DNA of 64,000 bases from an uncultured Gammaproteobacteria bacterium (lineage in GTDB: Bacteria; Patescibacteriota; Microgenomatia; Levybacterales; GWA1-39-11): contig CAYMYC010000001.1 of NCBI GenBank assembly GCA_964394645.1, forward strand, positions 274,052 to 338,051, in the 5' to 3' direction. Shown here in pieces: positions 1 to 64,000 of this stretch. A model generated the notes under the pieces. It saw nothing but the letters and a program-made list of their open reading frames with translations. It did not search any database and was not told the DNA's origin. The position numbers were made by a program, and so were the translations under genes. Within the stretch, counting starts at the first letter, position 1, and each line of letters begins with the position of its first letter.

Positions 1-36
1 TAAGTAATTGAATTGGTATAATAGGTCTTAGTAAAT

Positions 37-576
37 ATGGGAAAAGATCTTACAAAAATACTTTCAGATGAAGAGTCGCAACTATTATTTAAAGGTCATA
101 GGGAGAAATTTGAGTTTCTTTTAAAAGAAATTGAGAAGTTAAAGGATCCCAAAAACCCTGAGATTTTAACTTTTGCGGCATTTCTCATCGAAATTCAAGA
201 AATTGAATTCCACTTGATGAACCTTATTATAATGGTTAGATCGTCTATGCCAAGAAAACCAGGAGTTGACGTTCGTGAAGACAAAGACACGTATGATATG
301 ACATTGGGACAGATGAAGAATGAGCTTGATAAGTTTGAGGCGCCCTTTTTAGATAATTTAAAAAAATCATTGAGTGAGTTAAACAAGTTACGAAGAAGGT
401 ACGCTCATCATTTATTTAGCGGATTAGATAGTTGGGATAAAGTAATGGATGATGCAAGAAGAGGAATTAAATTGAACGACCAAGTGTTATTGGATATATC
501 TTTAGCCGATAAATACATTAGTGAAAATACAGAGATTGGAAAATTGTTTAATAAGAAAATTGCTGAAAAGCCGTAA
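37..576 (+). CDS. hypothetical protein (charged, helical; no recognisable catalytic motif)
   Basis: Intact 179-aa ORF; no motif I can assign from sequence. Confidence 0.35.
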   Translation: MGKDLTKILSDEESQLLFKGHREKFEFLLKEIEKLKDPKNPEILTFAAFLIEIQEIEFHLMNLIIMVRSSMPRKPGVDVREDKDTYDMTLGQMKNELDKFEAPFLDNLKKSLSELNKLRRRYAHHLFSGLDSWDKVMDDARRGIKLNDQVLLDISLADKYISENTEIGKLFNKKIAEKP

Positions 577-667
577 TTCAAAAATAATCGTAATACCAAA
601 GATTTTGTAATGTATTACAAAATCTCCTAACTAATACTATGAGTCTGATTTATGCTATAATTAACTC

Positions 668-1408
668 ATGAGTACGGATAGTAAAAAGAAATGGTACAAA
701 ACTTGGTGGGGAATTCTTGCAATTATCTTCCTATTTCCTCTCTTTTTGATGTATTTTGCTTCTCGTTTTATTTGGCAACAAAAATGGGAGAAAAAGTACC
801 GCATTATGGCAATTGTTGCCTTGTGGGCAGTTGTACTAATTGGAGGGTCTTTAAATAATGCACAAACACCAAAGTATCAGCCAGTAACTTCACAAGGTTC
901 TTGTATTGGTCCTGACGGTAAACAAATAGGATTAAGTCCTGAGGAGTGTCAGAAGTTTAATAATTCATGGAGGGATCAGCAAGGGGGAACTACCTCAAAC
1001 AACGTTACTCAACCTACTGTAGCTCCTACAAGTACTCCTAAACCAGTTGAAAAGTATGAGATTGTAGTTACTAGTCAAATTGTTAAAAAGGTTGATGGTA
1101 AACACCGCTACTTCTTTGATATACGCAACAAAGACACAAAACCGTTCGAGGGAAACGTAACAATCTCTCTTTTTACGAGCAAGCTTAGTAATCCAATTGC
1201 TGGAGATACCTTCAACACAACCAAAGCTATAGAGCCTGAACTTGGTACATCAGTCTTTACTGACGCAAACACTGGCCCTCAAAGTGTCCACGGCGAAAAC
1301 GGCATTACGAAGTTCAAATATGTAGTCAAAAAAGGTGATAAAACTGTAAAGAGTGGCGAGGGTACAATTACTGATAAGTTTGAAAATATAGAAGCGTATG
1401 ATCTTTAA
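668..1408 (+). CDS. membrane-anchored secreted hypothetical protein
   Basis: N-terminal hydrophobic segments (ILAIIFLFPLFLMYFA, IMAIVALWAVVLIGG) followed by a Thr/Pro-rich linker (TVAPTSTPKP) and a beta-rich C-terminal domain. Confidence 0.4.
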   Translation: MSTDSKKKWYKTWWGILAIIFLFPLFLMYFASRFIWQQKWEKKYRIMAIVALWAVVLIGGSLNNAQTPKYQPVTSQGSCIGPDGKQIGLSPEECQKFNNSWRDQQGGTTSNNVTQPTVAPTSTPKPVEKYEIVVTSQIVKKVDGKHRYFFDIRNKDTKPFEGNVTISLFTSKLSNPIAGDTFNTTKAIEPELGTSVFTDANTGPQSVHGENGITKFKYVVKKGDKTVKSGEGTITDKFENIEAYDL

Positions 1409-1578
1409 TCTATCCTTCTTTTACCTCTATCACTTTTAAGTATTCTCATCTCTGTATCTAGATCCTTTTCAAAGTCATCCAGTCCTTATTTTATTACATA
1501 ACAAAATGTTGGTAAATTTCATAAATTCTCATAGAATTTTATAATTTATATCCTGTAAAGTGTAAATTTGTAGCTAAA

Positions 1579-3900
1579 ATGATACAATCAGTATTAATTA
1601 TGACGAAATTACCTTTTAAAGTATCCGCTAGAACAGCAAGGCTAATTGGTCGAGAGAACGTCAGTAACGCTGATGGAGCACTAATAGAACTTATTAAGAA
1701 CGCCTATGACGCAGATGCTACTCAGGTATCTGTGATATTTGATGGTGATGATTTGTTTATTATCGATAATGGTCACGGTATGACGGAAGAAATAATTCGG
1801 AATTCATGGATGACCATTGGAACCAATAATAAAGAGCTTGAGCCTTACTCACCTGATCATAGAATAAAGGCAGGGGCAAAAGGGATTGGCAGATTTGCGC
1901 TAGATAGACTTGGTAAAACAGTTGAGATGTTCACTCTACCGAAAGGACAAACTACAGGATTTTTGTGGACTGTAGATTGGAGTGATTTTGAAAAAAGTAG
2001 TGCAACAGTAAATGATGTCAATGCAAATCTAGAAGAGATAGTAAAGCTAAACATAGATCAAAAATTGCCTCATAAAATACTGGATGATCGAAAAATTAAG
2101 CTGAAATTTCCAGACGGTGGAACAATACTTAAGATATCAGCATTACGAGACCCGTGGACAAAAGAAGCGCTTTATGGGCTTTTCAGAGGGATGGAATCAT
2201 TAGTTCCTGTTTTAGAAGATGATTCTTTTTCTATAATTTTACTTTCATCTAGGTATAACGATGAATTTGGAGCAGTTAAGCCTTTAATAAATGATGATTA
2301 TGACTATAAAATGCAGGCAAAATATGACTCAGAAATTGGTAAGGTCTCAATAAAAATTGAACGAAACGAATTTGATTTATCTCAAATCGAAAAGAAATTT
2401 GCGGGTGTGTTTGATAATCCTTTAATGAAGGACTTTCCTTATGACTTAACTACTTTCAAAAAAGGTGAATTTACACAGATTTATACTACACAGGAAATAA
2501 TGAAAGGATCCGAAGATTTAAGTACTCCTTTAAAGATGATAGGAGATTTCATTTTCACGCTTTCTTTTGCAAAAAACACATCTCCAGAAAAAGACTCTGG
2601 AAAGTATCCGTATAAAAACGCGAACTATAAACTGAGAAGCGATTGGTTGAAAAAATTTGGAGGAATAAAAATATATAGAGATAACTTTAGGGTTAGACCA
2701 TATGGGGAATCTGGGGAAGATTGGCTAAAATTAGGAGAAAGGGCTGCTCAAAGTCCAGCTGGTCCCGGTCAAGGTCTAGGAGGGTACAAAATTAGACCAA
2801 ACCAAGTCGTAGGATCAATTGCCATATCACGCATACACAATAAGGGGTTAGAAGATAAATCAAGCAGAGAAGGGATTGTTGAAAATGAAGTATTTAATGC
2901 GTTCAAAGAACTGATTTTGAAAATAATTTCAGTATTAGAAAAAGATCGCAATACTATTTTTGTCTCCTTTTCTAAACTTTACGAACAGACAAGTGAAAAT
3001 GAAAGGATAAAAAGAGAAGCTCAAGAAGCTGCTGCTAGAATAGCTGAAAAGATAAAAAAAGATAACGGAACTCCACCTTTCTTTGAAGATCCAGATTTAA
3101 AGGACGATGCTGCAAAAGTTACGAAGGCTTTTAAGGTTTTAGAAGATGAAATTGTAGAAAAAAACGAAGAGAATAAAATACTTAGAAGCTTAGCAAGTGC
3201 TGGATTAATAACAGCAGCCGTTACACATGAACTACGAGGACTAGAAAATGTACTACTAACAAGAAATGATGAACTGAGAGGGCTTATTAAGCCGTACATA
3301 AAAGATGATCAGCTTAAAGAGGTTAATGCTGCCTATAATCCCTTTGTTTTATTAGATGAAATGAAGAAAACAGATACTGACCTTCATGAATGGATAAGTT
3401 ATGCCTTAACTCCACTTAAGAAAGATAAGCGAGATAAAAAAATAATAGTTTTGAGGAATTATTTTGAAGACTTGTATAGCATGTGGAAATATATACTAAA
3501 CGAAAGAAAAATATCTTTTGCTTGTGATAACTTTGATGAGAAATTTGCAATAACAGCATATCTAATAGATCTAGATACTATTTTTAACAATTTAATAATT
3601 AATTCAATAGAATCTTTTTCAAAAAAGAAAGATAGTCATGAAAGAAGTATCAAGATTTCATGTGTAAAAGATAAGGAATACTACAAAATAACGTACTCTG
3701 ATAATGGTATTGGACTTCACAGTACATATAGTAAAAACCCAAATGATATATTCGCTGCTCAAGAGACTACAAAAAAAGACGGTACTGGTATGGGTATGTA
3801 TTTGGTTAAAAGTGTTGTAGACGAAAATAAGGGAAAAATTAATTTATTGTCTCCAAAAGAAGGATTTTCTCTATCTATATCTATGCCTATTAAGGAATAA
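1579..3900 (+). CDS. dual GHKL-domain histidine-kinase-like ATPase (N-terminal Bergerat-fold ATPase plus C-terminal H-box and HATPase_c)
   Basis: N-terminal N-box ELIKNAYDADAT and G1-box DNGHGM. In the C-terminal half, an H-box-like THELRG after a coiled-coil region, then a second N/G1/G2 set (NLIINSIESF, DNGIGL, GTGMGMYL) typical of sensor histidine kinases. Confidence 0.6.
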   Translation: MIQSVLIMTKLPFKVSARTARLIGRENVSNADGALIELIKNAYDADATQVSVIFDGDDLFIIDNGHGMTEEIIRNSWMTIGTNNKELEPYSPDHRIKAGAKGIGRFALDRLGKTVEMFTLPKGQTTGFLWTVDWSDFEKSSATVNDVNANLEEIVKLNIDQKLPHKILDDRKIKLKFPDGGTILKISALRDPWTKEALYGLFRGMESLVPVLEDDSFSIILLSSRYNDEFGAVKPLINDDYDYKMQAKYDSEIGKVSIKIERNEFDLSQIEKKFAGVFDNPLMKDFPYDLTTFKKGEFTQIYTTQEIMKGSEDLSTPLKMIGDFIFTLSFAKNTSPEKDSGKYPYKNANYKLRSDWLKKFGGIKIYRDNFRVRPYGESGEDWLKLGERAAQSPAGPGQGLGGYKIRPNQVVGSIAISRIHNKGLEDKSSREGIVENEVFNAFKELILKIISVLEKDRNTIFVSFSKLYEQTSENERIKREAQEAAARIAEKIKKDNGTPPFFEDPDLKDDAAKVTKAFKVLEDEIVEKNEENKILRSLASAGLITAAVTHELRGLENVLLTRNDELRGLIKPYIKDDQLKEVNAAYNPFVLLDEMKKTDTDLHEWISYALTPLKKDKRDKKIIVLRNYFEDLYSMWKYILNERKISFACDNFDEKFAITAYLIDLDTIFNNLIINSIESFSKKKDSHERSIKISCVKDKEYYKITYSDNGIGLHSTYSKNPNDIFAAQETTKKDGTGMGMYLVKSVVDENKGKINLLSPKEGFSLSISMPIKE

Positions 3901-3903
3901 ATT

Positions 3904-4551
3904 ATGATGTACAAAATTTTTTATATTGATGAAGATAAAGCGGCAGTACACAGATTAACAAGATCTCTTGGCACTGATTTTGAAATTATAGAAGGCTTTT
4001 CGGATGGTATTACCCTTGAAACACTTACCCCCATATTAGACGAAAAGGACTTTGATTTTTTGCTAGTTGATTCAAACTTAAATGAGAAAAGTGGTTGCGG
4101 ATTTAACGGCGAAGATGTGATTGGGTATTTCACAAAGAAATTTCCTCACTTTCCTGTCATGCTCTTCACTAACTATGATGATCAGGTCGTATCAGAGATC
4201 GAAAATTTTGACATTAACAAAATTTACAGTAAACGAGAGTTGATAGAAGAGGAAGCGAAGAATGTATTTATAATGAGAATCAATAGAATTATTAATGAGT
4301 ATAAGCTATCAGTAGAAGCAGCTGAAAGAAAAATAGTAGAGTTAGTTGAAAAAAATAAATCGGGGAAAACATTAACAGCTATTGAAGAGCAGGAGCTCAT
4401 TCAGCTAGATGCATACCTGGATGAAGTACAGGATGCAGATGTCACCCGCATCCCAGAACAAATAAAAGCATCAAATGCAAATAAAATAGATGAGCTATTA
4501 AGTAAAACTGACAACTTAATTGAGAGACTTCAAAAGTATGAGAGTATTTAG
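3904..4551 (+). CDS. receiver (REC)-like domain protein with C-terminal coiled-coil extension
   Basis: Starts 4 nt after the kinase-like gene. The N-terminal ~120 aa have a response-regulator-like pattern (hydrophobic strand then acidic YIDEDK, a second strand ending LLVDSNL, VMLFTNYDD); the C-terminal ~90 aa are charged and helical. Confidence 0.45.
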   Translation: MMYKIFYIDEDKAAVHRLTRSLGTDFEIIEGFSDGITLETLTPILDEKDFDFLLVDSNLNEKSGCGFNGEDVIGYFTKKFPHFPVMLFTNYDDQVVSEIENFDINKIYSKRELIEEEAKNVFIMRINRIINEYKLSVEAAERKIVELVEKNKSGKTLTAIEEQELIQLDAYLDEVQDADVTRIPEQIKASNANKIDELLSKTDNLIERLQKYESI

Positions 4552-5179
4552 ATCTAAACATCCAAAACGAACTTATTCGGGTACTCCAAAAAAACATTAT
4601 TCTGAATACAGAGAAGAATTGAGAAGTGATTTTAACGGAAGGTGTGCATATACAGATTGCGTAGATGTATGGTGGGGGGATGGATTTCACGTTGATCATT
4701 TTGCTCCAAAAAAACCGGATATCGCTGATCCTGATAAACTCAAAAAATTTAAAGAAAGAGAACATTTATACACTAATCTTGTATACGCATGCCCTCAAGT
4801 TAACCGAGCAAAAAGCAATGATTGGGTTTCTGATGATCCAGATATAGCATTTCTGGCAGATAGAGGGTACTTAGACCCATGCGAGGTTGATTATAATGAT
4901 TACTTTGAAAGAACTGACGCAGGTGGAATTGTCCCAAAGGAAAATCCTGTAGCAAAATATATGTGGGTTACATTAAAACTGTACCTAAAAAGGTATGAAT
5001 TGTATTGGCGGATAGAACAAATTACTTTAAGACTGCAAAGACTAATTAAGTTAAGAGGGAATATATCTCTTCCAGCCCCTATTAAGGCAGAGATTGACGG
5101 AAGCATAGCAGACTTAACAGAGGAATATATGAGATACCTAAATTACTTAAATGTAAACTATTTACAGTTAGTCAGATAG
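4520..5179 (+). CDS. HNH endonuclease domain protein
   Basis: HNH signature: CAYTDC ... HVDHFAPK ... YACPQVNRAKSND (His-Asn-His metal finger). The ORF overlaps the preceding REC-like ORF by 32 nt in a different frame. Confidence 0.55.
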   Translation: MRDFKSMRVFRSKHPKRTYSGTPKKHYSEYREELRSDFNGRCAYTDCVDVWWGDGFHVDHFAPKKPDIADPDKLKKFKEREHLYTNLVYACPQVNRAKSNDWVSDDPDIAFLADRGYLDPCEVDYNDYFERTDAGGIVPKENPVAKYMWVTLKLYLKRYELYWRIEQITLRLQRLIKLRGNISLPAPIKAEIDGSIADLTEEYMRYLNYLNVNYLQLVR

Positions 5180-5264
5180 ACTACCTCTATACACATTTTG
5201 CCTGCAGACAGGACATAACAATTGTTATACAATTTTACTTAGTACCCTTAGTAGAGCTCTAAAA

Positions 5265-6557
5265 ATGAAAAAATCTAACACTGTCCTAGATAATGGCTGG
5301 AAAGTAAAAATTGGATTCTATCCCACTCCTGATAATTTGGTAGATCAATTTGCGCAATATACTTTCGACTTCTATAAAGATCATAATTCTAACAATGAAA
5401 TAAAATTACTTGATTTGTTTGCTGGTGATGGACGTTTAGGTTATTCTGTAAAGAATTACTTTTCTCAAAATAAATATACCACTAAGCGTACATATCTTGA
5501 AATACAACAAGATGAAATAAGGAAAATTATACAAAAGGAAAAAAAAGCAACAATTATCAATGTAAATGCTTTTGAATGGAGACCTAACGAGAAATTTGAC
5601 TTAGTTGTTTCTAATCCCCCATATTTAATTTTGAATTCCCCTGAAGCAAAAAAACTAGGATTTGACTGGGAGTATGTTAAAAAACATGGTAGAAATCTAT
5701 ATACATTGGGTATTATAAAAGCTTTGGAGTTATGTAAAGAAGGTGGAATAGTAGCTGTAATATCTCCTTTTAGTTGGTTGCGAGGAGAATTTAGTCATGT
5801 ATTTAGAAAAGAGATAAATTCTTTATGCAAGGAGGTCTTAATTCGAGCTAACGATCATAGAACCATTTTTAAAGGGGTAAATCAGGACATTGGAATACAA
5901 TTTTTTGTAAAGCGCACACAGATGGATACGTCTATTACTAAATGGATGTTTGGTTATAACGGATTTGAACCCCAAAAGATTCCATTCAAAAGAATGGATG
6001 AGTTGAATGGACTTAAAATCAAATTAGATTCACGTATTATGGTAGGACCTGTGGTTTGGAATAGAAATAAGCAATATCTATCTAAGAAACTCTCAGGTAC
6101 GACGTTAGTTATTTATGGAGGGAATATAACCCATAGTGGAAAATTAGATATAAAAGTAGAACGATATAAAGAAAAACAATACATTGCTAACTCTGCTTTA
6201 CCAAAAACCTCACTTTTTGAGTCTCCTCTAATTTTAATTCGAAGAGTTATGCGAGGGATTCCTGGAAATTGGCAGATTGATTCTTGTCTTATTGAGAAAC
6301 CATTCAAATGCACAGTAGAAAATCACGTTATTGTTATAGAAATTCCGAGTGGGAAAATAGATTCTTACAAGCATTTCTATCAGAAGCTAATGAGTAAAAT
6401 AAAAGAGTATTATTATTTCTCTGGAAGCCCTTCAATTAGTGGTAAAGTAGTTAAACGATTAATAAGTGAACTTGAAAATGAATATAACTATGAAGTTAAG
6501 AAGATATTTGAAAAAAACAATATGACGGATGCATCATCAATGGACTTATTAATATAG
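5265..6557 (+). CDS. N6-adenine DNA methyltransferase (amino-MTase with C-terminal extension)
   Basis: Motif I-like LDLFAGDG followed by motif IV VVSNPPY (order I then IV), plus a ~200-aa C-terminal domain that could act as a target-recognition domain. Confidence 0.6.
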   Translation: MKKSNTVLDNGWKVKIGFYPTPDNLVDQFAQYTFDFYKDHNSNNEIKLLDLFAGDGRLGYSVKNYFSQNKYTTKRTYLEIQQDEIRKIIQKEKKATIINVNAFEWRPNEKFDLVVSNPPYLILNSPEAKKLGFDWEYVKKHGRNLYTLGIIKALELCKEGGIVAVISPFSWLRGEFSHVFRKEINSLCKEVLIRANDHRTIFKGVNQDIGIQFFVKRTQMDTSITKWMFGYNGFEPQKIPFKRMDELNGLKIKLDSRIMVGPVVWNRNKQYLSKKLSGTTLVIYGGNITHSGKLDIKVERYKEKQYIANSALPKTSLFESPLILIRRVMRGIPGNWQIDSCLIEKPFKCTVENHVIVIEIPSGKIDSYKHFYQKLMSKIKEYYYFSGSPSISGKVVKRLISELENEYNYEVKKIFEKNNMTDASSMDLLI

Positions 6558-6858
6558 CAAGTACTCCGAAAACTATTTACATAAATGAAGCTATTCTTCT
6601 TGAAATGGACACAGTTTTAGGAGCAAAAATGCTTCTTTTAGAACTGCAACATATTTCATATCCTAGCCTAACGTTCCATAGTGCGATTTGACGTATCTAA
6701 AGTTAAGACTTGACACAATGTGCGTAATTTATTAAAATCCCTAATCAACAAGATCCTACAAGGTTAGGAATTAATTATTTTGTGTATCTAGCTATATATA
6801 GACTAGGGCTTTAGAGGAAAACTCTTAGAAATGCCAGCAAACCACACAGTTGCTGGCT

Positions 6859-7017
6859 ATGAGTAAAAATTCAATAACATTAAAACAAGCCCGAAAACTC
6901 CTCGGAAAAATTGCAGAGAATATCTCAGACGAAGAACTAGAAAAAGAGATAAAAGTTGCAGAACTCCTCAAGGCTATTTATTTTAATACCGCTTTAGGTC
7001 AAAATAAAGGGAAATAA
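6859..7017 (+). CDS. small (52 aa) helical protein translationally coupled to the serine recombinase; possible recombination directionality factor or regulator
   Basis: ATG at 6859, and the stop TAA overlaps the recombinase ATG (TAATG). It is below the 60-aa cutoff of the ORF track. An inverted repeat CCAGCAA-N9-TTGCTGG (6845-6867) lies just upstream. Confidence 0.3.
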   Translation: MSKNSITLKQARKLLGKIAENISDEELEKEIKVAELLKAIYFNTALGQNKGK

Positions 7018-8573
7018 TGGAAAAGATTGCATCAACTATTCAAAAACTTAGAGCTGTCATTTATATTCGGGTTTCCGACCAGAGCCAGATTGATAACAAT
7101 AGTCTTGAAACTCAACTCAAGGCTTGTAATACTTTTGCAGAAAGTAACAGTTATGAAGTAGTCAAGGTATTTAGAGAAGAAGGTGTATCAGCAAAGCATA
7201 CCCATAATCGTCCTCAAATGCGTGAGCTTCTTGAATTTTGCACCTTAAAGAAAAATAGAGTTTCTGGAGTTATAGTCTACAAGATGGATAGATGGTCAAG
7301 AAACGTAGAGGAAGGACTCCTGGCAGAGTCTCTCCTTGCAAAATATGGTGTAGCAATTCTTCCAGCAACTGAAATAACAGAACAAAACCCAATAGGCAGA
7401 GCAGTAAGAACAATCTTAATGACAATGGGGCAGTTGGATAATGAATTAAAGGGTGCAAGAGTTAAGGACAATATGCAAGCAATGTTTCGTAAGGGCTTTT
7501 GGTGTTGGAAACCCCGTATGGGATACAAACGACCCTTCAAAACAAAAGAAGAAAATAAAGGTAAGCCCATGATATTTGATGGGAAGTTAAGTGAAATTAT
7601 TAGGGCATTATTTATAAAAGCGGCAGAAGCACCAGTTAGTAAAAAATACTTAGCTGACTATATAAATAAACTAGGATTTAAATCTGCATATGGTAAAGAA
7701 GCTGATGGAAGAACAGTATCAAGAATACTGAAAGACACTTTTTATTATGGATATATGTACGGCAAGAAATGGAATGAGTATGCGTGGGGAAAGCATAAAT
7801 CTTTAACAGATCAACCTACATGGGAAAGAGCTAGCTTAAATGTATTTGGGAGAAAAGGTAAATACAAACACCAAGATAGTGCGTTGTACGTATTAAAGGG
7901 GAGCTTAAAGTGTTCTAGTTGCGATAATCCATTAACTACGAGCAATCCAAGAGGAACAAGTAGAAATTACCTTTATTATGAATGTCATAACAGCCGTTGT
8001 GACAAGAAAATGAGAATAGGATTAGACGTAGCACATAGTGAGTTTGTTGAGATATTAAAATCAATTAGACCATCAGAACGAGTCTTAAGAATTTTCAGCC
8101 ATTTAGTTTTTACTGAATGGGATAAAAGTATTGCCGACAAAAAGCGTGAGGCAGATTTGCTAGACAGCCAAATAAAAAACTTGGAAGGAAAGTTAACCGC
8201 AATCGCAGAAAGTAACGCTAAAGGTATTCTCACAGACAAGGAAGCACAAGTAGGTGCTGAGAGTATTAGAAAAGATGTTACTATTTTCAGAATTGAGCGT
8301 GCCGATATTCGAATAGAACAATATAGTGAAGAGGCTGTTAGAAATTTCGTAGAAAACTTTTTAGTTCATTTGGATAAGTTGTGGATGCAAATCGAGTTGT
8401 CACACAAACAAGCGTTACAAAGTGAGATATTTCCTGATGGTTTAGTTGCCGAAAACAGAAAAATTCGAATTGTTAATTTAGCAAGTACCTTCAAGCTAAT
8501 TCAGACATTAGGAGATGAGAATGTTGATTTGGTGAGCCAAACGGGTTTGGAACCAGATAGGCCTTATAACTGA
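7017..8573 (+). CDS. large serine recombinase (resolvase/invertase catalytic domain plus recombinase and zinc-ribbon domains)
   Basis: N-terminal VIYIRVSDQSQ with the catalytic Ser in a resolvase-type motif, a mid recombinase domain, a Cys-rich zinc ribbon (CSSCDNPL ... YYECHNSRC) and a C-terminal coiled coil. Confidence 0.8.
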   Translation: MEKIASTIQKLRAVIYIRVSDQSQIDNNSLETQLKACNTFAESNSYEVVKVFREEGVSAKHTHNRPQMRELLEFCTLKKNRVSGVIVYKMDRWSRNVEEGLLAESLLAKYGVAILPATEITEQNPIGRAVRTILMTMGQLDNELKGARVKDNMQAMFRKGFWCWKPRMGYKRPFKTKEENKGKPMIFDGKLSEIIRALFIKAAEAPVSKKYLADYINKLGFKSAYGKEADGRTVSRILKDTFYYGYMYGKKWNEYAWGKHKSLTDQPTWERASLNVFGRKGKYKHQDSALYVLKGSLKCSSCDNPLTTSNPRGTSRNYLYYECHNSRCDKKMRIGLDVAHSEFVEILKSIRPSERVLRIFSHLVFTEWDKSIADKKREADLLDSQIKNLEGKLTAIAESNAKGILTDKEAQVGAESIRKDVTIFRIERADIRIEQYSEEAVRNFVENFLVHLDKLWMQIELSHKQALQSEIFPDGLVAENRKIRIVNLASTFKLIQTLGDENVDLVSQTGLEPDRPYN

Positions 8574-8740
8574 CATTTTACATCCTTATAGCACCCCAGA
8601 GCAAATGTCTCACACCTGTGGCTAAATAAGACAAATGAGACAGTATAAAAAGGAATGTTCCAAAATCTTCTGACATAGTTTGATATAGTCCTTAGTTTTC
8701 CAGGGTAAATATTGTAAAATTGGGTGATTCTGCCTGATTT

Positions 8741-9313
8741 ATGGCAGAGGTAAAGACTCGTTTAACATTAAAGAAAATAAGGCTTGTCCTATTTACTCGT
8801 TCCTATGCGAACTATCGCGTATCTCAGGAGATAAAAAGGAAATATAAACTAGATAATAAATTAACACCTAAAGAATTGCGAATGAATTACTTCAAGAAAA
8901 GAGCAATACCGGAAATAGCAAGACTGTCCCATGCGCTAAATCTTGCCTACAACCCCTTATGGGGGTCATTACTTCTCAATAAAACTCCGCCACTTAATAA
9001 GAAAATGCCGGATAGTGAGAAAATAAAGGCATATCTTGCGATTGAACGTGAATTAATCCTACTTTCAGAAACAAAAAAGAACAAATCAAGCCAATTTTTT
9101 GATCCAGATTATGATCAGGAATTTGCGATACTTTCAGTTGCAATTGAAAGAGCTGTAGGAAATAAACTTATAGATATTGAGGACGATTCTGCATTTGGAC
9201 ATCAACAAGAAATCCTACAAAAACTATACTTAAGATGGTATTACAAAGTGGCGTGGAAGTATAAGCTCCCGACTACGAGAATAGTACCATTTGTAATTAG
9301 ATTAATTAGCTGA
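8741..9313 (+). CDS. hypothetical protein
   Basis: Intact ORF; basic N-terminus; no motif recognised. Confidence 0.3.
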   Translation: MAEVKTRLTLKKIRLVLFTRSYANYRVSQEIKRKYKLDNKLTPKELRMNYFKKRAIPEIARLSHALNLAYNPLWGSLLLNKTPPLNKKMPDSEKIKAYLAIERELILLSETKKNKSSQFFDPDYDQEFAILSVAIERAVGNKLIDIEDDSAFGHQQEILQKLYLRWYYKVAWKYKLPTTRIVPFVIRLIS

Positions 9314-9577
9314 TTCCCAGAATTCGTATTCTGAACCATCCTTAAAGTTTTTATCGTCAATCATTCTTTTAACCCTGACTAAACCTTTTTGCTCTAAGGA
9401 ATCAGTAACGTTTGTAGTCATTGATCTTGCTTCAGTTCCAGATATTTTTTCCCAAACACTAAAGACTTTCTGGTCGTCTTTCCAAACTCCCAGAAATACT
9501 TGAGTATTATCGCCGGTCTTTGGTTGAGGATGAATCTCAATCCTATATTCTTTATAATTTTCTTCTTTCAATTTCAC
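9302..9577 (-). CDS. hypothetical small protein (last gene of a five-gene minus-strand operon)
   Basis: 91-aa ORF, 10 nt downstream of the preceding minus-strand gene. Confidence 0.35.
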   Translation of the reverse strand: MKLKEENYKEYRIEIHPQPKTGDNTQVFLGVWKDDQKVFSVWEKISGTEARSMTTNVTDSLEQKGLVRVKRMIDDKNFKDGSEYEFWESAN

Positions 9578-9587
9578 ACACCTCCTT

Positions 9588-10505
9588 TCATCTCTCGACT
9601 CTCTTTATTTGATCACCTTCCTGCTTCCAAATACTCCCAAACTTAAAGAAGTTATCTGGTAATGGATTTTTCGCAAAAGGATTGTGGACTATTACAAAAT
9701 TGTCACCTATATGATTTTGATCTCTAGGGCTATTCAGAATATCATGAACAGAGTAAATAATAGAACTTATTCTTTCGAAGCTTGAATCTCTAAACATGAG
9801 CATTCTTACTTCACTTCCACTGATTTTGCTAACTTTTTCTCTTGCGGACCAAGTACTTTCATCTGGTGTAGGTCGGGATTTTTCTCCTCTAAGAAATAGA
9901 ACCTGATGACCGATGGCAAAAAGGCATTTAAGAATCAGAGGTATCTGTGCGTCAGGGTGATCTAGGGGGGAACGATCAATTGCAATTACGAACGGATCAT
10001 TTTCATTCACGCTATGGTTTTTCAAGTACGACAAGTACTTGTCATGCTTTTCTTTTAATCCTGCAGTTAGTCTTAAGAGCATCTCTTGCTCCGGAACATC
10101 CATCGCTTTTCCGTACTCAATATCCGGCACTTTATCGTGCCCGTTACCTTTTTTAACAGCAATGGCTTCTATCCACACGTTCTGATTGTTATACGGAATC
10201 TTAAAATCAGGACCTGAACTACTATGGACTCCTAATGCGTAACCTCTATTTAGTAATGTAGATCCCAAATGTAATTCCCAAGCCCGTTGGCTAAATTGTT
10301 TTTTAAATTCGTTAGAGAAATTTGAATCAGCGTAAGCTTCATATTGCTTCCAAAGCGATTCCAAATCTTCTCGAAATTCAGGACGAGTAGTCATGGTAGA
10401 TATGGCAACGTAGGAAGGGTCGTAATAGCTAAATTTCCTTTTTAACGTATCAAGTTCTATGCTATTAGAAGCGATGCCTAAATCTTCGTTGAATAATTTT
10501 GTCAT
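9588..10505 (-). CDS. hypothetical protein (operon gene 4)
   Basis: 305-aa ORF, 7 nt downstream of the HNH gene; no confident motif. A segment GPDFKI...VWIEAIAVKKG is weakly PD-(D/E)xK-like. Confidence 0.4.
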   Translation of the reverse strand: MTKLFNEDLGIASNSIELDTLKRKFSYYDPSYVAISTMTTRPEFREDLESLWKQYEAYADSNFSNEFKKQFSQRAWELHLGSTLLNRGYALGVHSSSGPDFKIPYNNQNVWIEAIAVKKGNGHDKVPDIEYGKAMDVPEQEMLLRLTAGLKEKHDKYLSYLKNHSVNENDPFVIAIDRSPLDHPDAQIPLILKCLFAIGHQVLFLRGEKSRPTPDESTWSAREKVSKISGSEVRMLMFRDSSFERISSIIYSVHDILNSPRDQNHIGDNFVIVHNPFAKNPLPDNFFKFGSIWKQEGDQIKRVER

Positions 10506-10512
10506 ATCGTAT

Positions 10513-11124
10513 TTAATCTACCTCCACCATGAACATTAGCCCATCATAAAAAACGTATACCCATAAACTTTTTGCTCCCATATCTTTTACAAACACTCTC
10601 CACATTCTAAACACACCGTCACCTCTTTCCACATAAAAATACTTCTGATAAAGCATATCTACAATTTGTTGATTGGGGATTATATTATTAATCTTAAATT
10701 TTGCATTAGAGTAGTCAATCTCAGGATTGAAGTGTTTAGTAAAACCTTTAGTTAGTCTGACGAGATATTCTTTTGTTTTCTTAACCGGATAAGTCATTCC
10801 GGTTTGTTGTACTTTTATGCCATTAATTTCGGTCTCAAGTGGGACAAGGCTTTTAATAGTAGCTTGCTTTAACTTTGGACTCCTTTTAAAAGATGACTCC
10901 ATTACTTTATTGCTCCAAATCCATGAGCCAGATTTTGACCTGTTAACTACTGAGGATGTAAAAACTCTAAAAGACTCGTCAATTAAACTAAACTTTTCGT
11001 TACATTTTTTACAACACCATACGGTAATAAGATTATTTGGTTTTGGGGATGGAAAAAGATTTTTCGGAGGAATATGGTCTTTTGTTAAATTTTCAGTAGC
11101 TCCGCATAGGTAACAGTTTTTCAT
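10513..11124 (-). CDS. HNH endonuclease family protein (operon gene 3)
   Basis: N-terminal CYLCG ... LTKDHIPPKNLF ... WCCKKCNEKFS, a CxxC...DH...CxxCN HNH zinc-finger arrangement. Confidence 0.5.
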   Translation of the reverse strand: MKNCYLCGATENLTKDHIPPKNLFPSPKPNNLITVWCCKKCNEKFSLIDESFRVFTSSVVNRSKSGSWIWSNKVMESSFKRSPKLKQATIKSLVPLETEINGIKVQQTGMTYPVKKTKEYLVRLTKGFTKHFNPEIDYSNAKFKINNIIPNQQIVDMLYQKYFYVERGDGVFRMWRVFVKDMGAKSLWVYVFYDGLMFMVEVD

Positions 11125-11130
11125 AATAAT

Positions 11131-11703
11131 TCATATACCCCAAATATACTTTAATCTCTTCTCAAAATTTGTTCTTAAAACCGTATTCAAAGGATCTTTC
11201 AAATCTTTTACGTATTGATTGAAATGACTTTGTATATCTTCTACTAATTTGCCTGGACATATTTTTATGTTTCCTTTCACTATTCCAATTCCGGATGAAA
11301 TCGAACAATCTAATATTATCTTTGTTCCTGTTAAACCAACGTGATACATACCACAACGAGCTTGTTCATAAACTACCTTTGTTAAAGCATCCCTATCTTT
11401 ATGACTCTTAAATTTTGGATATACCCATTTCAAACCTTCTGTAAAGAATGCTTCTGATTTTCCGGCCTTGTCATAACCATCCTTAAATTTTTGAATATTT
11501 TCAAAATATGCCATCATTATTGATAGCATGGCAAAGTCGGAATGACCAACTTTAGTTTTTATCTCTTTTAATACATCTAAAGTCCATCCCTGAATTTGTT
11601 CTTCAAAAAGCCTAATTTTATGCTTTTCAAAATCCCAATCATCCCATTTTGTAGGAAAGTCACTTCGCTTTGATTTTGATGAAATACTCAAATTGTTTTT
11701 CAT
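11131..11703 (-). CDS. hypothetical protein (operon gene 2)
   Basis: 190-aa ORF, 6 nt downstream of gene 1 and overlapping it by 4 nt at its own 5' end. Confidence 0.4.
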   Translation of the reverse strand: MKNNLSISSKSKRSDFPTKWDDWDFEKHKIRLFEEQIQGWTLDVLKEIKTKVGHSDFAMLSIMMAYFENIQKFKDGYDKAGKSEAFFTEGLKWVYPKFKSHKDRDALTKVVYEQARCGMYHVGLTGTKIILDCSISSGIGIVKGNIKICPGKLVEDIQSHFNQYVKDLKDPLNTVLRTNFEKRLKYIWGI

Positions 11704-12659
11704 ACTCTATTAATTAATGGCGTTTTAGTTATTGGAACAAATACAGGGATAAATTTAATGCCATTTTGATCTAATTGCACGTCTAATAAACATACACAAG
11801 AAATAAGATTGTTTAAATCGTATTTTTCAACAATTTTCTTTACGGAACTGCCCTCATTCATACTGGTAAATAACCCAGTTCCTATACCTGCAAACATGTT
11901 GTGGGCAATAACTAGTAAGTTATTTTTATCTTCAGAAAATTGAGATACTGATTTTTTAACAGCATCTTCAACAGCTTCTCTGTCTGAATAAGAGCCGCCT
12001 TCCCCGTTAATAAACTGGGGCTTAGATAGTCGCTCTTTCTTTAATTTGGCCCTTTCTGTTTCAGAAAAATGCCAAATATTCTTCCTACAATCAGTGCAAA
12101 CAGTTTTCTTAAGAATTTCATACACTTCCTCCGTTGTAAATTCAAAACTCGATAGTTTTATTTCTATCGAATGCGAACATTCGAGACAGGGAATTTCCGC
12201 TTTACACTCCGGCCAACTTTCAGTAATTACTAAAGTTTGCTTTAGCTTTTCAAGATATAAATTGTCTATTTTTTTTGAAACTTCACCCCTCCAGGAGGGA
12301 GATTTGACTTCGGAGTACCATTCTTCAGAGACCTGATCATCAAAGGCAAAATCATTTTTCTTTGTTCTATTGCCGTATGGTTCAAATTTAGTTATATTAC
12401 ACCCTTTTATTTTTCCGAAATAATATAGAGCCTTGTATTCTCCGAGTAGTTCATCTCTCTGTTTCTCAGAGTTGACGCGTGATTTATTTGATTCGTACCA
12501 CGTGGGGTTTAGAGAGTTTACATAAGACAGCCATTGTTCCATTTCTTGATTCCATTCTGGACTATGACCAAAATCGTCAGTGTATTCATGAGAACCAAAC
12601 AAATCCACAAAAAGTGGTACATTTTGTTTGACTAATTCTTTTATGTATTTCAGGCTCAT
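11700..12659 (-). CDS. hypothetical Cys-cluster protein (operon gene 1)
   Basis: 319-aa ORF with CxxC-type pairs (CKAEIPCLECSH, CTDCRKN) suggesting a zinc ribbon; no catalytic motif recognised. Confidence 0.4.
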   Translation of the reverse strand: MSLKYIKELVKQNVPLFVDLFGSHEYTDDFGHSPEWNQEMEQWLSYVNSLNPTWYESNKSRVNSEKQRDELLGEYKALYYFGKIKGCNITKFEPYGNRTKKNDFAFDDQVSEEWYSEVKSPSWRGEVSKKIDNLYLEKLKQTLVITESWPECKAEIPCLECSHSIEIKLSSFEFTTEEVYEILKKTVCTDCRKNIWHFSETERAKLKKERLSKPQFINGEGGSYSDREAVEDAVKKSVSQFSEDKNNLLVIAHNMFAGIGTGLFTSMNEGSSVKKIVEKYDLNNLISCVCLLDVQLDQNGIKFIPVFVPITKTPLINRV

Positions 12660-12728
12660 GTTTTAGCTTTTCTTTTTGCATTCGAATTATATTACAATAC
12701 GAGGGTAGAAAGCTAGAATTATAGGATT

Positions 12729-13463
12729 ATGAAAAAGGATTATCTTGAAGAAAAGAAAAAGAGATTGGCACAGAAAATCAAGGTACTTATTAATAGACCT
12801 GCATTTCAAAAGGAAATTCATGATCTGAGAATAAAATGGAAAATCCCGACCGATGGTATTAAGAATGAGGAAGATAACCAGAATTGGAATATGCAGCTTG
12901 GTATAGATACGGACGAGTACTATACAAAGAACTGGCCGAAAGAAAGGGCTGAGATCATAAAGCTAAGAAAAGAAGGAAAATTTAGAGAAGCAGACAACTT
13001 GAAAAAACAGATTAATGTGGACGCACCGATAAATGCTTTCAGTGAAGATATATGGATCGTTGTGAGGAAATACAGACTTTCTCCCAGATGGCACAATGGA
13101 ATCCGCCGCTACCTACTATTTAATGATCCAAAAAATATGCAAATACCAGCAGGCATTACAGTCGCAATGAATTGGGATAACGGTATAAAACGGATTTCCC
13201 TTGAGATTGACGACGACACTACTCTTAATGATCTAAAGCATGTTTGGAAATGGGCAAGAAAAATGCGTAAAGGTAGATTGTCCGATAAATTCCAACCAAT
13301 TCCTAATTTTGATAGAGATAAAAGGGCTTATGAACTTGAATTAGAAGGAAGAACCGAAAAAGAAATCGGAGATACAATACAAGAGGAATTTGGAGATAGC
13401 CTTGATTACAACGAACTTAAAATTGTAATAAAACGCTACAAAAAACGCCTCAACATCAATTGA
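12729..13463 (+). CDS. hypothetical protein
   Basis: 244-aa charged ORF between the minus-strand operon and the ParB-methyltransferase gene. Confidence 0.35.
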   Translation: MKKDYLEEKKKRLAQKIKVLINRPAFQKEIHDLRIKWKIPTDGIKNEEDNQNWNMQLGIDTDEYYTKNWPKERAEIIKLRKEGKFREADNLKKQINVDAPINAFSEDIWIVVRKYRLSPRWHNGIRRYLLFNDPKNMQIPAGITVAMNWDNGIKRISLEIDDDTTLNDLKHVWKWARKMRKGRLSDKFQPIPNFDRDKRAYELELEGRTEKEIGDTIQEEFGDSLDYNELKIVIKRYKKRLNIN

Positions 13464-13512
13464 GCTTAATTGATGTTTATACATCTGTTCTCTACCTTCA
13501 TATACTCTTCTT

Positions 13513-14847
13513 ATGTTCACAGAAAAACAAAACCTAAATGTAGTTTATGTTCCAATAACAGACCTTCTTCCCGCAACATATAATCCACGCAAGTGGAATG
13601 AAGAAGCAATAGCTCAACTCACAGAAAGCATGAAGCGCTTCGGGTTAGTTGACCCAATTGTTGTTAATGGTGCTCCCGAAAGAAAGAATATAGTAATAGG
13701 CGGTCATTTCAGGGTTAAGGTTGCAAAAGATTTGGGATATAAAGAAATTCCAGTTGTATACATAAATATCCCAGATTTAGAAAAGGAAAAAGAGTTGAAC
13801 CTTCGTCTTAATAAAAATGTAGGAGATTGGGACTGGAGTCTTCTATCAGAATTTGGAGAAACAATGCTAGCGGATGTTGGATTCTCAAGCGAACAACTTG
13901 ACGATATTTTTGACATTGAAGATACTCCTGAGCAGTTTGACCTTCAAAAAGAACTTGAGAAATTAGATATAACGCAAATTGAAATTCAAAAGGGAGACGT
14001 ATGGCAACTTGGTGAAAGTAAGCTCATGTGCGGAGACTCCACCATAGAAGATGATGTCCTTAAATTAATGAGCGACGAAAAAGCCAGCATGTGCTTCACA
14101 GACCCGCCCTACATTTTGGACTACCTCAACGGCAAGAAAAAACATGGAAAAGCAACCGAAGGTTTTGGTGCAAAGCGTGATAGGAGATATCTTGAGACAG
14201 ATGTACTACCTCCTGATTTTACTGAAAAATGGATGGCAAATATAGCTAAAGTGCAGGAAGAAAGTTTCTCAATAATTGTTTATGAGAATTGGAAGAACCT
14301 AAGAATCATATGGGGAGAGATGGAAAAGTATTGGAAGTTAAAGAACATGATAGTCTGGCATCTTCCAAACAGGAACCAAGGATTTGCTGCAAAGTATAAG
14401 TTCTTCTCAAAACATGATATCGCAATGGTTGGAGCTTCTCCCAATGCAGATGTTGAATACAATAACGAACTAGAAACAGACGGACTTCAAGAAGAATACG
14501 AAACAGCCCTATATGCAATTTCCGGCAAACCCCAATGGGAAGGATATCAGAAAGGCAAAAAGATACAACCTACTGATTTTATTGAATACGTTGCATCAGA
14601 TGAAAAACATTCTGGGCAAGGCGTAATCTTTGGAACAAAACCCATTGAAATTCTCATCCCATACATAAAAGTGCTTACAAAACGTGGAGATTTAATAATA
14701 GAGCCGTTCGGTGGTAGTGGTTCGACACTAATTGCTGCAACCAAAATGAAACGCAGATGCAACATTATGGAAAAATCCCCTGTTTATGCTGAAGTAATTA
14801 AAAAACGTTGGGAAAAGTTAACCAGACAGAAAGGAGTCAAGATATGA
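13513..14847 (+). CDS. ParB-like nuclease domain fused to a DNA methyltransferase (phage-type ParB-MTase)
   Basis: N-terminal ParB-N-like segment (VVYVPITDLLPATYNPRKW ... GGHFRVKVAKDLGYKEIP). Methyltransferase motif IV CFTDPPY precedes the motif I-like EPFGGSGSTLIAA (beta-class order). Confidence 0.8.
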   Translation: MFTEKQNLNVVYVPITDLLPATYNPRKWNEEAIAQLTESMKRFGLVDPIVVNGAPERKNIVIGGHFRVKVAKDLGYKEIPVVYINIPDLEKEKELNLRLNKNVGDWDWSLLSEFGETMLADVGFSSEQLDDIFDIEDTPEQFDLQKELEKLDITQIEIQKGDVWQLGESKLMCGDSTIEDDVLKLMSDEKASMCFTDPPYILDYLNGKKKHGKATEGFGAKRDRRYLETDVLPPDFTEKWMANIAKVQEESFSIIVYENWKNLRIIWGEMEKYWKLKNMIVWHLPNRNQGFAAKYKFFSKHDIAMVGASPNADVEYNNELETDGLQEEYETALYAISGKPQWEGYQKGKKIQPTDFIEYVASDEKHSGQGVIFGTKPIEILIPYIKVLTKRGDLIIEPFGGSGSTLIAATKMKRRCNIMEKSPVYAEVIKKRWEKLTRQKGVKI

Positions 14848-15248
14848 AGACTGACAAAAATAAGGAATTACTAATTGAACAGCTCAAGAAAACTCCCATT
14901 GTTCAAGTTTCTTGCGAGAAAGTCGGAATAGGACGCGCCACATTTTACCGCTGGAAACAGGAAGACCAAGACTTTGCAACAAGAGCAGATGAAGCGCTTG
15001 CTGAAGGATCATCTCTTGTGAACGATGTAGCTGAATCTCAATTAATGTCAGCAATTAGAGATAAGAATCTGACTGCCATAATTTTCTGGCTTAAACATCA
15101 TCACCCAAGCTATGCAACAAAGGTTGAGGTAACTGCAAGACTTAAAGCAGATAACGAAGTATTAACCCCAAAGCAAGAAGTATTAGTAACCAAAGCCTTA
15201 AAACTTGCTGCATTAATCCCAGAAACAAAGGAGGAAGAAAAGCAATGA
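14844..15248 (+). CDS. terS: terminase small subunit (HTH type)
   Basis: RBS AAGGAG sits 8 nt upstream of the ATG at 14844 (the ORF track starts at 14808). The ATGA overlaps the upstream stop, and ATGA at the 3' end overlaps the terL start. Contains an HTH-like GIGRATFYRWKQ. Confidence 0.6.
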   Translation: MKTDKNKELLIEQLKKTPIVQVSCEKVGIGRATFYRWKQEDQDFATRADEALAEGSSLVNDVAESQLMSAIRDKNLTAIIFWLKHHHPSYATKVEVTARLKADNEVLTPKQEVLVTKALKLAALIPETKEEEKQ

Positions 15249-16786
15249 CTACAGGTATAATTACTAACAAAGAGCTTGATGAAATCAAGAAGAAAAGATC
15301 AGTAAGGAGAATGCTTGCCAAAAACAGTCATCTCTGGTTCTTCTCAATTTATCTTGGACACTACATTAAATATCCATTTGCTCCATTTCATTCTGAAATG
15401 TTTGCCTTAACTGAAGACCAAGAATTACACCTCTCTGTACTTGTTGCCTTTCGAGGCTCTGGGAAATCAACTCTCATAACCCTTTCCTATCCTATTTGGG
15501 CAGTAGTTGGAGCACAGCAGAAAAAATTTATTCTCATCCTTTCTCAAACACAATCTCAAGCAAAACTCCATATGGCAAACATAAAAAGAGAGCTTGAGAG
15601 CAACGACCTTCTAAAAGGTGACATTGGACCATTTGAAGAAATAAGTGATGAATGGGGATCTAATTCTATTGTTATTTCAAAATATGGAGCAAGAATTACA
15701 GTTGCGTCAACTGAGCAAAGTATTCGTGGACTCAGACATGGTGAGCACAGACCAGACTTAGTCATTTGCGATGATGTGGAAGATTTGAATAGCGTCAAAA
15801 CTCGTGAGGGACGGGATAAAACATTTCAATGGTTAGTAGGAGAAGTACTACCGATCGGAGATCAAGAAACAAAAATTGTAATTGTTGGGAATCTTCTCCA
15901 TGAAGATAGCCTTTTAATGCGACTTAGAAAGGGAATTAAGAACGAAAAGCTTAATGGAAAATATTTTGCGTATCCTTTGCTTGATGTAAATAATACCATT
16001 GCTTGGCCTGCAAAGTTTAAAACCCTTGAGGATATTGAAAAACTAAGAACAACTATTGGAACAGACTCTGCTTGGTACAGGGAGTATCTTTTACGGATTA
16101 TTTCAGATGCTGACCGCTTGGTTCATCCGGAGTGGATTAAATATTATGATGAACTCCCTTCGGAGGAAGGAAACAATTTCAGGTATACGGCAACTGGAAT
16201 TGATCTTGCTATCTCGCAAAAAGAATCAGCAGACTGTACCGCTATGGTATCGGCAAAAGTTTTTGGATACCAAGATGAATTGAAAGTATACATACTTCCC
16301 CATCCAGTAAATGAAAGACTAAGTTTTCCAGAGACTTATGATATGGCAAAAGAATTATCCAAAGAACTTGGAAACGGTCAATATACAAAACTTTATATTG
16401 AAGACGTAGGTTATCAGGCCGCTCTCATTCAAGATTTAGAAAGAAATAATGTTCCAGCGGAAGGAGTAAAAGTTGCAGGTCAAGACAAACGATCACGACT
16501 TGCTTTAATAACCCATCTTATAAAACACGGCAAAGTTCTATTTCCATCGGGAAATCAAGCAGAAGAACTTATTATGCAATTAACTGGTTTTGGGATAGAA
16601 AAACATGATGATCTAGCGGATGCGTTTTCTCTTTTACTTCTTAAGGTGCTTGAAGAAGACGAGGGAGGGTTCGGGTTTTTCTTTATTGGTAGCGTTAATG
16701 ATTTCTATGATAGTAGAAATACCTCTTTATATGATGAATTCGGAGATAGATATGATAAACCTTTTAGCCTAGATAAAATCTTTTAA
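15245..16786 (+). CDS. terL: terminase large subunit
   Basis: Walker A AFRGSGKST, Walker B-like LVICDDVED, a C-terminal RNase-H-like nuclease region with conserved acidic residues (DDLADAF); 513 aa. Confidence 0.8.
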   Translation: MTTGIITNKELDEIKKKRSVRRMLAKNSHLWFFSIYLGHYIKYPFAPFHSEMFALTEDQELHLSVLVAFRGSGKSTLITLSYPIWAVVGAQQKKFILILSQTQSQAKLHMANIKRELESNDLLKGDIGPFEEISDEWGSNSIVISKYGARITVASTEQSIRGLRHGEHRPDLVICDDVEDLNSVKTREGRDKTFQWLVGEVLPIGDQETKIVIVGNLLHEDSLLMRLRKGIKNEKLNGKYFAYPLLDVNNTIAWPAKFKTLEDIEKLRTTIGTDSAWYREYLLRIISDADRLVHPEWIKYYDELPSEEGNNFRYTATGIDLAISQKESADCTAMVSAKVFGYQDELKVYILPHPVNERLSFPETYDMAKELSKELGNGQYTKLYIEDVGYQAALIQDLERNNVPAEGVKVAGQDKRSRLALITHLIKHGKVLFPSGNQAEELIMQLTGFGIEKHDDLADAFSLLLLKVLEEDEGGFGFFFIGSVNDFYDSRNTSLYDEFGDRYDKPFSLDKIF

Positions 16787-17004
16787 AATAGATCTGACAT
16801 GTCAACTTTTAGAGCTCTTGCAATCTTGTTAACTGTTTGAACTGGAGGATTACTTTCTCCTCGCTCAATTTTACCCATATAGGTTCTATGAATTCCAGCT
16901 TTTTCTGCAAGTTTCTCTTGGGAAAGATCCAGTCTTTTTCTAAGTCTTCTAACTGTTTTACCTAATTTGAGGTTAACTTTATAGGATCTTGCTCTATTTT
17001 TCAT
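16783..17004 (-). CDS. XRE-family HTH transcriptional regulator
   Basis: LSQEKLAEKAGIHRTYMGKIERGESNPPVQTVNKIARAL is a classic Cro/C1-type HTH. Confidence 0.7.
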   Translation of the reverse strand: MKNRARSYKVNLKLGKTVRRLRKRLDLSQEKLAEKAGIHRTYMGKIERGESNPPVQTVNKIARALKVDMSDLF

Positions 17005-17124
17005 TGATTTATAGTATGAAGAATGACCCTGTAGGTCTACATACGCTAAGGGTGCAAAATAGCCTCAAATACTACTTGCTTTTGTTATTGCTTTCGCTTA
17101 TCATTTGGACTAGAGAGGAATAAG

Positions 17125-17616
17125 ATGTCGCTTACAGAAGAACAAAAAAGAAAAATTAAAGAGGAGGAGGAAAAATATAGAGCAAATATCAAGAAAAACC
17201 TCAATAAAACTTCTTGGTGGAAGCCAAAGGGAACATTAACCTGGCTTGTATTAATTTTTATTGTCCTATCTATTATATTTGGTAGTCTTATGAGCAACTC
17301 CAGTGAGAAAACAACAACCAGCACCGATACGACAGATTTGGAAGGTAATGTAATTTTTAATGATTTCAAATTCAATGTGATCAATAGTGAGGACAAGGAT
17401 TGGAATTATTGTCACTTCACCTTAAATAAGGACTATAACTACCCTGGCAATTCTTTTAGCGATAAAGTTGGACCGATTAAAGCAGGTGAAACAGTAACAA
17501 TTCCCTCTGGACAGTTTGCAAAAAGTGATGGAACAAGATTTGACCCATTCTCTGTAAAGCCACAATCCCTAGGCCTGGATTGTAATAAACGTTTTGGTTA
17601 TTGGGAATGGAAGTAA
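17125..17616 (+). CDS. membrane-anchored hypothetical protein
   Basis: One TM segment (LTWLVLIFIVLSIIFGSL) followed by a soluble domain. Confidence 0.4.
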   Translation: MSLTEEQKRKIKEEEEKYRANIKKNLNKTSWWKPKGTLTWLVLIFIVLSIIFGSLMSNSSEKTTTSTDTTDLEGNVIFNDFKFNVINSEDKDWNYCHFTLNKDYNYPGNSFSDKVGPIKAGETVTIPSGQFAKSDGTRFDPFSVKPQSLGLDCNKRFGYWEWK

Positions 17617-18091
17617 AGGAGGTGAATATAATATGAAGAAATTTCTAAAATGGGGAGGAATTGTATTTATCGGTCTTATTGTAATCGGAGTAATCGCAAG
17701 CATGGGTAAATCAGGGAGTACGACTCCAACATCAAGATCAAACAATACAAATACTCAAAATCAAGAACAACAATCTCCGGCAAAAGAACCAGAGCAGGTT
17801 ACAGCAACTGCAATTGCAGATGACTTTGATGGAAATCAGGTAGCTGCTGAAAGTAAGTGGAACGGCAAGTACGTTCAATTTACCGCTACGGTTTCTAATA
17901 TTACAGATAGTGGACTATCCTTTACAAATATTGGATCTAAGCAATTTTCCATTACACAGATCAGCTGTAAGGTAAATGACAAACAATCATTACTGTCTCT
18001 TAAAAATGGAGAATCAGTGACTGTTAAAGGAACAATTGGAAAACAGACAATTGGAGTCATAGATATGACTGATTGTGAAGTCGTGAAATAG
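17594..18091 (+). CDS. membrane-anchored hypothetical protein
   Basis: N-terminal TM segment (GGIVFIGLIVIGVIA), a low-complexity S/T/N/Q linker and a beta-rich C-terminal domain. Confidence 0.4.
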   Translation: MVIGNGSKGGEYNMKKFLKWGGIVFIGLIVIGVIASMGKSGSTTPTSRSNNTNTQNQEQQSPAKEPEQVTATAIADDFDGNQVAAESKWNGKYVQFTATVSNITDSGLSFTNIGSKQFSITQISCKVNDKQSLLSLKNGESVTVKGTIGKQTIGVIDMTDCEVVK

Positions 18092-18225
18092 GTATATCTA
18101 TAAAAGACATTTCGGGTTAGAGAGCTTACCCTCCGAGATGTCTTTTAGTTATAAACACTACTTGACATCATATAGTTTATGTGTTAAACTATTTAACAGG
18201 TAAACTTATAGTTTAGCCCTGCCTT

Positions 18226-18669
18226 ATGAATAATACACCTGATTTTGAGCAACTCTTCAATACTTTACTTGCGCTTGGAAAGTTAATGTCCCAGCAAACT
18301 CAAGAATCACATGAGGAGAGAAGCGCAACAATTCTTCAGTTCTCTGCGTTAAATTTTATCAAAGAACAACCTAATGCAACGGTTAGTGATCTTGCCGTGC
18401 CTTTACAGCTCTCAAAATCTTCCGCAACTCAGCTTGTTGAGAGACTGGTGAAGCTAGGTTTAGTCGAGAGAACCAATGATTCCGATGACAGACGTATCAT
18501 AAGACTTAATATTACCAATAATGGTGAAAAGGAATTTTCTGCTCTAAGAAATAAAATGCTGGAAAAAATGAAAAGAATTTTTTCAAAACTTCCGGCAAAT
18601 GACTTGCGTGAGCTCATAAGAATTCATAGTAATCTTATTGAAACATTAAAGAAGGAGCAAAATGGATAA
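18226..18669 (+). CDS. MarR-family transcriptional regulator
   Basis: Winged-helix segment LQFSALNFIKEQPNATVSDLAVPLQLSKSSATQLVERLVKLGLVER ... DRR; overlaps the downstream MFS gene (operon). Confidence 0.7.
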   Translation: MNNTPDFEQLFNTLLALGKLMSQQTQESHEERSATILQFSALNFIKEQPNATVSDLAVPLQLSKSSATQLVERLVKLGLVERTNDSDDRRIIRLNITNNGEKEFSALRNKMLEKMKRIFSKLPANDLRELIRIHSNLIETLKKEQNG

Positions 18670-20317
18670 ATCTACAGAACAAAAACAAAAAACAGGATTC
18701 AAAAAATGGCTGCCATTAGCCATCTTAAGTATTGGATTTATCATTATTATTCTTGATACCACAATTCTAAATGTATCGCTCAGTGCAATTATTAATGACC
18801 TCCATACTAATATTCAAAGTATCCAATGGGTTATCACAGGCTACTCCTTAATGATTGCTGCCTTTACTGTTACCGGCGGAAGGCTTGGAGATTTGTTTGG
18901 ACGAAAAAAGATGTTTATGCTGGGAGCTATCATATTTGGTCTAGGATCTTTTCTCGCCTCGATTAGCCAATCCGTAGGTATGCTAATTGCTGGAGAAGCG
19001 ATTATTGAAGGTGTGGGAGCTGCCCTTATGACACCTGCAATTATGTCGCTCATCGTATCCAATTATAAAGGGCGTGATCGTCAAATAGGATTTGGTGTTT
19101 GGGGAGCAATAGCCGGAGGTGCGGCTGCTTTGGGACCAGTTGTGGGAGGATGGATTACGACCTATTCCTCATGGAGATGGGCATTTCGTATTAATGTCGT
19201 TATTGTAGTAATTCTTCTTATTGGCTCATTCTTTATCGCAGAAGCTCAAGATAAAGAAGAAAAAGCATCACTTGATATTGTTGGCGTCATTCTTTCCGCG
19301 GTAGGACTACTCGCAGTCGTCTTTGGATTTATTAAAGCCTCCGACTATGGATGGCTTACCATGAAAGAAACAATAAATTTCCTTGGATTAACCTTTTCTC
19401 AAGGTGGAATTTCTCTTGTTCCAATTGCCATTATTGTTGGAGCAATTATTCTTTTCCTCTTTGGCCTATGGGAAAATCACATTACCAAACAAGGTCGAAC
19501 ACCCTTAGTTTCTCTCAAGTTATTTAAGAACTCTCAATTTACATTGGCTATAGCAATCACCAGCATACTTGCTCTGGGCATGTCAGGGTTATCATTTGCT
19601 ATTCCTGTTTTTCTTCAGGCAGTAAAACATCTTAATCCTTTGGACACAGGTTTTGCGATGCTGCCCATGACATTAACACTTTTGGTTGCAGCTCCACTTT
19701 CAGCTGTAATTAGTAAATATATTGCTCCAAAAAGGATCATTCAAATAGGACTTGTTATGGGTGCTATCGGATTCCTAGCTCTGCGAGCAGGTATTCAAGT
19801 AACTGCTGGCCAATGGGCTCTCACACCTGGATTCATACTTTTCGGTGCAGGAATGGGCTTTATGATGTCTCAATTAAGTAACTTGGCAATATCTGCCGTT
19901 TCGGTACAAGAAGCCGGAGAAGTATCGGGTGTAAATAGTACATTTAGAACAGTTGGACAAACTTTGGGATCAGCTGTAATCGGTGCAATACTCATTTCTA
20001 CTCTAACGACAAACCTAATAAGTGGAATAACGAATAGTTCGATTATTCCTGATGTACAGAAGGCTCCAATCAGCCAGGCTGTAAGCAAGCAGGCTTCAAG
20101 TATCGAATTTGGTTCAGCAACAAATATTACTAATAGTCAAATACCTGCAGTTATTTCAAATGAAATTACGAACATAAGCCAACATGCAACAGTTGATGCA
20201 ACCCATGTTACACTTTTAATTGGAGCTGGTTTTATGCTCTTATCATTGCTGTTAACAGTAAAGCTTCCAAACGAGAAAAATATAGAAGTTGAAAAATCTA
20301 TTGCAGTAGGACATTAA
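18662..20317 (+). CDS. MFS transporter, DHA2/EmrB-like drug efflux pump
   Basis: About 14 predicted TM helices, an MFS motif-A-like GRLGDLFGRKK, and co-operonic with the MarR gene. Confidence 0.8.
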   Translation: MDKSTEQKQKTGFKKWLPLAILSIGFIIIILDTTILNVSLSAIINDLHTNIQSIQWVITGYSLMIAAFTVTGGRLGDLFGRKKMFMLGAIIFGLGSFLASISQSVGMLIAGEAIIEGVGAALMTPAIMSLIVSNYKGRDRQIGFGVWGAIAGGAAALGPVVGGWITTYSSWRWAFRINVVIVVILLIGSFFIAEAQDKEEKASLDIVGVILSAVGLLAVVFGFIKASDYGWLTMKETINFLGLTFSQGGISLVPIAIIVGAIILFLFGLWENHITKQGRTPLVSLKLFKNSQFTLAIAITSILALGMSGLSFAIPVFLQAVKHLNPLDTGFAMLPMTLTLLVAAPLSAVISKYIAPKRIIQIGLVMGAIGFLALRAGIQVTAGQWALTPGFILFGAGMGFMMSQLSNLAISAVSVQEAGEVSGVNSTFRTVGQTLGSAVIGAILISTLTTNLISGITNSSIIPDVQKAPISQAVSKQASSIEFGSATNITNSQIPAVISNEITNISQHATVDATHVTLLIGAGFMLLSLLLTVKLPNEKNIEVEKSIAVGH

Positions 20318-20323
20318 ATAGTT

Positions 20324-20716
20324 ATGAATATAATTAATTCCTTATTTAAAAAAATTACCTCTCTCAAAGATTGGTTCTTCAAGGCTTCTTGGAAAAAGAA
20401 ATTGATTGTTTTTATAGTGGCATTTGTAGCTCTGTTTATTCTCACTTCTCCTTTGAGAGCAAAGCCTCCGACATATACAACTGAACCTGTAACGAAAGCG
20501 ACTGTTGCAGATATTGTTTCAGAAAGTGGAAATGTGGCTTCCTCTGGCAGGTTTGATGTCTACTCACCAAGTACTGGTTACATTGAGGAATCATATGTTC
20601 AAAACGGAGATCCTATTAAGGTTGGAGTTTCAACTATTGTTGGAGTAGTATTTGGAATTTATCCGGCGCAACGTGCAGCGAAACTATCGCCGATTGAAGC
20701 TTTAAGATACGAATAA
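20324..20716 (+). pseudogene. remnant of an efflux operon: MacA-like adaptor N-terminus fused to the MacB/FtsX permease C-terminus
   Basis: The N-terminus has a TM anchor plus the start of a membrane-fusion-protein lipoyl segment ([13 protein letters not shown] ... GDPIKVG). The C-terminus is the conserved last helix and tail of MacB/FtsX permeases ([26 protein letters not shown]). Only 130 aa, consistent with an internal deletion. Confidence 0.4.
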
Positions 20717-20720
20717 AATT

Positions 20721-21095
20721 ATGTTTACACTTTTTATTACACTCATGCGTTTCTTAAGAGGAGTATGGTATGGATTTAAAGACCCTGAGTTTAAAGGGCT
20801 TTTCTTTTTTGTCGTTATATTATTAATATCGGGAACTACTTTTTATAGCACGGTAGAACATTGGAGAATTCTTGACTCACTTTATTTTTCAATAACAACA
20901 CTCACAACTGTGGGTTTTGGTGATTTGGCGCCAAAAACTGATATAGGTAAAATCTTTACTATGATTTATATTTTAGTTGGAATCGGAACCCTACTGGGTT
21001 TTGTCAACTTAATTGCACATCATACGCAAAAAAATGATCCAATAATGAATAAATATTTAAAGAAAATTGAGGAAGATGAGAAAAAGGAAAGTTAA
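20721..21095 (+). CDS. small two-TM potassium channel (KcsA/Kch-like)
   Basis: Selectivity filter TTVGFGD flanked by two hydrophobic helices. Confidence 0.7.
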   Translation: MFTLFITLMRFLRGVWYGFKDPEFKGLFFFVVILLISGTTFYSTVEHWRILDSLYFSITTLTTVGFGDLAPKTDIGKIFTMIYILVGIGTLLGFVNLIAHHTQKNDPIMNKYLKKIEEDEKKES

Positions 21096-21709
21096 ACCTC
21101 TCGGGCTTTTTTAAGTGCTTTGGTAGTCCAAATAAGGTCATTAAAGAAATTTTCAACTCGATCCATACGTCCTTCCCGTAATGACTTAAATAGTTCGGGA
21201 TTAATCGGGAGCTTTTCATTCATCACTGCTAAATAAATTTCTGATGGAATGTGAATAGCATTTCTTATTGGAACTAATTGTAGTTCGATTGCAACCTCTC
21301 GTAGTTGCTCTATTGCTCTTGCTCCTCCAGCATTCCCATATCCCACAAACCCTACAGCTTTTCTATTCCACTCTTTAAATACATAGTCCAAAGCGTTTTT
21401 CAAAACAGCAGAGTAACCATGATTATATTCTGCTGCTATAATAATAAAGCCATCCGCCTCAGCAATTTTCTTTGTCCATTTTTTAGCAACTTCATTTTTA
21501 TATTCATGCTTTGCCATTTCAAACATGCTAGGAGAAACTGGTTCATCATAGAAAGGAAGCGGATAATCCCGGAGGTCAACCAATTCAACTTCAATTTCCT
21601 TTAATTTTTCTGCTTCCTGCAGAATATATGAAGCGGCTTTTTCAGAGAATCTATTCTGTCTTGTGGTACCCACAATAATCTGAATTTTTAATGCTTTCGT
21701 GTCTGCCAT
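21092..21709 (-). CDS. NAD(P)H-dependent FMN reductase / flavodoxin-like oxidoreductase
   Basis: Flavodoxin-like fold pattern (IQIIVGTTRQNRFSEK ... GFIIIAAEYNHGYSAVLKNALDY ... GFVGYG). Confidence 0.65.
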   Translation of the reverse strand: MADTKALKIQIIVGTTRQNRFSEKAASYILQEAEKLKEIEVELVDLRDYPLPFYDEPVSPSMFEMAKHEYKNEVAKKWTKKIAEADGFIIIAAEYNHGYSAVLKNALDYVFKEWNRKAVGFVGYGNAGGARAIEQLREVAIELQLVPIRNAIHIPSEIYLAVMNEKLPINPELFKSLREGRMDRVENFFNDLIWTTKALKKAREV

Positions 21710-21717
21710 AATAAGAT

Positions 21718-22656
21718 TTAATTTTTAATCTTTAAGACGACTTTTCCCTGCGGGTGAGTTACTTCTTGGTATTTAAAAGCTTCTTGTACTTGATCTAGAG
21801 GAAATATCTTATCAACATGAACTTTAATTTTTCCACTATCAACGAGCTCTGTAAGATGGTTTAAGTGTGCTGAGTCAGTTTGTGTACCTTGACCTATGGC
21901 AGTAACGCCATATTTATCTGCTAATTCTTTGTTGGGTGCTCCAACCATTGAAACAATAATACCGCCTTTTTTGAGGACTTGAAAAGACTTATCGGTTGTT
22001 TCTCCTCCGACTGTGTCAAAAACTGCATCAAAGTCTTTAAGAGTATCTTCGAAATTCTGAGTTTTATAGTCAATTACTTCATCAGCGCCAAGACTTTTTG
22101 CAAATTCAACATCTTTTGTTTGAACGGTAGTTACAACATATGCTCCAAGAGATTTAGCTAACTGAATTGCAATATGTCCAATTCCTCCTGCTCCTCCAGG
22201 AATAAAAATCTTTTGACCCTTTTGAAGCTTAATAAGTTCTTCTAATCCTTGTGCAGCACTGACTCCCACAAGTGGTAACGCACTAGCTTCTTCAAAATTT
22301 ACTGAATTAGGCTTAAGAGCAGTATTTGCTCCATTTGCAGCAATAAATTCTGCCATTGATCCAGAACCTCCATTTAAGACAATGGCTTGTCCATAAACCT
22401 CGTCCCCAACTTTAAATTCTGTAATGCCTTTCCCTACTTCTGCAATCTTGCCTGCAAAATCTCCGCCAAGAGTAACAGGAAGTTGCACGGGAGCCATTTT
22501 TTCAAGGTATCCTGCACGAAATTTCCAATCTATTGCGTTAATACTCGCAGCATAGTTTTCAATGAGTAGCTGCCCCTCTTTAAGAGTGGGGTTTGGAGTA
22601 TCTTTTATCTCTAGGACTTCGTTTCCGCCGTATTTATTAATTTGTGCTGCTTTCAT
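21718..22656 (-). CDS. zinc-type alcohol dehydrogenase / NADPH:quinone oxidoreductase (MDR superfamily)
   Basis: Rossmann motif GGAGGIGHIAIQLAK, a GroES-like N-terminal domain, and the family size (312 aa). Confidence 0.75.
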   Translation of the reverse strand: MKAAQINKYGGNEVLEIKDTPNPTLKEGQLLIENYAASINAIDWKFRAGYLEKMAPVQLPVTLGGDFAGKIAEVGKGITEFKVGDEVYGQAIVLNGGSGSMAEFIAANGANTALKPNSVNFEEASALPLVGVSAAQGLEELIKLQKGQKIFIPGGAGGIGHIAIQLAKSLGAYVVTTVQTKDVEFAKSLGADEVIDYKTQNFEDTLKDFDAVFDTVGGETTDKSFQVLKKGGIIVSMVGAPNKELADKYGVTAIGQGTQTDSAHLNHLTELVDSGKIKVHVDKIFPLDQVQEAFKYQEVTHPQGKVVLKIKN

Positions 22657-22705
22657 ACTTGTGGTAAAATTACTATGGAAATTATAGTACTACAATATTT
22701 ATAGT

Positions 22706-23041
22706 ATGTCAATGACAAAGAAAGCTATTCAGGAAGAAAAATGCTCAACCGAGGAGTTGAAAATGCTGGGGGATTTTTGGACACTTGCCATAATTCAAGC
22801 AATTGATGGTGGAGAAAAAAGATTTGCGCAACTTGAGCGTGAACTTCCAAATGTAAATCCCACGACGCTCTCAAATAGATTGAAAAAGCTTGAAGAACAA
22901 GGGATTATTAAAAGGCAGGAAGAAACATTGGATAGATTATCTGTCGTTTATTCTTTGACTGAGAAGGGAAACGGGATAATGCCAATACTTGCCGAAATCC
23001 GAGTGTTCGCAGAAAAGTTTCTAAAAAAAAGATCAAAATGA
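22706..23041 (+). CDS. HxlR-family winged-helix transcriptional regulator
   Basis: LGDFWTLAIIQAIDGGEKRFAQLERELPNVNPTTLSNRLKKLEEQGII matches the HxlR pattern; divergent from the oxidoreductase pair. Confidence 0.7.
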   Translation: MSMTKKAIQEEKCSTEELKMLGDFWTLAIIQAIDGGEKRFAQLERELPNVNPTTLSNRLKKLEEQGIIKRQEETLDRLSVVYSLTEKGNGIMPILAEIRVFAEKFLKKRSK

Positions 23042-23240
23042 GGCAATGAAAGAAGAAAAAGAGTCATTCAGATATCCCGCAATTACTGAATACAAAAACT
23101 CTTCTCCTGTTAAATATTTATGGATATTAGGAGGTTTTATAGCTCTATTAATTGTTTCCGTCACTCTCTTTATTATTTTTAAGATATAGTATTTTCCCTA
23201 CTGGACTTCATGGGTTTTCTGCGGTACCTTCTACCCTGAA

Positions 23241-24572
23241 ATGGATTACAATACAAAGCCAGAGATACCTCTCGAATACTGCCTGTATGCCCGCAAATCA
23301 AGCGAATCTGATGAAAGGCAAACAATGTCAATTGACTCTCAGATCGAGGAGATGATGGCACTTGCCAAGCGGGACAAACTAAAGATAAAAGAAGTCAAAA
23401 AGGAGAGTCACTCAGCAAAGTCCTCAGGCACCCGCCCTGTATTTATGGAGCTTCTCCAAGAGGTAAGACAGAAGAAATTTAATGGAATTTTAACCTGGGC
23501 ACCAGATAGGTTAAGTAGGAATGCCGGAGACTTGGGATCAGTAGTTGATCTCATGGACCAGGGAAAACTCGTTAAGATTCAGACGTATTCTCAAAGTTTT
23601 TCAAACAGTCCGAATGAAAAGTTTTTGCTGATGATTTTATGCTCCCAAGCAAAGCTCGAAAATGATAATAAAGGATTGAATGTCCAGAGAGGAATGAGAG
23701 CAAAATGTCTGATGGGCTGGCGTCCCAGTATTGCTCCTGTTGGATATATTAATCAAGCTGGTGATCCGGCAACAACAGAATTGATAATTGTTGATCCTGA
23801 GCGAGAAAACTTTGTAAGACAAATGTTTGACAGAATGGCAAATCAAGGACAATCAGGAAGAACAATAAAGATGTGGCTTGATCGCATTGGTTTTGAAACA
23901 AGAGGAGGTAAAAGACTAGCACTGAGCAAAGTCTATGCAACTCTTAAAAATCCTTTCTACTACGGAGAGTTTGAATTTCCTGTTGGAAGTGGTACTTGGT
24001 ATAAAGGAAAGCATAAACCATTAATAACTAAAGAATTATTTGATAAAACGCAACTTCATCTTCAAATACAACCCGACAAAGGATACAAGAATAAACTATT
24101 TCCATTCAAGAAGATGTTCAAATGCGGAAAATGTGGCGGAGGCATAACGGCTGAAGAAAAATACAGAAAACTTCTAAATGGCAGAGTTGTAAAACATATC
24201 TACTATCATTGTGGAAGATCCCGTGATTTTGAATGTGATGAACCATACATTACAGAAGCAGACCTTGTTAAACAACTAATTGCAAAGATTGATGTTATTA
24301 GATTTAACTCATCAGGAATCACAAGAAAAATACAGGAGGATATTGAGCGATACCACAGACTTAAAACCCAGGTTCTTCATCAGGAATTTATAGATGGATA
24401 TTTACAAGAATTTAATAGAATTCCTGAAAATGGAAATGACAAGAATGAAATGATGAAAAACTATCTATTACATATTCTAAAAATAGGAACAGCAGAAGAG
24501 CGACTAGAAGCACTCTCTTTTATTAAAACAAAATTCATTCTATCTCAAAGAGAAATAATAATAGAAAAATAA
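23241..24572 (+). CDS. large serine recombinase
   Basis: N-terminal YCLYARKSSESDERQTMSIDSQ (catalytic Ser in a resolvase-like context), a recombinase domain and a zinc ribbon (CGKCGGG ... YYHCGRSRDFEC). Confidence 0.75.
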   Translation: MDYNTKPEIPLEYCLYARKSSESDERQTMSIDSQIEEMMALAKRDKLKIKEVKKESHSAKSSGTRPVFMELLQEVRQKKFNGILTWAPDRLSRNAGDLGSVVDLMDQGKLVKIQTYSQSFSNSPNEKFLLMILCSQAKLENDNKGLNVQRGMRAKCLMGWRPSIAPVGYINQAGDPATTELIIVDPERENFVRQMFDRMANQGQSGRTIKMWLDRIGFETRGGKRLALSKVYATLKNPFYYGEFEFPVGSGTWYKGKHKPLITKELFDKTQLHLQIQPDKGYKNKLFPFKKMFKCGKCGGGITAEEKYRKLLNGRVVKHIYYHCGRSRDFECDEPYITEADLVKQLIAKIDVIRFNSSGITRKIQEDIERYHRLKTQVLHQEFIDGYLQEFNRIPENGNDKNEMMKNYLLHILKIGTAEERLEALSFIKTKFILSQREIIIEK

Positions 24573-24834
24573 CCGCAACTTCTCCGATAGGTGTTTTTCT
24601 CGTGGGCTAAATGGTCTTTTTTGAGGCCTAAAAATTACTATTACAGGCTCTTTAAGCGATTATAGAACGACTTTGATTTAATTTAGCAAGCCTTATCAAC
24701 CCAAACGTAGATACCCAACGGGTCTGGTAGGAATACTATAAGATATGTGACCCGAGAGATACACTGTTCGAATCAAGTTTAGCCTTTTGGGACAGGTTAT
24801 TGAAGGCATTTCAATCTCTAACTGAACCTCAAAA

Positions 24835-25029
24835 CTAAAGCATCTTAATTTTTAAGACATCAAAAATCTTCTTTAACTTATCGTAGGAGGTATTAATTTC
24901 TCCCCGTTCAATCCTTGCATAGTACGTAACGTCCATTCCTGTTTTTTCTGCAACTTCAGCTTGCGTAAGACCAAGTTTTTCCCTTGCACCGCTTAATTTT
25001 TCTGCCAGTTCTTTATTCTTTGTAGACAT
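24835..25029 (-). CDS. XRE-family HTH regulator
   Basis: LTQAEVAEKTGMDVTYYARIERGEINTSYDKLKKIFDVL. Confidence 0.7.
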   Translation of the reverse strand: MSTKNKELAEKLSGAREKLGLTQAEVAEKTGMDVTYYARIERGEINTSYDKLKKIFDVLKIKML

Positions 25030-25112
25030 ATATGTACAGTATTATATCAGTTCTAAAAGAAAAAAAATAATAGCCTCAAGCTAATATCAAGAACCTGCAT
25101 AGTAATAAATTA

Positions 25113-25259
25113 CTTGCTAGTCTTTTTTTCTCTGATAAGTATCCTCATTAAATTTAAAAAATGTGTTGCCAACCTCGCTGTTTCTTCATCGGTCAATATG
25201 ATCCCGTAGTTCTTAAGATAAAGTTTCTTAAATTTATCAAAATATTGTTCTTTAGTCAT
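25113..25259 (-). CDS. small hypothetical protein (49 aa) coupled to the upstream XRE gene
   Basis: ATG lies 2 nt after the XRE stop (TAGTTATG on the minus strand); below the ORF-track cutoff. Confidence 0.25.
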
Positions 25260-25261
25260 AA

Positions 25262-25480
25262 CTATTCATCTAAAAGATCACTTGATGTAATCCCTAAGCC
25301 TTTTACTAATATGTAAAGTAAGCCAATTGTTACACGAGCTTTTCCGGTTTCAATTTTGCCAATATAACTTCTGCTAAGATTCGTAACAACGGATACTTCC
25401 ATTTGTGTTAGATTTTTCTGTAATCGAATCTTTTTTAAATTACGACCAATTCTGGCATTCCCTTCAAAACTGTTCACCAT
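25262..25480 (-). CDS. XRE-family HTH regulator
   Basis: LTQMEVSVVTNLSRSYIGKIETGKARVTIGLLYILVKGL. Confidence 0.65.
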   Translation of the reverse strand: MVNSFEGNARIGRNLKKIRLQKNLTQMEVSVVTNLSRSYIGKIETGKARVTIGLLYILVKGLGITSSDLLDE

Positions 25481-25554
25481 ATTGCTAATTTAGCACAAAG
25501 TTTTTGACCGGGGGCGCTAGTTGGTTGTAGTGGTGCTACTTTTGAGGCAGAATA

Positions 25555-26370
25555 TCATTTTCCCAAAGAATTTCTTACAGTTCTGTAGATATTTCCAAGC
25601 TCGCGAACATATAGTGAATCATTTTCAAGGATAAATTTTCTGCAGTTTTCCGGATCATCTTCGTATAAAGACTTAACACTGTTTGTTAATACAATAATAT
25701 CTTGACTAACATAATTTGAGGCCTGACTATCATAGAATGATACATAAAAAAATAACATGCAGAAAAGGGCAAGATTAAAAATAAAGAGTGGAGGGAACGT
25801 GAATAATAGAATTGCTAGTAAAATTATAATTTCTATTTCAATTCTTAGTATATGAGATTTATAGCCTACCAAATCGGTATATGCTGTAACATATATTGCT
25901 CCGATAGGATTTTTCTCTTTCTCAAGCTTAAGTTCTTTAATTTTTTTGACTGTATCCTGAATACACTTCCTATTTTTTGCAATTAATTTAAAGCTCCACG
26001 CCTTCTTTCTTAAGAACCAGTAAGTATCGGACTGTACAAAAATGATAAATGTAATAAAACTAACGAACAAAATTTCTAAAAAATAAAGATAAAATTCATA
26101 TTTGCTAGAAGAACGAAAGACAGTAAATAAGAATACTGATATTAATAGAACAAAGAGAAGCTTCTTGTTGATTGGAGAAAATGATAAAAGATACAGAGCC
26201 CTATTTTTGCAAGAAATAAAGTCACCTATAATTTCAGTAAATAAATTCTTAATTTTTCGTATCACAAATAAATTATACTCCAGCTCACAAGGCCTGTCCC
26301 ATATGATAAAAGTGACAACAATGATAATAATTGATTGTTCTTTTAAATTAGAGCTCGTAAACCCTGCCAA
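25555..26370 (-). CDS. polytopic membrane hypothetical protein
   Basis: Several hydrophobic helices; no enzymatic motif. Confidence 0.35.
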   Translation of the reverse strand: MAGFTSSNLKEQSIIIIVVTFIIWDRPCELEYNLFVIRKIKNLFTEIIGDFISCKNRALYLLSFSPINKKLLFVLLISVFLFTVFRSSSKYEFYLYFLEILFVSFITFIIFVQSDTYWFLRKKAWSFKLIAKNRKCIQDTVKKIKELKLEKEKNPIGAIYVTAYTDLVGYKSHILRIEIEIIILLAILLFTFPPLFIFNLALFCMLFFYVSFYDSQASNYVSQDIIVLTNSVKSLYEDDPENCRKFILENDSLYVRELGNIYRTVRNSLGK

Positions 26371-26401
26371 ACAGTGCTACAATTTGTAGACTTAAAATAG
26401 T

Positions 26402-27979
26402 ATGAGTCAAATTTCACCTCAATTAAGAGCAACATTATCAGGATTTAACGGAGGATCTAATGGAAGAAAAGCAAAGTCTCCTGAAGAATTTTTCGAGCGA
26501 TGGCTAGTATTCAAAACCAAAAAAGCGAAAATGCCCGGCGTTAAGAAAGTTATAGATGAAGCAATAGGGAAAAAGGGTGAGGTATTGCAAATAATTGCAG
26601 AGTTTTTTCAAAATAGGCAAAATGGCACAGGCAACTTTCAGGATAAATACATACAAAAAGCTAATAAACCTTCATCAAAATTTAGACTTAACGAAAAACA
26701 AATTGATCTTTCAGAAATAACATTGAGTCCGGATCAAGAAAAAATTCTCGGCTTACTTCAGACTTCAAAAACTCCCATATTTCTCACCGGAAAGGCAGGG
26801 ACTGGTAAATCTTTACTCTTACAATATTACCGGCAAAAATCCAACAAAAACATCGTAGTATGTGCTCCAACCGGAGTTGCTGCGCTTAATATTGGAGGAC
26901 AAACTATTCATTCACTTTTTAAAATACCACCTGAACTTATCAGAAAGGATAGCTTAAAGGTCGAAAAAAGAGCCGCAAAATTACTAAAGCATGTAGACGT
27001 TTTAATTATTGATGAGATATCAATGGTTAGACCAGACCTCATGGATGCTATTGACTATGTACTTAGAAAGGCAAGAAGTAGTTCGATTCCTTTCGGAGGT
27101 GTACAAATTATTATGTTCGGGGATCTTTTCCAGCTCCCTCCGGTTATACAGAAAGAAGTATCCGACTATTTCGAGCAAAATTATGGAGGAAATTTCTTTT
27201 TCAATGCAGATGTTTGGAAGAATATAAAATTTGATATCCGAGAGCTGACGACTGTATTCCGTCAAAAAGATGAGGACTTCAAAAGTGTGCTTAATGCGGT
27301 ACGGGAGGGAACAATAACAGATGAACAAATAATGGTTCTTAATAAAAGGGCTGGTGCTGAAATTCCTTCCGAAGGGGTAATTACCTTAACAACAACAAAT
27401 GTATCAGCTAAAAAAATCAACGAAACCAAGCTTAGTCTTTTGAAAGAAAAGGGGTATGAATACAAAGCTGAAATATCCGGGAATCTTGAGAAATCTGCAT
27501 ATCCAACAGAAGAAATATTGCAATTAAAGAAAGGCGCACAGGTTATGTTACTGAGAAACGACAAAGATAAACGCTGGGTAAATGGCACCTTGGGATATAT
27601 AGATTCTTTGAAGAATGACGAAATAAAAGTAAATATAGATGGGAATATTTATTCCGTTCCAAGGGAAACTTGGAAAAAAATCAAATATATCTTTAATGAA
27701 ACAACAAAAACACTTGAGGAAAAAGTGGTGAGCTCATTTACGCAATTTCCATTACGGCTAGCTTGGGCTATAACAATACATAAATCACAAGGTCAGACCT
27801 ATAATTCAGTAGCTATCGATATGGGGTTCGGTGCCTTTACCTATGGACAAACGTATGTAGGGCTTAGCCGGTGCAAGTCTATAGATGGTTTATACCTAAA
27901 AAGAAAAATATCGAGGGAAGATATTATTGTAGAACCTAAAATTATTAATTTTATGAAGAATATTAATATTGATAAGTAG
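26402..27979 (+). CDS. Pif1/RecD-family (AAA_30-type) 5'-3' DNA helicase
   Basis: Walker A LTGKAGTGKS, Walker B VLIIDEISMV, motif III-like MFGDLFQLPPV, and a C-terminal SH3-like/UvrD_C_2-like end (WAITIHKSQGQTY ... YVGLSRCKS). Confidence 0.7.
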   Translation: MSQISPQLRATLSGFNGGSNGRKAKSPEEFFERWLVFKTKKAKMPGVKKVIDEAIGKKGEVLQIIAEFFQNRQNGTGNFQDKYIQKANKPSSKFRLNEKQIDLSEITLSPDQEKILGLLQTSKTPIFLTGKAGTGKSLLLQYYRQKSNKNIVVCAPTGVAALNIGGQTIHSLFKIPPELIRKDSLKVEKRAAKLLKHVDVLIIDEISMVRPDLMDAIDYVLRKARSSSIPFGGVQIIMFGDLFQLPPVIQKEVSDYFEQNYGGNFFFNADVWKNIKFDIRELTTVFRQKDEDFKSVLNAVREGTITDEQIMVLNKRAGAEIPSEGVITLTTTNVSAKKINETKLSLLKEKGYEYKAEISGNLEKSAYPTEEILQLKKGAQVMLLRNDKDKRWVNGTLGYIDSLKNDEIKVNIDGNIYSVPRETWKKIKYIFNETTKTLEEKVVSSFTQFPLRLAWAITIHKSQGQTYNSVAIDMGFGAFTYGQTYVGLSRCKSIDGLYLKRKISREDIIVEPKIINFMKNINIDK

Positions 27980-28005
27980 GCCTGCTCTTTCTGGTAAATT
28001 AACAA

Positions 28006-28761
28006 TCATTTTTCAAATTCTTTAACAGCACTTCGATATTTGCAAAAATCACAATCCTCACCTGATTCAGGAAGAACGTCGCTATGAAGGCATTTAATTG
28101 CGTTTGACACTGTTCCCTCAACCCATTCTGTATTTCCTGTATAAGGAATTAGTTTTATTTCAAATTCTAATTTTCCGTCAAATGCCTCTTTGTCAGTATT
28201 GCCATTGCAGTAAACAAAATAACCAGTATCTGAAACCTTAAAACCATTTTTTCTAAATAACCATTGATATATCTCCATTTGCCGTTTGTATCCATCCTGC
28301 CATTCTGCATCAAGGGTTACTTCTCCATCTTTAGCGGTAGCCTTATAATCTACTATTATCAACTCTCCATTTTCTTCACGCCAAACATCATCAACTCCTC
28401 CGGTGACCATGATGGAGGTACCATCAATCGGAACAGTAATCCCACGTCTCAAGCTATCTCTCCATTCGTCAATTTTCTCATGAGCAAATGGAATGGCATT
28501 AATTCCATATTTCTCACAAAGAGGGTGTCGTGTGCCATTGGAGCGATGAATATCAAATTCTTTTTTTAGTAGTGCATCAACTGCAGAATTTAGTGAAAAT
28601 GGATATCCAGGAGGCTGAGCAACACCTAGTCTTCTATCTAAGTAAAAACATCTAGGACATTTAATAAAACTGTCTATCTTACTCCTACTTAAACGAAATA
28701 ACTCTGCAGAACTCGGATCGTAGATATTTCTTTTTCGGTTAGGATGGTAATAATTTGACAT
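28006..28761 (-). CDS. RecB/Cas4-family PD-(D/E)xK nuclease with four-Cys cluster
   Basis: Motif II D in GGVDDVW, motif III IVDYKAT, a QxxxY-like EIYQWLF, and N-terminal CPRC plus C-terminal CDFC cysteine pairs reminiscent of the Cas4/AddB Fe-S arrangement. Confidence 0.7.
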   Translation of the reverse strand: MSNYYHPNRKRNIYDPSSAELFRLSRSKIDSFIKCPRCFYLDRRLGVAQPPGYPFSLNSAVDALLKKEFDIHRSNGTRHPLCEKYGINAIPFAHEKIDEWRDSLRRGITVPIDGTSIMVTGGVDDVWREENGELIIVDYKATAKDGEVTLDAEWQDGYKRQMEIYQWLFRKNGFKVSDTGYFVYCNGNTDKEAFDGKLEFEIKLIPYTGNTEWVEGTVSNAIKCLHSDVLPESGEDCDFCKYRSAVKEFEK

Positions 28762-28763
28762 TT

Positions 28764-31400
28764 TTATGTTTTTAGGAATGTAATAATTTCATTTAAGTCT
28801 TCAGCCTTTAATGGGTTTTGGGTGGAATTTTGTGTGGAATGGCTCCCTCTATTACTAAGCTTATTCCAGTAGCCGTTGAGTTTATCTATCTTTGTTTTAT
28901 CAATATTAATATTTTTAATTCCGTCCCAATTGATATTATTTCCTCTAACCCTGTTACGCAATAAATCCTGTTTATTCAATATCTTCTCGTCAATGTAGTA
29001 CTCTATCGCAGATTTCAAAAGACTAGAAACTACATTTACAGAATAAGATCCCTTCATTTCTCTCTCTGCTTTTTCAATAAAATAAGTACACGATTCATTC
29101 TGACTCTCTAAAATTCTTCCTGTCCTATCTTTAGACTCCCTTTCGACTGTATAGGTATGTACGTGGTGGCCTGCAGTGACACATCCACGCTCGATATAAT
29201 TTTTGCAAACATGATGGGTTCGATTACCATGATCATCCTTCAAATCACCGCACCAAGTTACTAATGAGTTATAAAAAAGCTTATCATGGGTAAATATTAT
29301 TATTTGTCTTGTTGCCGAAACTTGGAGCAATCTTTTTGCTAATAAATCAGACACTTCATGATCTACGCTTGTAACTGGATCATCGAACACTACTGGATTG
29401 CTCCCACCCTGACTTTCAATCTCTCCCAAAAAAAGAGCTAAGCATACCGCCTTTTGTTCGCCCGTACTTAGAATGTCCTCAACATCATTACCTAGAATCT
29501 TTAGACATGTACGAACAGTTCCTTTACCCGCCCCAGTTTTTTCCAGCGTAACCTCCACATCTTTACCTAAGGCTTTTAATTCTTCCTCAAATGATTTTCT
29601 AATAGAGTCTGTTAGAAGTTCATCATGAGCTTTTGATCCCAGAACTGTTATACCAGTTGTCAAAATAGTGCCATTTACATTCTCATATCCTTTTGCCTTT
29701 TTCTTTCCCTCAAAGTATTTTTCTATCTTTTCCTTCAATTTTGAAACGTTTTGCTTATCTTGGAGTTTCTCTATTTCTTCATTGAGCTTATTTATTCTTT
29801 CTTGCTTCTGAGATTCAGATTGCTCCAAGCCATCGACTCTTTCCTGTCTATCAGTAGTCATCTTTGATAGTTGTGTATCGATGTCGTACAGTTCGAGGTT
29901 ATATTGATTGCTTACCTGACTTCTCTTATTCAGGGATTCAACAAGGGCCTCTTTTTGTTTTTTCGCTTCTGCAAGAACCCGACTAACTACCTCACTCAGA
30001 CTTTTATTCTGTTCTATTTCTTGTTCAGAAAGTATTTTTTGTAAATTGTCAGAAGCATTGAAGTCGAATACGATCTTTTCAAGAGAACCTAGCAGTATAT
30101 TAATCCCATTTTCTGCTTTCCTGAAATCTGCCTGAGACTGATCGTTGAGATATTCAGAATATGCCTTTGTAAGCTTTAGGGCATCTTCTCCTAATGGCTG
30201 ATGGCAATAAACACACTTCTCATCTTTATTAAAAGTATTTTGATCAACGGCAACTCCATACTTTTCGGCTGCCTCCACAAAAGACTGCCATTCATCTGAT
30301 TCTTGAGACGGAACACTTTTCAACACTTCAAATTGTTTTGCTCTTTCATCTCTGATTTTCTTTTTGCTTATATAATTGGGAATTGATGCAGAGACCTGTC
30401 CTGTTAATGACTCAAGAGAAGATTTAAGTTTTACTAAATGATTTTTTAATGCGTCGATCTCGGTTTTCTCCTGATTTAGTAATTTTTTACTGTCATCTAC
30501 ATTCTTCTTTTCCAATTCTTGCTTCAATTGAATCCACTGTCCCAATTTTGCAATTTCTTCTTTGGAAATCGATAAATAATCTGCAAGTACTTTGCTATTG
30601 TCATCCGATAAAGAATCCTCTTGAAGGATCCATTTAAGATCCTGCGAGTGCAAATCATCTATCAATGGTTGCATATCGGGGCATAGATTTTCTTGTTCTC
30701 TTTGAAGTCCTTCGAGCCTTTTTTTTAGATCGTCTATTGTTGATGCAATAATTTGAAAAAGGTTTAACCCTAGCGGTTCTATGTTTACAGAATTTTCTCT
30801 TTCATGCAAAAATACTGGCAAGTAATCGGAGTCGAAAACTTTGATTCTATTAAATGGTATGATTCCACGGCTGTGCTTATCTTGCCATTTATAGCCTTGA
30901 GTAACTCCACCAAGAGAATATTCAACATCAACCTCTAATCCATCTTCTTGCCCATGTATATTATTCAAAATGCTTCTGTGTTGTATACCTCCAGCAACTT
31001 CGTGAAGTATTCTAAAGTAACCGCTCTTACCAGTTCCGTTTAATCCAAAAACAACAGTACAAGCAGGACTGAAAGTAATCGACTGATTTGGAATTAAAGC
31101 ATTAACACCATTTACGTGTGTTATTTTCCTTAGAATCAACTGTTGTGGATTTGTGCTTAGAGGTGGGTTTTGTTCTTCTGCTCGTGTGGCTGTGTCTTCC
31201 AAAGATTGAGTTTGATCGCCTGAATTTAGGTTATTCTCTTGAAGTAACAGGGTGAAAATCGAGTCTTTGTCGGAGTCTGTTAGTTTTCCATTAGTGTCAA
31301 TACACCTCTGGATTAGCGTACCTAGCCAAGTAGGAGTTGTACTTCTATTTTTATATTCGAGCAGGTAATCGGTTGCATGAGTTTTATTTGTTGCGTCCAT
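28764..31400 (-). CDS. ABC/SMC-like ATPase with long coiled coil, CxxC zinc hook and His-rich C-terminal domain (RloC/PrrC-like architecture)
   Basis: Walker A FGLNGTGKSG, ~450 aa of coiled coil containing CVYCHQPLGE, ABC signature LSTGEQKAV, Walker B PVVFDDP, H-loop IIFTHD, then a ~190-aa His-rich tail (HGNRTHH ... AGHHVH). The stop is 3 nt before the nuclease gene. Confidence 0.55.
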   Translation of the reverse strand: MDATNKTHATDYLLEYKNRSTTPTWLGTLIQRCIDTNGKLTDSDKDSIFTLLLQENNLNSGDQTQSLEDTATRAEEQNPPLSTNPQQLILRKITHVNGVNALIPNQSITFSPACTVVFGLNGTGKSGYFRILHEVAGGIQHRSILNNIHGQEDGLEVDVEYSLGGVTQGYKWQDKHSRGIIPFNRIKVFDSDYLPVFLHERENSVNIEPLGLNLFQIIASTIDDLKKRLEGLQREQENLCPDMQPLIDDLHSQDLKWILQEDSLSDDNSKVLADYLSISKEEIAKLGQWIQLKQELEKKNVDDSKKLLNQEKTEIDALKNHLVKLKSSLESLTGQVSASIPNYISKKKIRDERAKQFEVLKSVPSQESDEWQSFVEAAEKYGVAVDQNTFNKDEKCVYCHQPLGEDALKLTKAYSEYLNDQSQADFRKAENGINILLGSLEKIVFDFNASDNLQKILSEQEIEQNKSLSEVVSRVLAEAKKQKEALVESLNKRSQVSNQYNLELYDIDTQLSKMTTDRQERVDGLEQSESQKQERINKLNEEIEKLQDKQNVSKLKEKIEKYFEGKKKAKGYENVNGTILTTGITVLGSKAHDELLTDSIRKSFEEELKALGKDVEVTLEKTGAGKGTVRTCLKILGNDVEDILSTGEQKAVCLALFLGEIESQGGSNPVVFDDPVTSVDHEVSDLLAKRLLQVSATRQIIIFTHDKLFYNSLVTWCGDLKDDHGNRTHHVCKNYIERGCVTAGHHVHTYTVERESKDRTGRILESQNESCTYFIEKAEREMKGSYSVNVVSSLLKSAIEYYIDEKILNKQDLLRNRVRGNNINWDGIKNINIDKTKIDKLNGYWNKLSNRGSHSTQNSTQNPLKAEDLNEIITFLKT

Positions 31401-31472
31401 GTAATTGTATCATATAAACCTCTTCTATTAAACCATCGGACTAGTTTAAGCTAATTCGATATTTCTCATTGT

Positions 31473-32576
31473 TTATATTCCAGACTTAGTTCTGTTGTCT
31501 TGTTTACAAAGCATCTGACAATTTTCTGCAATAGTCTTTCCTCCCTCGTGCCAAGGAGTAATATGATCTCCTTCCATTTCGTCTAATTCAAAGTGGTTTT
31601 TACAAAAGAAACAAATGCCATTTTGTCTTTCGTATGCCTCGCGTTTCATCTTGTCTGTAAAGGCTCGAATTGAGAGATATTTCTCTTGGTGTGTCAGAAC
31701 ATATGGATAAATACCTGACTTTTTCGTAACGTCTTCATCCTGCATCATAACTTTTGTTTCTGTCTCCAGTTTTTCTGGATCAAGAGCCTCGTTTCTGAAC
31801 TGATTGTATAGTTCGCCCCAGTTCACACTGGCCATTTCTTTTCTATAGTTGGGGAAAGCCTTTCGTACCCAAACGATTACATCTTGAAAGTAGTTCCATA
31901 ATTCATCAGCATTTTCATCATGCTGGTGTTTGGCCATGTAATCTTCAATTGCCCCATTATTTATCCACGAGAGTGCAGTTTCTAAGTATTCTTGTCTTAT
32001 GGGTGATCCACTAAGTAGTGCACCACCATCATTAGCCAAAAGGTAGGCAACACAGTTTGTTTTACTGAACTTGAGCTTTGCATCCGAGAGCCAAGGGCCA
32101 GTGTATACAGCGTTTCGAAGCTCTTGATCTGTTAATTTTTCACCTGCGATATTGATAATCCTAAACCAGTCCAAGCGTTCTTTATCCGTTCCCTCACAGA
32201 AATAGATCATTAGTTCATAATCCAAAATCTGGTTTTGCTCCTCAAGAGTTAAGTTATGAAACATTGCTAATCTGCCATTAAAGTCTATGGAAAAATCACC
32301 ATTTACATATTGTGCAAGGCTGATAGTACGTTGTTGGCCATCAAGAACCTCATAGTCACCATCTTCACGAACTACCCAGTACATAACATTAAGAGGAAAT
32401 CCATTTTTGACAGTATCTATAACTGCATCCCGTTGTTTGTCTTTGTAGACAAACTCTCGCTGGTATTTAGGACGAATATCAAGTTTTCCGCCATAACCTA
32501 TCACGCCCTCTTCAGCGTTATCTTTATATTCTTTTACTACCTCACGTACTGGTATTCTGCGTAAATCAATCTTCAT
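31473..32576 (-). CDS. DUF262 (ParB-like, DGQQR motif) domain fused to an HNH nuclease; GmrSD-like type IV restriction-type protein
   Basis: N-terminal DGQQR motif (VLDGQQRTISL) and C-terminal HNH (CFFCKNHF ... GDHITPWHEGG ... NCQMLCKQDN). Confidence 0.65.
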   Translation of the reverse strand: MKIDLRRIPVREVVKEYKDNAEEGVIGYGGKLDIRPKYQREFVYKDKQRDAVIDTVKNGFPLNVMYWVVREDGDYEVLDGQQRTISLAQYVNGDFSIDFNGRLAMFHNLTLEEQNQILDYELMIYFCEGTDKERLDWFRIINIAGEKLTDQELRNAVYTGPWLSDAKLKFSKTNCVAYLLANDGGALLSGSPIRQEYLETALSWINNGAIEDYMAKHQHDENADELWNYFQDVIVWVRKAFPNYRKEMASVNWGELYNQFRNEALDPEKLETETKVMMQDEDVTKKSGIYPYVLTHQEKYLSIRAFTDKMKREAYERQNGICFFCKNHFELDEMEGDHITPWHEGGKTIAENCQMLCKQDNRTKSGI

Positions 32577-32577
32577 A

Positions 32578-33621
32578 TCAATTTTTAACTTTTTTATTTC
32601 TGATTAAAATACGTGCATATGTCTCTTTACCATCTATAGTAAATCTTTTTCCATAATTTGGGTTATCATCCACATAACGATCAATACCGATTATTTCAAA
32701 CTGTTCAGGGTTATACTTGTCAACAAAAGTAATTGGTACCCCCATTATACCGTCATAGTCAAAAGGAATATCCATATAACGGTTTACATTTATTGCATTG
32801 TAGTTATCATAATTGGAATATTCTTCTGGTGTATATTTTCTATATAAAGTCACTTCTTCGTGACGCTTTGTAGTTTCTAAATTGGTAAACCATAATATTC
32901 GCCCCATGCTAAAATACTTTATTCCGTCCACAACCCTTTTCCTTGACTCGGTAGGAATATCATAATCCATCGGAACTTGAAACCATTTAGTACCGCCATT
33001 GTCATACCCAAGCCATAATTTGTTGTCTTTGATCAGTTTAAATATTTCTTTATATGTAATGGCGTTTTGATCGCCTAGAATAAGAAACTTTTTATTGTGT
33101 TCAATAAGTTGTGCAACATACTCACGAAAAAGCGAAAACGGAGGATTAGTAACAACAATGTCCGCCTCTTTTAATAGCTCGACACACTCATTGCTTCTAA
33201 AATCTCCATTTTCTTTAAGGGGTTGAGAAACATTAGCATCGCGTTTTAATAACCACTCAACATCTGCTAAGTCAATTGCTCCGTCAGTATTTTCATCTGG
33301 CACCTCGTTAATCTCAATCTTGAACGGCTCTTTTCCTTTCGGTTTTAAGCCCTCCATATCTAAAAGGGAAAGCTGTTTTCCAGTAATCGGCGAACCACTG
33401 TAGCTAGTGGTAATCAGTTTCTTTAATCCTAAGGCGTTGAAGTTGGAGGCAAAATATTTAAAAAAGTTACTCTCAAAAGGATCATCACAATTGCAATACA
33501 CTATTTTCTCACGAAATTGCTGCTTGTAGTGCTTCAGCTCTTTTTCAATATCGGTTAGTTGAGTATAAAACTCATCCTTTTTGGCCTTACTAGCTTTATG
33601 GAAGTTCGTATTTAATGACAT
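32578..33621 (-). CDS. N6-adenine DNA methyltransferase (EcoRI-methylase-like family)
   Basis: Motif IV VVTNPPF, an N-terminal KDEFYT region, and no detectable nuclease partner other than the adjacent DUF262-HNH gene; 1 nt from the downstream gene. Confidence 0.55.
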   Translation of the reverse strand: MSLNTNFHKASKAKKDEFYTQLTDIEKELKHYKQQFREKIVYCNCDDPFESNFFKYFASNFNALGLKKLITTSYSGSPITGKQLSLLDMEGLKPKGKEPFKIEINEVPDENTDGAIDLADVEWLLKRDANVSQPLKENGDFRSNECVELLKEADIVVTNPPFSLFREYVAQLIEHNKKFLILGDQNAITYKEIFKLIKDNKLWLGYDNGGTKWFQVPMDYDIPTESRKRVVDGIKYFSMGRILWFTNLETTKRHEEVTLYRKYTPEEYSNYDNYNAINVNRYMDIPFDYDGIMGVPITFVDKYNPEQFEIIGIDRYVDDNPNYGKRFTIDGKETYARILIRNKKVKN

Positions 33622-33713
33622 AGAATCATATTTATTAAAGTTATTTAAATTTCGAACTGTTACTTAATTATTCTACCACTGATGAGGCTATTATTGCACG
33701 GTTATTTAATGTT

Positions 33714-34001
33714 ATGCTTATTTATATGATGTATCCACCTATTTATTATGTTTATATAGCTGAATGTTCAGATAAAACATATTATGTTGGTCAAACAGCT
33801 GATATTAGTGAAAGAGAAAAAGAGCATAATGGGCTAGGTAAATTTCCTGGAGCAAAATACACAGAATCTAGAAGGCCTGTAAGGATTGTACATATAGAGC
33901 CTTATCATACAAGATCATACGCAATGCAAAGAGAGAAAGAACTAAAAAAACTGTCCCATGAGCAGAAGTACGACCTAGTTAATTGCTTAGCAATATACTG
34001 A
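33714..34001 (+). CDS. GIY-YIG nuclease domain protein (small, Slx1/UPF0213-like)
   Basis: YYVYIAECSDKTYYVGQTADISEREKEHN ... matches the GIY-YIG motifs with conserved Arg/Glu; 95 aa. Confidence 0.65.
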   Translation: MLIYMMYPPIYYVYIAECSDKTYYVGQTADISEREKEHNGLGKFPGAKYTESRRPVRIVHIEPYHTRSYAMQREKELKKLSHEQKYDLVNCLAIY

Positions 34002-34031
34002 ATTTTCTATATATTTTAATAATCTCTAATT

Positions 34032-34065
34032 AAGGGTTGCGCCCCTCTTTTGACAAGAGTAAAAG
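34032..34065. repeat. conserved ~35-bp hairpin repeat, copy 1 (AAGGGTTGCGCCCCTCTTTTGACAAGAGTAAAAG)
   Basis: Shares the core CCCCTCTTTTGRCAAGRGT and an AAGGG...CCCCT stem with copies at 35358 and 35909; lies downstream of the GIY-YIG gene. Confidence 0.6.
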
Positions 34066-34137
34066 AATTAAAAAATGTTTTTAGAGATACTTAGAAGATA
34101 CTTGTCATATACTTAACAAGTATGTTAGAATTAAAAC

Positions 34138-34437
34138 ATGGAAGATCAAAAAATCATAAATCCGCAAAAAGTTTACAACGTCAACGAGGCAGCAAAAGTC
34201 CTTGATATTAACGAACAAACCTTGCTTGATTATGTCCGCACTGGCAAAATTATTGGCAAAAAGATAGGAGAATGGAAAATACTAGGACAATCACTTATTA
34301 ATTTTCTCACTGCAGAGCCAAACGAGATAGAAAGACCAGACGAAGCAGACTTCTATGACCCCACATTGGGACAAAAAGGCTACGATATTACAAAAGGCGG
34401 CTTTGTTGATCCAGCAAAAACCCCTTGGGGAAAATAA
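34138..34437 (+). CDS. excisionase/MerR-like HTH DNA-binding protein
   Basis: VYNVNEAAKVLDINEQTLLDYVRTGKIIGKKIG resembles an Xis/MerR-type HTH. Confidence 0.4.
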   Translation: MEDQKIINPQKVYNVNEAAKVLDINEQTLLDYVRTGKIIGKKIGEWKILGQSLINFLTAEPNEIERPDEADFYDPTLGQKGYDITKGGFVDPAKTPWGK

Positions 34438-34440
34438 AGA

Positions 34441-34902
34441 ATGAAAGATCGGGCATCTTATCTAGGTACAGTATCTCTTAATTTCTTGCAACTCCCTGGC
34501 ACTATCGGCAATTGGCAATCGTACGAGACAGAAGATATCTTTGCAACAAATTTTATAAATGTTCCTCATGAACACCTTTATACAATGGGGTCTGGCATAA
34601 ATCCCTTACAAGGCACAGCTTTAGCTTCTCTTGCAACAATTCCAAATTTTCAACTTCCAACACAAACCCAATGGTATATAGCTGGACGTACAGTAGTTAG
34701 GTGGGGTGGAACTTCAGATCCAACAGAAGTAGACATTGATCACTATGGATTTACCCCAGTCTTTAATAAAGGAGTCGCCGTTGTGTGGAAAGCTCCTAAA
34801 TCTGAACCTCATCATTTGTCACAAATTCCAGACTTAATAAATACCGTACCGTCTAATTTGGTAGAATTAGTTGAGGCAATAAGAAAAGGAGAATTTAAAT
34901 AG
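34441..34902 (+). CDS. hypothetical protein
   Basis: Intact ORF starting 4 nt after the HTH gene. Confidence 0.3.
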   Translation: MKDRASYLGTVSLNFLQLPGTIGNWQSYETEDIFATNFINVPHEHLYTMGSGINPLQGTALASLATIPNFQLPTQTQWYIAGRTVVRWGGTSDPTEVDIDHYGFTPVFNKGVAVVWKAPKSEPHHLSQIPDLINTVPSNLVELVEAIRKGEFK

Positions 34903-34903
34903 C

Positions 34904-35326
34904 TTAGGCTGGTTTTGTTCCTATCCCTTGAGAAAAGCGGAGCAAATATCCGTCAGGGTCTTGAACCAGAATTTGTCTGCATCCATGCATTACATCGTTC
35001 ACTCTGTACCAGCTGTCTTCCAACTCTCTTCTCAGAGGATACCCACTGTTTTTCAGAGATTTTGCAAGTTTTTCCACGTCTTTTGTATTAATTTGAAAGT
35101 TAATTCCACGGCCTAATGGATATTCAAATTCCCCTACCTTATACTCATCATCTTCATTTGGATCAAGCTGCTGGATCATAATCTCACTCTCTTCAAAAGA
35201 CAAAAATGCGAACTTAGGGTTTTCCCTTGTGTATTCGACCTTAAAACCTAATACATCTTCATAAAAATGAAGGCTCTTCTCAAAATCAGAGACATATAGT
35301 TCCGGAAGAATAGTATTAAATTTCAC
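34904..35326 (-). CDS. VOC-family protein (glyoxalase/bleomycin-resistance fold)
   Basis: LYVSDFEKSLHFYEDVLGFK is a typical VOC first beta-alpha-beta-beta-beta module; 140 aa. Confidence 0.65.
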   Translation of the reverse strand: MKFNTILPELYVSDFEKSLHFYEDVLGFKVEYTRENPKFAFLSFEESEIMIQQLDPNEDDEYKVGEFEYPLGRGINFQINTKDVEKLAKSLKNSGYPLRRELEDSWYRVNDVMHGCRQILVQDPDGYLLRFSQGIGTKPA

Positions 35327-35357
35327 AATAAAATTATACCAAATTTAAGCATTCTAT

Positions 35358-35395
35358 TAAGGGGCTTGCACCCCTCTTTTGGCAAGGGTAAAAAT
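35358..35395. repeat. conserved hairpin repeat, copy 2 (AAGGGGCTTGCACCCCTCTTTTGGCAAGGGTAAAAA)
   Basis: Same core as copy 1; lies between the VOC and GNAT genes. Confidence 0.6.
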
Positions 35396-35410
35396 AACCA
35401 GAGATAAATG

Positions 35411-35899
35411 TTACCTATCTAAGTTTAAAGTAGCTTCCTTGCGATCTACTAGTTTAAATTCGACTTTTTCGTGAAGTTTTATCGAATTAGGGTTGTCTAG
35501 ATTAATTAGAGCCTGTATCTTTTTTATTCCTTTTTCCCTAGCTTCATTAATCAATTTTTTGTACAACAGTTGTCCAATGCCTTCTCTCTGATGGATTGGG
35601 TTAATTCCAACGTAACGAATATATAAAGTACCACCAAATGGAAGCGTTTCATAAGCAAGAATAAAACCAACAATTTTCTCTCCTTGCTCTGCTACAAAAC
35701 AATATCCAGTATCTATATTGGTTTGGAATTCTGATTTTCGGGAAACAAGATGAGATTCTTGCTCCTCCTGGCTCATATCATCAAACTTTGATCCCAAGTA
35801 CTGTCTTTGTGTCAGAATGTCGACACTGTGAACCTGCACGTAGTCATCAAGCTTCATCTGTCGAATTGAAATTTGATCCATAGCATAATTATAAGGCAT
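35411..35899 (-). CDS. GNAT-family N-acetyltransferase
   Basis: Acetyl-CoA-binding motif HQREGIGQLLYKKLINEA (Q/RxxGxG/A) and the family size (162 aa). Confidence 0.75.
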   Translation of the reverse strand: MPYNYAMDQISIRQMKLDDYVQVHSVDILTQRQYLGSKFDDMSQEEQESHLVSRKSEFQTNIDTGYCFVAEQGEKIVGFILAYETLPFGGTLYIRYVGINPIHQREGIGQLLYKKLINEAREKGIKKIQALINLDNPNSIKLHEKVEFKLVDRKEATLNLDR

Positions 35900-35908
35900 C
35901 GGTCAATT

Positions 35909-35945
35909 AAAGGGCTGACGCCCCTCTTTTGACAAGGGTTTCCGT
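35909..35945. repeat. conserved hairpin repeat, copy 3 (AAAGGGCTGACGCCCCTCTTTTGACAAGGGTTTCC)
   Basis: Same core; immediately upstream of the GNAT gene start on the minus strand. Confidence 0.6.
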
Positions 35946-36059
35946 TTTACTCCAATAAACTGCGCTTCGCTTGCCCTTGTAAAATTCACCCCGCTTTTTA
36001 AATTAACTTTCTATCTGAAAGCATGAGCATGCTTTCAGAAAAATAATTTTCAAGAAAGC

Positions 36060-36413
36060 GTGAGGAAGGGGGTGAAATATATGGAGAATTTAGTAACAGT
36101 TGACTATTCAAAATTCGGGTACAGAGAGTTAGATATTGCCGGAAAACTTTTAGCTATCTACTCTCAAGGTGGGGTTGACTTTTTGGAAGATGGAATAACA
36201 GTAAATTTCAATATGAACAGTGGCTATGTATTTTTGTCTGATTCAAACTATAACGTTGGGGTTTTAGCCGATGGAGAAACTCAAATAGTACAGTTTTTCT
36301 CATGCATGGAATGCGGTTATGAGGGTACTCAAGATGATGCCTTGATGGACGAAAAAGACTTCGTAACTTATGAGGGGTATTGTTCTGAAGAATGTTATTC
36401 TAAGAATATGTGA
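36060..36413 (+). CDS. hypothetical protein
   Basis: Intact ORF with a C-terminal Cys/Glu-rich stretch (CMECGYEG ... CSEEC). Confidence 0.3.
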   Translation: MRKGVKYMENLVTVDYSKFGYRELDIAGKLLAIYSQGGVDFLEDGITVNFNMNSGYVFLSDSNYNVGVLADGETQIVQFFSCMECGYEGTQDDALMDEKDFVTYEGYCSEECYSKNM

Positions 36414-36436
36414 TAGCAAATACTGCCCATTTGCTT

Positions 36437-37213
36437 TTACTTTACCCTTTTCCAAATATCGGAGGAGTCGTTTCGGATTATCTCTTTTGTTGTTAAGAAT
36501 AGAGATAGATCACTATTCTCTTTTTCAAGCTTTGCCTTTGCATACTCGAAAATATGTGTTTGCATGTTTTGGGAAGGTAGAACGAAAAGGATTTGTGGAA
36601 ACGGTGCATTATTGGTGTTTTCCTTCCACTTAGTATCTTGAGAATACACTATATACTGCTTTACTCTTTTTCTTAAAATGAAAGCCGGAGTATACGGATC
36701 AAAGATATTTAAAAGATACCTTCTAGTTTTATTACCGGTTTTAAACGCTATATATGCGCAAAGCTCAGTATCGGGAAAATATTCGTATCCGATTAAATCC
36801 GTTTCGGTAAAAAATTGCAGGGTTTCTTCTTTGTCCTTTTTTGAAAGAAAGAAAAGATACATATCTACAACAAACAGTTTGTGATTGATGAATTTATTCC
36901 CCCGTTTGTGTTCTTTATATATTCTTGAGTTAAAAGCATCGGTATCAAAATTTTTTTCATTTTTTAAAATATTTCTTGCAAGGGGTTTTAGAAAATATAT
37001 TGCGGGCTTGTTTCCTTCTTCAAACGATTTTCTTGAATAGTTAGTACCAATATATTTTTTGTCCTTTAGATCTTTAAGCCATTCTTTTATTCTGTGTGGA
37101 TCTTTGTGATTGAATAGTTTTTGAAATTGTAGAGTTGTTAAGAATCGAAACCTGTATAGATAGATTATTATTTCTTTTTGCTTTAGTGTATATGGTGAAT
37201 TTGTGTATTTCAT
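36437..37213 (-). CDS. replication-relaxation family protein
   Basis: The N-terminus LKQKEIIIYLYRFRFLTTLQFQKLF is the hallmark of the replication-relaxation (winged-helix) family that accompanies T4CP/FtsK-like ATPases on Gram-positive-type mobile elements. Confidence 0.5.
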   Translation of the reverse strand: MKYTNSPYTLKQKEIIIYLYRFRFLTTLQFQKLFNHKDPHRIKEWLKDLKDKKYIGTNYSRKSFEEGNKPAIYFLKPLARNILKNEKNFDTDAFNSRIYKEHKRGNKFINHKLFVVDMYLFFLSKKDKEETLQFFTETDLIGYEYFPDTELCAYIAFKTGNKTRRYLLNIFDPYTPAFILRKRVKQYIVYSQDTKWKENTNNAPFPQILFVLPSQNMQTHIFEYAKAKLEKENSDLSLFLTTKEIIRNDSSDIWKRVK

Positions 37214-37313
37214 TAATGGTTCTCTATATAAATATATAGATATAAAGGAGCAGAAAATATTTAATACTTCGCTTCAAAATTATTCAATTTCTGTACCCAT
37301 CCGCAGGTACATC

Positions 37314-40148
37314 TTAGTTATCCGGCAAACCGCTTTTATACTTGGTTTTTGTTTCCTTATTTACTTGTTTTCTTACTGCTTTATTTTTTATCGGAGCAGT
37401 ATAAACTCTGGCATAATTTTTTCTTGATGAATCAATAATTCTTTGTATTTTTTCAGGATCTTTCTTTATTATTATCGGTAATGTTTCACCGGAAAAAGGT
37501 TCTTCGGGATTTCCCGCCGACAATTTCATATAAAACTTGTATTTTGGAAGATTGGTAAAGTTATGTCTAGTTACTAGTGGCGCAAATTGAGATTCCATCA
37601 TCTGTTCATCTTGGGGTGATGCAGTTGCAAAACAAATAACGGTTCCGGTATTTGCTAAAATAACGTTTACAACTTGACGGTCTTGCTGTTGAGAGCTTGA
37701 TTGTTCGGCAAGTGTCATGCGTAATCCAAATTTACGGCCTCCGGATAATATTCTAGTAAAAGAAGTTGTTGCAAAATTTTGAAACTCATCAACAAAAAGA
37801 TAAAAAGGTGTTCTTTCCGCCGACTCCATTCTTGCACGTCTTAATGCTGCTTGATGAATTTTTGCAATAACTGTCAAGCCTAAGACCTGAGCCGTATCTT
37901 CTCCTATTTTTCCTTCCGAGAGGTTACAGATAAGTATTTTCTTTTGACTTAATATTTCATCAAAATCTATTGTGGACTTTTCCTGTTCAATAATTCGCTT
38001 TGCAGTTGGCGAAAAAAGGAAACGGCCAACTTTTGCCGTTACTCCTGAAACCATTTTTACAACCTGGAATGATCCGGCTTTCCCAAACTCGTTCTTCCAG
38101 AAGCTTTTTAAATTTTCATCATCAAGAGTACTGACAACTTTATTTCTGAATTGTGCATCGTTTATTAGGTTGTAAAGTGTAAAAAGAGTTCTATTGGGAA
38201 CTGCAAACGACGTGTAAATAGTGTTTCTTAAAATATATTCAATCCTATGAGCATTTACATTTTCTTCCTTTGAAAATATTCTCCTAAATACTGAGATTAC
38301 ACTTTCGCAAACCAATTCTTTTTCAAGCTCAAGATCCTCGTCTTCTAATCCCTCACGAAGCTCAAGCAGATTTATACCAATCGGATACTTAAGATCAAAC
38401 GAATTAAAGTATATAACGTCATTAATTCTTTCTTTGGGAACTGTTAAAAGTAAGCTTTCAGCCAAATCCCCGTGCGGGTCAATTACGGCAACCCCACGTC
38501 CTTTTTGAATATCTTCCTTTGCCATATGATAAATAATTGTTGACTTACCGCTTCCTGTTCGACCAAGTAGGTAAACGTGTCTAGCCCGTTCTTCATCGGT
38601 CAGTCCAATTTTGGTAACAGAATTACCATACGTGTTTTTTGCAAATATAACGTCTAGTTTTCTACCATTTTTTAAAGATAATGGTGCTGCAAGTTCAGGA
38701 CTTAGGGTTTTTACCATATCCTCAGTTTTTGTAGTGTTGGTGTATGGGAAATGGTAAATATCTGACATTTCAGAAGTTGATAATATTGGATTTTGGTTGA
38801 GAGATGTGCTTGATGCAAGAACTCTATTTTTAAAGTTAGAGAGGCGTTTATTTGTAGGATTTATAATAAATGACTTCTTGGAAACAAGACTTTGATAAGG
38901 ACTGTTAGTTAATCCAAAAGAGGAGATAATGCCTTCCATCCGCATATCTATATCTTTTTCCTCATGACCTGCAATAAGTATTCTTATCGTGCTTTCAAAT
39001 AGATGTTGGTCAATCTTGTCTTTAACTATAGTTTTTAGTTCCTGCTCGTAAGGATTAAGTATCTCTTGAGGAATATTAGTCATTTTTGCCATCATTAAAA
39101 ATGGGACAGTCTTTCCGCTTGAGTCAACGAACGCCATAACCATACTCCACAGAAACATAAGTGAAAAAGAGAATATCTTAATTAGGGCTTTTAACCCTAA
39201 AACAAAAATTGATATACCCGGTATTTCTCCAAGTTGGTCAAGAGGACTCTTGGAAAACGAGGACGTTAACGGTACGCCTTTGTACATTTTGTGTCTTAAC
39301 TTATTCATTTCTGCTATTTGTTTTATGTGGACACCTTTTAGTACAGGTGTTGTAATGACCTGAAATGAAACGAGCGCGTCTTTAGTAAGATTTGTCATAT
39401 GCCCCGTGAGATACGCAATTGGGTCATGCTCCTCAAGTGTTTTTTGTTTATTTAAAGGAAGAGCAAAATGGCTTGAAAGCTTAAACTCCGCAATACTAAT
39501 TCGTTTTTCTTCTAATTTTAGTTTTTCATCAAGATAGTCATTAACTTCTTTTATCTTTATTCCCGGTAGATATGACAAAAGACTTCTTTTCAAGACATCC
39601 GCATCCTTTAAAGGTGCAACGAGAAGAAATCTTATTCCTTCATTTTTTGTTGAAACAATTTCGAGTGAATATTGTTTCTTCTGACCTGTTAAATTTTCAA
39701 AGAAACTTTTTCTACGGGCAAGAGTATGAATGAGGGTATATAGCTCTTGTGTCGCATAAGAAGATTTACTCGTGTCTGAAGGAAAAGTTAATTCAAGGAA
39801 CTTCTTTTCCTCAGTTTCTTTTGCAAATCTTTTAAGAATCATTGGCGCTACCAATTTTGATATTTTAATTAATCCTCTGATTAGAAAATACAAAATTACA
39901 ATAGAAAGAATAGGACTTGTGAGGATAATAAACGTAAGAAGCATAGGTGGGATATGGGGCAAGGGAAGATGCGAGAAGTAGTTGTATATTGCAAGACGCC
40001 ATTCTATGGGCAGAGGCAGAACCATTAGCAATAACAGAGGTCCTTGAGTGGTTGATATCGCGTGATTTTGTATTTGATGCAACAGTTGTAGCTGTTGATA
40101 TTCAACAGCATTATGTGGAATAAATGTTGGTTGCGGACTCACGCCCAT
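37314..40148 (-). CDS. TraG/VirD4/TraD-like type IV coupling protein (conjugal DNA-transfer ATPase)
   Basis: N-terminal TM helices, Walker A LLGRTGSGKST, VAVIDPHGDL and Walker B-like FYLFVDEFQNF ... LAEQS; 944 aa. Confidence 0.65.
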   Translation of the reverse strand: MGVSPQPTFIPHNAVEYQQLQLLHQIQNHAISTTQGPLLLLMVLPLPIEWRLAIYNYFSHLPLPHIPPMLLTFIILTSPILSIVILYFLIRGLIKISKLVAPMILKRFAKETEEKKFLELTFPSDTSKSSYATQELYTLIHTLARRKSFFENLTGQKKQYSLEIVSTKNEGIRFLLVAPLKDADVLKRSLLSYLPGIKIKEVNDYLDEKLKLEEKRISIAEFKLSSHFALPLNKQKTLEEHDPIAYLTGHMTNLTKDALVSFQVITTPVLKGVHIKQIAEMNKLRHKMYKGVPLTSSFSKSPLDQLGEIPGISIFVLGLKALIKIFSFSLMFLWSMVMAFVDSSGKTVPFLMMAKMTNIPQEILNPYEQELKTIVKDKIDQHLFESTIRILIAGHEEKDIDMRMEGIISSFGLTNSPYQSLVSKKSFIINPTNKRLSNFKNRVLASSTSLNQNPILSTSEMSDIYHFPYTNTTKTEDMVKTLSPELAAPLSLKNGRKLDVIFAKNTYGNSVTKIGLTDEERARHVYLLGRTGSGKSTIIYHMAKEDIQKGRGVAVIDPHGDLAESLLLTVPKERINDVIYFNSFDLKYPIGINLLELREGLEDEDLELEKELVCESVISVFRRIFSKEENVNAHRIEYILRNTIYTSFAVPNRTLFTLYNLINDAQFRNKVVSTLDDENLKSFWKNEFGKAGSFQVVKMVSGVTAKVGRFLFSPTAKRIIEQEKSTIDFDEILSQKKILICNLSEGKIGEDTAQVLGLTVIAKIHQAALRRARMESAERTPFYLFVDEFQNFATTSFTRILSGGRKFGLRMTLAEQSSSQQQDRQVVNVILANTGTVICFATASPQDEQMMESQFAPLVTRHNFTNLPKYKFYMKLSAGNPEEPFSGETLPIIIKKDPEKIQRIIDSSRKNYARVYTAPIKNKAVRKQVNKETKTKYKSGLPDN

Positions 40149-40311
40149 ATATTTTGGGCAGCAGTAAAGAAAGTGTATCAGAGTGTATCAAAACGTAATC
40201 GAGAATACAATATTTAATAATTTCTCTAGGCTCTGCGAGAAACCAAAGGCTGCCTCTTTTAAACAGAGCTTAGAAAAATTATTTTTACCTCAATTTAGCC
40301 TCAATTACCCC

Positions 40312-40340
40312 TTGACAACTATACATATTTGTATATATAC
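40312..40340 (+). promoter_or_regulatory. sigma70-like promoter candidate (TTGACA-N16-TATATA)
   Basis: -35 TTGACA at 40312-40317 and an AT-rich -10 about 16-17 nt downstream; precedes the ATG at 40384. Confidence 0.3.
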
Positions 40341-40383
40341 TCTATACAGATATGTATATATAAAAGAGTTGGTATTTGTAACT

Positions 40384-40674
40384 ATGGAAGGCTTAGAAAG
40401 ACAACAAATGGTAGGTGAATCAGATAATAGACAAGGGATTTACGAAGAATTAAATCAATACTTCAATGACCAAAACAAAGAACAAAAAGCAATTTTAGAA
40501 GCACGTGAAATTTTAGGTGACTGTACAGAAAGTCTGACGGATGAAGAAATATATAACCTAGCAAGTGAGGCACAATATCTGGTTGATTGCTGGTTTGAAG
40601 AATTTGAAAAAAGTATATTTTTTGGGAAAACCTTAAATGATTTATTGGGACTTAACAGAAATGAATACAAATAA
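40384..40674 (+). CDS. small acidic hypothetical protein upstream of serine recombinase #3
   Basis: ATG at 40384 follows the promoter-like element. The ORF track's longer form (40183) begins upstream of that promoter, so the shorter start is preferred. Confidence 0.35.
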   Translation: MEGLERQQMVGESDNRQGIYEELNQYFNDQNKEQKAILEAREILGDCTESLTDEEIYNLASEAQYLVDCWFEEFEKSIFFGKTLNDLLGLNRNEYK

Positions 40675-42253
40675 TACATTTTCCGGAACGAAAAAGGCAT
40701 TGATATATATCCGTGTTTCATCAGAGGAACAGGTTGAGAATTTTTCTCTACAAACTCAGGAGGAAATATGCAGAAGAGATGCGAAATATAAGGGATATGA
40801 AATATTACAAGTTTTTCGAGAAGAGGGAAAATCTGCAAAAACAATTAAAGGAAGGCCAACTCTTCTTGAAATGCTTGATTTCTGTCGCAAGAATAGAAAA
40901 GAAGTTAGTGCGATATTTGTCTACAGGTTGGATCGCTTATCAAGACAAACCTCTGATTACTTAACAATCCGTGCAAAACTTTTAACTTATGATATTTCAA
41001 TTATTTCTGCAACTGAACCTACTGGAAATTCACCTACGGAGAAACTATTAGAAACTGTTCTTGCAAGCTTTGCGCAGCATGATAACGATGTTCGATCCGA
41101 GAGAACCAAAAATGGTATGAGAGCAAGATTTCTAGCAGGACTCATAACTAATAAGTTGCCACCCGGATACATCAATGAAGGAGGTTTTGCTGTTAAGGAT
41201 CCAGAAACGTTCGAAATTATAAAAAGAGCATGGGATTTAATGGCAACCGGAACGAAAAGCTTAAGAGAGATAAGGGAAATAATAGCAAACTGGGGATTAG
41301 AGCTAAAACCCTTAGCTGTTCATAGAATATTTCATAATAAATTCTATTGTGGATTGCTGGTCTCCCCGAAATATCCGGAAATAGTTCAAGGACAACACTC
41401 TCCTATGATTACAGAGGAACAATTTTATAAAGTTCAGGCAATTTTGTCAGGTCGGGATACAAATAGGCTTGTAATGCCGAGAAAAAGCAGGGACAACGAA
41501 GAGTTTCCTCTCAGACGAATAATGAGGTGTGGAAATTGTGGAACATCATTTACCGGAGCTAAAAGTAAAGGGCGAAGCACCCGATATTCATATTATTTCT
41601 GTAAAAAAAGATGCGTTACAAAATCAATCCCTGTTAAAGATTTAGACGAGGAGTTTTTTAAATTATTAAAGAAATTTACCCCAACAGAGCAAGGAATCAA
41701 ACTTTATACGGCATGTATGCTTAGAACTTACAATAAAAATTTATTACTTGTTCAGAAAAAGAAGAATATAGCGGATGAAGAAATTAAAAAACTTTATGGT
41801 TTGAGACAAACGCTTATTGAAAAGAATATGGCGGGAACATATTCTGATGAAATATTTAAAGAACAAAATGCCTTAATTGAAGACAAGCTTATTTCAGCAA
41901 TAGCTTCAAAAGATGATATCTTACTTGAGAAATATGACATTAATGCCATTACGGACTTTATTAGAGATAAATTTACGAATCTTAAAGAAACCTATGTTAA
42001 TTCGAGCCTGAATGTAAAAAGAGTGCTTCTTGGTTCGATATCACCCTCCGGGTTCTCTTGGGACTATCCGGGATGTTCGAACCGTGGGATTAGCCCGCTA
42101 TATCAACCTATTTTAGATGTTGAGAATGCGGGTGTTCCGTTTGGTGACCCCACGGGAAGTCGAATCCCGGTTACCAGAATGAGAATCTGGTGTCCTAACC
42201 ACTGGACGATGGGGCCTCTAAAGGTTGAACACATTAATCTTTCAACAACATGA
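40637..42253 (+). CDS. large serine recombinase; the annotated C-terminus reads through the adjacent tRNA gene
   Basis: N-terminal ALIYIRVSSEEQ, catalytic Ser in DRLSRQ, recombinase domain, and a zinc ribbon (CGNCG ... YYFCKKRC). The last ~35 codons overlap tRNA-Glu on the opposite strand. Confidence 0.75.
   Translation: MIYWDLTEMNTNNTFSGTKKALIYIRVSSEEQVENFSLQTQEEICRRDAKYKGYEILQVFREEGKSAKTIKGRPTLLEMLDFCRKNRKEVSAIFVYRLDRLSRQTSDYLTIRAKLLTYDISIISATEPTGNSPTEKLLETVLASFAQHDNDVRSERTKNGMRARFLAGLITNKLPPGYINEGGFAVKDPETFEIIKRAWDLMATGTKSLREIREIIANWGLELKPLAVHRIFHNKFYCGLLVSPKYPEIVQGQHSPMITEEQFYKVQAILSGRDTNRLVMPRKSRDNEEFPLRRIMRCGNCGTSFTGAKSKGRSTRYSYYFCKKRCVTKSIPVKDLDEEFFKLLKKFTPTEQGIKLYTACMLRTYNKNLLLVQKKKNIADEEIKKLYGLRQTLIEKNMAGTYSDEIFKEQNALIEDKLISAIASKDDILLEKYDINAITDFIRDKFTNLKETYVNSSLNVKRVLLGSISPSGFSWDYPGCSNRGISPLYQPILDVENAGVPFGDPTGSRIPVTRMRIWCPNHWTMGPLKVEHINLSTT
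42142..42216 (-). tRNA. tRNA-Glu (anticodon CUC) with encoded CCA
   Basis: Manual fold of the minus strand: acceptor GGCCCCA/UGGGGUC, D-arm GUCC-AGUGGUUA-GGAC, anticodon arm CCAGA-UUCUCAU-UCUGG (CUC), T-arm CGGGA-UUCGACU-UCCCG, discriminator A plus CCA. Overall similar to bacterial tRNA-Glu. Confidence 0.75.
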
Positions 42254-42347
42254 ATAATTATAACAAAACCGAGGCTAAAGTCAAAAGTCCTGCACTTGTA
42301 TGCCCTCAATTAATGGCTGATGTCGCCGTGGGTGTATTTTACTGTAT

Positions 42348-43259
42348 TTAGGTATTTGAACTCAAGCGTTGATGCTTTATTGCTTGCGTAGAGATGTATT
42401 TCTCCTTACATTCTTTTTTACAAAACGCAACATTTAACTCTCTATCCAAACAATTATTGCAGCATATGTAATGCAGATGGCACATATCATATTCACAATT
42501 TACATAAGAATCACAAGGAGTCTTGCAGTGCATACAAGATCCAACTACTTCAGTATTCATTCCAATGGTAATACGATTGTCAAAAACATATAACTTTCCC
42601 TTGAAGTGTTGTCCTGGATATTTTTCCATATAAGTATGTATCCCGTCTTTTAGTTGATATACGTCCTTGAATCCATTTTCAACTAAAAATCCTGATGCCT
42701 TCTCGCATCTCACCCCTCCTGTGCAGACAGTTACAAGTGTCTTGTCCTTTAAGTGGGAAAGTGTAGGTAAAACGTTTTTCAAATCAAAAAAATTCTTTAT
42801 ACCAGACGGAACAAATCCTTCAAAATAACCAGACGCATATTCGTAATCGTTTCTCATATCTATAATGTAAAATTCTTTTTTATCCGCAAACCATGTGTGC
42901 AGTTCTTCAGATGTTATATATTTACCTGTAGTAGTATTTGGATTGAGCTTTCTCATTCCGGCAGTCACTATTTCAGGGCGTATTTTTATCTTAAGTTTTG
43001 GAAATGCACGCCCCGTTCCTGGACTTTTCTTATAGGTGATTTTTTTAAAAAGCGCTGATTTATTCATTTCCTCTATATACTTTTCTGTATTGGCAGAAGT
43101 TCCCTCAAGCGTTCCATTAATTCCTTCAGTGGCTATTATAATTCTTCCTAAAAGTCCTAGTTTTTCACAGAGTTTCCTTTGTTGAGTTTTTACCTCATCT
43201 GGGTTGTTTAGTCTAATATATTTATAGAAAAGTAAAACACAGTGTTTTGTGTCTTTCAT
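42348..43259 (-). CDS. trhO: rhodanese-domain tRNA uridine(34) hydroxylase TrhO (UPF0176/YceA family)
   Basis: The N-terminus LLFYKYIRLNNPDEVKTQQRKLCEKLGLLGRIIIATEGINGT is the UPF0176 signature. There is a rhodanese active-site Cys region (VCTGGVRCEK) and a C-terminal Cys-rich tail. Start placed at the internal Met (the ORF track extends to 43370). Confidence 0.7.
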   Translation of the reverse strand: MKDTKHCVLLFYKYIRLNNPDEVKTQQRKLCEKLGLLGRIIIATEGINGTLEGTSANTEKYIEEMNKSALFKKITYKKSPGTGRAFPKLKIKIRPEIVTAGMRKLNPNTTTGKYITSEELHTWFADKKEFYIIDMRNDYEYASGYFEGFVPSGIKNFFDLKNVLPTLSHLKDKTLVTVCTGGVRCEKASGFLVENGFKDVYQLKDGIHTYMEKYPGQHFKGKLYVFDNRITIGMNTEVVGSCMHCKTPCDSYVNCEYDMCHLHYICCNNCLDRELNVAFCKKECKEKYISTQAIKHQRLSSNT

Positions 43260-43347
43260 AGTGAGAGTATACCAAAAATTATTGTTTTTCTCGAATTGAT
43301 AGGTATTAGGTGCTTGTGCGCTGTAGCAGAAATGATATGATAGCTTA

Positions 43348-44961
43348 ATGAGGGTGCTTTTAAAAAGCAAAATATTTTGGACTCTGACAGCTTTAGTTTT
43401 TCTGGGTCTTTGTCTTAGGCTTTATTCCTTCTCTTCTATTACTTTTGGTTATGATCAGGCACGGGATGCGTTTATAGCACAAGATATATTCTTAAAAGGC
43501 GACTTAAAAATACTGGGTCCTAGCTCTGATATTCACGGACTACACCATGGGGTTTTATATTGGTATCTGATCTCTCCGTTCTATGCATTTTCGTATGGAG
43601 GAGTTTTTGCAGTTAAAATTTTTGTGATCCTGGTAGGTTTACTTTCGATTCCCCTGACTTATATACTTGCGAAAAAGATGTTCAACGATTCATGGGTAGC
43701 CATGATCTCAGCTTTTTTTATTGCAGTCTCTTATGAGGCAATTTCCTATAGTCATTGGTTGTCAAATCCCTCATTTGCATTCGTAACAATTCTGCTTTCA
43801 TTCCTCTTTTTATGGATGTATGTAAAGGAAAATTTTAAATATGGACTATTTGCAACTGCATTTTTTTGGGGATTATCAGTTCAATTTGAAATATTTCTTT
43901 TATATCAAGCTGTTGTTTTTCTTATAATTCTTATTTTATTTCGGAAAATAAACGTAAAGGACATATTTATTAGTTTTTTTATTTTTGCTCTTACGATATC
44001 GCCTTTGATTTTAGGTGAAATTAAGTTTGGATACCCAGGAATATTAGGAATACTGTCATTTTTTACAGGGTATGCCGGGGAACGTGGACAAACAATTTCG
44101 GAGATGGGAAGCAGGGCAAGCGATAAGCTTTTTAGAATCCCGTATTACAATTTCTTATCCAGTACTGGTGCATCTTTTATATTTGCTTTTCTATTGCTTG
44201 CAGTAGGGATAATTTACTCAGTTCTTTTAAAAGACAAAAGGGTTTTCTTTTTGACTCTTTGGTTTGTTTCTCCTGTTGTCTTGTTTTTTACAGGATCTAC
44301 TAATATTTACTTTGTGTTTATTGGGTGTGTGATTCCACTTGCTATATTAACAGCATTTTATTTGCGTGAATTATTTATTCAAAAAAAAGCATATTTACCC
44401 TGTATTTTATTACTGCTTTTAGTTTTTGGTAGCAATATCTATCTCCTCTATGAAAATAAGGGAAAAGGTGAAACGTTATTTTCTGTACAAAAGGATATGG
44501 TATATGATACGCAAACTAAAATGCTTGACTTTATATATGAAGAAGCTGGCGGAAAGCCTTTTCGGATTAATACCATTACAAATCCACTTTTTATAAATAC
44601 TACTTGGAGTTTTCTTTTTGACTCTTATGGAAGAAAAACCTATGGGTACATGCCGTTCTATTGGGGGTATCCCCAAAATGGTCAGTTTGGAGAGGGAGTG
44701 GAGTACAGTAAGGATTTCAAAGGATCCAAAAATTTGATATTTTTAATCCATGAACCAAGTGGCGGAATTCCAGATTTTTATAGAAACGGAATTATAAAAT
44801 TTGAAGATACCAGATCAAAAGTTATTAAATCAAAAATGTTTGGTGAGTTTAGGGTAGAAAAGCGAATTATCACAGTGGATAAACCATTTTTAAAAGAAGA
44901 GATAGATGAGAGCATTAAAAATAACGATTTACGCGATGTTAGATTAAAAGGATTAGAATAG
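43348..44961 (+). CDS. GT-C-type polytopic membrane glycosyltransferase-like protein
   Basis: More than 10 TM helices, an N-terminal DQARDAF-type loop and a large C-terminal soluble domain. Confidence 0.45.
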   Translation: MRVLLKSKIFWTLTALVFLGLCLRLYSFSSITFGYDQARDAFIAQDIFLKGDLKILGPSSDIHGLHHGVLYWYLISPFYAFSYGGVFAVKIFVILVGLLSIPLTYILAKKMFNDSWVAMISAFFIAVSYEAISYSHWLSNPSFAFVTILLSFLFLWMYVKENFKYGLFATAFFWGLSVQFEIFLLYQAVVFLIILILFRKINVKDIFISFFIFALTISPLILGEIKFGYPGILGILSFFTGYAGERGQTISEMGSRASDKLFRIPYYNFLSSTGASFIFAFLLLAVGIIYSVLLKDKRVFFLTLWFVSPVVLFFTGSTNIYFVFIGCVIPLAILTAFYLRELFIQKKAYLPCILLLLLVFGSNIYLLYENKGKGETLFSVQKDMVYDTQTKMLDFIYEEAGGKPFRINTITNPLFINTTWSFLFDSYGRKTYGYMPFYWGYPQNGQFGEGVEYSKDFKGSKNLIFLIHEPSGGIPDFYRNGIIKFEDTRSKVIKSKMFGEFRVEKRIITVDKPFLKEEIDESIKNNDLRDVRLKGLE

Positions 44962-45038
44962 GGAGGATTTCAAATGAGATTCATTTATCCTGATAATATT
45001 CGCTCGAATCTTTATTTTCTTCCTGATATAATATTTGC

Positions 45039-45785
45039 ATGAAGATATCTGTTGTAATTCCCTCATATAATGAAATGGCTAACCTGCAAAAGGGAACTCT
45101 TGAGAAAGTGGAACGTTACATGGAGCGGCGTAAGTATCATTATGAGGTACTGGTGGTGGATGATGGCTCCACTGATGGGAGTTTAGAGTTTGTAAAGGAA
45201 TTTACAATTGAAAATCGTCATTTCAAGTTACTGGAAAACCCGCATACTGGAAAAGCAGGCGCAGTTACTGCGGGAATGTTAAGAGCATCTGGAGACTTGA
45301 TACTTTTTACGGATATGGACCAAGCAACTCCAATAACTGAACTTGAGAAACTTATTCCATATACTGAAAAGGGGTATGATATAGTAATAGGCTCCAGAAG
45401 TACAACTAGAAGGGGCGCGCCATTCACGAGAAAAATAATGAGTCAGGGAATGATTGCCCTCCGGTCGATTCTTGTAGGCTTGCCGCAGATTCATGATACT
45501 CAGTGCGGATTTAAACTTTTTAAAAAAAAGCCAAGCGACAAAGTTTTTGAAAAAATAAAAAAAATTCATAAGGGATTTAAGGCAATTCATGGTTCATCTG
45601 TTACGGCAGGATTTGATGTTGAGTTGTTATATATTGCTGAAAAATTTGGATATAAAATAAAAGAAGTACCGGTAGATTGGTTATATGTTGAAACAAGACG
45701 GGTAAATCCAATATTTGATTCTATAGATGGTCTTATGGATTTAATAAGAATCAGAAAAAACATCTTCAAGCGTGTGTATGATTAA
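45039..45785 (+). CDS. GT2 glycosyltransferase (polyprenol-phosphate sugar synthase, DPM1/GtrB-like)
   Basis: ISVVIPSYNE ... VVDDGSTDGS ... DxD-like FTDMDQ. Confidence 0.75.
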   Translation: MKISVVIPSYNEMANLQKGTLEKVERYMERRKYHYEVLVVDDGSTDGSLEFVKEFTIENRHFKLLENPHTGKAGAVTAGMLRASGDLILFTDMDQATPITELEKLIPYTEKGYDIVIGSRSTTRRGAPFTRKIMSQGMIALRSILVGLPQIHDTQCGFKLFKKKPSDKVFEKIKKIHKGFKAIHGSSVTAGFDVELLYIAEKFGYKIKEVPVDWLYVETRRVNPIFDSIDGLMDLIRIRKNIFKRVYD

Positions 45786-46941
45786 AAAAATTACATTTTT
45801 TTTCTGGGTTTTTGCATGTATATCATTATTTCTTTACTCATTTGTGCAAGTTGACTTGGGTCTAACTTTAAATCGCGCATCGATTGTCCAAACTATTCAA
45901 AAATCATTTCAATACGTTGGGTATTTTAACCGACCTTTATCTACATATTTATTTATATCAGTTGTATTGTTTTTATTTACAATCTATTGTTTTACGATGT
46001 ATGGAGTTTACAGAAAATGGTTATCAGGCAAAATTATTTGGACCATTATATTCTTCGCAAGCGTTGTACTTCTGTTTTCTTATAATGCTTTTTCATATGA
46101 TTTGTTTAACTATATATTTGACGCAAAAATAATAACGTATTATGGGCAGAGTCCATATGAGCATAAAGCACTTGATTATCCCTCTGACCCTATGTTAGGG
46201 TTCATGCATTGGACGCATAGAACATATCCATATGGTCCGTTATGGCTTGGAATAACAACTCCTTTATCATTTTTGGGAGGCGGATATTTTTTACCAACAT
46301 TTTATATATTTAAACTCCTTATGGTGGGTGCGTATCTTCTTTGTTCAGTGATGATTTATAAAATCGCAAAGAAAACGAAATTAGTAAACCCCGTTTTCGC
46401 TTTAACTTTTTTTGCATTAAACCCATTTGTTATGGTTGAATCGCTTGTTTCAGCGCACAATGATATTGTGATGATGGGGCTTGTGATGACGAGTGCATAC
46501 TTATTAATTAGTAAACATAAATTCAAGGGTTTTCTATTTTTTGCTCTTTCAGTTCTTGTTAAATTCGCAACAATTTTACTTATACCCTTATTTTTATGGT
46601 ATCCCATTTCAAAACAAAAAAACAAAGATTTTGTATTTTTTCTAGGTTCAGTTGTTCTTATGATGGTTGGTGTGTATCTTGCTTCTTCTAGAACTACATT
46701 TCAGCCATGGTATTTTCTACTCGTATTTCCTTTTGCATCACTTATTTCAAACAGATATTTTGTTTTTCTCCCTGTTGTGATATTTTCACTTCTAATATTG
46801 TTTCAATACGTTCCGTATTTTTATACAGGGAATTACGATCCTCCCGTGCCTGTTATTATGAATCAAATGCTTGGGTGGAGTATAGGATTATGTATTGGCT
46901 CAACTCTCATATTTAGATTTTTTAAGAGAATAAAAAAATAA
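45772..46941 (+). CDS. polytopic membrane protein, probable GT-C-like
   Basis: About 10 TM helices in an operon of GT-C genes. Confidence 0.4.
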   Translation: MCMIKKITFFFWVFACISLFLYSFVQVDLGLTLNRASIVQTIQKSFQYVGYFNRPLSTYLFISVVLFLFTIYCFTMYGVYRKWLSGKIIWTIIFFASVVLLFSYNAFSYDLFNYIFDAKIITYYGQSPYEHKALDYPSDPMLGFMHWTHRTYPYGPLWLGITTPLSFLGGGYFLPTFYIFKLLMVGAYLLCSVMIYKIAKKTKLVNPVFALTFFALNPFVMVESLVSAHNDIVMMGLVMTSAYLLISKHKFKGFLFFALSVLVKFATILLIPLFLWYPISKQKNKDFVFFLGSVVLMMVGVYLASSRTTFQPWYFLLVFPFASLISNRYFVFLPVVIFSLLILFQYVPYFYTGNYDPPVPVIMNQMLGWSIGLCIGSTLIFRFFKRIKK

Positions 46942-46942
46942 C

Positions 46943-48073
46943 ATGAGGAATACAAGAACCCTTTTTTTCCTACTGCTGGTAATTATTTTTTTAGGAAATC
47001 TCTTCTTCCGAGTTTTCTCATACCAAAAAGAATACGCAAAACATTTTGATTCTGAATATTGGAAAGATAGATATTTCGCTTCACAATGGGTTGTTTCAAA
47101 CTCTAAGAACCCGATTGGAGATGACGGGCTCTATGCGTATGTTGGGTGGGAGTATATCCACGGAGCAAATCCGACATTATTAAATGCGGAAATACCGCCG
47201 TTAGGTAAATATATTATAGGAGCAGGGGAGGTATCATTTGGAAATCAAAATATAGCGATCTTAATAATCGGTTTACTTTGTCTTCTTGTTTTTTATCTGG
47301 TAAACCTGCGTCTATTTCAGGATAAGCTGATTGCTTTTATCCCTGTATTAATTTTTTCCTTGGACCCAATCTTCTACATGCAGTTGAGGGCGCCATACCT
47401 TGATACCATATATCTACTTTTTTTGTTTTTAACCATCCTTTTTACCCTACAAAAAAAATATTTGCTTACCGCTTTCTTTTTGGGATGCTTTGCTTCTGTA
47501 AAGTTTCCCGCAGCGTCAGTTTTTTTGGTGGCACCTGTTATGTTATGGGTAGTAATTTGGGATCAGAAACATATAAAAAGATTTCTTATGAATTTACTCT
47601 TATGGCCGGCAGTGTTTATTTTATCTTATCTCCAATTTTTCTTACTTGGGGGAACATTACATGCATTCTTAGGTGTTCAGAAATGGATAATTTCTTTTTA
47701 TAGTGTGGGGGTAAAGGCATCATATGGGATCGTTTACCCCATGATTTTATTTAACTCATGGAACACCTGGTTTTCAGGAGTTCAGAAAGTATTAGAATGG
47801 ACTTTTTTTTGGCCGACCAGCTTTATTGGTTTTATTTTTTCAGCGTTTCCACTAGGAAAAATCTCGTACGAGTGCGTGTTTTTACACAAGAAAAAAGAAG
47901 TAGTTGAGGCAGACGTAAATATGGTGCTTATTTTGTTTTGGACATTATCATATATGGTATTTTTGACATTTACTCCAGTTTTCCCACGATATCTGTTGCT
48001 TTTGCTTCCATTTATGTATAATCTAACAATATGGTTTTTGGTAAGATACGTATTTCGACAATCCTCATCATAG
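46943..48073 (+). CDS. polytopic membrane protein
   Basis: Multiple TM helices; 2 nt after the previous gene. Confidence 0.4.
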   Translation: MRNTRTLFFLLLVIIFLGNLFFRVFSYQKEYAKHFDSEYWKDRYFASQWVVSNSKNPIGDDGLYAYVGWEYIHGANPTLLNAEIPPLGKYIIGAGEVSFGNQNIAILIIGLLCLLVFYLVNLRLFQDKLIAFIPVLIFSLDPIFYMQLRAPYLDTIYLLFLFLTILFTLQKKYLLTAFFLGCFASVKFPAASVFLVAPVMLWVVIWDQKHIKRFLMNLLLWPAVFILSYLQFFLLGGTLHAFLGVQKWIISFYSVGVKASYGIVYPMILFNSWNTWFSGVQKVLEWTFFWPTSFIGFIFSAFPLGKISYECVFLHKKKEVVEADVNMVLILFWTLSYMVFLTFTPVFPRYLLLLLPFMYNLTIWFLVRYVFRQSSS

Positions 48074-49578
48074 TTCTTGTTGTTTGTCTCTACTTCGCAA
48101 CACGTTTAATAAATATTATGGGTCTTCCGCTTTTTACAGATGAGGCAATCTATGTTAGGTGGTCGCAAATAGCCCATCAAGATGCTGCGTGGAGGTTTAT
48201 TTCCTTAACTGATGGAAAACAACCGTTATTTATCTGGATTGCAATGAATATTATGCGTAGAATTGCTGACCCACTTCTTGCGACCAGACTTGTTTCAGTT
48301 TTTGCAGGCTTTGTAACCCTTATTGGTATTACTCTTTTAACGCTTGAGATTTTTAAGAAAAAGAGGAGTGGAGAGATCGTGAATCAAATATTTGGTCATC
48401 TTTTTGAGAATAAGCGAATAGGACTTATCGTGGCAGTTTTATATGTGTTGTACCCCTTTGCGCTTGTGTATGATAGGATGGCACTTTACGATTCATTGGT
48501 CGCGTGTGTAATGGTATGGGCATTGTATATTGAGGTGCTCCTTGTCCGTTATATAAGGCTTGATTTGGCTATGATACTAGGAGTGGTTATGGGAAGTGCA
48601 GTCTTGACAAAAACCTCTGGCTTTTTTTCAATATATCTTCTTCCTTTCTCGCTTCTTATTTTTGATTTTAAAAAAATTGGATGGAGAAAAAAAATAATAG
48701 AATGGATTGCTCTTGCAGCTGTTGCAACCGCAGTTGCATACCTTATATATATGGTGCTTCGGCTTTCCCCATTTTTCTATATAGTTGACGAAAAGAATGC
48801 ATTATTTGTATACCCGTTTGCTGAGTGGATAAAACATCCCTTCACATATGCTATTGGTAATTTTAAGGGATTGACAGATTGGCTACTTGCCTACATATCA
48901 CTTCCAATATTATTTCTTTTTCTTTTATCTTTTTTCTTGGGGAAGAAGTATTTTATGGAAAAATTACTTCTGCTCGCCTGGTTTGCAGCTCCATTTATAG
49001 CACTTGGTGTTTTTGGCAAGCTTGTGTATCCAAGATTTATTTTATTTATGACAATGCCTATACTTGTTTTATCGGCATATTCAATAAATTTTTTATTTGA
49101 AAAAATAAAAAATAAACTATTCTTTTTTGCATTTTTCATAGCTGTAGTCTCCTTTTTTATCTACTCAGACTATTTTATTATTACAGACCTGTCTCGTGCT
49201 CCGATTGCAAACCCTGATCTTGGGCAGTATATTAATTCGTGGCCAGCCGGGGGAGGAGTAAGGGAGATGGTTTCTTTTTTTGACCAGGAATCAAAGAAGG
49301 GAAAAATCTATGTTGCGACCCAGGGAACATTTGGAAGCTTGCCAACCTATGCGCTTGAAATTTATCTAAATGAAAATAAAAATATTGAAAAGAGGGGAAT
49401 ATACCCTCTTCCCTCAGATATACCTAGCGACTTGAGAAGTAAAGCATTAAAAATGAACGTATATATTGTATTTAATGATTCAGAGGAAGCGCCTTCTTCG
49501 TGGCCACTCACACTTGTAGCTAAATATCAAAAAGGAATTGGTGACAGACATTTAAGTATTTATAAAGTAAATCCGTGA
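48031..49578 (+). CDS. ArnT/PMT-family (GT39/GT83-like) GT-C glycosyltransferase
   Basis: First-loop motif LFTDEAIYVRW with a DE catalytic pair, then 10+ TM helices. Confidence 0.6.
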   Translation: MVFGKIRISTILIIVLVVCLYFATRLINIMGLPLFTDEAIYVRWSQIAHQDAAWRFISLTDGKQPLFIWIAMNIMRRIADPLLATRLVSVFAGFVTLIGITLLTLEIFKKKRSGEIVNQIFGHLFENKRIGLIVAVLYVLYPFALVYDRMALYDSLVACVMVWALYIEVLLVRYIRLDLAMILGVVMGSAVLTKTSGFFSIYLLPFSLLIFDFKKIGWRKKIIEWIALAAVATAVAYLIYMVLRLSPFFYIVDEKNALFVYPFAEWIKHPFTYAIGNFKGLTDWLLAYISLPILFLFLLSFFLGKKYFMEKLLLLAWFAAPFIALGVFGKLVYPRFILFMTMPILVLSAYSINFLFEKIKNKLFFFAFFIAVVSFFIYSDYFIITDLSRAPIANPDLGQYINSWPAGGGVREMVSFFDQESKKGKIYVATQGTFGSLPTYALEIYLNENKNIEKRGIYPLPSDIPSDLRSKALKMNVYIVFNDSEEAPSSWPLTLVAKYQKGIGDRHLSIYKVNP

Positions 49579-51938
49579 GTAAGATTATTAAGAAATTATT
49601 TATCCCGTGTGTTTTGATTCTTATACCTCTGCTGTTTTTTTACAAAACAGTTATATTTCAAAAAGTTCCTTTTCCAGGAGACTTACTAGTTGGAAATTAC
49701 GAACCATATAAGTCAAACCCTAGTATTGGAGTAGTCCCTCATAAGGGACAAGGTGCAGATGTTGTAAGGGAACTATATCCATGGAAATTTTATACGATTG
49801 ACAGTTTAAAAAGTGGTTTCTTTCCTTTTTGGAACCCATATACATTCTCAGGTAATCCCCACTTTGCCAATCTTCAGTCTGGGGTGTTATATCCTGTCAA
49901 TATTATATTTTTTATCTTTCCATATATTTCTGCGTGGTCCATATATATTATTTTACAATTTGTGTTTCTTATGTTCTTTACGTATTTATTTTTAAGACAG
50001 ATTAACTTATCAAAAGTTGCTAGTCTATTTGGGGCGATTGCCTTTTCCTTTTCAGGGTTTGTTACTGTTTGGGCTTGGTATGGAAATCTTGGTCATGCCT
50101 TAGCATTTCTTCCCCTTGTTTTTTATTTTATAGAAAAGATTTACAAACAGCCCAAATGGTATTTTTTCCCTCTTTTAATAATTGCGCTAGTATTTTCTAT
50201 TTTCGCAGGATACATACAGTATGTTATGTATATATATTTACTTTCGCTTGCATACATATTTTCGCGATTCGTAACACAAAAGAAAAAAAACATAAAACTT
50301 TTACTACTGCTTATATCTTGTTTTCTATTGGCCGGTCTACTTGCTGCGGTGCAACTTCTTCCAGTATTTGAGTTGGTAAGTAACTCACTTCGGTCAACAT
50401 ATTCTTATCAAGTCCTTCTTGAGAGATTAATGCCCCCAGAGAGTATGGTTACGTTACTTGTGCCAGACTTTTTTGGAAATCCTGCTACTATGAATTATTT
50501 TCTTCGTGGTGGGTCAAGTCTTGAGCGGGCAAGCTCCATTGGGGTTTGGCCACTTATCTTTGTAGTAGTTGCGCTGTTTAGCAAGAAAACATTTTTTAGA
50601 AATTATTTTACAGTATCTTCACTTGTGATTTACATATCAGTTTTATCAATTTTTCCGATAGCATATTTTCACAGCATAGGGATTCCCTTTTTATCTACAG
50701 GAATACCAACAAGGGCATTATCTATTTTTTGTTTTTGCATGGCAGTTTTAAGCGCAATAGGATTGAATGCTTTCATAAAAGATGAAATAAGTAAAAAAAC
50801 TTTCGTTAAAATACTCATATTCTTTATGGTTGTCTTTGCCGGATTATGGATTGTTGCATTTGTTAATTCCGATCCACATATGCTTATCTCAAGGCGGAAT
50901 TTAATTCTTCCTACTTTTATATTTACAATAGGATCTATCACATTTTTACTAAAAATCAAAAAAAATAAACTTGCAGTATTGCTTATCTTATTAACACTTG
51001 CAGAACTGTTTTATTATTTTCAAAAATTTAATTCATTTGTCCCCGCATCATACATGTATCCATCTTCAGAAATAACTGAGAAATTAAGGTCTATACAGGG
51101 TCTAGATAGATTTTGGGGGTATGGAAATGCAAATATTGACTCAAACTTTCAACTTATTGAGAAAAACTATACAACAGCAGGGTATGATGCAATTTTTAGC
51201 AAGAGATATGGTGAGTTTACCGCTGCATCAAGTGAGGGGAAGATTCCACTGGAGGTTCCGCGTTCCGTAGCAGATATTATTGGAGGTTACGGAGTTAATG
51301 ACTTGAAGCAAAACCCATACAGGAAACGAGCATTAGACATAACAGGTGTAAAGTACATACTAAACAAAAAGGGAGATAAAGGCTTAGATAGTGCTTTTGA
51401 CACAGAAAAGTATGATCTGATCTGGGAAAATGGCGGGTGGCAGATATATCTTAATAAAGACGCAGTGCCCCGGGTGAATTTAGTTGGTGATTATAAGGCA
51501 ATAGAGAATAAAGATGAAATAATAAAAAATTTATATAATCTGAAGTTAAATCCTAAGGAAACTGTTATTTTAGAAGAAAAGCTAAATGGAAAAAATATAA
51601 AAAAAGATTCTGCTGCAAAAGTTACTATTAAAAAATATCACCCGAATTTTATGTCAGTTAATACTGAATCTAAGAATGATCAAATACTGTTTATTTCTGA
51701 TAATTATTTCCCTGGATGGCATGCATTAGTGGATGGTGTAGAGCAACCTATTTTAAGAGCAAATTATACTTTCAGGGCAGTTCCGTTAGAAGCAGGAAAG
51801 CACTCAGTCTATATATATTACTTTCCTGACTCATTCAAATTGGGTCTTATTATAAGTATTTCTTCGTTTCTGTGTTTGATATTAGGATGCCTCTTTGTTA
51901 CGATAACTAAGCGAAGCGGTAGAGTAAAGAAAAAATGA
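49575..51938 (+). CDS. YfhO-family GT-C membrane glycosyltransferase
   Basis: About 13 TM helices plus the characteristic C-terminal FPGWHALVDGVEQPILRANYTFRAV ... beta-sandwich domain; 787 aa. Confidence 0.55.
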   Translation: MSKIIKKLFIPCVLILIPLLFFYKTVIFQKVPFPGDLLVGNYEPYKSNPSIGVVPHKGQGADVVRELYPWKFYTIDSLKSGFFPFWNPYTFSGNPHFANLQSGVLYPVNIIFFIFPYISAWSIYIILQFVFLMFFTYLFLRQINLSKVASLFGAIAFSFSGFVTVWAWYGNLGHALAFLPLVFYFIEKIYKQPKWYFFPLLIIALVFSIFAGYIQYVMYIYLLSLAYIFSRFVTQKKKNIKLLLLLISCFLLAGLLAAVQLLPVFELVSNSLRSTYSYQVLLERLMPPESMVTLLVPDFFGNPATMNYFLRGGSSLERASSIGVWPLIFVVVALFSKKTFFRNYFTVSSLVIYISVLSIFPIAYFHSIGIPFLSTGIPTRALSIFCFCMAVLSAIGLNAFIKDEISKKTFVKILIFFMVVFAGLWIVAFVNSDPHMLISRRNLILPTFIFTIGSITFLLKIKKNKLAVLLILLTLAELFYYFQKFNSFVPASYMYPSSEITEKLRSIQGLDRFWGYGNANIDSNFQLIEKNYTTAGYDAIFSKRYGEFTAASSEGKIPLEVPRSVADIIGGYGVNDLKQNPYRKRALDITGVKYILNKKGDKGLDSAFDTEKYDLIWENGGWQIYLNKDAVPRVNLVGDYKAIENKDEIIKNLYNLKLNPKETVILEEKLNGKNIKKDSAAKVTIKKYHPNFMSVNTESKNDQILFISDNYFPGWHALVDGVEQPILRANYTFRAVPLEAGKHSVYIYYFPDSFKLGLIISISSFLCLILGCLFVTITKRSGRVKKK

Positions 51939-53611
51939 AGATGTTTAAAAAAAATTGGATAACATTTAGTATTCTTGTCGGAATATTTTTATGTGCACTT
52001 TTAATAAGATTAGTAAATCTTTCAGAATTTCCAGTTGGATTTCAAATAGATGAAGCGTCGCTTGGGTATAATTCATATTCTCTTTTAATGACAGGAAGAT
52101 CTGAGAGTGGAGATTTTCTCCCTTTATATGTTGATACTTTTGGCGACTACAATCCGATAGGTTATGACTATCTTGCAATTCCTTCAATTGCAATTTTTGG
52201 ATTGAATGAATTTTCTACAAGACTTCCTGCGGCGATATTTGGTTCAATCTCTATTTTCTCAATTTACTATTTATCCTATGTTCTATTTAAGAATAAAAAA
52301 ATAAGTGTATTGTCTGCATTTTTAATTGCTGTGTCACCCTGGCATATCGGGTTATCCAGAGGCAGCGCTGAAACATTAGTAGCATTATTCTTTGTCATAA
52401 CAGGTTTTGCTTTTGTTTTTTCATTTTTTAATAAATATAAAAAAAGCAGCTTGATAATAGGAGTAATTTTTCTTATAGTCAGTTTTTTGATGTACCCGGC
52501 ACCAAGAATTTTTGTTCCAACCATGTTTATTGCTGTATTGGTGTATTACTTTAACGTATGGTATTTGAAGAAAAAATATGTTGTTAGCTTAATTTTAGGT
52601 TTTTTAATTTTAATTATTACTCTCTTTGTTTTAATATTCTCTGTTCCTGGAGGAACTTCGCGTTTTCAACAAACAAGTATATTTAACTTTCCAGAAACAA
52701 GATTAGTACTTGAGGAGCAAATTCGTGAAGATGGTGTAAATGGAACTAATAATATTCTTACAAGAGGATATCACAATAAGATTATTAATTTTTCACTTAC
52801 ATTTGTATCAAATTACATGGAGTATTTTAACGGCTCATATCTTTTTATTAAAGGAGGTCTGCCACTGTTATTTACTGTTCCAGGTATGGGTCTTGTATAT
52901 ATAGTAGAGCTTCCATTTATATTAATGGGTATTTATGTACTTATAAAAGCTAAAGATAAGAATAGTAAGATACCATTAATATGGTTGGTTATCGCGCCAA
53001 TTGTTGCAGCTGTAACAGTTGATGATACTCCGAACGTGAGAAGATCCTTATTAATGGTTCCTGCAATTGAAATTATAGCATCAGTCGGGATAATATCTTT
53101 TTTTAATTATTTCAGAAATCGTAATTTTAAAGTTAATACTATCAATATTAAGCATATTATTATAGGAATTGTTGTGTTGTTTTTTATAGGAAATATAATG
53201 TATTTTTTACATCAATATTTTGTTCACGCCAAGCACCATAGAACCTGGTATAGAAATAATGGATTTTCTGAGCTGATGAGTGTAGTAAATATGAATTATG
53301 AACATTACAATAGGATAGTAGCTACGAAATCAGGCGGAGGCTATCCCTTATTTTTATTTTTTTCCAAATATGATCCTAAGGTGTATCAAAATGAAGGCTC
53401 ACCGAAGGATGAGGACAATAGAGGATTTGGTAAATACATTTTTGTTCCCAGTGAATGTCCGTCGATTGACGCAGACACAAGTTTGGCAACTGAAACAAAA
53501 ACATTATACATAGATCGTGGTACCTGTAGTAGACCATCTTCAAAATTAGGTAGAAAATTTAAAGAAATATATAGGGAGGATGGTTCTTTAGGTTTTAGGA
53601 TCATATATTAA
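51935..53611 (+). CDS. ArnT/PMT-family GT-C glycosyltransferase (paralog 1)
   Basis: GFQIDEASLGYNSY ... DF first-loop DE motif and TM bundle. Confidence 0.6.
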   Translation: MKMFKKNWITFSILVGIFLCALLIRLVNLSEFPVGFQIDEASLGYNSYSLLMTGRSESGDFLPLYVDTFGDYNPIGYDYLAIPSIAIFGLNEFSTRLPAAIFGSISIFSIYYLSYVLFKNKKISVLSAFLIAVSPWHIGLSRGSAETLVALFFVITGFAFVFSFFNKYKKSSLIIGVIFLIVSFLMYPAPRIFVPTMFIAVLVYYFNVWYLKKKYVVSLILGFLILIITLFVLIFSVPGGTSRFQQTSIFNFPETRLVLEEQIREDGVNGTNNILTRGYHNKIINFSLTFVSNYMEYFNGSYLFIKGGLPLLFTVPGMGLVYIVELPFILMGIYVLIKAKDKNSKIPLIWLVIAPIVAAVTVDDTPNVRRSLLMVPAIEIIASVGIISFFNYFRNRNFKVNTINIKHIIIGIVVLFFIGNIMYFLHQYFVHAKHHRTWYRNNGFSELMSVVNMNYEHYNRIVATKSGGGYPLFLFFSKYDPKVYQNEGSPKDEDNRGFGKYIFVPSECPSIDADTSLATETKTLYIDRGTCSRPSSKLGRKFKEIYREDGSLGFRIIY

Positions 53612-53620
53612 TATTCATAC

Positions 53621-55321
53621 ATGCACATGCACACATTTATAAATAAACATCGGTATATCTTGCTTGTACTAATTTTTATTGTAGGGCTATTTCTTCGTTT
53701 TTTTCTTCTCGGAGGTAATCCCCCTAGTTTAAACTGGGATGAGGCATCAACGGGATATAATGCATTTTCAATTTTAAAAACAGGGAAAGATGAGTATGGA
53801 AATTTTCTTCCATTATCAATCCGCTCATTTGATGATTATAAGCCACCCCTTTATACATACTTGGACGTACCGTTTGTGGGGATATTCGGATTAACTGACT
53901 TTGCAGTAAGGCTCCCCTCCGCCATATTAGGAACTTTAACAATACTTGTAATCTATTTTCTAGTATTAGAATTTTTCCCAAAGATAGGACAGAAACAGGA
54001 AGTATTTTCTGAAAATCGTTTTCAACAAGAAATAGCTCTGCTATCTGCATTTTTTTTTGCTATCAGTCCATGGAGCTTACAATTTTCCCGCGCAGCATAT
54101 GAAGGAAATATTGGATTATTTTTCTTGCTTTCAGGTGTGTTATTTTTTCTAAAATCTGAAAATAAGCATTTATATTTACTTTTTTCATCTGCCTCTTTTA
54201 TCTGTGCATTATATTCGTATCACAGTTTCAGATTAGTGGTTCCATTATTAATTTTAGTAATGGTTGCTCTTTTTTACCCATACCTTTTAAAAGCAAAAAA
54301 AACCGCTATTGTTTCGTTAGTAATTCTTATACTGTTTGCAGCTCCAATTTATTCAAGTTTTCTCGCATCAGGAAGCGGAACTGGTAGTAGGCTATCAATG
54401 GTAACCATTTTTGGCTCGTCTGATAATCTGGACGCATCAATTCGCGAACTTGAATATGATAAGGATCACGGGGATTTTATTGGCGAAGTATTTCATAACA
54501 GACGGGTAGTATACTTTTTATCTGCAACAAAAGGATATTTAGATCATTATAATCCTGATTTTTTATTTTTGAATGGGGATGGGGGTAGACAACACCATGC
54601 GGTTAAATTTGGAATGATGTATCTTTTTGATCTTCTCTTAATCATAATGGGCATTGTAGTTCTTACAAGAAGAATTACAAGAAAAAAAATTTTACTTTGT
54701 ATCATGCTAGTACTTGCTCCTTTGCCGTCAGCAATTACCACCGGGACTCCTCATCCGGTTCGTGCCATTGCAATGCTGCCGGAGCTTTTAATACTTGCAG
54801 GCGTTGGCGCAGCATTTCTTATATTTGAAATATCAAGGATTCAATACAAGATATTAGGTTTGAAGTTGATGTATTTGGTATTCTCATTTCTTTTAATATT
54901 ATTTTCTGTTAATGTAGCGTACTATTTTCATCAATATTACATACATACACCAGTCGAGTATGGAGATTTTTGGCAATCTGGATATAAAGAAGTATTTGAA
55001 ATTGCATCAAAAAATGAACAAAGGTATAAAAAAATAATAATTACTTATAAATACGATCAGCCATATATATATTATCTTTATTACAATAAAATAGACCCAA
55101 TCTGGTATCACAAAAATTGGAACTTTACAAAAAATGGAGAAATGCCAAGATTTGAGCGTAGAATAGGACAATACATATTTAGAAATATTAATCTTGGTGA
55201 GGAGAGAAAAATAAATAACTCCTTGCTTTTTGGAACCCCTGATGAAATACCCTACAACGAGGCGTTTAAGGAAGTTAAATTTTTAAATGGTGAAACTGCA
55301 TTTAGAATTACAAAAACATGA
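53621..55321 (+). CDS. ArnT/PMT-family GT-C glycosyltransferase (paralog 2)
   Basis: LNWDEASTGYNAFS ... motif clearly paralogous to the 51935 gene. Confidence 0.6.
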   Translation: MHMHTFINKHRYILLVLIFIVGLFLRFFLLGGNPPSLNWDEASTGYNAFSILKTGKDEYGNFLPLSIRSFDDYKPPLYTYLDVPFVGIFGLTDFAVRLPSAILGTLTILVIYFLVLEFFPKIGQKQEVFSENRFQQEIALLSAFFFAISPWSLQFSRAAYEGNIGLFFLLSGVLFFLKSENKHLYLLFSSASFICALYSYHSFRLVVPLLILVMVALFYPYLLKAKKTAIVSLVILILFAAPIYSSFLASGSGTGSRLSMVTIFGSSDNLDASIRELEYDKDHGDFIGEVFHNRRVVYFLSATKGYLDHYNPDFLFLNGDGGRQHHAVKFGMMYLFDLLLIIMGIVVLTRRITRKKILLCIMLVLAPLPSAITTGTPHPVRAIAMLPELLILAGVGAAFLIFEISRIQYKILGLKLMYLVFSFLLILFSVNVAYYFHQYYIHTPVEYGDFWQSGYKEVFEIASKNEQRYKKIIITYKYDQPYIYYLYYNKIDPIWYHKNWNFTKNGEMPRFERRIGQYIFRNINLGEERKINNSLLFGTPDEIPYNEAFKEVKFLNGETAFRITKT

Positions 55322-56949
55322 AAAATTTTTTTATGCGACATGCAACGCTTCTTTTTATAATTTTAGGATTATTAATTTGTTTTTATCTTACGCTTCCGTA
55401 TTTTCATGAGGGATATTTTCCCACACATGATGGAGAATGGGCAGTGGTAAGAGCTGGCGAAATGTTCAGAGAAATACGTGAATATCAGTTCCCTCCAAGA
55501 TATAGCGGTGTTTTGAATTTCGGATATGGATACCCACTCTTTAACTTTGCTTATCCCTTCCCATACTATATTTCAACGATCTTACATGCGGCACATTTTG
55601 GCTTTGTAGATAGTGTTAAAATAATTTTTGCTTCAAGTGTATTTATTTCTTTTCTCGGAATGTTTATGGTATCTCGTGCATTCTGGAAGAGTTCTGCTGC
55701 TGGTTTTTTAAGTGGAATTTTTTATCTCCTGCTTCCTTATCATTTAGTTGATCTTTATGTGAGGGGTTCAATAGGTGAGTCGATTGCTTTTGCACTTTTC
55801 CCACTTATTTTGCTGACCTGCCTAGGAATCTTATACAAAAAACATATTAACTTATCATATCTTTTACTATGCCTTTTGTCAGGAGTATTAATATTAAACC
55901 ATAATATTTCAGCTGTGTATTTTGGAATAATATTTGTGTTCTATGTGGTAGCAATCTTTTTTGCTGGAAGACATAAGGAGGCGCTTCTAACTACTACTGG
56001 TTTTGTTTTGGGAGTTTTCATGTCAGCATTTTTCTTTGTGCCTGCTCTTTTAGAAAAGAAATATATTAAACTTTCAAAAATTCCGATTGCCGATAGGAAT
56101 TTATATTTTGTTACCTTGCAAAAGTTGATAGTTCCAGCGTGGGGATATGGAGCTCCTACTGATGCGAATCCGTTTACCTATCAAATAGGTATTCCCCAGC
56201 TCGTAGGTTTCATTTCTTCAATTTTTATTGTTAAAAAACTTAAATCAGTAGAGCAATTTATTACGTATTCATTTTTTATTCTTACTCTATTGTTTATTCT
56301 GATGATGTTTCCATTTATGTCTTTTATATGGAAGTTACCGCTTCTTTCAGAGATTAATTATCCCTGGACACTTCTGTTGCCGATAGGCTTTCTTGCGTCG
56401 TTTTTGTCAGGTTCTATTATTAGGATAAAATATAAAAAAATTATTGTTCCGTTTTTAATATTATTAGCAATTGTTTTATACGGTTTCTATGCAAGACCGC
56501 AGGAATACATAAATAAAGGGGATTTGTATTATCTTACCAATCATGCAACAACAACCTCATCAAACGAACTAATGCCCTTATGGGTGAAAGATGAGCCAAT
56601 AGATATGTTTAAGAAAAAAATTGAGGCGAAAGGTGAAATATCTTCACTTACATATAACTCCAGGTGGATTGAATTTATCATTTCGTCAAATATATCACAG
56701 AGAATAGTTATTAATCAGATATATTATCCTGGATGGAATGCAAAAATTAATGAACGTAGTGCAAGAATTTACTATAATAATAAAAGTGGCTTAATTAACC
56801 TTGAGATTCCTAAAGGGAAGAACAGGGTCAGGTTATCTTTTTCAGAAACACCTTTGAGAAGATGGATGAATATTCTATCTCTTGTCGCATTTTTACTCTT
56901 ATTTTTTGTGTTAATCATAGTGAAATTTAACAAGCACACTAAAAAGTAA
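55318..56949 (+). CDS. uncharacterised GT-C-like polytopic membrane protein, family member A
   Basis: Shares an N-terminal loop with the 56956 and 62742 genes (HEGYFPTHDGEW ... FPPRYS ... FGYGYPLFNFY ... DLYVRGSIGESIAF) and a C-terminal YPGW ... domain reminiscent of YfhO. Confidence 0.45.
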   Translation: MKNFFMRHATLLFIILGLLICFYLTLPYFHEGYFPTHDGEWAVVRAGEMFREIREYQFPPRYSGVLNFGYGYPLFNFAYPFPYYISTILHAAHFGFVDSVKIIFASSVFISFLGMFMVSRAFWKSSAAGFLSGIFYLLLPYHLVDLYVRGSIGESIAFALFPLILLTCLGILYKKHINLSYLLLCLLSGVLILNHNISAVYFGIIFVFYVVAIFFAGRHKEALLTTTGFVLGVFMSAFFFVPALLEKKYIKLSKIPIADRNLYFVTLQKLIVPAWGYGAPTDANPFTYQIGIPQLVGFISSIFIVKKLKSVEQFITYSFFILTLLFILMMFPFMSFIWKLPLLSEINYPWTLLLPIGFLASFLSGSIIRIKYKKIIVPFLILLAIVLYGFYARPQEYINKGDLYYLTNHATTTSSNELMPLWVKDEPIDMFKKKIEAKGEISSLTYNSRWIEFIISSNISQRIVINQIYYPGWNAKINERSARIYYNNKSGLINLEIPKGKNRVRLSFSETPLRRWMNILSLVAFLLLFFVLIIVKFNKHTKK

Positions 56950-56955
56950 AAACAT

Positions 56956-58701
56956 ATGAGGAAACAAAAAAAGATATTTACAGAGCTACTGCCAGCGTTA
57001 CTCGTTATCGGGTTGTGTATATTTTCTATTTTACCCCTCTTTCATCCTGGTTTTTTTACAATGCATGATGATGAGCAGATCGCGCGACTATATGATTTAT
57101 CTAGGGCAATTCAGGGAGGCGAATTTCCGCCCAGAATATCACCAAACTTAGGATTTGGTTATGGGTATCCGTTTTTTAATTTTTACCCTTCATTTGCATA
57201 TTATGTGGGTGGACTTTTTTATCTTATTGGGTTTTCACTCATCACATCTACAAAGCTTATGATTGCTACATCCCTTGTTTTATCAGCAATATTTATGTAC
57301 ATTCTTGTAAAAGAAATATTTGGGAAAAATGCAGGTATTGTATCTGGTGTTGCGTACACATACGCATCGTACCATGCGGTAGATGTATATGTTAGGGGTG
57401 CATTTGCTGAATCATTTTCATTTGTATTTATTCCTCTCTTATTTTTTGCATGTTACAAGTTGGCTATTACCTTAAAATATAGATACGTTCTCATAGGAGC
57501 ATCGGCAGTTGCAGGATTAGTATTGAGTCATAATTTGGTAGCTCTTATGAGTTTTCCCTTTATTGCTATTTGGCTTTTATATCTTTTGTATATCTCCAAG
57601 AGAAAGAAAATTTTTATACTATTTTCAGTTCTTTTATTTTTCCTTGGACTTGGACTGTCTTCATACTTTTGGTTGCCGTCTTATTTTGAGAGAAATAATA
57701 CTTTAGTAAACATACTCACATCAGAGCTCGCAAATTATAGTTTACACTTTGTTTGTACATATCAATTATGGGATTCTATGTGGGGATTTGGTGGTTCTAT
57801 TCCTAGTTGTTTTGATGGTATCTCCTTTGAGATTGGGAAAGTGGTTATTGTATTGTCAATTTTTTCAACAGCCTTTTCCATAATTGGATTATATCTTGAA
57901 AGACGAAAAAGAAGCAGGAGAGTTACTCAGATGTTATATGTTCTCATATTTTTCATTATGTTTCTTCTAAGCGTATTTCTAATGGTGAAGTTCTCGCGAC
58001 CTATATGGGATTTAATTGTCCCTTTGTGGTATGTGCAGTTTCCATGGCGTTTTTTATTGTTTGCTTCGTTTTTTTCATCAATTTTAGCAGGAAGCGTACT
58101 TATATTTATAAAGAACCAAAAGATTCAAGTAGGCATTGGGTTTGCTATCATTATGATTATTATTATGGCTAATTTATCGAGGTTTACTCCTGACCGTTTT
58201 TTTAATGCAGATGATAATTACTATACAAATTTTGAAAAGATAAGGTGGGAGACAAGTAGCCTTGCGTATGAGTATGTACCGAAAGGAGTAAGGACAAAAA
58301 AATCAGACATTGGGACAACACTTATTGATATTAATAAAAACGAAATTGCTTCCCGCTCAGCAGAAGTAAAAAAAGGAGAAATTTTCTATAAAGAACTTGC
58401 AAATAAAACATATTATAAAAAATTTGATGTAAACGCTTTAACTCCTGGAGTATTACAGGTAAATACATATTCATTTCCAGGTTGGAAGGTGTTTGTGGAC
58501 GGAGTGGAAATTGAATACAGAGATGATAATAAGCTAAAACTGATTCAAATTGATCTTAAGAGTGGGAAATATATCCTTGAAGCTCGGTTCGTGAATACAC
58601 AAGTAAGAACTATTGGAAATTCTATATCGGGAATTAGTATAATAGTACTAGTTGGCAGTGGAATATTTATGATGTACAGAAAAAAATATGACAAAACTTA
58701 A
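56956..58701 (+). CDS. uncharacterised GT-C-like polytopic membrane protein, family member B
   Basis: MHDDEQ ... FPPRIS ... FGYGYPFFNFYP ... DVYVRGAFAESFSF; C-terminal FPGWKVFVDGVEIE. Confidence 0.45.
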   Translation: MRKQKKIFTELLPALLVIGLCIFSILPLFHPGFFTMHDDEQIARLYDLSRAIQGGEFPPRISPNLGFGYGYPFFNFYPSFAYYVGGLFYLIGFSLITSTKLMIATSLVLSAIFMYILVKEIFGKNAGIVSGVAYTYASYHAVDVYVRGAFAESFSFVFIPLLFFACYKLAITLKYRYVLIGASAVAGLVLSHNLVALMSFPFIAIWLLYLLYISKRKKIFILFSVLLFFLGLGLSSYFWLPSYFERNNTLVNILTSELANYSLHFVCTYQLWDSMWGFGGSIPSCFDGISFEIGKVVIVLSIFSTAFSIIGLYLERRKRSRRVTQMLYVLIFFIMFLLSVFLMVKFSRPIWDLIVPLWYVQFPWRFLLFASFFSSILAGSVLIFIKNQKIQVGIGFAIIMIIIMANLSRFTPDRFFNADDNYYTNFEKIRWETSSLAYEYVPKGVRTKKSDIGTTLIDINKNEIASRSAEVKKGEIFYKELANKTYYKKFDVNALTPGVLQVNTYSFPGWKVFVDGVEIEYRDDNKLKLIQIDLKSGKYILEARFVNTQVRTIGNSISGISIIVLVGSGIFMMYRKKYDKT

Positions 58702-59398
58702 AGAGCTATCAATTTTCTTTCCATTTTGGAATGAGGAAAAAAACATTGAACGAGTAGTAACAAGCGCAATTCCAGTAGCTGAAAAGTATGCACAAAAATG
58801 GGAGATCATCATGGTTGATGATGGGTCCAAGGATCATACATATGCGCTCGCTGAAAAATTAGCAAAAAATCATAAGAATTTACGTGTTGTGAGTCATACT
58901 CCAAACATTGGATATGGATCGGCTTTAAAAGAGGGGTTTTTAAACGCAAAATATAATATTACGGTATTTACTGACGGGGATGCGCAATTTGATTTTTCTG
59001 AGATATACAAATTTGTTGATCTTATTCAGGATGCAGATATAGTAATAGGGTATAGAAAAAAAAGACGGGATAGTTATGGACGACATATATTAATGCATCT
59101 ACTAAAGATTTGGGATTACTTGTTCTTTAGGTTCTACTACAGAGATATAGATTGTGGGTTTAAGATGTTTAAGAAAGAAGCATTGGAGAAAATAATGCCT
59201 CTGCGTTCTGATGGAGCAATGATAACAACTGAGATTTTAGCAAAAGCGAAGAAAAAAAAGTTGATAATAAAAGAAGTTGAAGTTGAGCACTATCCGAGAA
59301 AATATGGTGCTCAGACGGGTGCAAATGTAAGTGTTGTTGTGCGTGCTATACTTGAAAGTTTTATATTGTGGTGGGATATTAAAAATTCTAGATTTTAA
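58688..59398 (+). CDS. GT2 glycosyltransferase (polyprenol-phosphate sugar synthase-like)
   Basis: IIMVDDGSKDHT ... DxD-like FTDGDAQ. Confidence 0.75.
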   Translation: MTKLKELSIFFPFWNEEKNIERVVTSAIPVAEKYAQKWEIIMVDDGSKDHTYALAEKLAKNHKNLRVVSHTPNIGYGSALKEGFLNAKYNITVFTDGDAQFDFSEIYKFVDLIQDADIVIGYRKKRRDSYGRHILMHLLKIWDYLFFRFYYRDIDCGFKMFKKEALEKIMPLRSDGAMITTEILAKAKKKKLIIKEVEVEHYPRKYGAQTGANVSVVVRAILESFILWWDIKNSRF

Positions 59399-59406
59399 TA
59401 TTTAGC

Positions 59407-60912
59407 TTGCCATTCAATTTCAACTATATCATGCAAGAGTCAGATGAATCAGGAGTCATACAATTTGAAATTATTGCAAAAAAATCTGTTAAAGGAATTT
59501 TTGCATTAACTTCACGAACTTTTCTAATTCAGATTCTATCAATTGTAACAAGTGTAATTCTTAGTATCTATTTATCCCCAGCTACTTTTGGAGTATTCTT
59601 TGTCGTGTCTGCAATTGTTGTATTTCTAAAATATTTTCAAGATATTGGTCTTGCCGCGAGTTTAATTCAGAAGAAGAAGGAGCCGACAGTTATTGAGTTA
59701 AGGTCAACATTTTTCATTCAACAGTTATTAGTATTAGGAGTGACTATTCCGGCAATTATATTCGCAAAACAAATTGCATTTTTTTATAAACTAGATTTTG
59801 ACGGACTTATATTGCTTTATGCATTGCTTTTTTCATTTATCGCTTCTTCCCTAAAAACAATTCCCACAATATTACTTGAGAGAAAATTAGAATTTAATAA
59901 ACTGGTTCTTCCAGAAATAGTTGAGAATATTGCCTATAACGCTTGTCTAATTGTGCTAGCAGTTTTAGGACTAGGTATTAAAAGTTTTACCGTTGCCGTG
60001 CTGGCAAGGAGCATATTAGGGCTAATAGTCATATATTGGATACAGCCATGGCCGATAGGTATTGCCTTAAATAAGAAGTCAATAAAACAATTGCTTACGT
60101 TCGGTATCCCGTTTCAGGCGAATTCATTCCTTGCGTTATTTAAAGATAATTTATTTGATTTATATTTAGCAAAGGTGCTTACTGCAACTCAATTAGGCTA
60201 TGTAGGTTTTTCTCAAAAGTGGGCGTATATGCCTCTCAGACTATTTATGGATAATATTATAAAAGTTACATTCCCTTCGTTTAGTAGACTACAACATGAT
60301 AAGCAAGCGTTAGGAAGAGCAATTGAAAAGACACTTTTTTTAACCTCAACAGTTATGATCCCAACAGTTGTGATAATCGTACTATTCTCTCCATATTTAG
60401 TTGCTTTTTTCTCTGAATATAAAAAATGGGAGCCTGCCATTCTTTCTTTGACCTTCTTCTCTCTTAGTACTGTTATGTCATCCCTATCTACCCCGCTTAC
60501 CAATATTCTAAACGCAATTGGAAAGGTAAAAATTACATTGTATTTTATGATATTCTGGACTATTTTAACCTGGGTAATAAGTCCTCTGTTTATAATTTTA
60601 TATGGGTATAATGGTGTAGCCCTTGCTTCATTTATTATTTCCTTGTCGTCCGTTCTCGTATTCTTTATTGCGAGAAGCTTCGTATCATTTAGAATCGTGA
60701 AACCACTTTATCCATCTTTTGTAGCTGGAATTGGAATGTTTATATTTACATTATTTACTCAAAATATCATATTAAATATTCCTCTTCTTTTTATAGGTGT
60801 TTTTCTTTCATCCCTCTTTTACATATCAGTTCTTTATCTTCTTGCTAAAAATGAAATACATAAAACTATAACTTTTGTTCGTGTGAGTGTGAAAAAGGAG
60901 GAACAGGCATGA
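59407..60912 (+). CDS. MOP/Wzx-type oligosaccharide flippase
   Basis: About 12-14 TM helices with a polysaccharide-biosynthesis-protein-like topology and size (501 aa). Confidence 0.6.
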   Translation: MPFNFNYIMQESDESGVIQFEIIAKKSVKGIFALTSRTFLIQILSIVTSVILSIYLSPATFGVFFVVSAIVVFLKYFQDIGLAASLIQKKKEPTVIELRSTFFIQQLLVLGVTIPAIIFAKQIAFFYKLDFDGLILLYALLFSFIASSLKTIPTILLERKLEFNKLVLPEIVENIAYNACLIVLAVLGLGIKSFTVAVLARSILGLIVIYWIQPWPIGIALNKKSIKQLLTFGIPFQANSFLALFKDNLFDLYLAKVLTATQLGYVGFSQKWAYMPLRLFMDNIIKVTFPSFSRLQHDKQALGRAIEKTLFLTSTVMIPTVVIIVLFSPYLVAFFSEYKKWEPAILSLTFFSLSTVMSSLSTPLTNILNAIGKVKITLYFMIFWTILTWVISPLFIILYGYNGVALASFIISLSSVLVFFIARSFVSFRIVKPLYPSFVAGIGMFIFTLFTQNIILNIPLLFIGVFLSSLFYISVLYLLAKNEIHKTITFVRVSVKKEEQA

Positions 60913-61820
60913 TAAGTGTTGTAATCTCTGCATATAATGAAGAGAAAAATATTGCAGCATGTATAGAATCAGTTGAAAGCTTGGCAAGTGAGGTAATTGT
61001 GGTTGATAACTCCTCAAAGGATGCAACGGCAATGATAGCTAAAAAAAGCGGAGCTAAGGTATATACTCAAGAGAATAATCCAAAAAAGATAGATTTACAA
61101 AAAAATTACGGATTTGATAAGGCGAATGGGGAATGGATATTATCTCTTGATGCGGATGAACGAGTAACCCAGAAGCTTTCGCAAGAAATAAAAAACATAC
61201 TGCAGCAAGAGGATAATGTTAACGGATATTTAATTCCACGTAAAAATATTATCTTTGGTAAATGGATCAGGAATTCTATCTGGTGGCCAGATTATCAGAT
61301 GAGATTATTTAAGAAGGGAAAGGGGAAATTTTTAAAGGCATCTGTTCATAAGCAAATAGAAATTAAGGGTGAAACCAGATATATGAGCGAACCTTTAACT
61401 CATTACAATTATGACAGCGTATCTCAATATGTTTCTCGCATGAATAACATATACACAGAAATAGAGGCGGATACTTTTATGTCAGAAGGGAAAAAATTGC
61501 ATTGGACTGCTGCAATACAGATGCCTATATCTGATTTTATGAAGACGTATTTTTTCCAAAAAGGTTATAGGGATGGACTTCATGGTCTCATTCTCTCAGG
61601 TCTTCAAGCATTCTATATGTTTCTTGTGTTTGCAAAGATATGGGAGAGGCAGGGTTTTTACGATAAAGATTCAAGGGATGTATTAGAGGGAGTAGATCAG
61701 GAGATGAAGATTTTGCGTAAGAATGCTACCTTTTGGATGCTAAAGACAATGCAGGAAAATACTAAGAACCCGTTTAAAAAAGCTATTTATATTTTTGCAA
61801 GAAAAATAAATAAGACCTAG
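60909..61820 (+). CDS. GT2 glycosyltransferase
   Basis: ISVVISAYNEEKNI ... SLDADE DxD motif. Confidence 0.7.
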   Translation: MISVVISAYNEEKNIAACIESVESLASEVIVVDNSSKDATAMIAKKSGAKVYTQENNPKKIDLQKNYGFDKANGEWILSLDADERVTQKLSQEIKNILQQEDNVNGYLIPRKNIIFGKWIRNSIWWPDYQMRLFKKGKGKFLKASVHKQIEIKGETRYMSEPLTHYNYDSVSQYVSRMNNIYTEIEADTFMSEGKKLHWTAAIQMPISDFMKTYFFQKGYRDGLHGLILSGLQAFYMFLVFAKIWERQGFYDKDSRDVLEGVDQEMKILRKNATFWMLKTMQENTKNPFKKAIYIFARKINKT

Positions 61821-61821
61821 T

Positions 61822-62739
61822 ATGAAGAAAATATTTGTTGTAGTGCTCAATTTCAACGGGTGTAAAAACACGGTAGATTGTGTTAAGACATTGCAGGAAG
61901 TACGTTCTCCGCAGGGACATGAGATTATCCCCTTGATTGTGGATAATGCATCAGTGGACGCTTCGGTTTTGACATTTAAATCACAATTTAAAAACATCAC
62001 CCTTATAGAGAATAAAAAAAACCTAGGGTATGCGGGGGGAAACAACACTGGAATACAATATGCGCTAAATCATGATGCGTCACATATTGTTATTTTGAAT
62101 AATGACACTCTTCTTACAAGGTCTTCAATTTTTGAGTTATTTAATTCACTTAAAAAGTATAATTCAGATGTGGCTTGTCCTAAAATATATTTTGAAAAAG
62201 GTTATGAATATCACAAAGATAGATACCAGAAGAGTGAGCTTGGTAAGGTTTTTTGGTTTGCAGGTGCTGAAATGGACTTCGCAAACATAATAGGTCACCA
62301 CAGAGGTGTTGATGAGGTTGATTCCGGGCAATATGACAAAATGACGGATATAAATTTTATAACCGGGGCATGCTTTATTGGAACAAGAGATGTTTTTGAA
62401 AAGGTCGGTATGTTTAATGAAGATTATTTTTTATATTATGAGGATGCTGATCTAAGTATGCGAATTCGAAGTGCAGGATTTAAAATTGCTTTTGCCTCTG
62501 ATGCAATTGTATATCACAAGAATGCTGGGTCCACGGGTGGTTCAGGTTCAAGCCTGCAAGACTATTATATTACAAGAAATAGACTACTTTTCGGAATGCA
62601 TTACGCATCCCGTCGTACAAAGTTTGCATTAGTAAGAGAGAGTATAAGAAACTTAATACAAGGTAGAAAATGGCAAAAAAGGGGAGTAGTTGATTACTAT
62701 TTGCATAGATTGGGCCGCGGAACATATCCCCTTCCATAA
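61822..62739 (+). CDS. GT2 glycosyltransferase (rhamnosyl/WcaA-like)
   Basis: VVVLNFNG ... GGNNTG ... ILNNDT ... YYEDADLSMR motifs. Confidence 0.75.
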   Translation: MKKIFVVVLNFNGCKNTVDCVKTLQEVRSPQGHEIIPLIVDNASVDASVLTFKSQFKNITLIENKKNLGYAGGNNTGIQYALNHDASHIVILNNDTLLTRSSIFELFNSLKKYNSDVACPKIYFEKGYEYHKDRYQKSELGKVFWFAGAEMDFANIIGHHRGVDEVDSGQYDKMTDINFITGACFIGTRDVFEKVGMFNEDYFLYYEDADLSMRIRSAGFKIAFASDAIVYHKNAGSTGGSGSSLQDYYITRNRLLFGMHYASRRTKFALVRESIRNLIQGRKWQKRGVVDYYLHRLGRGTYPLP

Positions 62740-62741
62740 GC

Positions 62742-64000
62742 ATGAATATTCTTAAAAAACATATAGGACTTATTGTAGTTATTTGTATAGGTTTATTGCC
62801 TGTTTTGCCATTATTCCATGAAGGACTGCCAATTACTCATGATGGTCAAGATCATGTTGCAAGGATTGCAAATTTTTATTTAAATTTATCTGAGGGCAAT
62901 ATTATTCCTCGATGGGCAGCAAATCTCAATTGGGGATATGGACATCCAATATTAATGTTTCTCTATCCCGTACCCTCTTATTTAGCATCATTTTTTCATT
63001 TTCTTGGTTTTTCATTGGTTGATTCAGTAAAGATAGTTTTTGGATTAAGCTATATTCTTAGTGGGGTTACAATGTATTTCTTTGTAAGAAACGCATTTTC
63101 AGAAAAAGCAGGAATTTTGTCAGCAGTGCTATATATGTATGCTCCTTATAGGTTCGTTGATTTCTATGTTCGGGGCGCGATTGGTGAGCATGTCGCATTT
63201 ATATTTATTCCACTCATATTGTATTGTGTATATAAATTAGCAAAGAGCAGTTCGCCAATATTTTTATTATTTGGCGGGGCATCAATATTCTGTTTACTAT
63301 TATCACATAATGCTCTGGCATTAATGTTTTTGCCAATAATAATTTCCTACATGTCACTTCTTGTAATTGCGAGTAAACAAAAAGCTATGCTCGCTGTAAG
63401 TTATACCCTCTTTTTGCTTATAGGTTTTGGTTTATCAAGCTTTTTTGTAATGCCCGCTTTTTTTGAAGGAAAGTATACGTTAAGAGATATTGTGACAGGT
63501 AAAGGAGAATATAAAACTGGGTTTGTTAATTTTATTCAATTCGTTATTCCTAGTTGGAGTTATGGAGGGAGTTTGAATTTGTCAAAACAAATAGGGTTAG
63601 TTCAGATAGGAGCGATTATTGTTGCTTCTGTGATATTTTTTAAATCACACATGAAAAGGAATATTTCTTTGTACGCACTTTTCTCTGTAGCGATTTTTAT
63701 GTCTCTTATTCTTATGACCTCGTATTCAAATTTTGTTTGGGAGAAAATTACAATTTTTCAAAAATTTCAATTCCCTTGGAGGTTGTTGTCTGTAGTAGTT
63801 CTTGCAGCAGCCATTCTTCCTGCTTTTGCCTTTCCATATAAGAATAAAAAAATAAGTAAGGGAGCAATTTTGTATCTTTCGGTGATGTGTGCGTTTTCTA
63901 TTATTTTGTATTATCCCTACTATCAAACGCGTGGATACCTAATAAAAGACGAGAGATTTTATTCACAAGTCTACAAAAGTACGACAGATACTGGTGAGAG
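62742..64000 (+). CDS. uncharacterised GT-C-like polytopic membrane protein, family member C (3' partial at window edge)
   Basis: HEGLPITHDGQDH ... NWGYGHPILMF ... DFYVRGAIGEHVAF paralogous to the 55318 and 56956 genes; runs off the window. Confidence 0.45.
   Translation, partial: MNILKKHIGLIVVICIGLLPVLPLFHEGLPITHDGQDHVARIANFYLNLSEGNIIPRWAANLNWGYGHPILMFLYPVPSYLASFFHFLGFSLVDSVKIVFGLSYILSGVTMYFFVRNAFSEKAGILSAVLYMYAPYRFVDFYVRGAIGEHVAFIFIPLILYCVYKLAKSSSPIFLLFGGASIFCLLLSHNALALMFLPIIISYMSLLVIASKQKAMLAVSYTLFLLIGFGLSSFFVMPAFFEGKYTLRDIVTGKGEYKTGFVNFIQFVIPSWSYGGSLNLSKQIGLVQIGAIIVASVIFFKSHMKRNISLYALFSVAIFMSLILMTSYSNFVWEKITIFQKFQFPWRLLSVVVLAAAILPAFAFPYKNKKISKGAILYLSVMCAFSIILYYPYYQTRGYLIKDERFYSQVYKSTTDTGE

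Follow-up and report, generated by a model that had tools for sequence, protein, structure and literature searches.

Gene organization and the split ATPase

The 64,000-nucleotide stretch of DNA that was analysed (hereafter the window) carries an intact open reading frame (28764..31400, minus strand) whose 878-amino acid product combines, on the evidence of its translation and of a match to the PADLOC model PDLC04892, an RloC-like ABC ATPase with a predicted zinc hook and a putative HEPN-type C-terminal domain. The gene lies 72 nt downstream of one for a predicted type II restriction endonuclease (31473..32576, minus strand) with a GmrSD_N/ParB-like N-terminal domain and an HNH domain (Pfam GmrSD_N, 5.5e-18; HNH, 7e-11; PADLOC REase_II, 1.6e-143), and 1 nt further upstream of the endonuclease gene is that of an EcoRI-like N6-adenine DNA methyltransferase (32578..33621, minus strand; Pfam EcoRI_methylase, 1.4e-138; PADLOC MTase_II, 3.8e-126). 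Downstream of the ATPase gene, on the same strand and after a gap of 2 nt, follows a gene for a Cas4-like PD-(D/E)XK nuclease (28006..28761, minus strand; Pfam PDDEXK_1, 2.8e-13). A promoter and terminator scan of the operon showed no enrichment over shuffled sequences, and when integration-site repeats were looked for, no att-like direct repeats corresponding to the tRNA-Glu gene turned up.

The protein opens with a three-helix domain (residues ~1-60; 31221..31400, minus strand), which the AF2 model places at residues 9-17, 24-35 and 42-55 with a pLDDT of 84-91 and which is conserved family-wide in the homolog alignment at K6, A9, Y12, L13, W25, L29, I30 and L52; the tblastn alignments of RloC-type plasmid proteins begin at query residues 2-23. 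A variable linker of low model confidence (residues 60-84) leads into the N-lobe of the ABC ATPase head (residues ~86-211; 30768..31145, minus strand). This lobe holds the Walker A motif GLNGTGKSG (residues 119-127; nt 31020-31046, minus strand), of which G119, N121, K125 and S126 are invariant in 33 homologs. The C-lobe, which includes the D-loop (residues ~611-719; 29244..29570, minus strand), carries the signature LSTGEQ / STGEQKA (residues 645-651; nt 29448-29468), the Walker B motif VVFDDP (residues 670-675; nt 29376-29393) and the H-loop IIFTHD (residues 701-706, with H705 at nt 29286-29288), all on the minus strand. The ATPase motifs expected of an RloC protein are present, and residues 119-127, 645-651, 670-680 and H705 are invariant or nearly so among the 33 homologs. 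Moreover, the two aspartates of Walker B and a histidine ~31 residues further on match the NTP-site residues D215, D216 and H251 of PrrC (PMC3025547). The motif set of the 878-residue protein is not a chance pattern.

Walker A and the signature lie about 520 residues apart, and ~400 of these residues belong to a helical coiled-coil insert (residues ~212-610; 29571..30767, minus strand), for which the AF2 model (mean pLDDT 78.7) predicts long helices such as that at 301-362. The best Foldseek matches of the whole model are Rad50 and SMC proteins with coiled coils (7zr1 Rad50, E=9e-11), together with JetC and LmuB. Near the midpoint of the insert, in a modelled loop between helices 369-381 and 405-419, lies the sequence CVYCHQPLGE (residues 396-405), whose CxxC (C396-V-Y-C399, followed by HQPL; 30204..30215, minus strand) is predicted to be a zinc hook from its position in the loop and from the invariance of C396 and C399 across 33 homologs with identities down to 28%. 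Bona fide RloC orthologs carry C-x-F-C-x-Q-P-L at the same site (Fig. S1 of PMC2610378, read by OCR), and the ATPase-splitting helical insert with a central CXXC loop that is typical of RloC is thus predicted here by both sequence and model. The string CVYCH also produces a spurious Pfam Cytochrom_C match to residues 393-463 (E=7e-5); H400 is unconserved, and the match falls inside the Rad50-like coiled coil. The RloC-like architecture put forward in the preliminary description, that is, a split ABC ATPase with a coiled coil, a CxxC hook and an extra C-terminal domain, is therefore real, as judged from the motifs, the AF2 helices and the Rad50 match, and its proposal that CVYCHQPLGE is a Rad50/RloC-type hook motif agrees with the invariant cysteines in their predicted mid-insert loop.

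The C-terminal region

Two distinct parts follow the ATPase head: a family-specific beta module (residues ~721-765; 29106..29240, minus strand), delimited by conservation and by AF2 strands at 729-732, 745-756 and 759-765, and a helical HEPN-like domain of the anticodon-nuclease type (residues 766-878; 28767..29105, minus strand), delimited by hhalign and conservation. It had been suggested earlier that the His-rich tail as a whole, with its stretches HGNRTHH (residues 724-730) and AGHHVH (residues 743-748), could be an anticodon-nuclease-like or other effector. The former applies to the helical domain and not to the His-rich stretches, which consist mostly of unconserved histidines (H724, H729, H745 and H748 are variable among 142 sequences) and sit in the separate beta module, the nuclease-type motif being found further downstream. 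What is conserved in the module is the pattern H730-x-C732-x7-C740-x5-H746 (H730 in 122, C732 in 120, C740 in 115 and H746 in 126 of the 142 sequences), which, from its sequence, is probably a zinc knuckle. The module occurs neither in the RloC-type plasmid proteins nor in four homologs with an alternative tail.

In the helical domain, conservation across the 142 sequences defines two motifs, K796-x3-E800-x3-D804-E805 (K796-E800 at nt 29001-29015, minus strand) and S849-N-R851-G-S-H854 (nt 28839-28856, minus strand). H854 is present in every sequence, S849 in 141, D804 in 140 and E800 in 133, and position 796 is occupied by Arg in 85 sequences and by Lys, as in the window protein, in the other 57. 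The C-terminal domain of RloC has been defined as Arg-X3-Glu-X36-52-His, often with a Ser before the His (PMC2610378). The Glu, the His and the preceding Ser of this definition are found as E800, H854 and S853, the latter directly adjoining the His, with a Glu-to-His spacing of 53 that is one above the published 36-52; at the first triad position the Arg is replaced by K796.

The profile comparison with the RloC C-terminal domain that the preliminary description had proposed was made against a reference set of 10 plasmid proteins with an invariant R-x3-E-x48-52-H, three of which have a Ser immediately before the His; 'RloC-type' refers here to the published motif definition, since the experimentally characterised RloC proteins of G. 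kaustophilus and A. baylyi are not part of the set. The family tail aligned by hhalign with this motif-defined set at a probability of 95.7% (E=9.8e-9), with K796 opposite the Arg, E800 opposite the Glu and H854 opposite the His, and the observed value of 52.3 compares with 16.5 for the reversed control and a maximum of 14.7 in 20 column shuffles; another hhalign run of the same comparison gave 66.5% (E=5e-5). Our sequence comparison indicates that the tail of the window protein shares its ancestry with the R-x3-E...H domain of RloC-type proteins, as defined by motif, and is not merely a structural or dimerisation domain of the SMC kind, an outcome that had also been envisaged. Searched alone against Pfam and PDB at the sequence level the tail returned noise only, no match was found between the window protein and the nuclease region of PrrC, and the best fold matches of the tail, to the HEPN proteins 2q00, 2hsb, 7bxo and 7ae6 of a superfamily characterised by a four-helix up-and-down bundle (PMC3710099), were weak and non-significant (best E=0.26).

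Around the catalytic-type His the window protein has R851 at position -3 (R851-x2-H854) and K847 at -7, and it differs from the HEPN canon in lacking the Rx4-6H spacing (Anantharaman et al., 2013; PMC3710099). In its clade the second Arg stands at -3 from the His and no longer at -7, and the residues at 796, -7 and -3 co-vary, being K/non-R/R in ~55 and R/R/G in 52 of the 142 sequences. The 52 sequences make up an R-type clade with R-x3-E ... R-x6-H, which is exactly the C-terminal pattern of PrrC, and the clade with Lys at 796, here called K-type, comes mostly from Patescibacteria, and its members are typically found behind type II restriction-modification (R-M) systems. In PrrC, the substitutions R320K and R349K inactivate the enzyme and abolish its toxicity (PMC3025547). 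With a Lys for the first Arg, a displaced second Arg and the loss of activity that the corresponding changes to Lys bring about in PrrC, the window protein cannot be taken for granted as a tRNase. The same PrrC mutants, the Lys at the first triad position and the lack of an Arg at -7 lend some weight to a reading that we regard as unlikely, namely that the nuclease domain of the K-type clade is RloC-homologous but catalytically dead and has a regulatory role in which it binds RNA or protein, like motif-lacking HEPN domains, which are non-catalytic binders (PMC3710099); the protein would then not be a tRNase but would serve the restriction enzyme next to it, or some other effector, as sensor or scaffold. 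However, E800, D804, S849 and H854 show little or no variation, and R851 is itself nearly invariant in the K-type clade and co-varies with K796, which looks more like a relocated catalytic residue under selection than like decay.

Family membership and genomic neighbourhood

Residues 6-877 of the protein match positions 2-837 of the 843-position PADLOC profile PDLC04892 (PDC-S06; E=1.2e-200), a full-length match to a computational candidate that is listed as a single-gene system and for which we found neither an experimentally tested member nor a mechanism in the literature. Two sister models, PDLC04891 and PDLC04893, match as well (E~1e-92 to 1e-98), with the PDLC04891 alignment reaching residue 850, and the same two models are the best matches of the RloC-type plasmid proteins. 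Our searches yielded 71 homologs of about 878 amino acids, and a class of ~520 amino acids with the same tail and without the coiled coil also exists as a PrrC-like short form. Pfam AAA_13 (PF13166) matches 24 of 33 homologs (best E=6.8e-25, profile ~17-617 of 713), and the window protein itself has no match at E<=0.1 either to this family or to the PADLOC PrrC HMM, which in relatives covers only the C-lobe of the ATPase. A match to NCBIfam TrlF_fam_ATP was weak, at 52 bits where the cutoff is 350, and TrlF was not retained; LmuB, mad3, DndD, AriA and GajA were rejected as families because their matches were weak, partial and confined to the ATPase lobes.

The association with R-M genes extends across the family, homologs being found as a rule within R-M loci or behind them. 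All six close homologs examined lie behind same-strand R-M genes, and the type II systems of the close relatives include an EcoRI-like M with HNH, HpaII, EcoRII and AlwI. At ~60 more distant loci the commonest upstream neighbours are HsdS (12), HsdM (7) and YhcG (6) and the commonest downstream neighbour is HsdR (8), with many family members showing an hsdM-hsdS-X-hsdR order that mirrors prrA-prrB-prrC-prrD. The pair of EcoRI-like methyltransferase and GmrSD-HNH endonuclease seen in the window recurs in three distant homolog loci, and Fic genes adjoin some homologs and YhcG or RhuM genes others. Anantharaman et al. (2013; PMC3710099) described RloC-like ABC-HEPN proteins from R-M operons that also contain Fic/Doc or RhuM genes, and the window protein resembles these in the fusion of an ABC ATPase to a PrrC/RloC-type, HEPN-like domain and in its R-M neighbourhood. 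In genomes of the K-type clade, several different restriction-type operons are closed by a highly conserved Cas4-like gene.

The coupling to a Cas4-like nuclease that the preliminary description had remarked upon did not prove to be a conserved pairing and does not look like a functional one. The nuclease gene is present in none of 92 other homolog loci, PDDEXK_1 does not appear in the list of top neighbour families for the distant homolog loci, and the arrangement recurs only beside the closest, 80%-identical relative (P0003 and P0224, on one contig). The Cas4-like nuclease also surpasses the ATPase by far in conservation and abundance: it has >8000 close homologs, of which the top 120 show 75-83% identity. 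At other sites its gene stands behind unrelated defence cargo, which in one genome consists of HsdR, Fic and a toxin-antitoxin pair and in a second of Shedu, HsdR and GmrSD. It is probably a conserved anchor gene of Patescibacteria that stands outside the system. A two-gene system, with the ABC ATPase as sensor and the PD-(D/E)XK nuclease as DNA-cutting effector, would account for the 2-nt gap on a shared strand and for the repeated arrangement in the contig of the closest relative, but the 92 loci without the gene and its independent spread make this improbable. Even less credible is a Rad50/SbcC- or SMC-type protein of DNA repair or chromosome maintenance with a purely structural tail: Rad50/SbcC has the CxxC zinc hook, the antiparallel coiled coil and the split ABC head in common with the protein, which fits the best matches of the full model, whereas Rad50 lacks the extra N-terminal and the C-terminal nuclease-type domains, the tail has its homolog in the RloC-type nuclease domain, defence-candidate models of PADLOC match, neither the window nor the homolog loci contain an Mre11/SbcD or kleisin-type partner gene, and the gene is accessory, patchy and R-M-linked, in the defence-island context of an island with conjugation genes.

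Proposed function

RloC and PrrC are the classic suicidal tRNA nucleases that back up DNA restriction, and we know of no solved structure for either. RloC, known from Geobacillus kaustophilus and Acinetobacter baylyi (Davidov & Kaufmann, 2008; PMC2610378), is defined as a tRNase that excises the wobble nucleotide and is controlled by zinc and by a DNA-dependent ATPase. RloC proteins have lengths of 658-897 amino acids as compared to 878, and they share with the window protein the ABC motifs, the coiled-coil insert, the central CxxC in a C-x-[FY]-C-x-Q-P-L context, the helical C-terminal domain with basic-x3-Glu ... Ser-His, and linkage to R-M genes. Unlike RloC, the window protein has a Lys at the first triad position, the second Arg at -3 as opposed to -6 to -7, a Glu-to-His spacing of 53 and the extra H-C-C-H beta module ahead of the nuclease-type domain, and its close relatives are found behind type II systems, whereas RloC is reported as only rarely R-M-linked and then to type I or III (PMC2610378). 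PrrC of the E. coli prr locus has in common with it the ABC NTPase with the DD of Walker B and the linchpin His, but comprises only ~400 amino acids without coiled coil or zinc hook, as against 878 with a 400-residue coiled coil, and is always found with a type Ic R-M system, the neighbours in the window being a type II-like methyltransferase and an HNH endonuclease.

We consider it likely, with some reserve, that the protein acts in abortive infection or as a 'second line' of defence, as a single chain and in the manner of RloC. On the model of RloC and PrrC, nucleotide would cause the ATPase heads to dimerise and the zinc hooks would join two protomers, and the Rad50-like part would sense a DNA signal such as DNA ends; alternatively, the trigger would be that the neighbouring restriction system fails or is overloaded when phages attack. 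A conformational change would then release the C-terminal RNase, which would cut tRNA anticodon loops, stop translation and so abort the infection. Since the catalytic constellation is remodelled and the H-C-C-H module has been added, the substrate, chemistry or regulation may differ from those of RloC. A bolder reading, which we regard as unlikely, sees in the K-type clade a functionally distinct offshoot of RloC, whose rebuilt site (Lys796, Arg at -3) and added module could change the RNA that is targeted or the chemistry of its cleavage, or could link a nuclease that kills translation in a new way to restriction enzymes of type II. As a separate part of this reading, the Cas4-like gene could be a downstream partner that several operons share, and more than the anchor of a hotspot.

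The PDC-S06 family is tightly linked to many types of R-M system, including type II systems in candidate-phyla-radiation bacteria, and in it the two arginines shown by mutagenesis to be essential in PrrC are swapped naturally and in a co-varying manner. If K-type proteins are active, they would reveal which active-site geometry is truly required and would give the PADLOC candidate PDC-S06 a mechanism; if inactive, they would show a toxin domain turned into a sensor. In both cases the finding extends a known theme of defence by an increment and does not amount to a new principle.

Architecture and family of the ATPase

The intact reading frame at 28764-31400 on the minus strand encodes an ATPase of 878 codons that carries every motif named in the preliminary description, namely Walker A GLNGTGKSG (residues 119-127), CVYCHQPLGE (396-405), the LSTGEQ signature (645-651), Walker B VVFDDP (670-675), the H-loop His (705) and the His-rich strings HGNRTHH (724-730) and AGHHVH (743-748). 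Across an alignment of 33 homologs with identity down to 28%, residues G119, N121, K125, S126, C396, C399, E648, D673, D674, P675 and H705 are invariant. In the AlphaFold model computed from this alignment (mean pLDDT 78.7), residues ~212 to 610 are helical, with long helices among them and the CxxC in a loop near the midpoint; compared with solved structures the full model matches Rad50 best (7zr1, E=9e-11), followed by coiled-coil-bearing heads of SMC, JetC and LmuB. Conserved motifs, model and structural match together show that the RloC/Rad50-like architecture first read from the sequence (split ATPase, coiled coil and CxxC) is real. RloC as published combines ABC motifs with a coiled-coil insert bearing CXXC, at a size of 658-897 aa (PMC2610378), and the hook context C-x-[FY]-C-x-Q-P-L is common to RloC orthologs and the window ATPase (OCR of Fig. 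S1, PMC2610378).

Our PADLOC search gave a full-length match to PDLC04892, a model of the phage-defence candidate PDC-S06 (E=1.2e-200), with three sister models matching at about 1e-92 to 1e-98. Pfam AAA_13, whose coverage includes RloC-like proteins, was not reached by the ATPase itself in a Pfam profile search and was matched by 24 of the 33 homologs (profile positions ~17-617 of 713). In the literature PDC-S06 is a computational candidate only, for which we found no experimental test. A word-indexed search returned only 71 relatives, which belong chiefly to Patescibacteria and further uncultured lineages. Scanning a single genome for each species located 410 related loci in many phyla, and a profile of the tail run against 1.84 billion representatives matched only 140 proteins, most of them ~830-880 aa long and of the same architecture. 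A class of ~515-525 aa (P0153, P0177, P0193 and others) has the N-terminal domain and ABC head together with the same R-x3-E...S-x4-H tail, but neither coiled coil nor zinc hook, and is a PrrC-like short form inside the PDC-S06 family.

The C-terminal region and its putative active site

Modelled separately (pLDDT 82.9), residues 706-878 start with the closing helix of the ATPase, continue into a small beta module (about 721-765) and finish as a helical domain (766-878). The His-rich strings, which had been flagged as part of a possible effector domain, are indeed present, but both fall within the beta module and only H730 and H746 among the flagged histidines are kept. In the 142-sequence family alignment H730 (122), C732 (120), C740 (115) and H746 (126) are conserved, while H724, H729, H745 and H748 vary; the resulting H-x-C-x7-C-x5-H pattern on beta hairpins suggests a putative zinc knuckle. 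This module is missing from the ten plasmid proteins used for comparison below and from four homologs (P0051, P0057, P0058 and P0062), in which it and part of the tail are replaced by a different, longer C-terminus with a basic stretch at its end. These alternative tails retain R-x3-E and S-x5-H, and one of the four genes adjoins two Fic genes and a RES toxin gene.

Within the helical domain of the same 142 sequences, position 796 is basic (R in 85, K in 57), and E800 (133), D804 (140), E805 (125), S849 (141) and H854 (142/142) are conserved. A tblastn search of plasmids returned 200 records carrying related 'AAA family ATPase' genes, from which ten proteins, each of 847-900 aa, formed the reference set; because their tails share an invariant R-x3-E-x48-52-H they are RloC-type by the published motif definition, rather than characterised RloC sequences. 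They are also the best matches of the PADLOC sister models PDLC04891 and PDLC04893. Profile-profile comparison aligned the family's helical domain with the ten tails (95.7%, E=9.8e-9, score 52.3, 86 columns), pairing LK796SAIE800 with LRxxxE and H854 with the invariant His, whereas the reversed control scored 16.5 and twenty column-shuffled controls 14.7 or less; hhalign with a smaller alignment left the register unchanged (66.5%, E=5e-5). The profile comparison proposed in the preliminary description thus places the tail on the RloC-type domain, and homology to RloC at family level is highly probable. [quoted passage not shown]

The family divides into two types whose putative active-site positions co-vary. 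The R-type (52 sequences) combines R796 with Arg at -7 and Gly at -3 relative to the His, a pattern (R-x3-E ... R-x6-H) exactly as in PrrC. The K-type (~55 sequences including the window ATPase) has K796, a non-Arg residue at -7 (K847 in the window ATPase) and R851 at -3, so both Arg positions of PrrC/RloC have changed together. In PrrC, where R349 and N352 are also essential, Lys at those Arg positions (R320K, R349K) abolishes activity (PMC3025547), and the window ATPase has K796 and K847 there, as might a tail that has lost catalysis and serves as a sensor. Conservation within the clade argues for a site that was rebuilt rather than decayed, and we regard the dead tail as unlikely; that the K-type protein really is a tRNase is, by analogy, about an even chance, if anything slightly less.

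Restriction-modification linkage and mobile island

The ATPase gene stands third in a tight run of four genes, all on the minus strand, behind an EcoRI-like N6-adenine methyltransferase (32578-33621) and a GmrSD_N-HNH endonuclease (31473-32576; PADLOC REase_II, E=1.6e-143), with a 72-nt gap after the endonuclease and a 2-nt gap before the last gene, a PD-(D/E)XK/Cas4-like gene (28006-28761). The methyltransferase is here partnered (31473-33621, minus strand) by a GmrSD_N(ParB-like)-HNH endonuclease and not by an EcoRI-type nuclease. The same pairing is found beside RloC-like genes at three further loci, and therefore the cassette seems to travel with RloC-like genes. R-M genes precede the ATPase on the same strand in all six close homologs examined, the window included; the others have AlwI with methylases, EcoRII or HpaII each with Dcm and Vsr, type I HsdS-HsdR (Legionella) and an N6_N4 methylase with a ResIII helicase-nuclease. 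In ~60 more distant loci, scanned over two genes per side, the commonest upstream families are Methylase_S (12), N6_Mtase (7), YhcG_C (6) and HsdM_N (5) and the downstream ones HSDR_N (8), ResIII (7) and T1R_D3-like (6), an order hsdM-hsdS-(YhcG)-X-hsdR that is that of the prr locus.

Around the four genes lie a VirD4/TrwB-like ATPase (37314-40148), a Replic_Relax protein (36437-37213), an HTH_17 excisionase-like gene (34138-34437) and a PIF1-family helicase gene (26402-27979, plus strand, converging on the Cas4-like gene at a distance of 26 nt), which therefore mark a mobile island; a GIY-YIG gene is found at 33714-34001. The first three of these and the GIY-YIG gene, in the stretch ~34000-42300, are typical of integrative or conjugative elements and adjoin tRNA-Glu(CTC) (42142-42216); a search for an att-like direct repeat of the tRNA-Glu end found none. 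A 21-nt motif, CGCCCCTCTTTTGACAAG(A/G)GT, occurs three times (34040-34060, 35369-35389 and 35919-35939; 86-100% identity) in or near gaps between the island ORFs, with a TTGACA box and short inverted arms, and may act as an operator, a promoter or a terminator.

The Cas4-like gene has >8000 close homologs and far exceeds the ATPase in conservation: the best 120 are all ~251 aa long at 75-83% identity, and the few of these with names come from Patescibacteria MAGs. In four genomes (the window and loci L106, L107 and L108) it forms the 3' end of differing defence cassettes, either overlapping them or a very short gap away. Outside the window these cassettes are DUF4145, HsdR, Fic and a DUF433/DUF5615 toxin-antitoxin pair; Shedu SduA, HsdR and an 828-aa GmrSD_N protein (4-nt overlap); and an ATPase of 80% identity that follows a pair of methylase and ResIII genes. 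The coupling of ATPase and Cas4-like nuclease suggested earlier is not supported, since tblastn found the gene at none of 92 other homolog loci and elsewhere it closes quite different cassettes, which makes an ATPase-Cas4 pair highly improbable. The simplest reading is a conserved anchor beside a defence-gene hotspot, and the gene could also be a shared functional partner of restriction modules.

Predicted mechanism and novelty

From RloC and PrrC biology, nucleotide would drive dimerisation of the ATPase heads and zinc hooks would pair protomers; the ATPase would sense DNA ends or a compromised restriction system, and the released RNase would cut tRNA anticodon loops and abort infection. Such an RloC-like mechanism overall is, by analogy, moderately probable. 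A plain Rad50/SMC repair protein, to which the Rad50 structural match could also point, is very improbable beside the homology of the tail and the R-M linkage. The kind of protein is already known, as RloC-like ABC-HEPN proteins in R-M neighbourhoods (2008, 2013), and is catalogued as PDC-S06. New to it are the co-varying Arg-to-Lys change with relocation of an Arg, the H-C-C-H insert, and the finding that in candidate-phyla-radiation genomes the gene consistently follows type II R-M systems.
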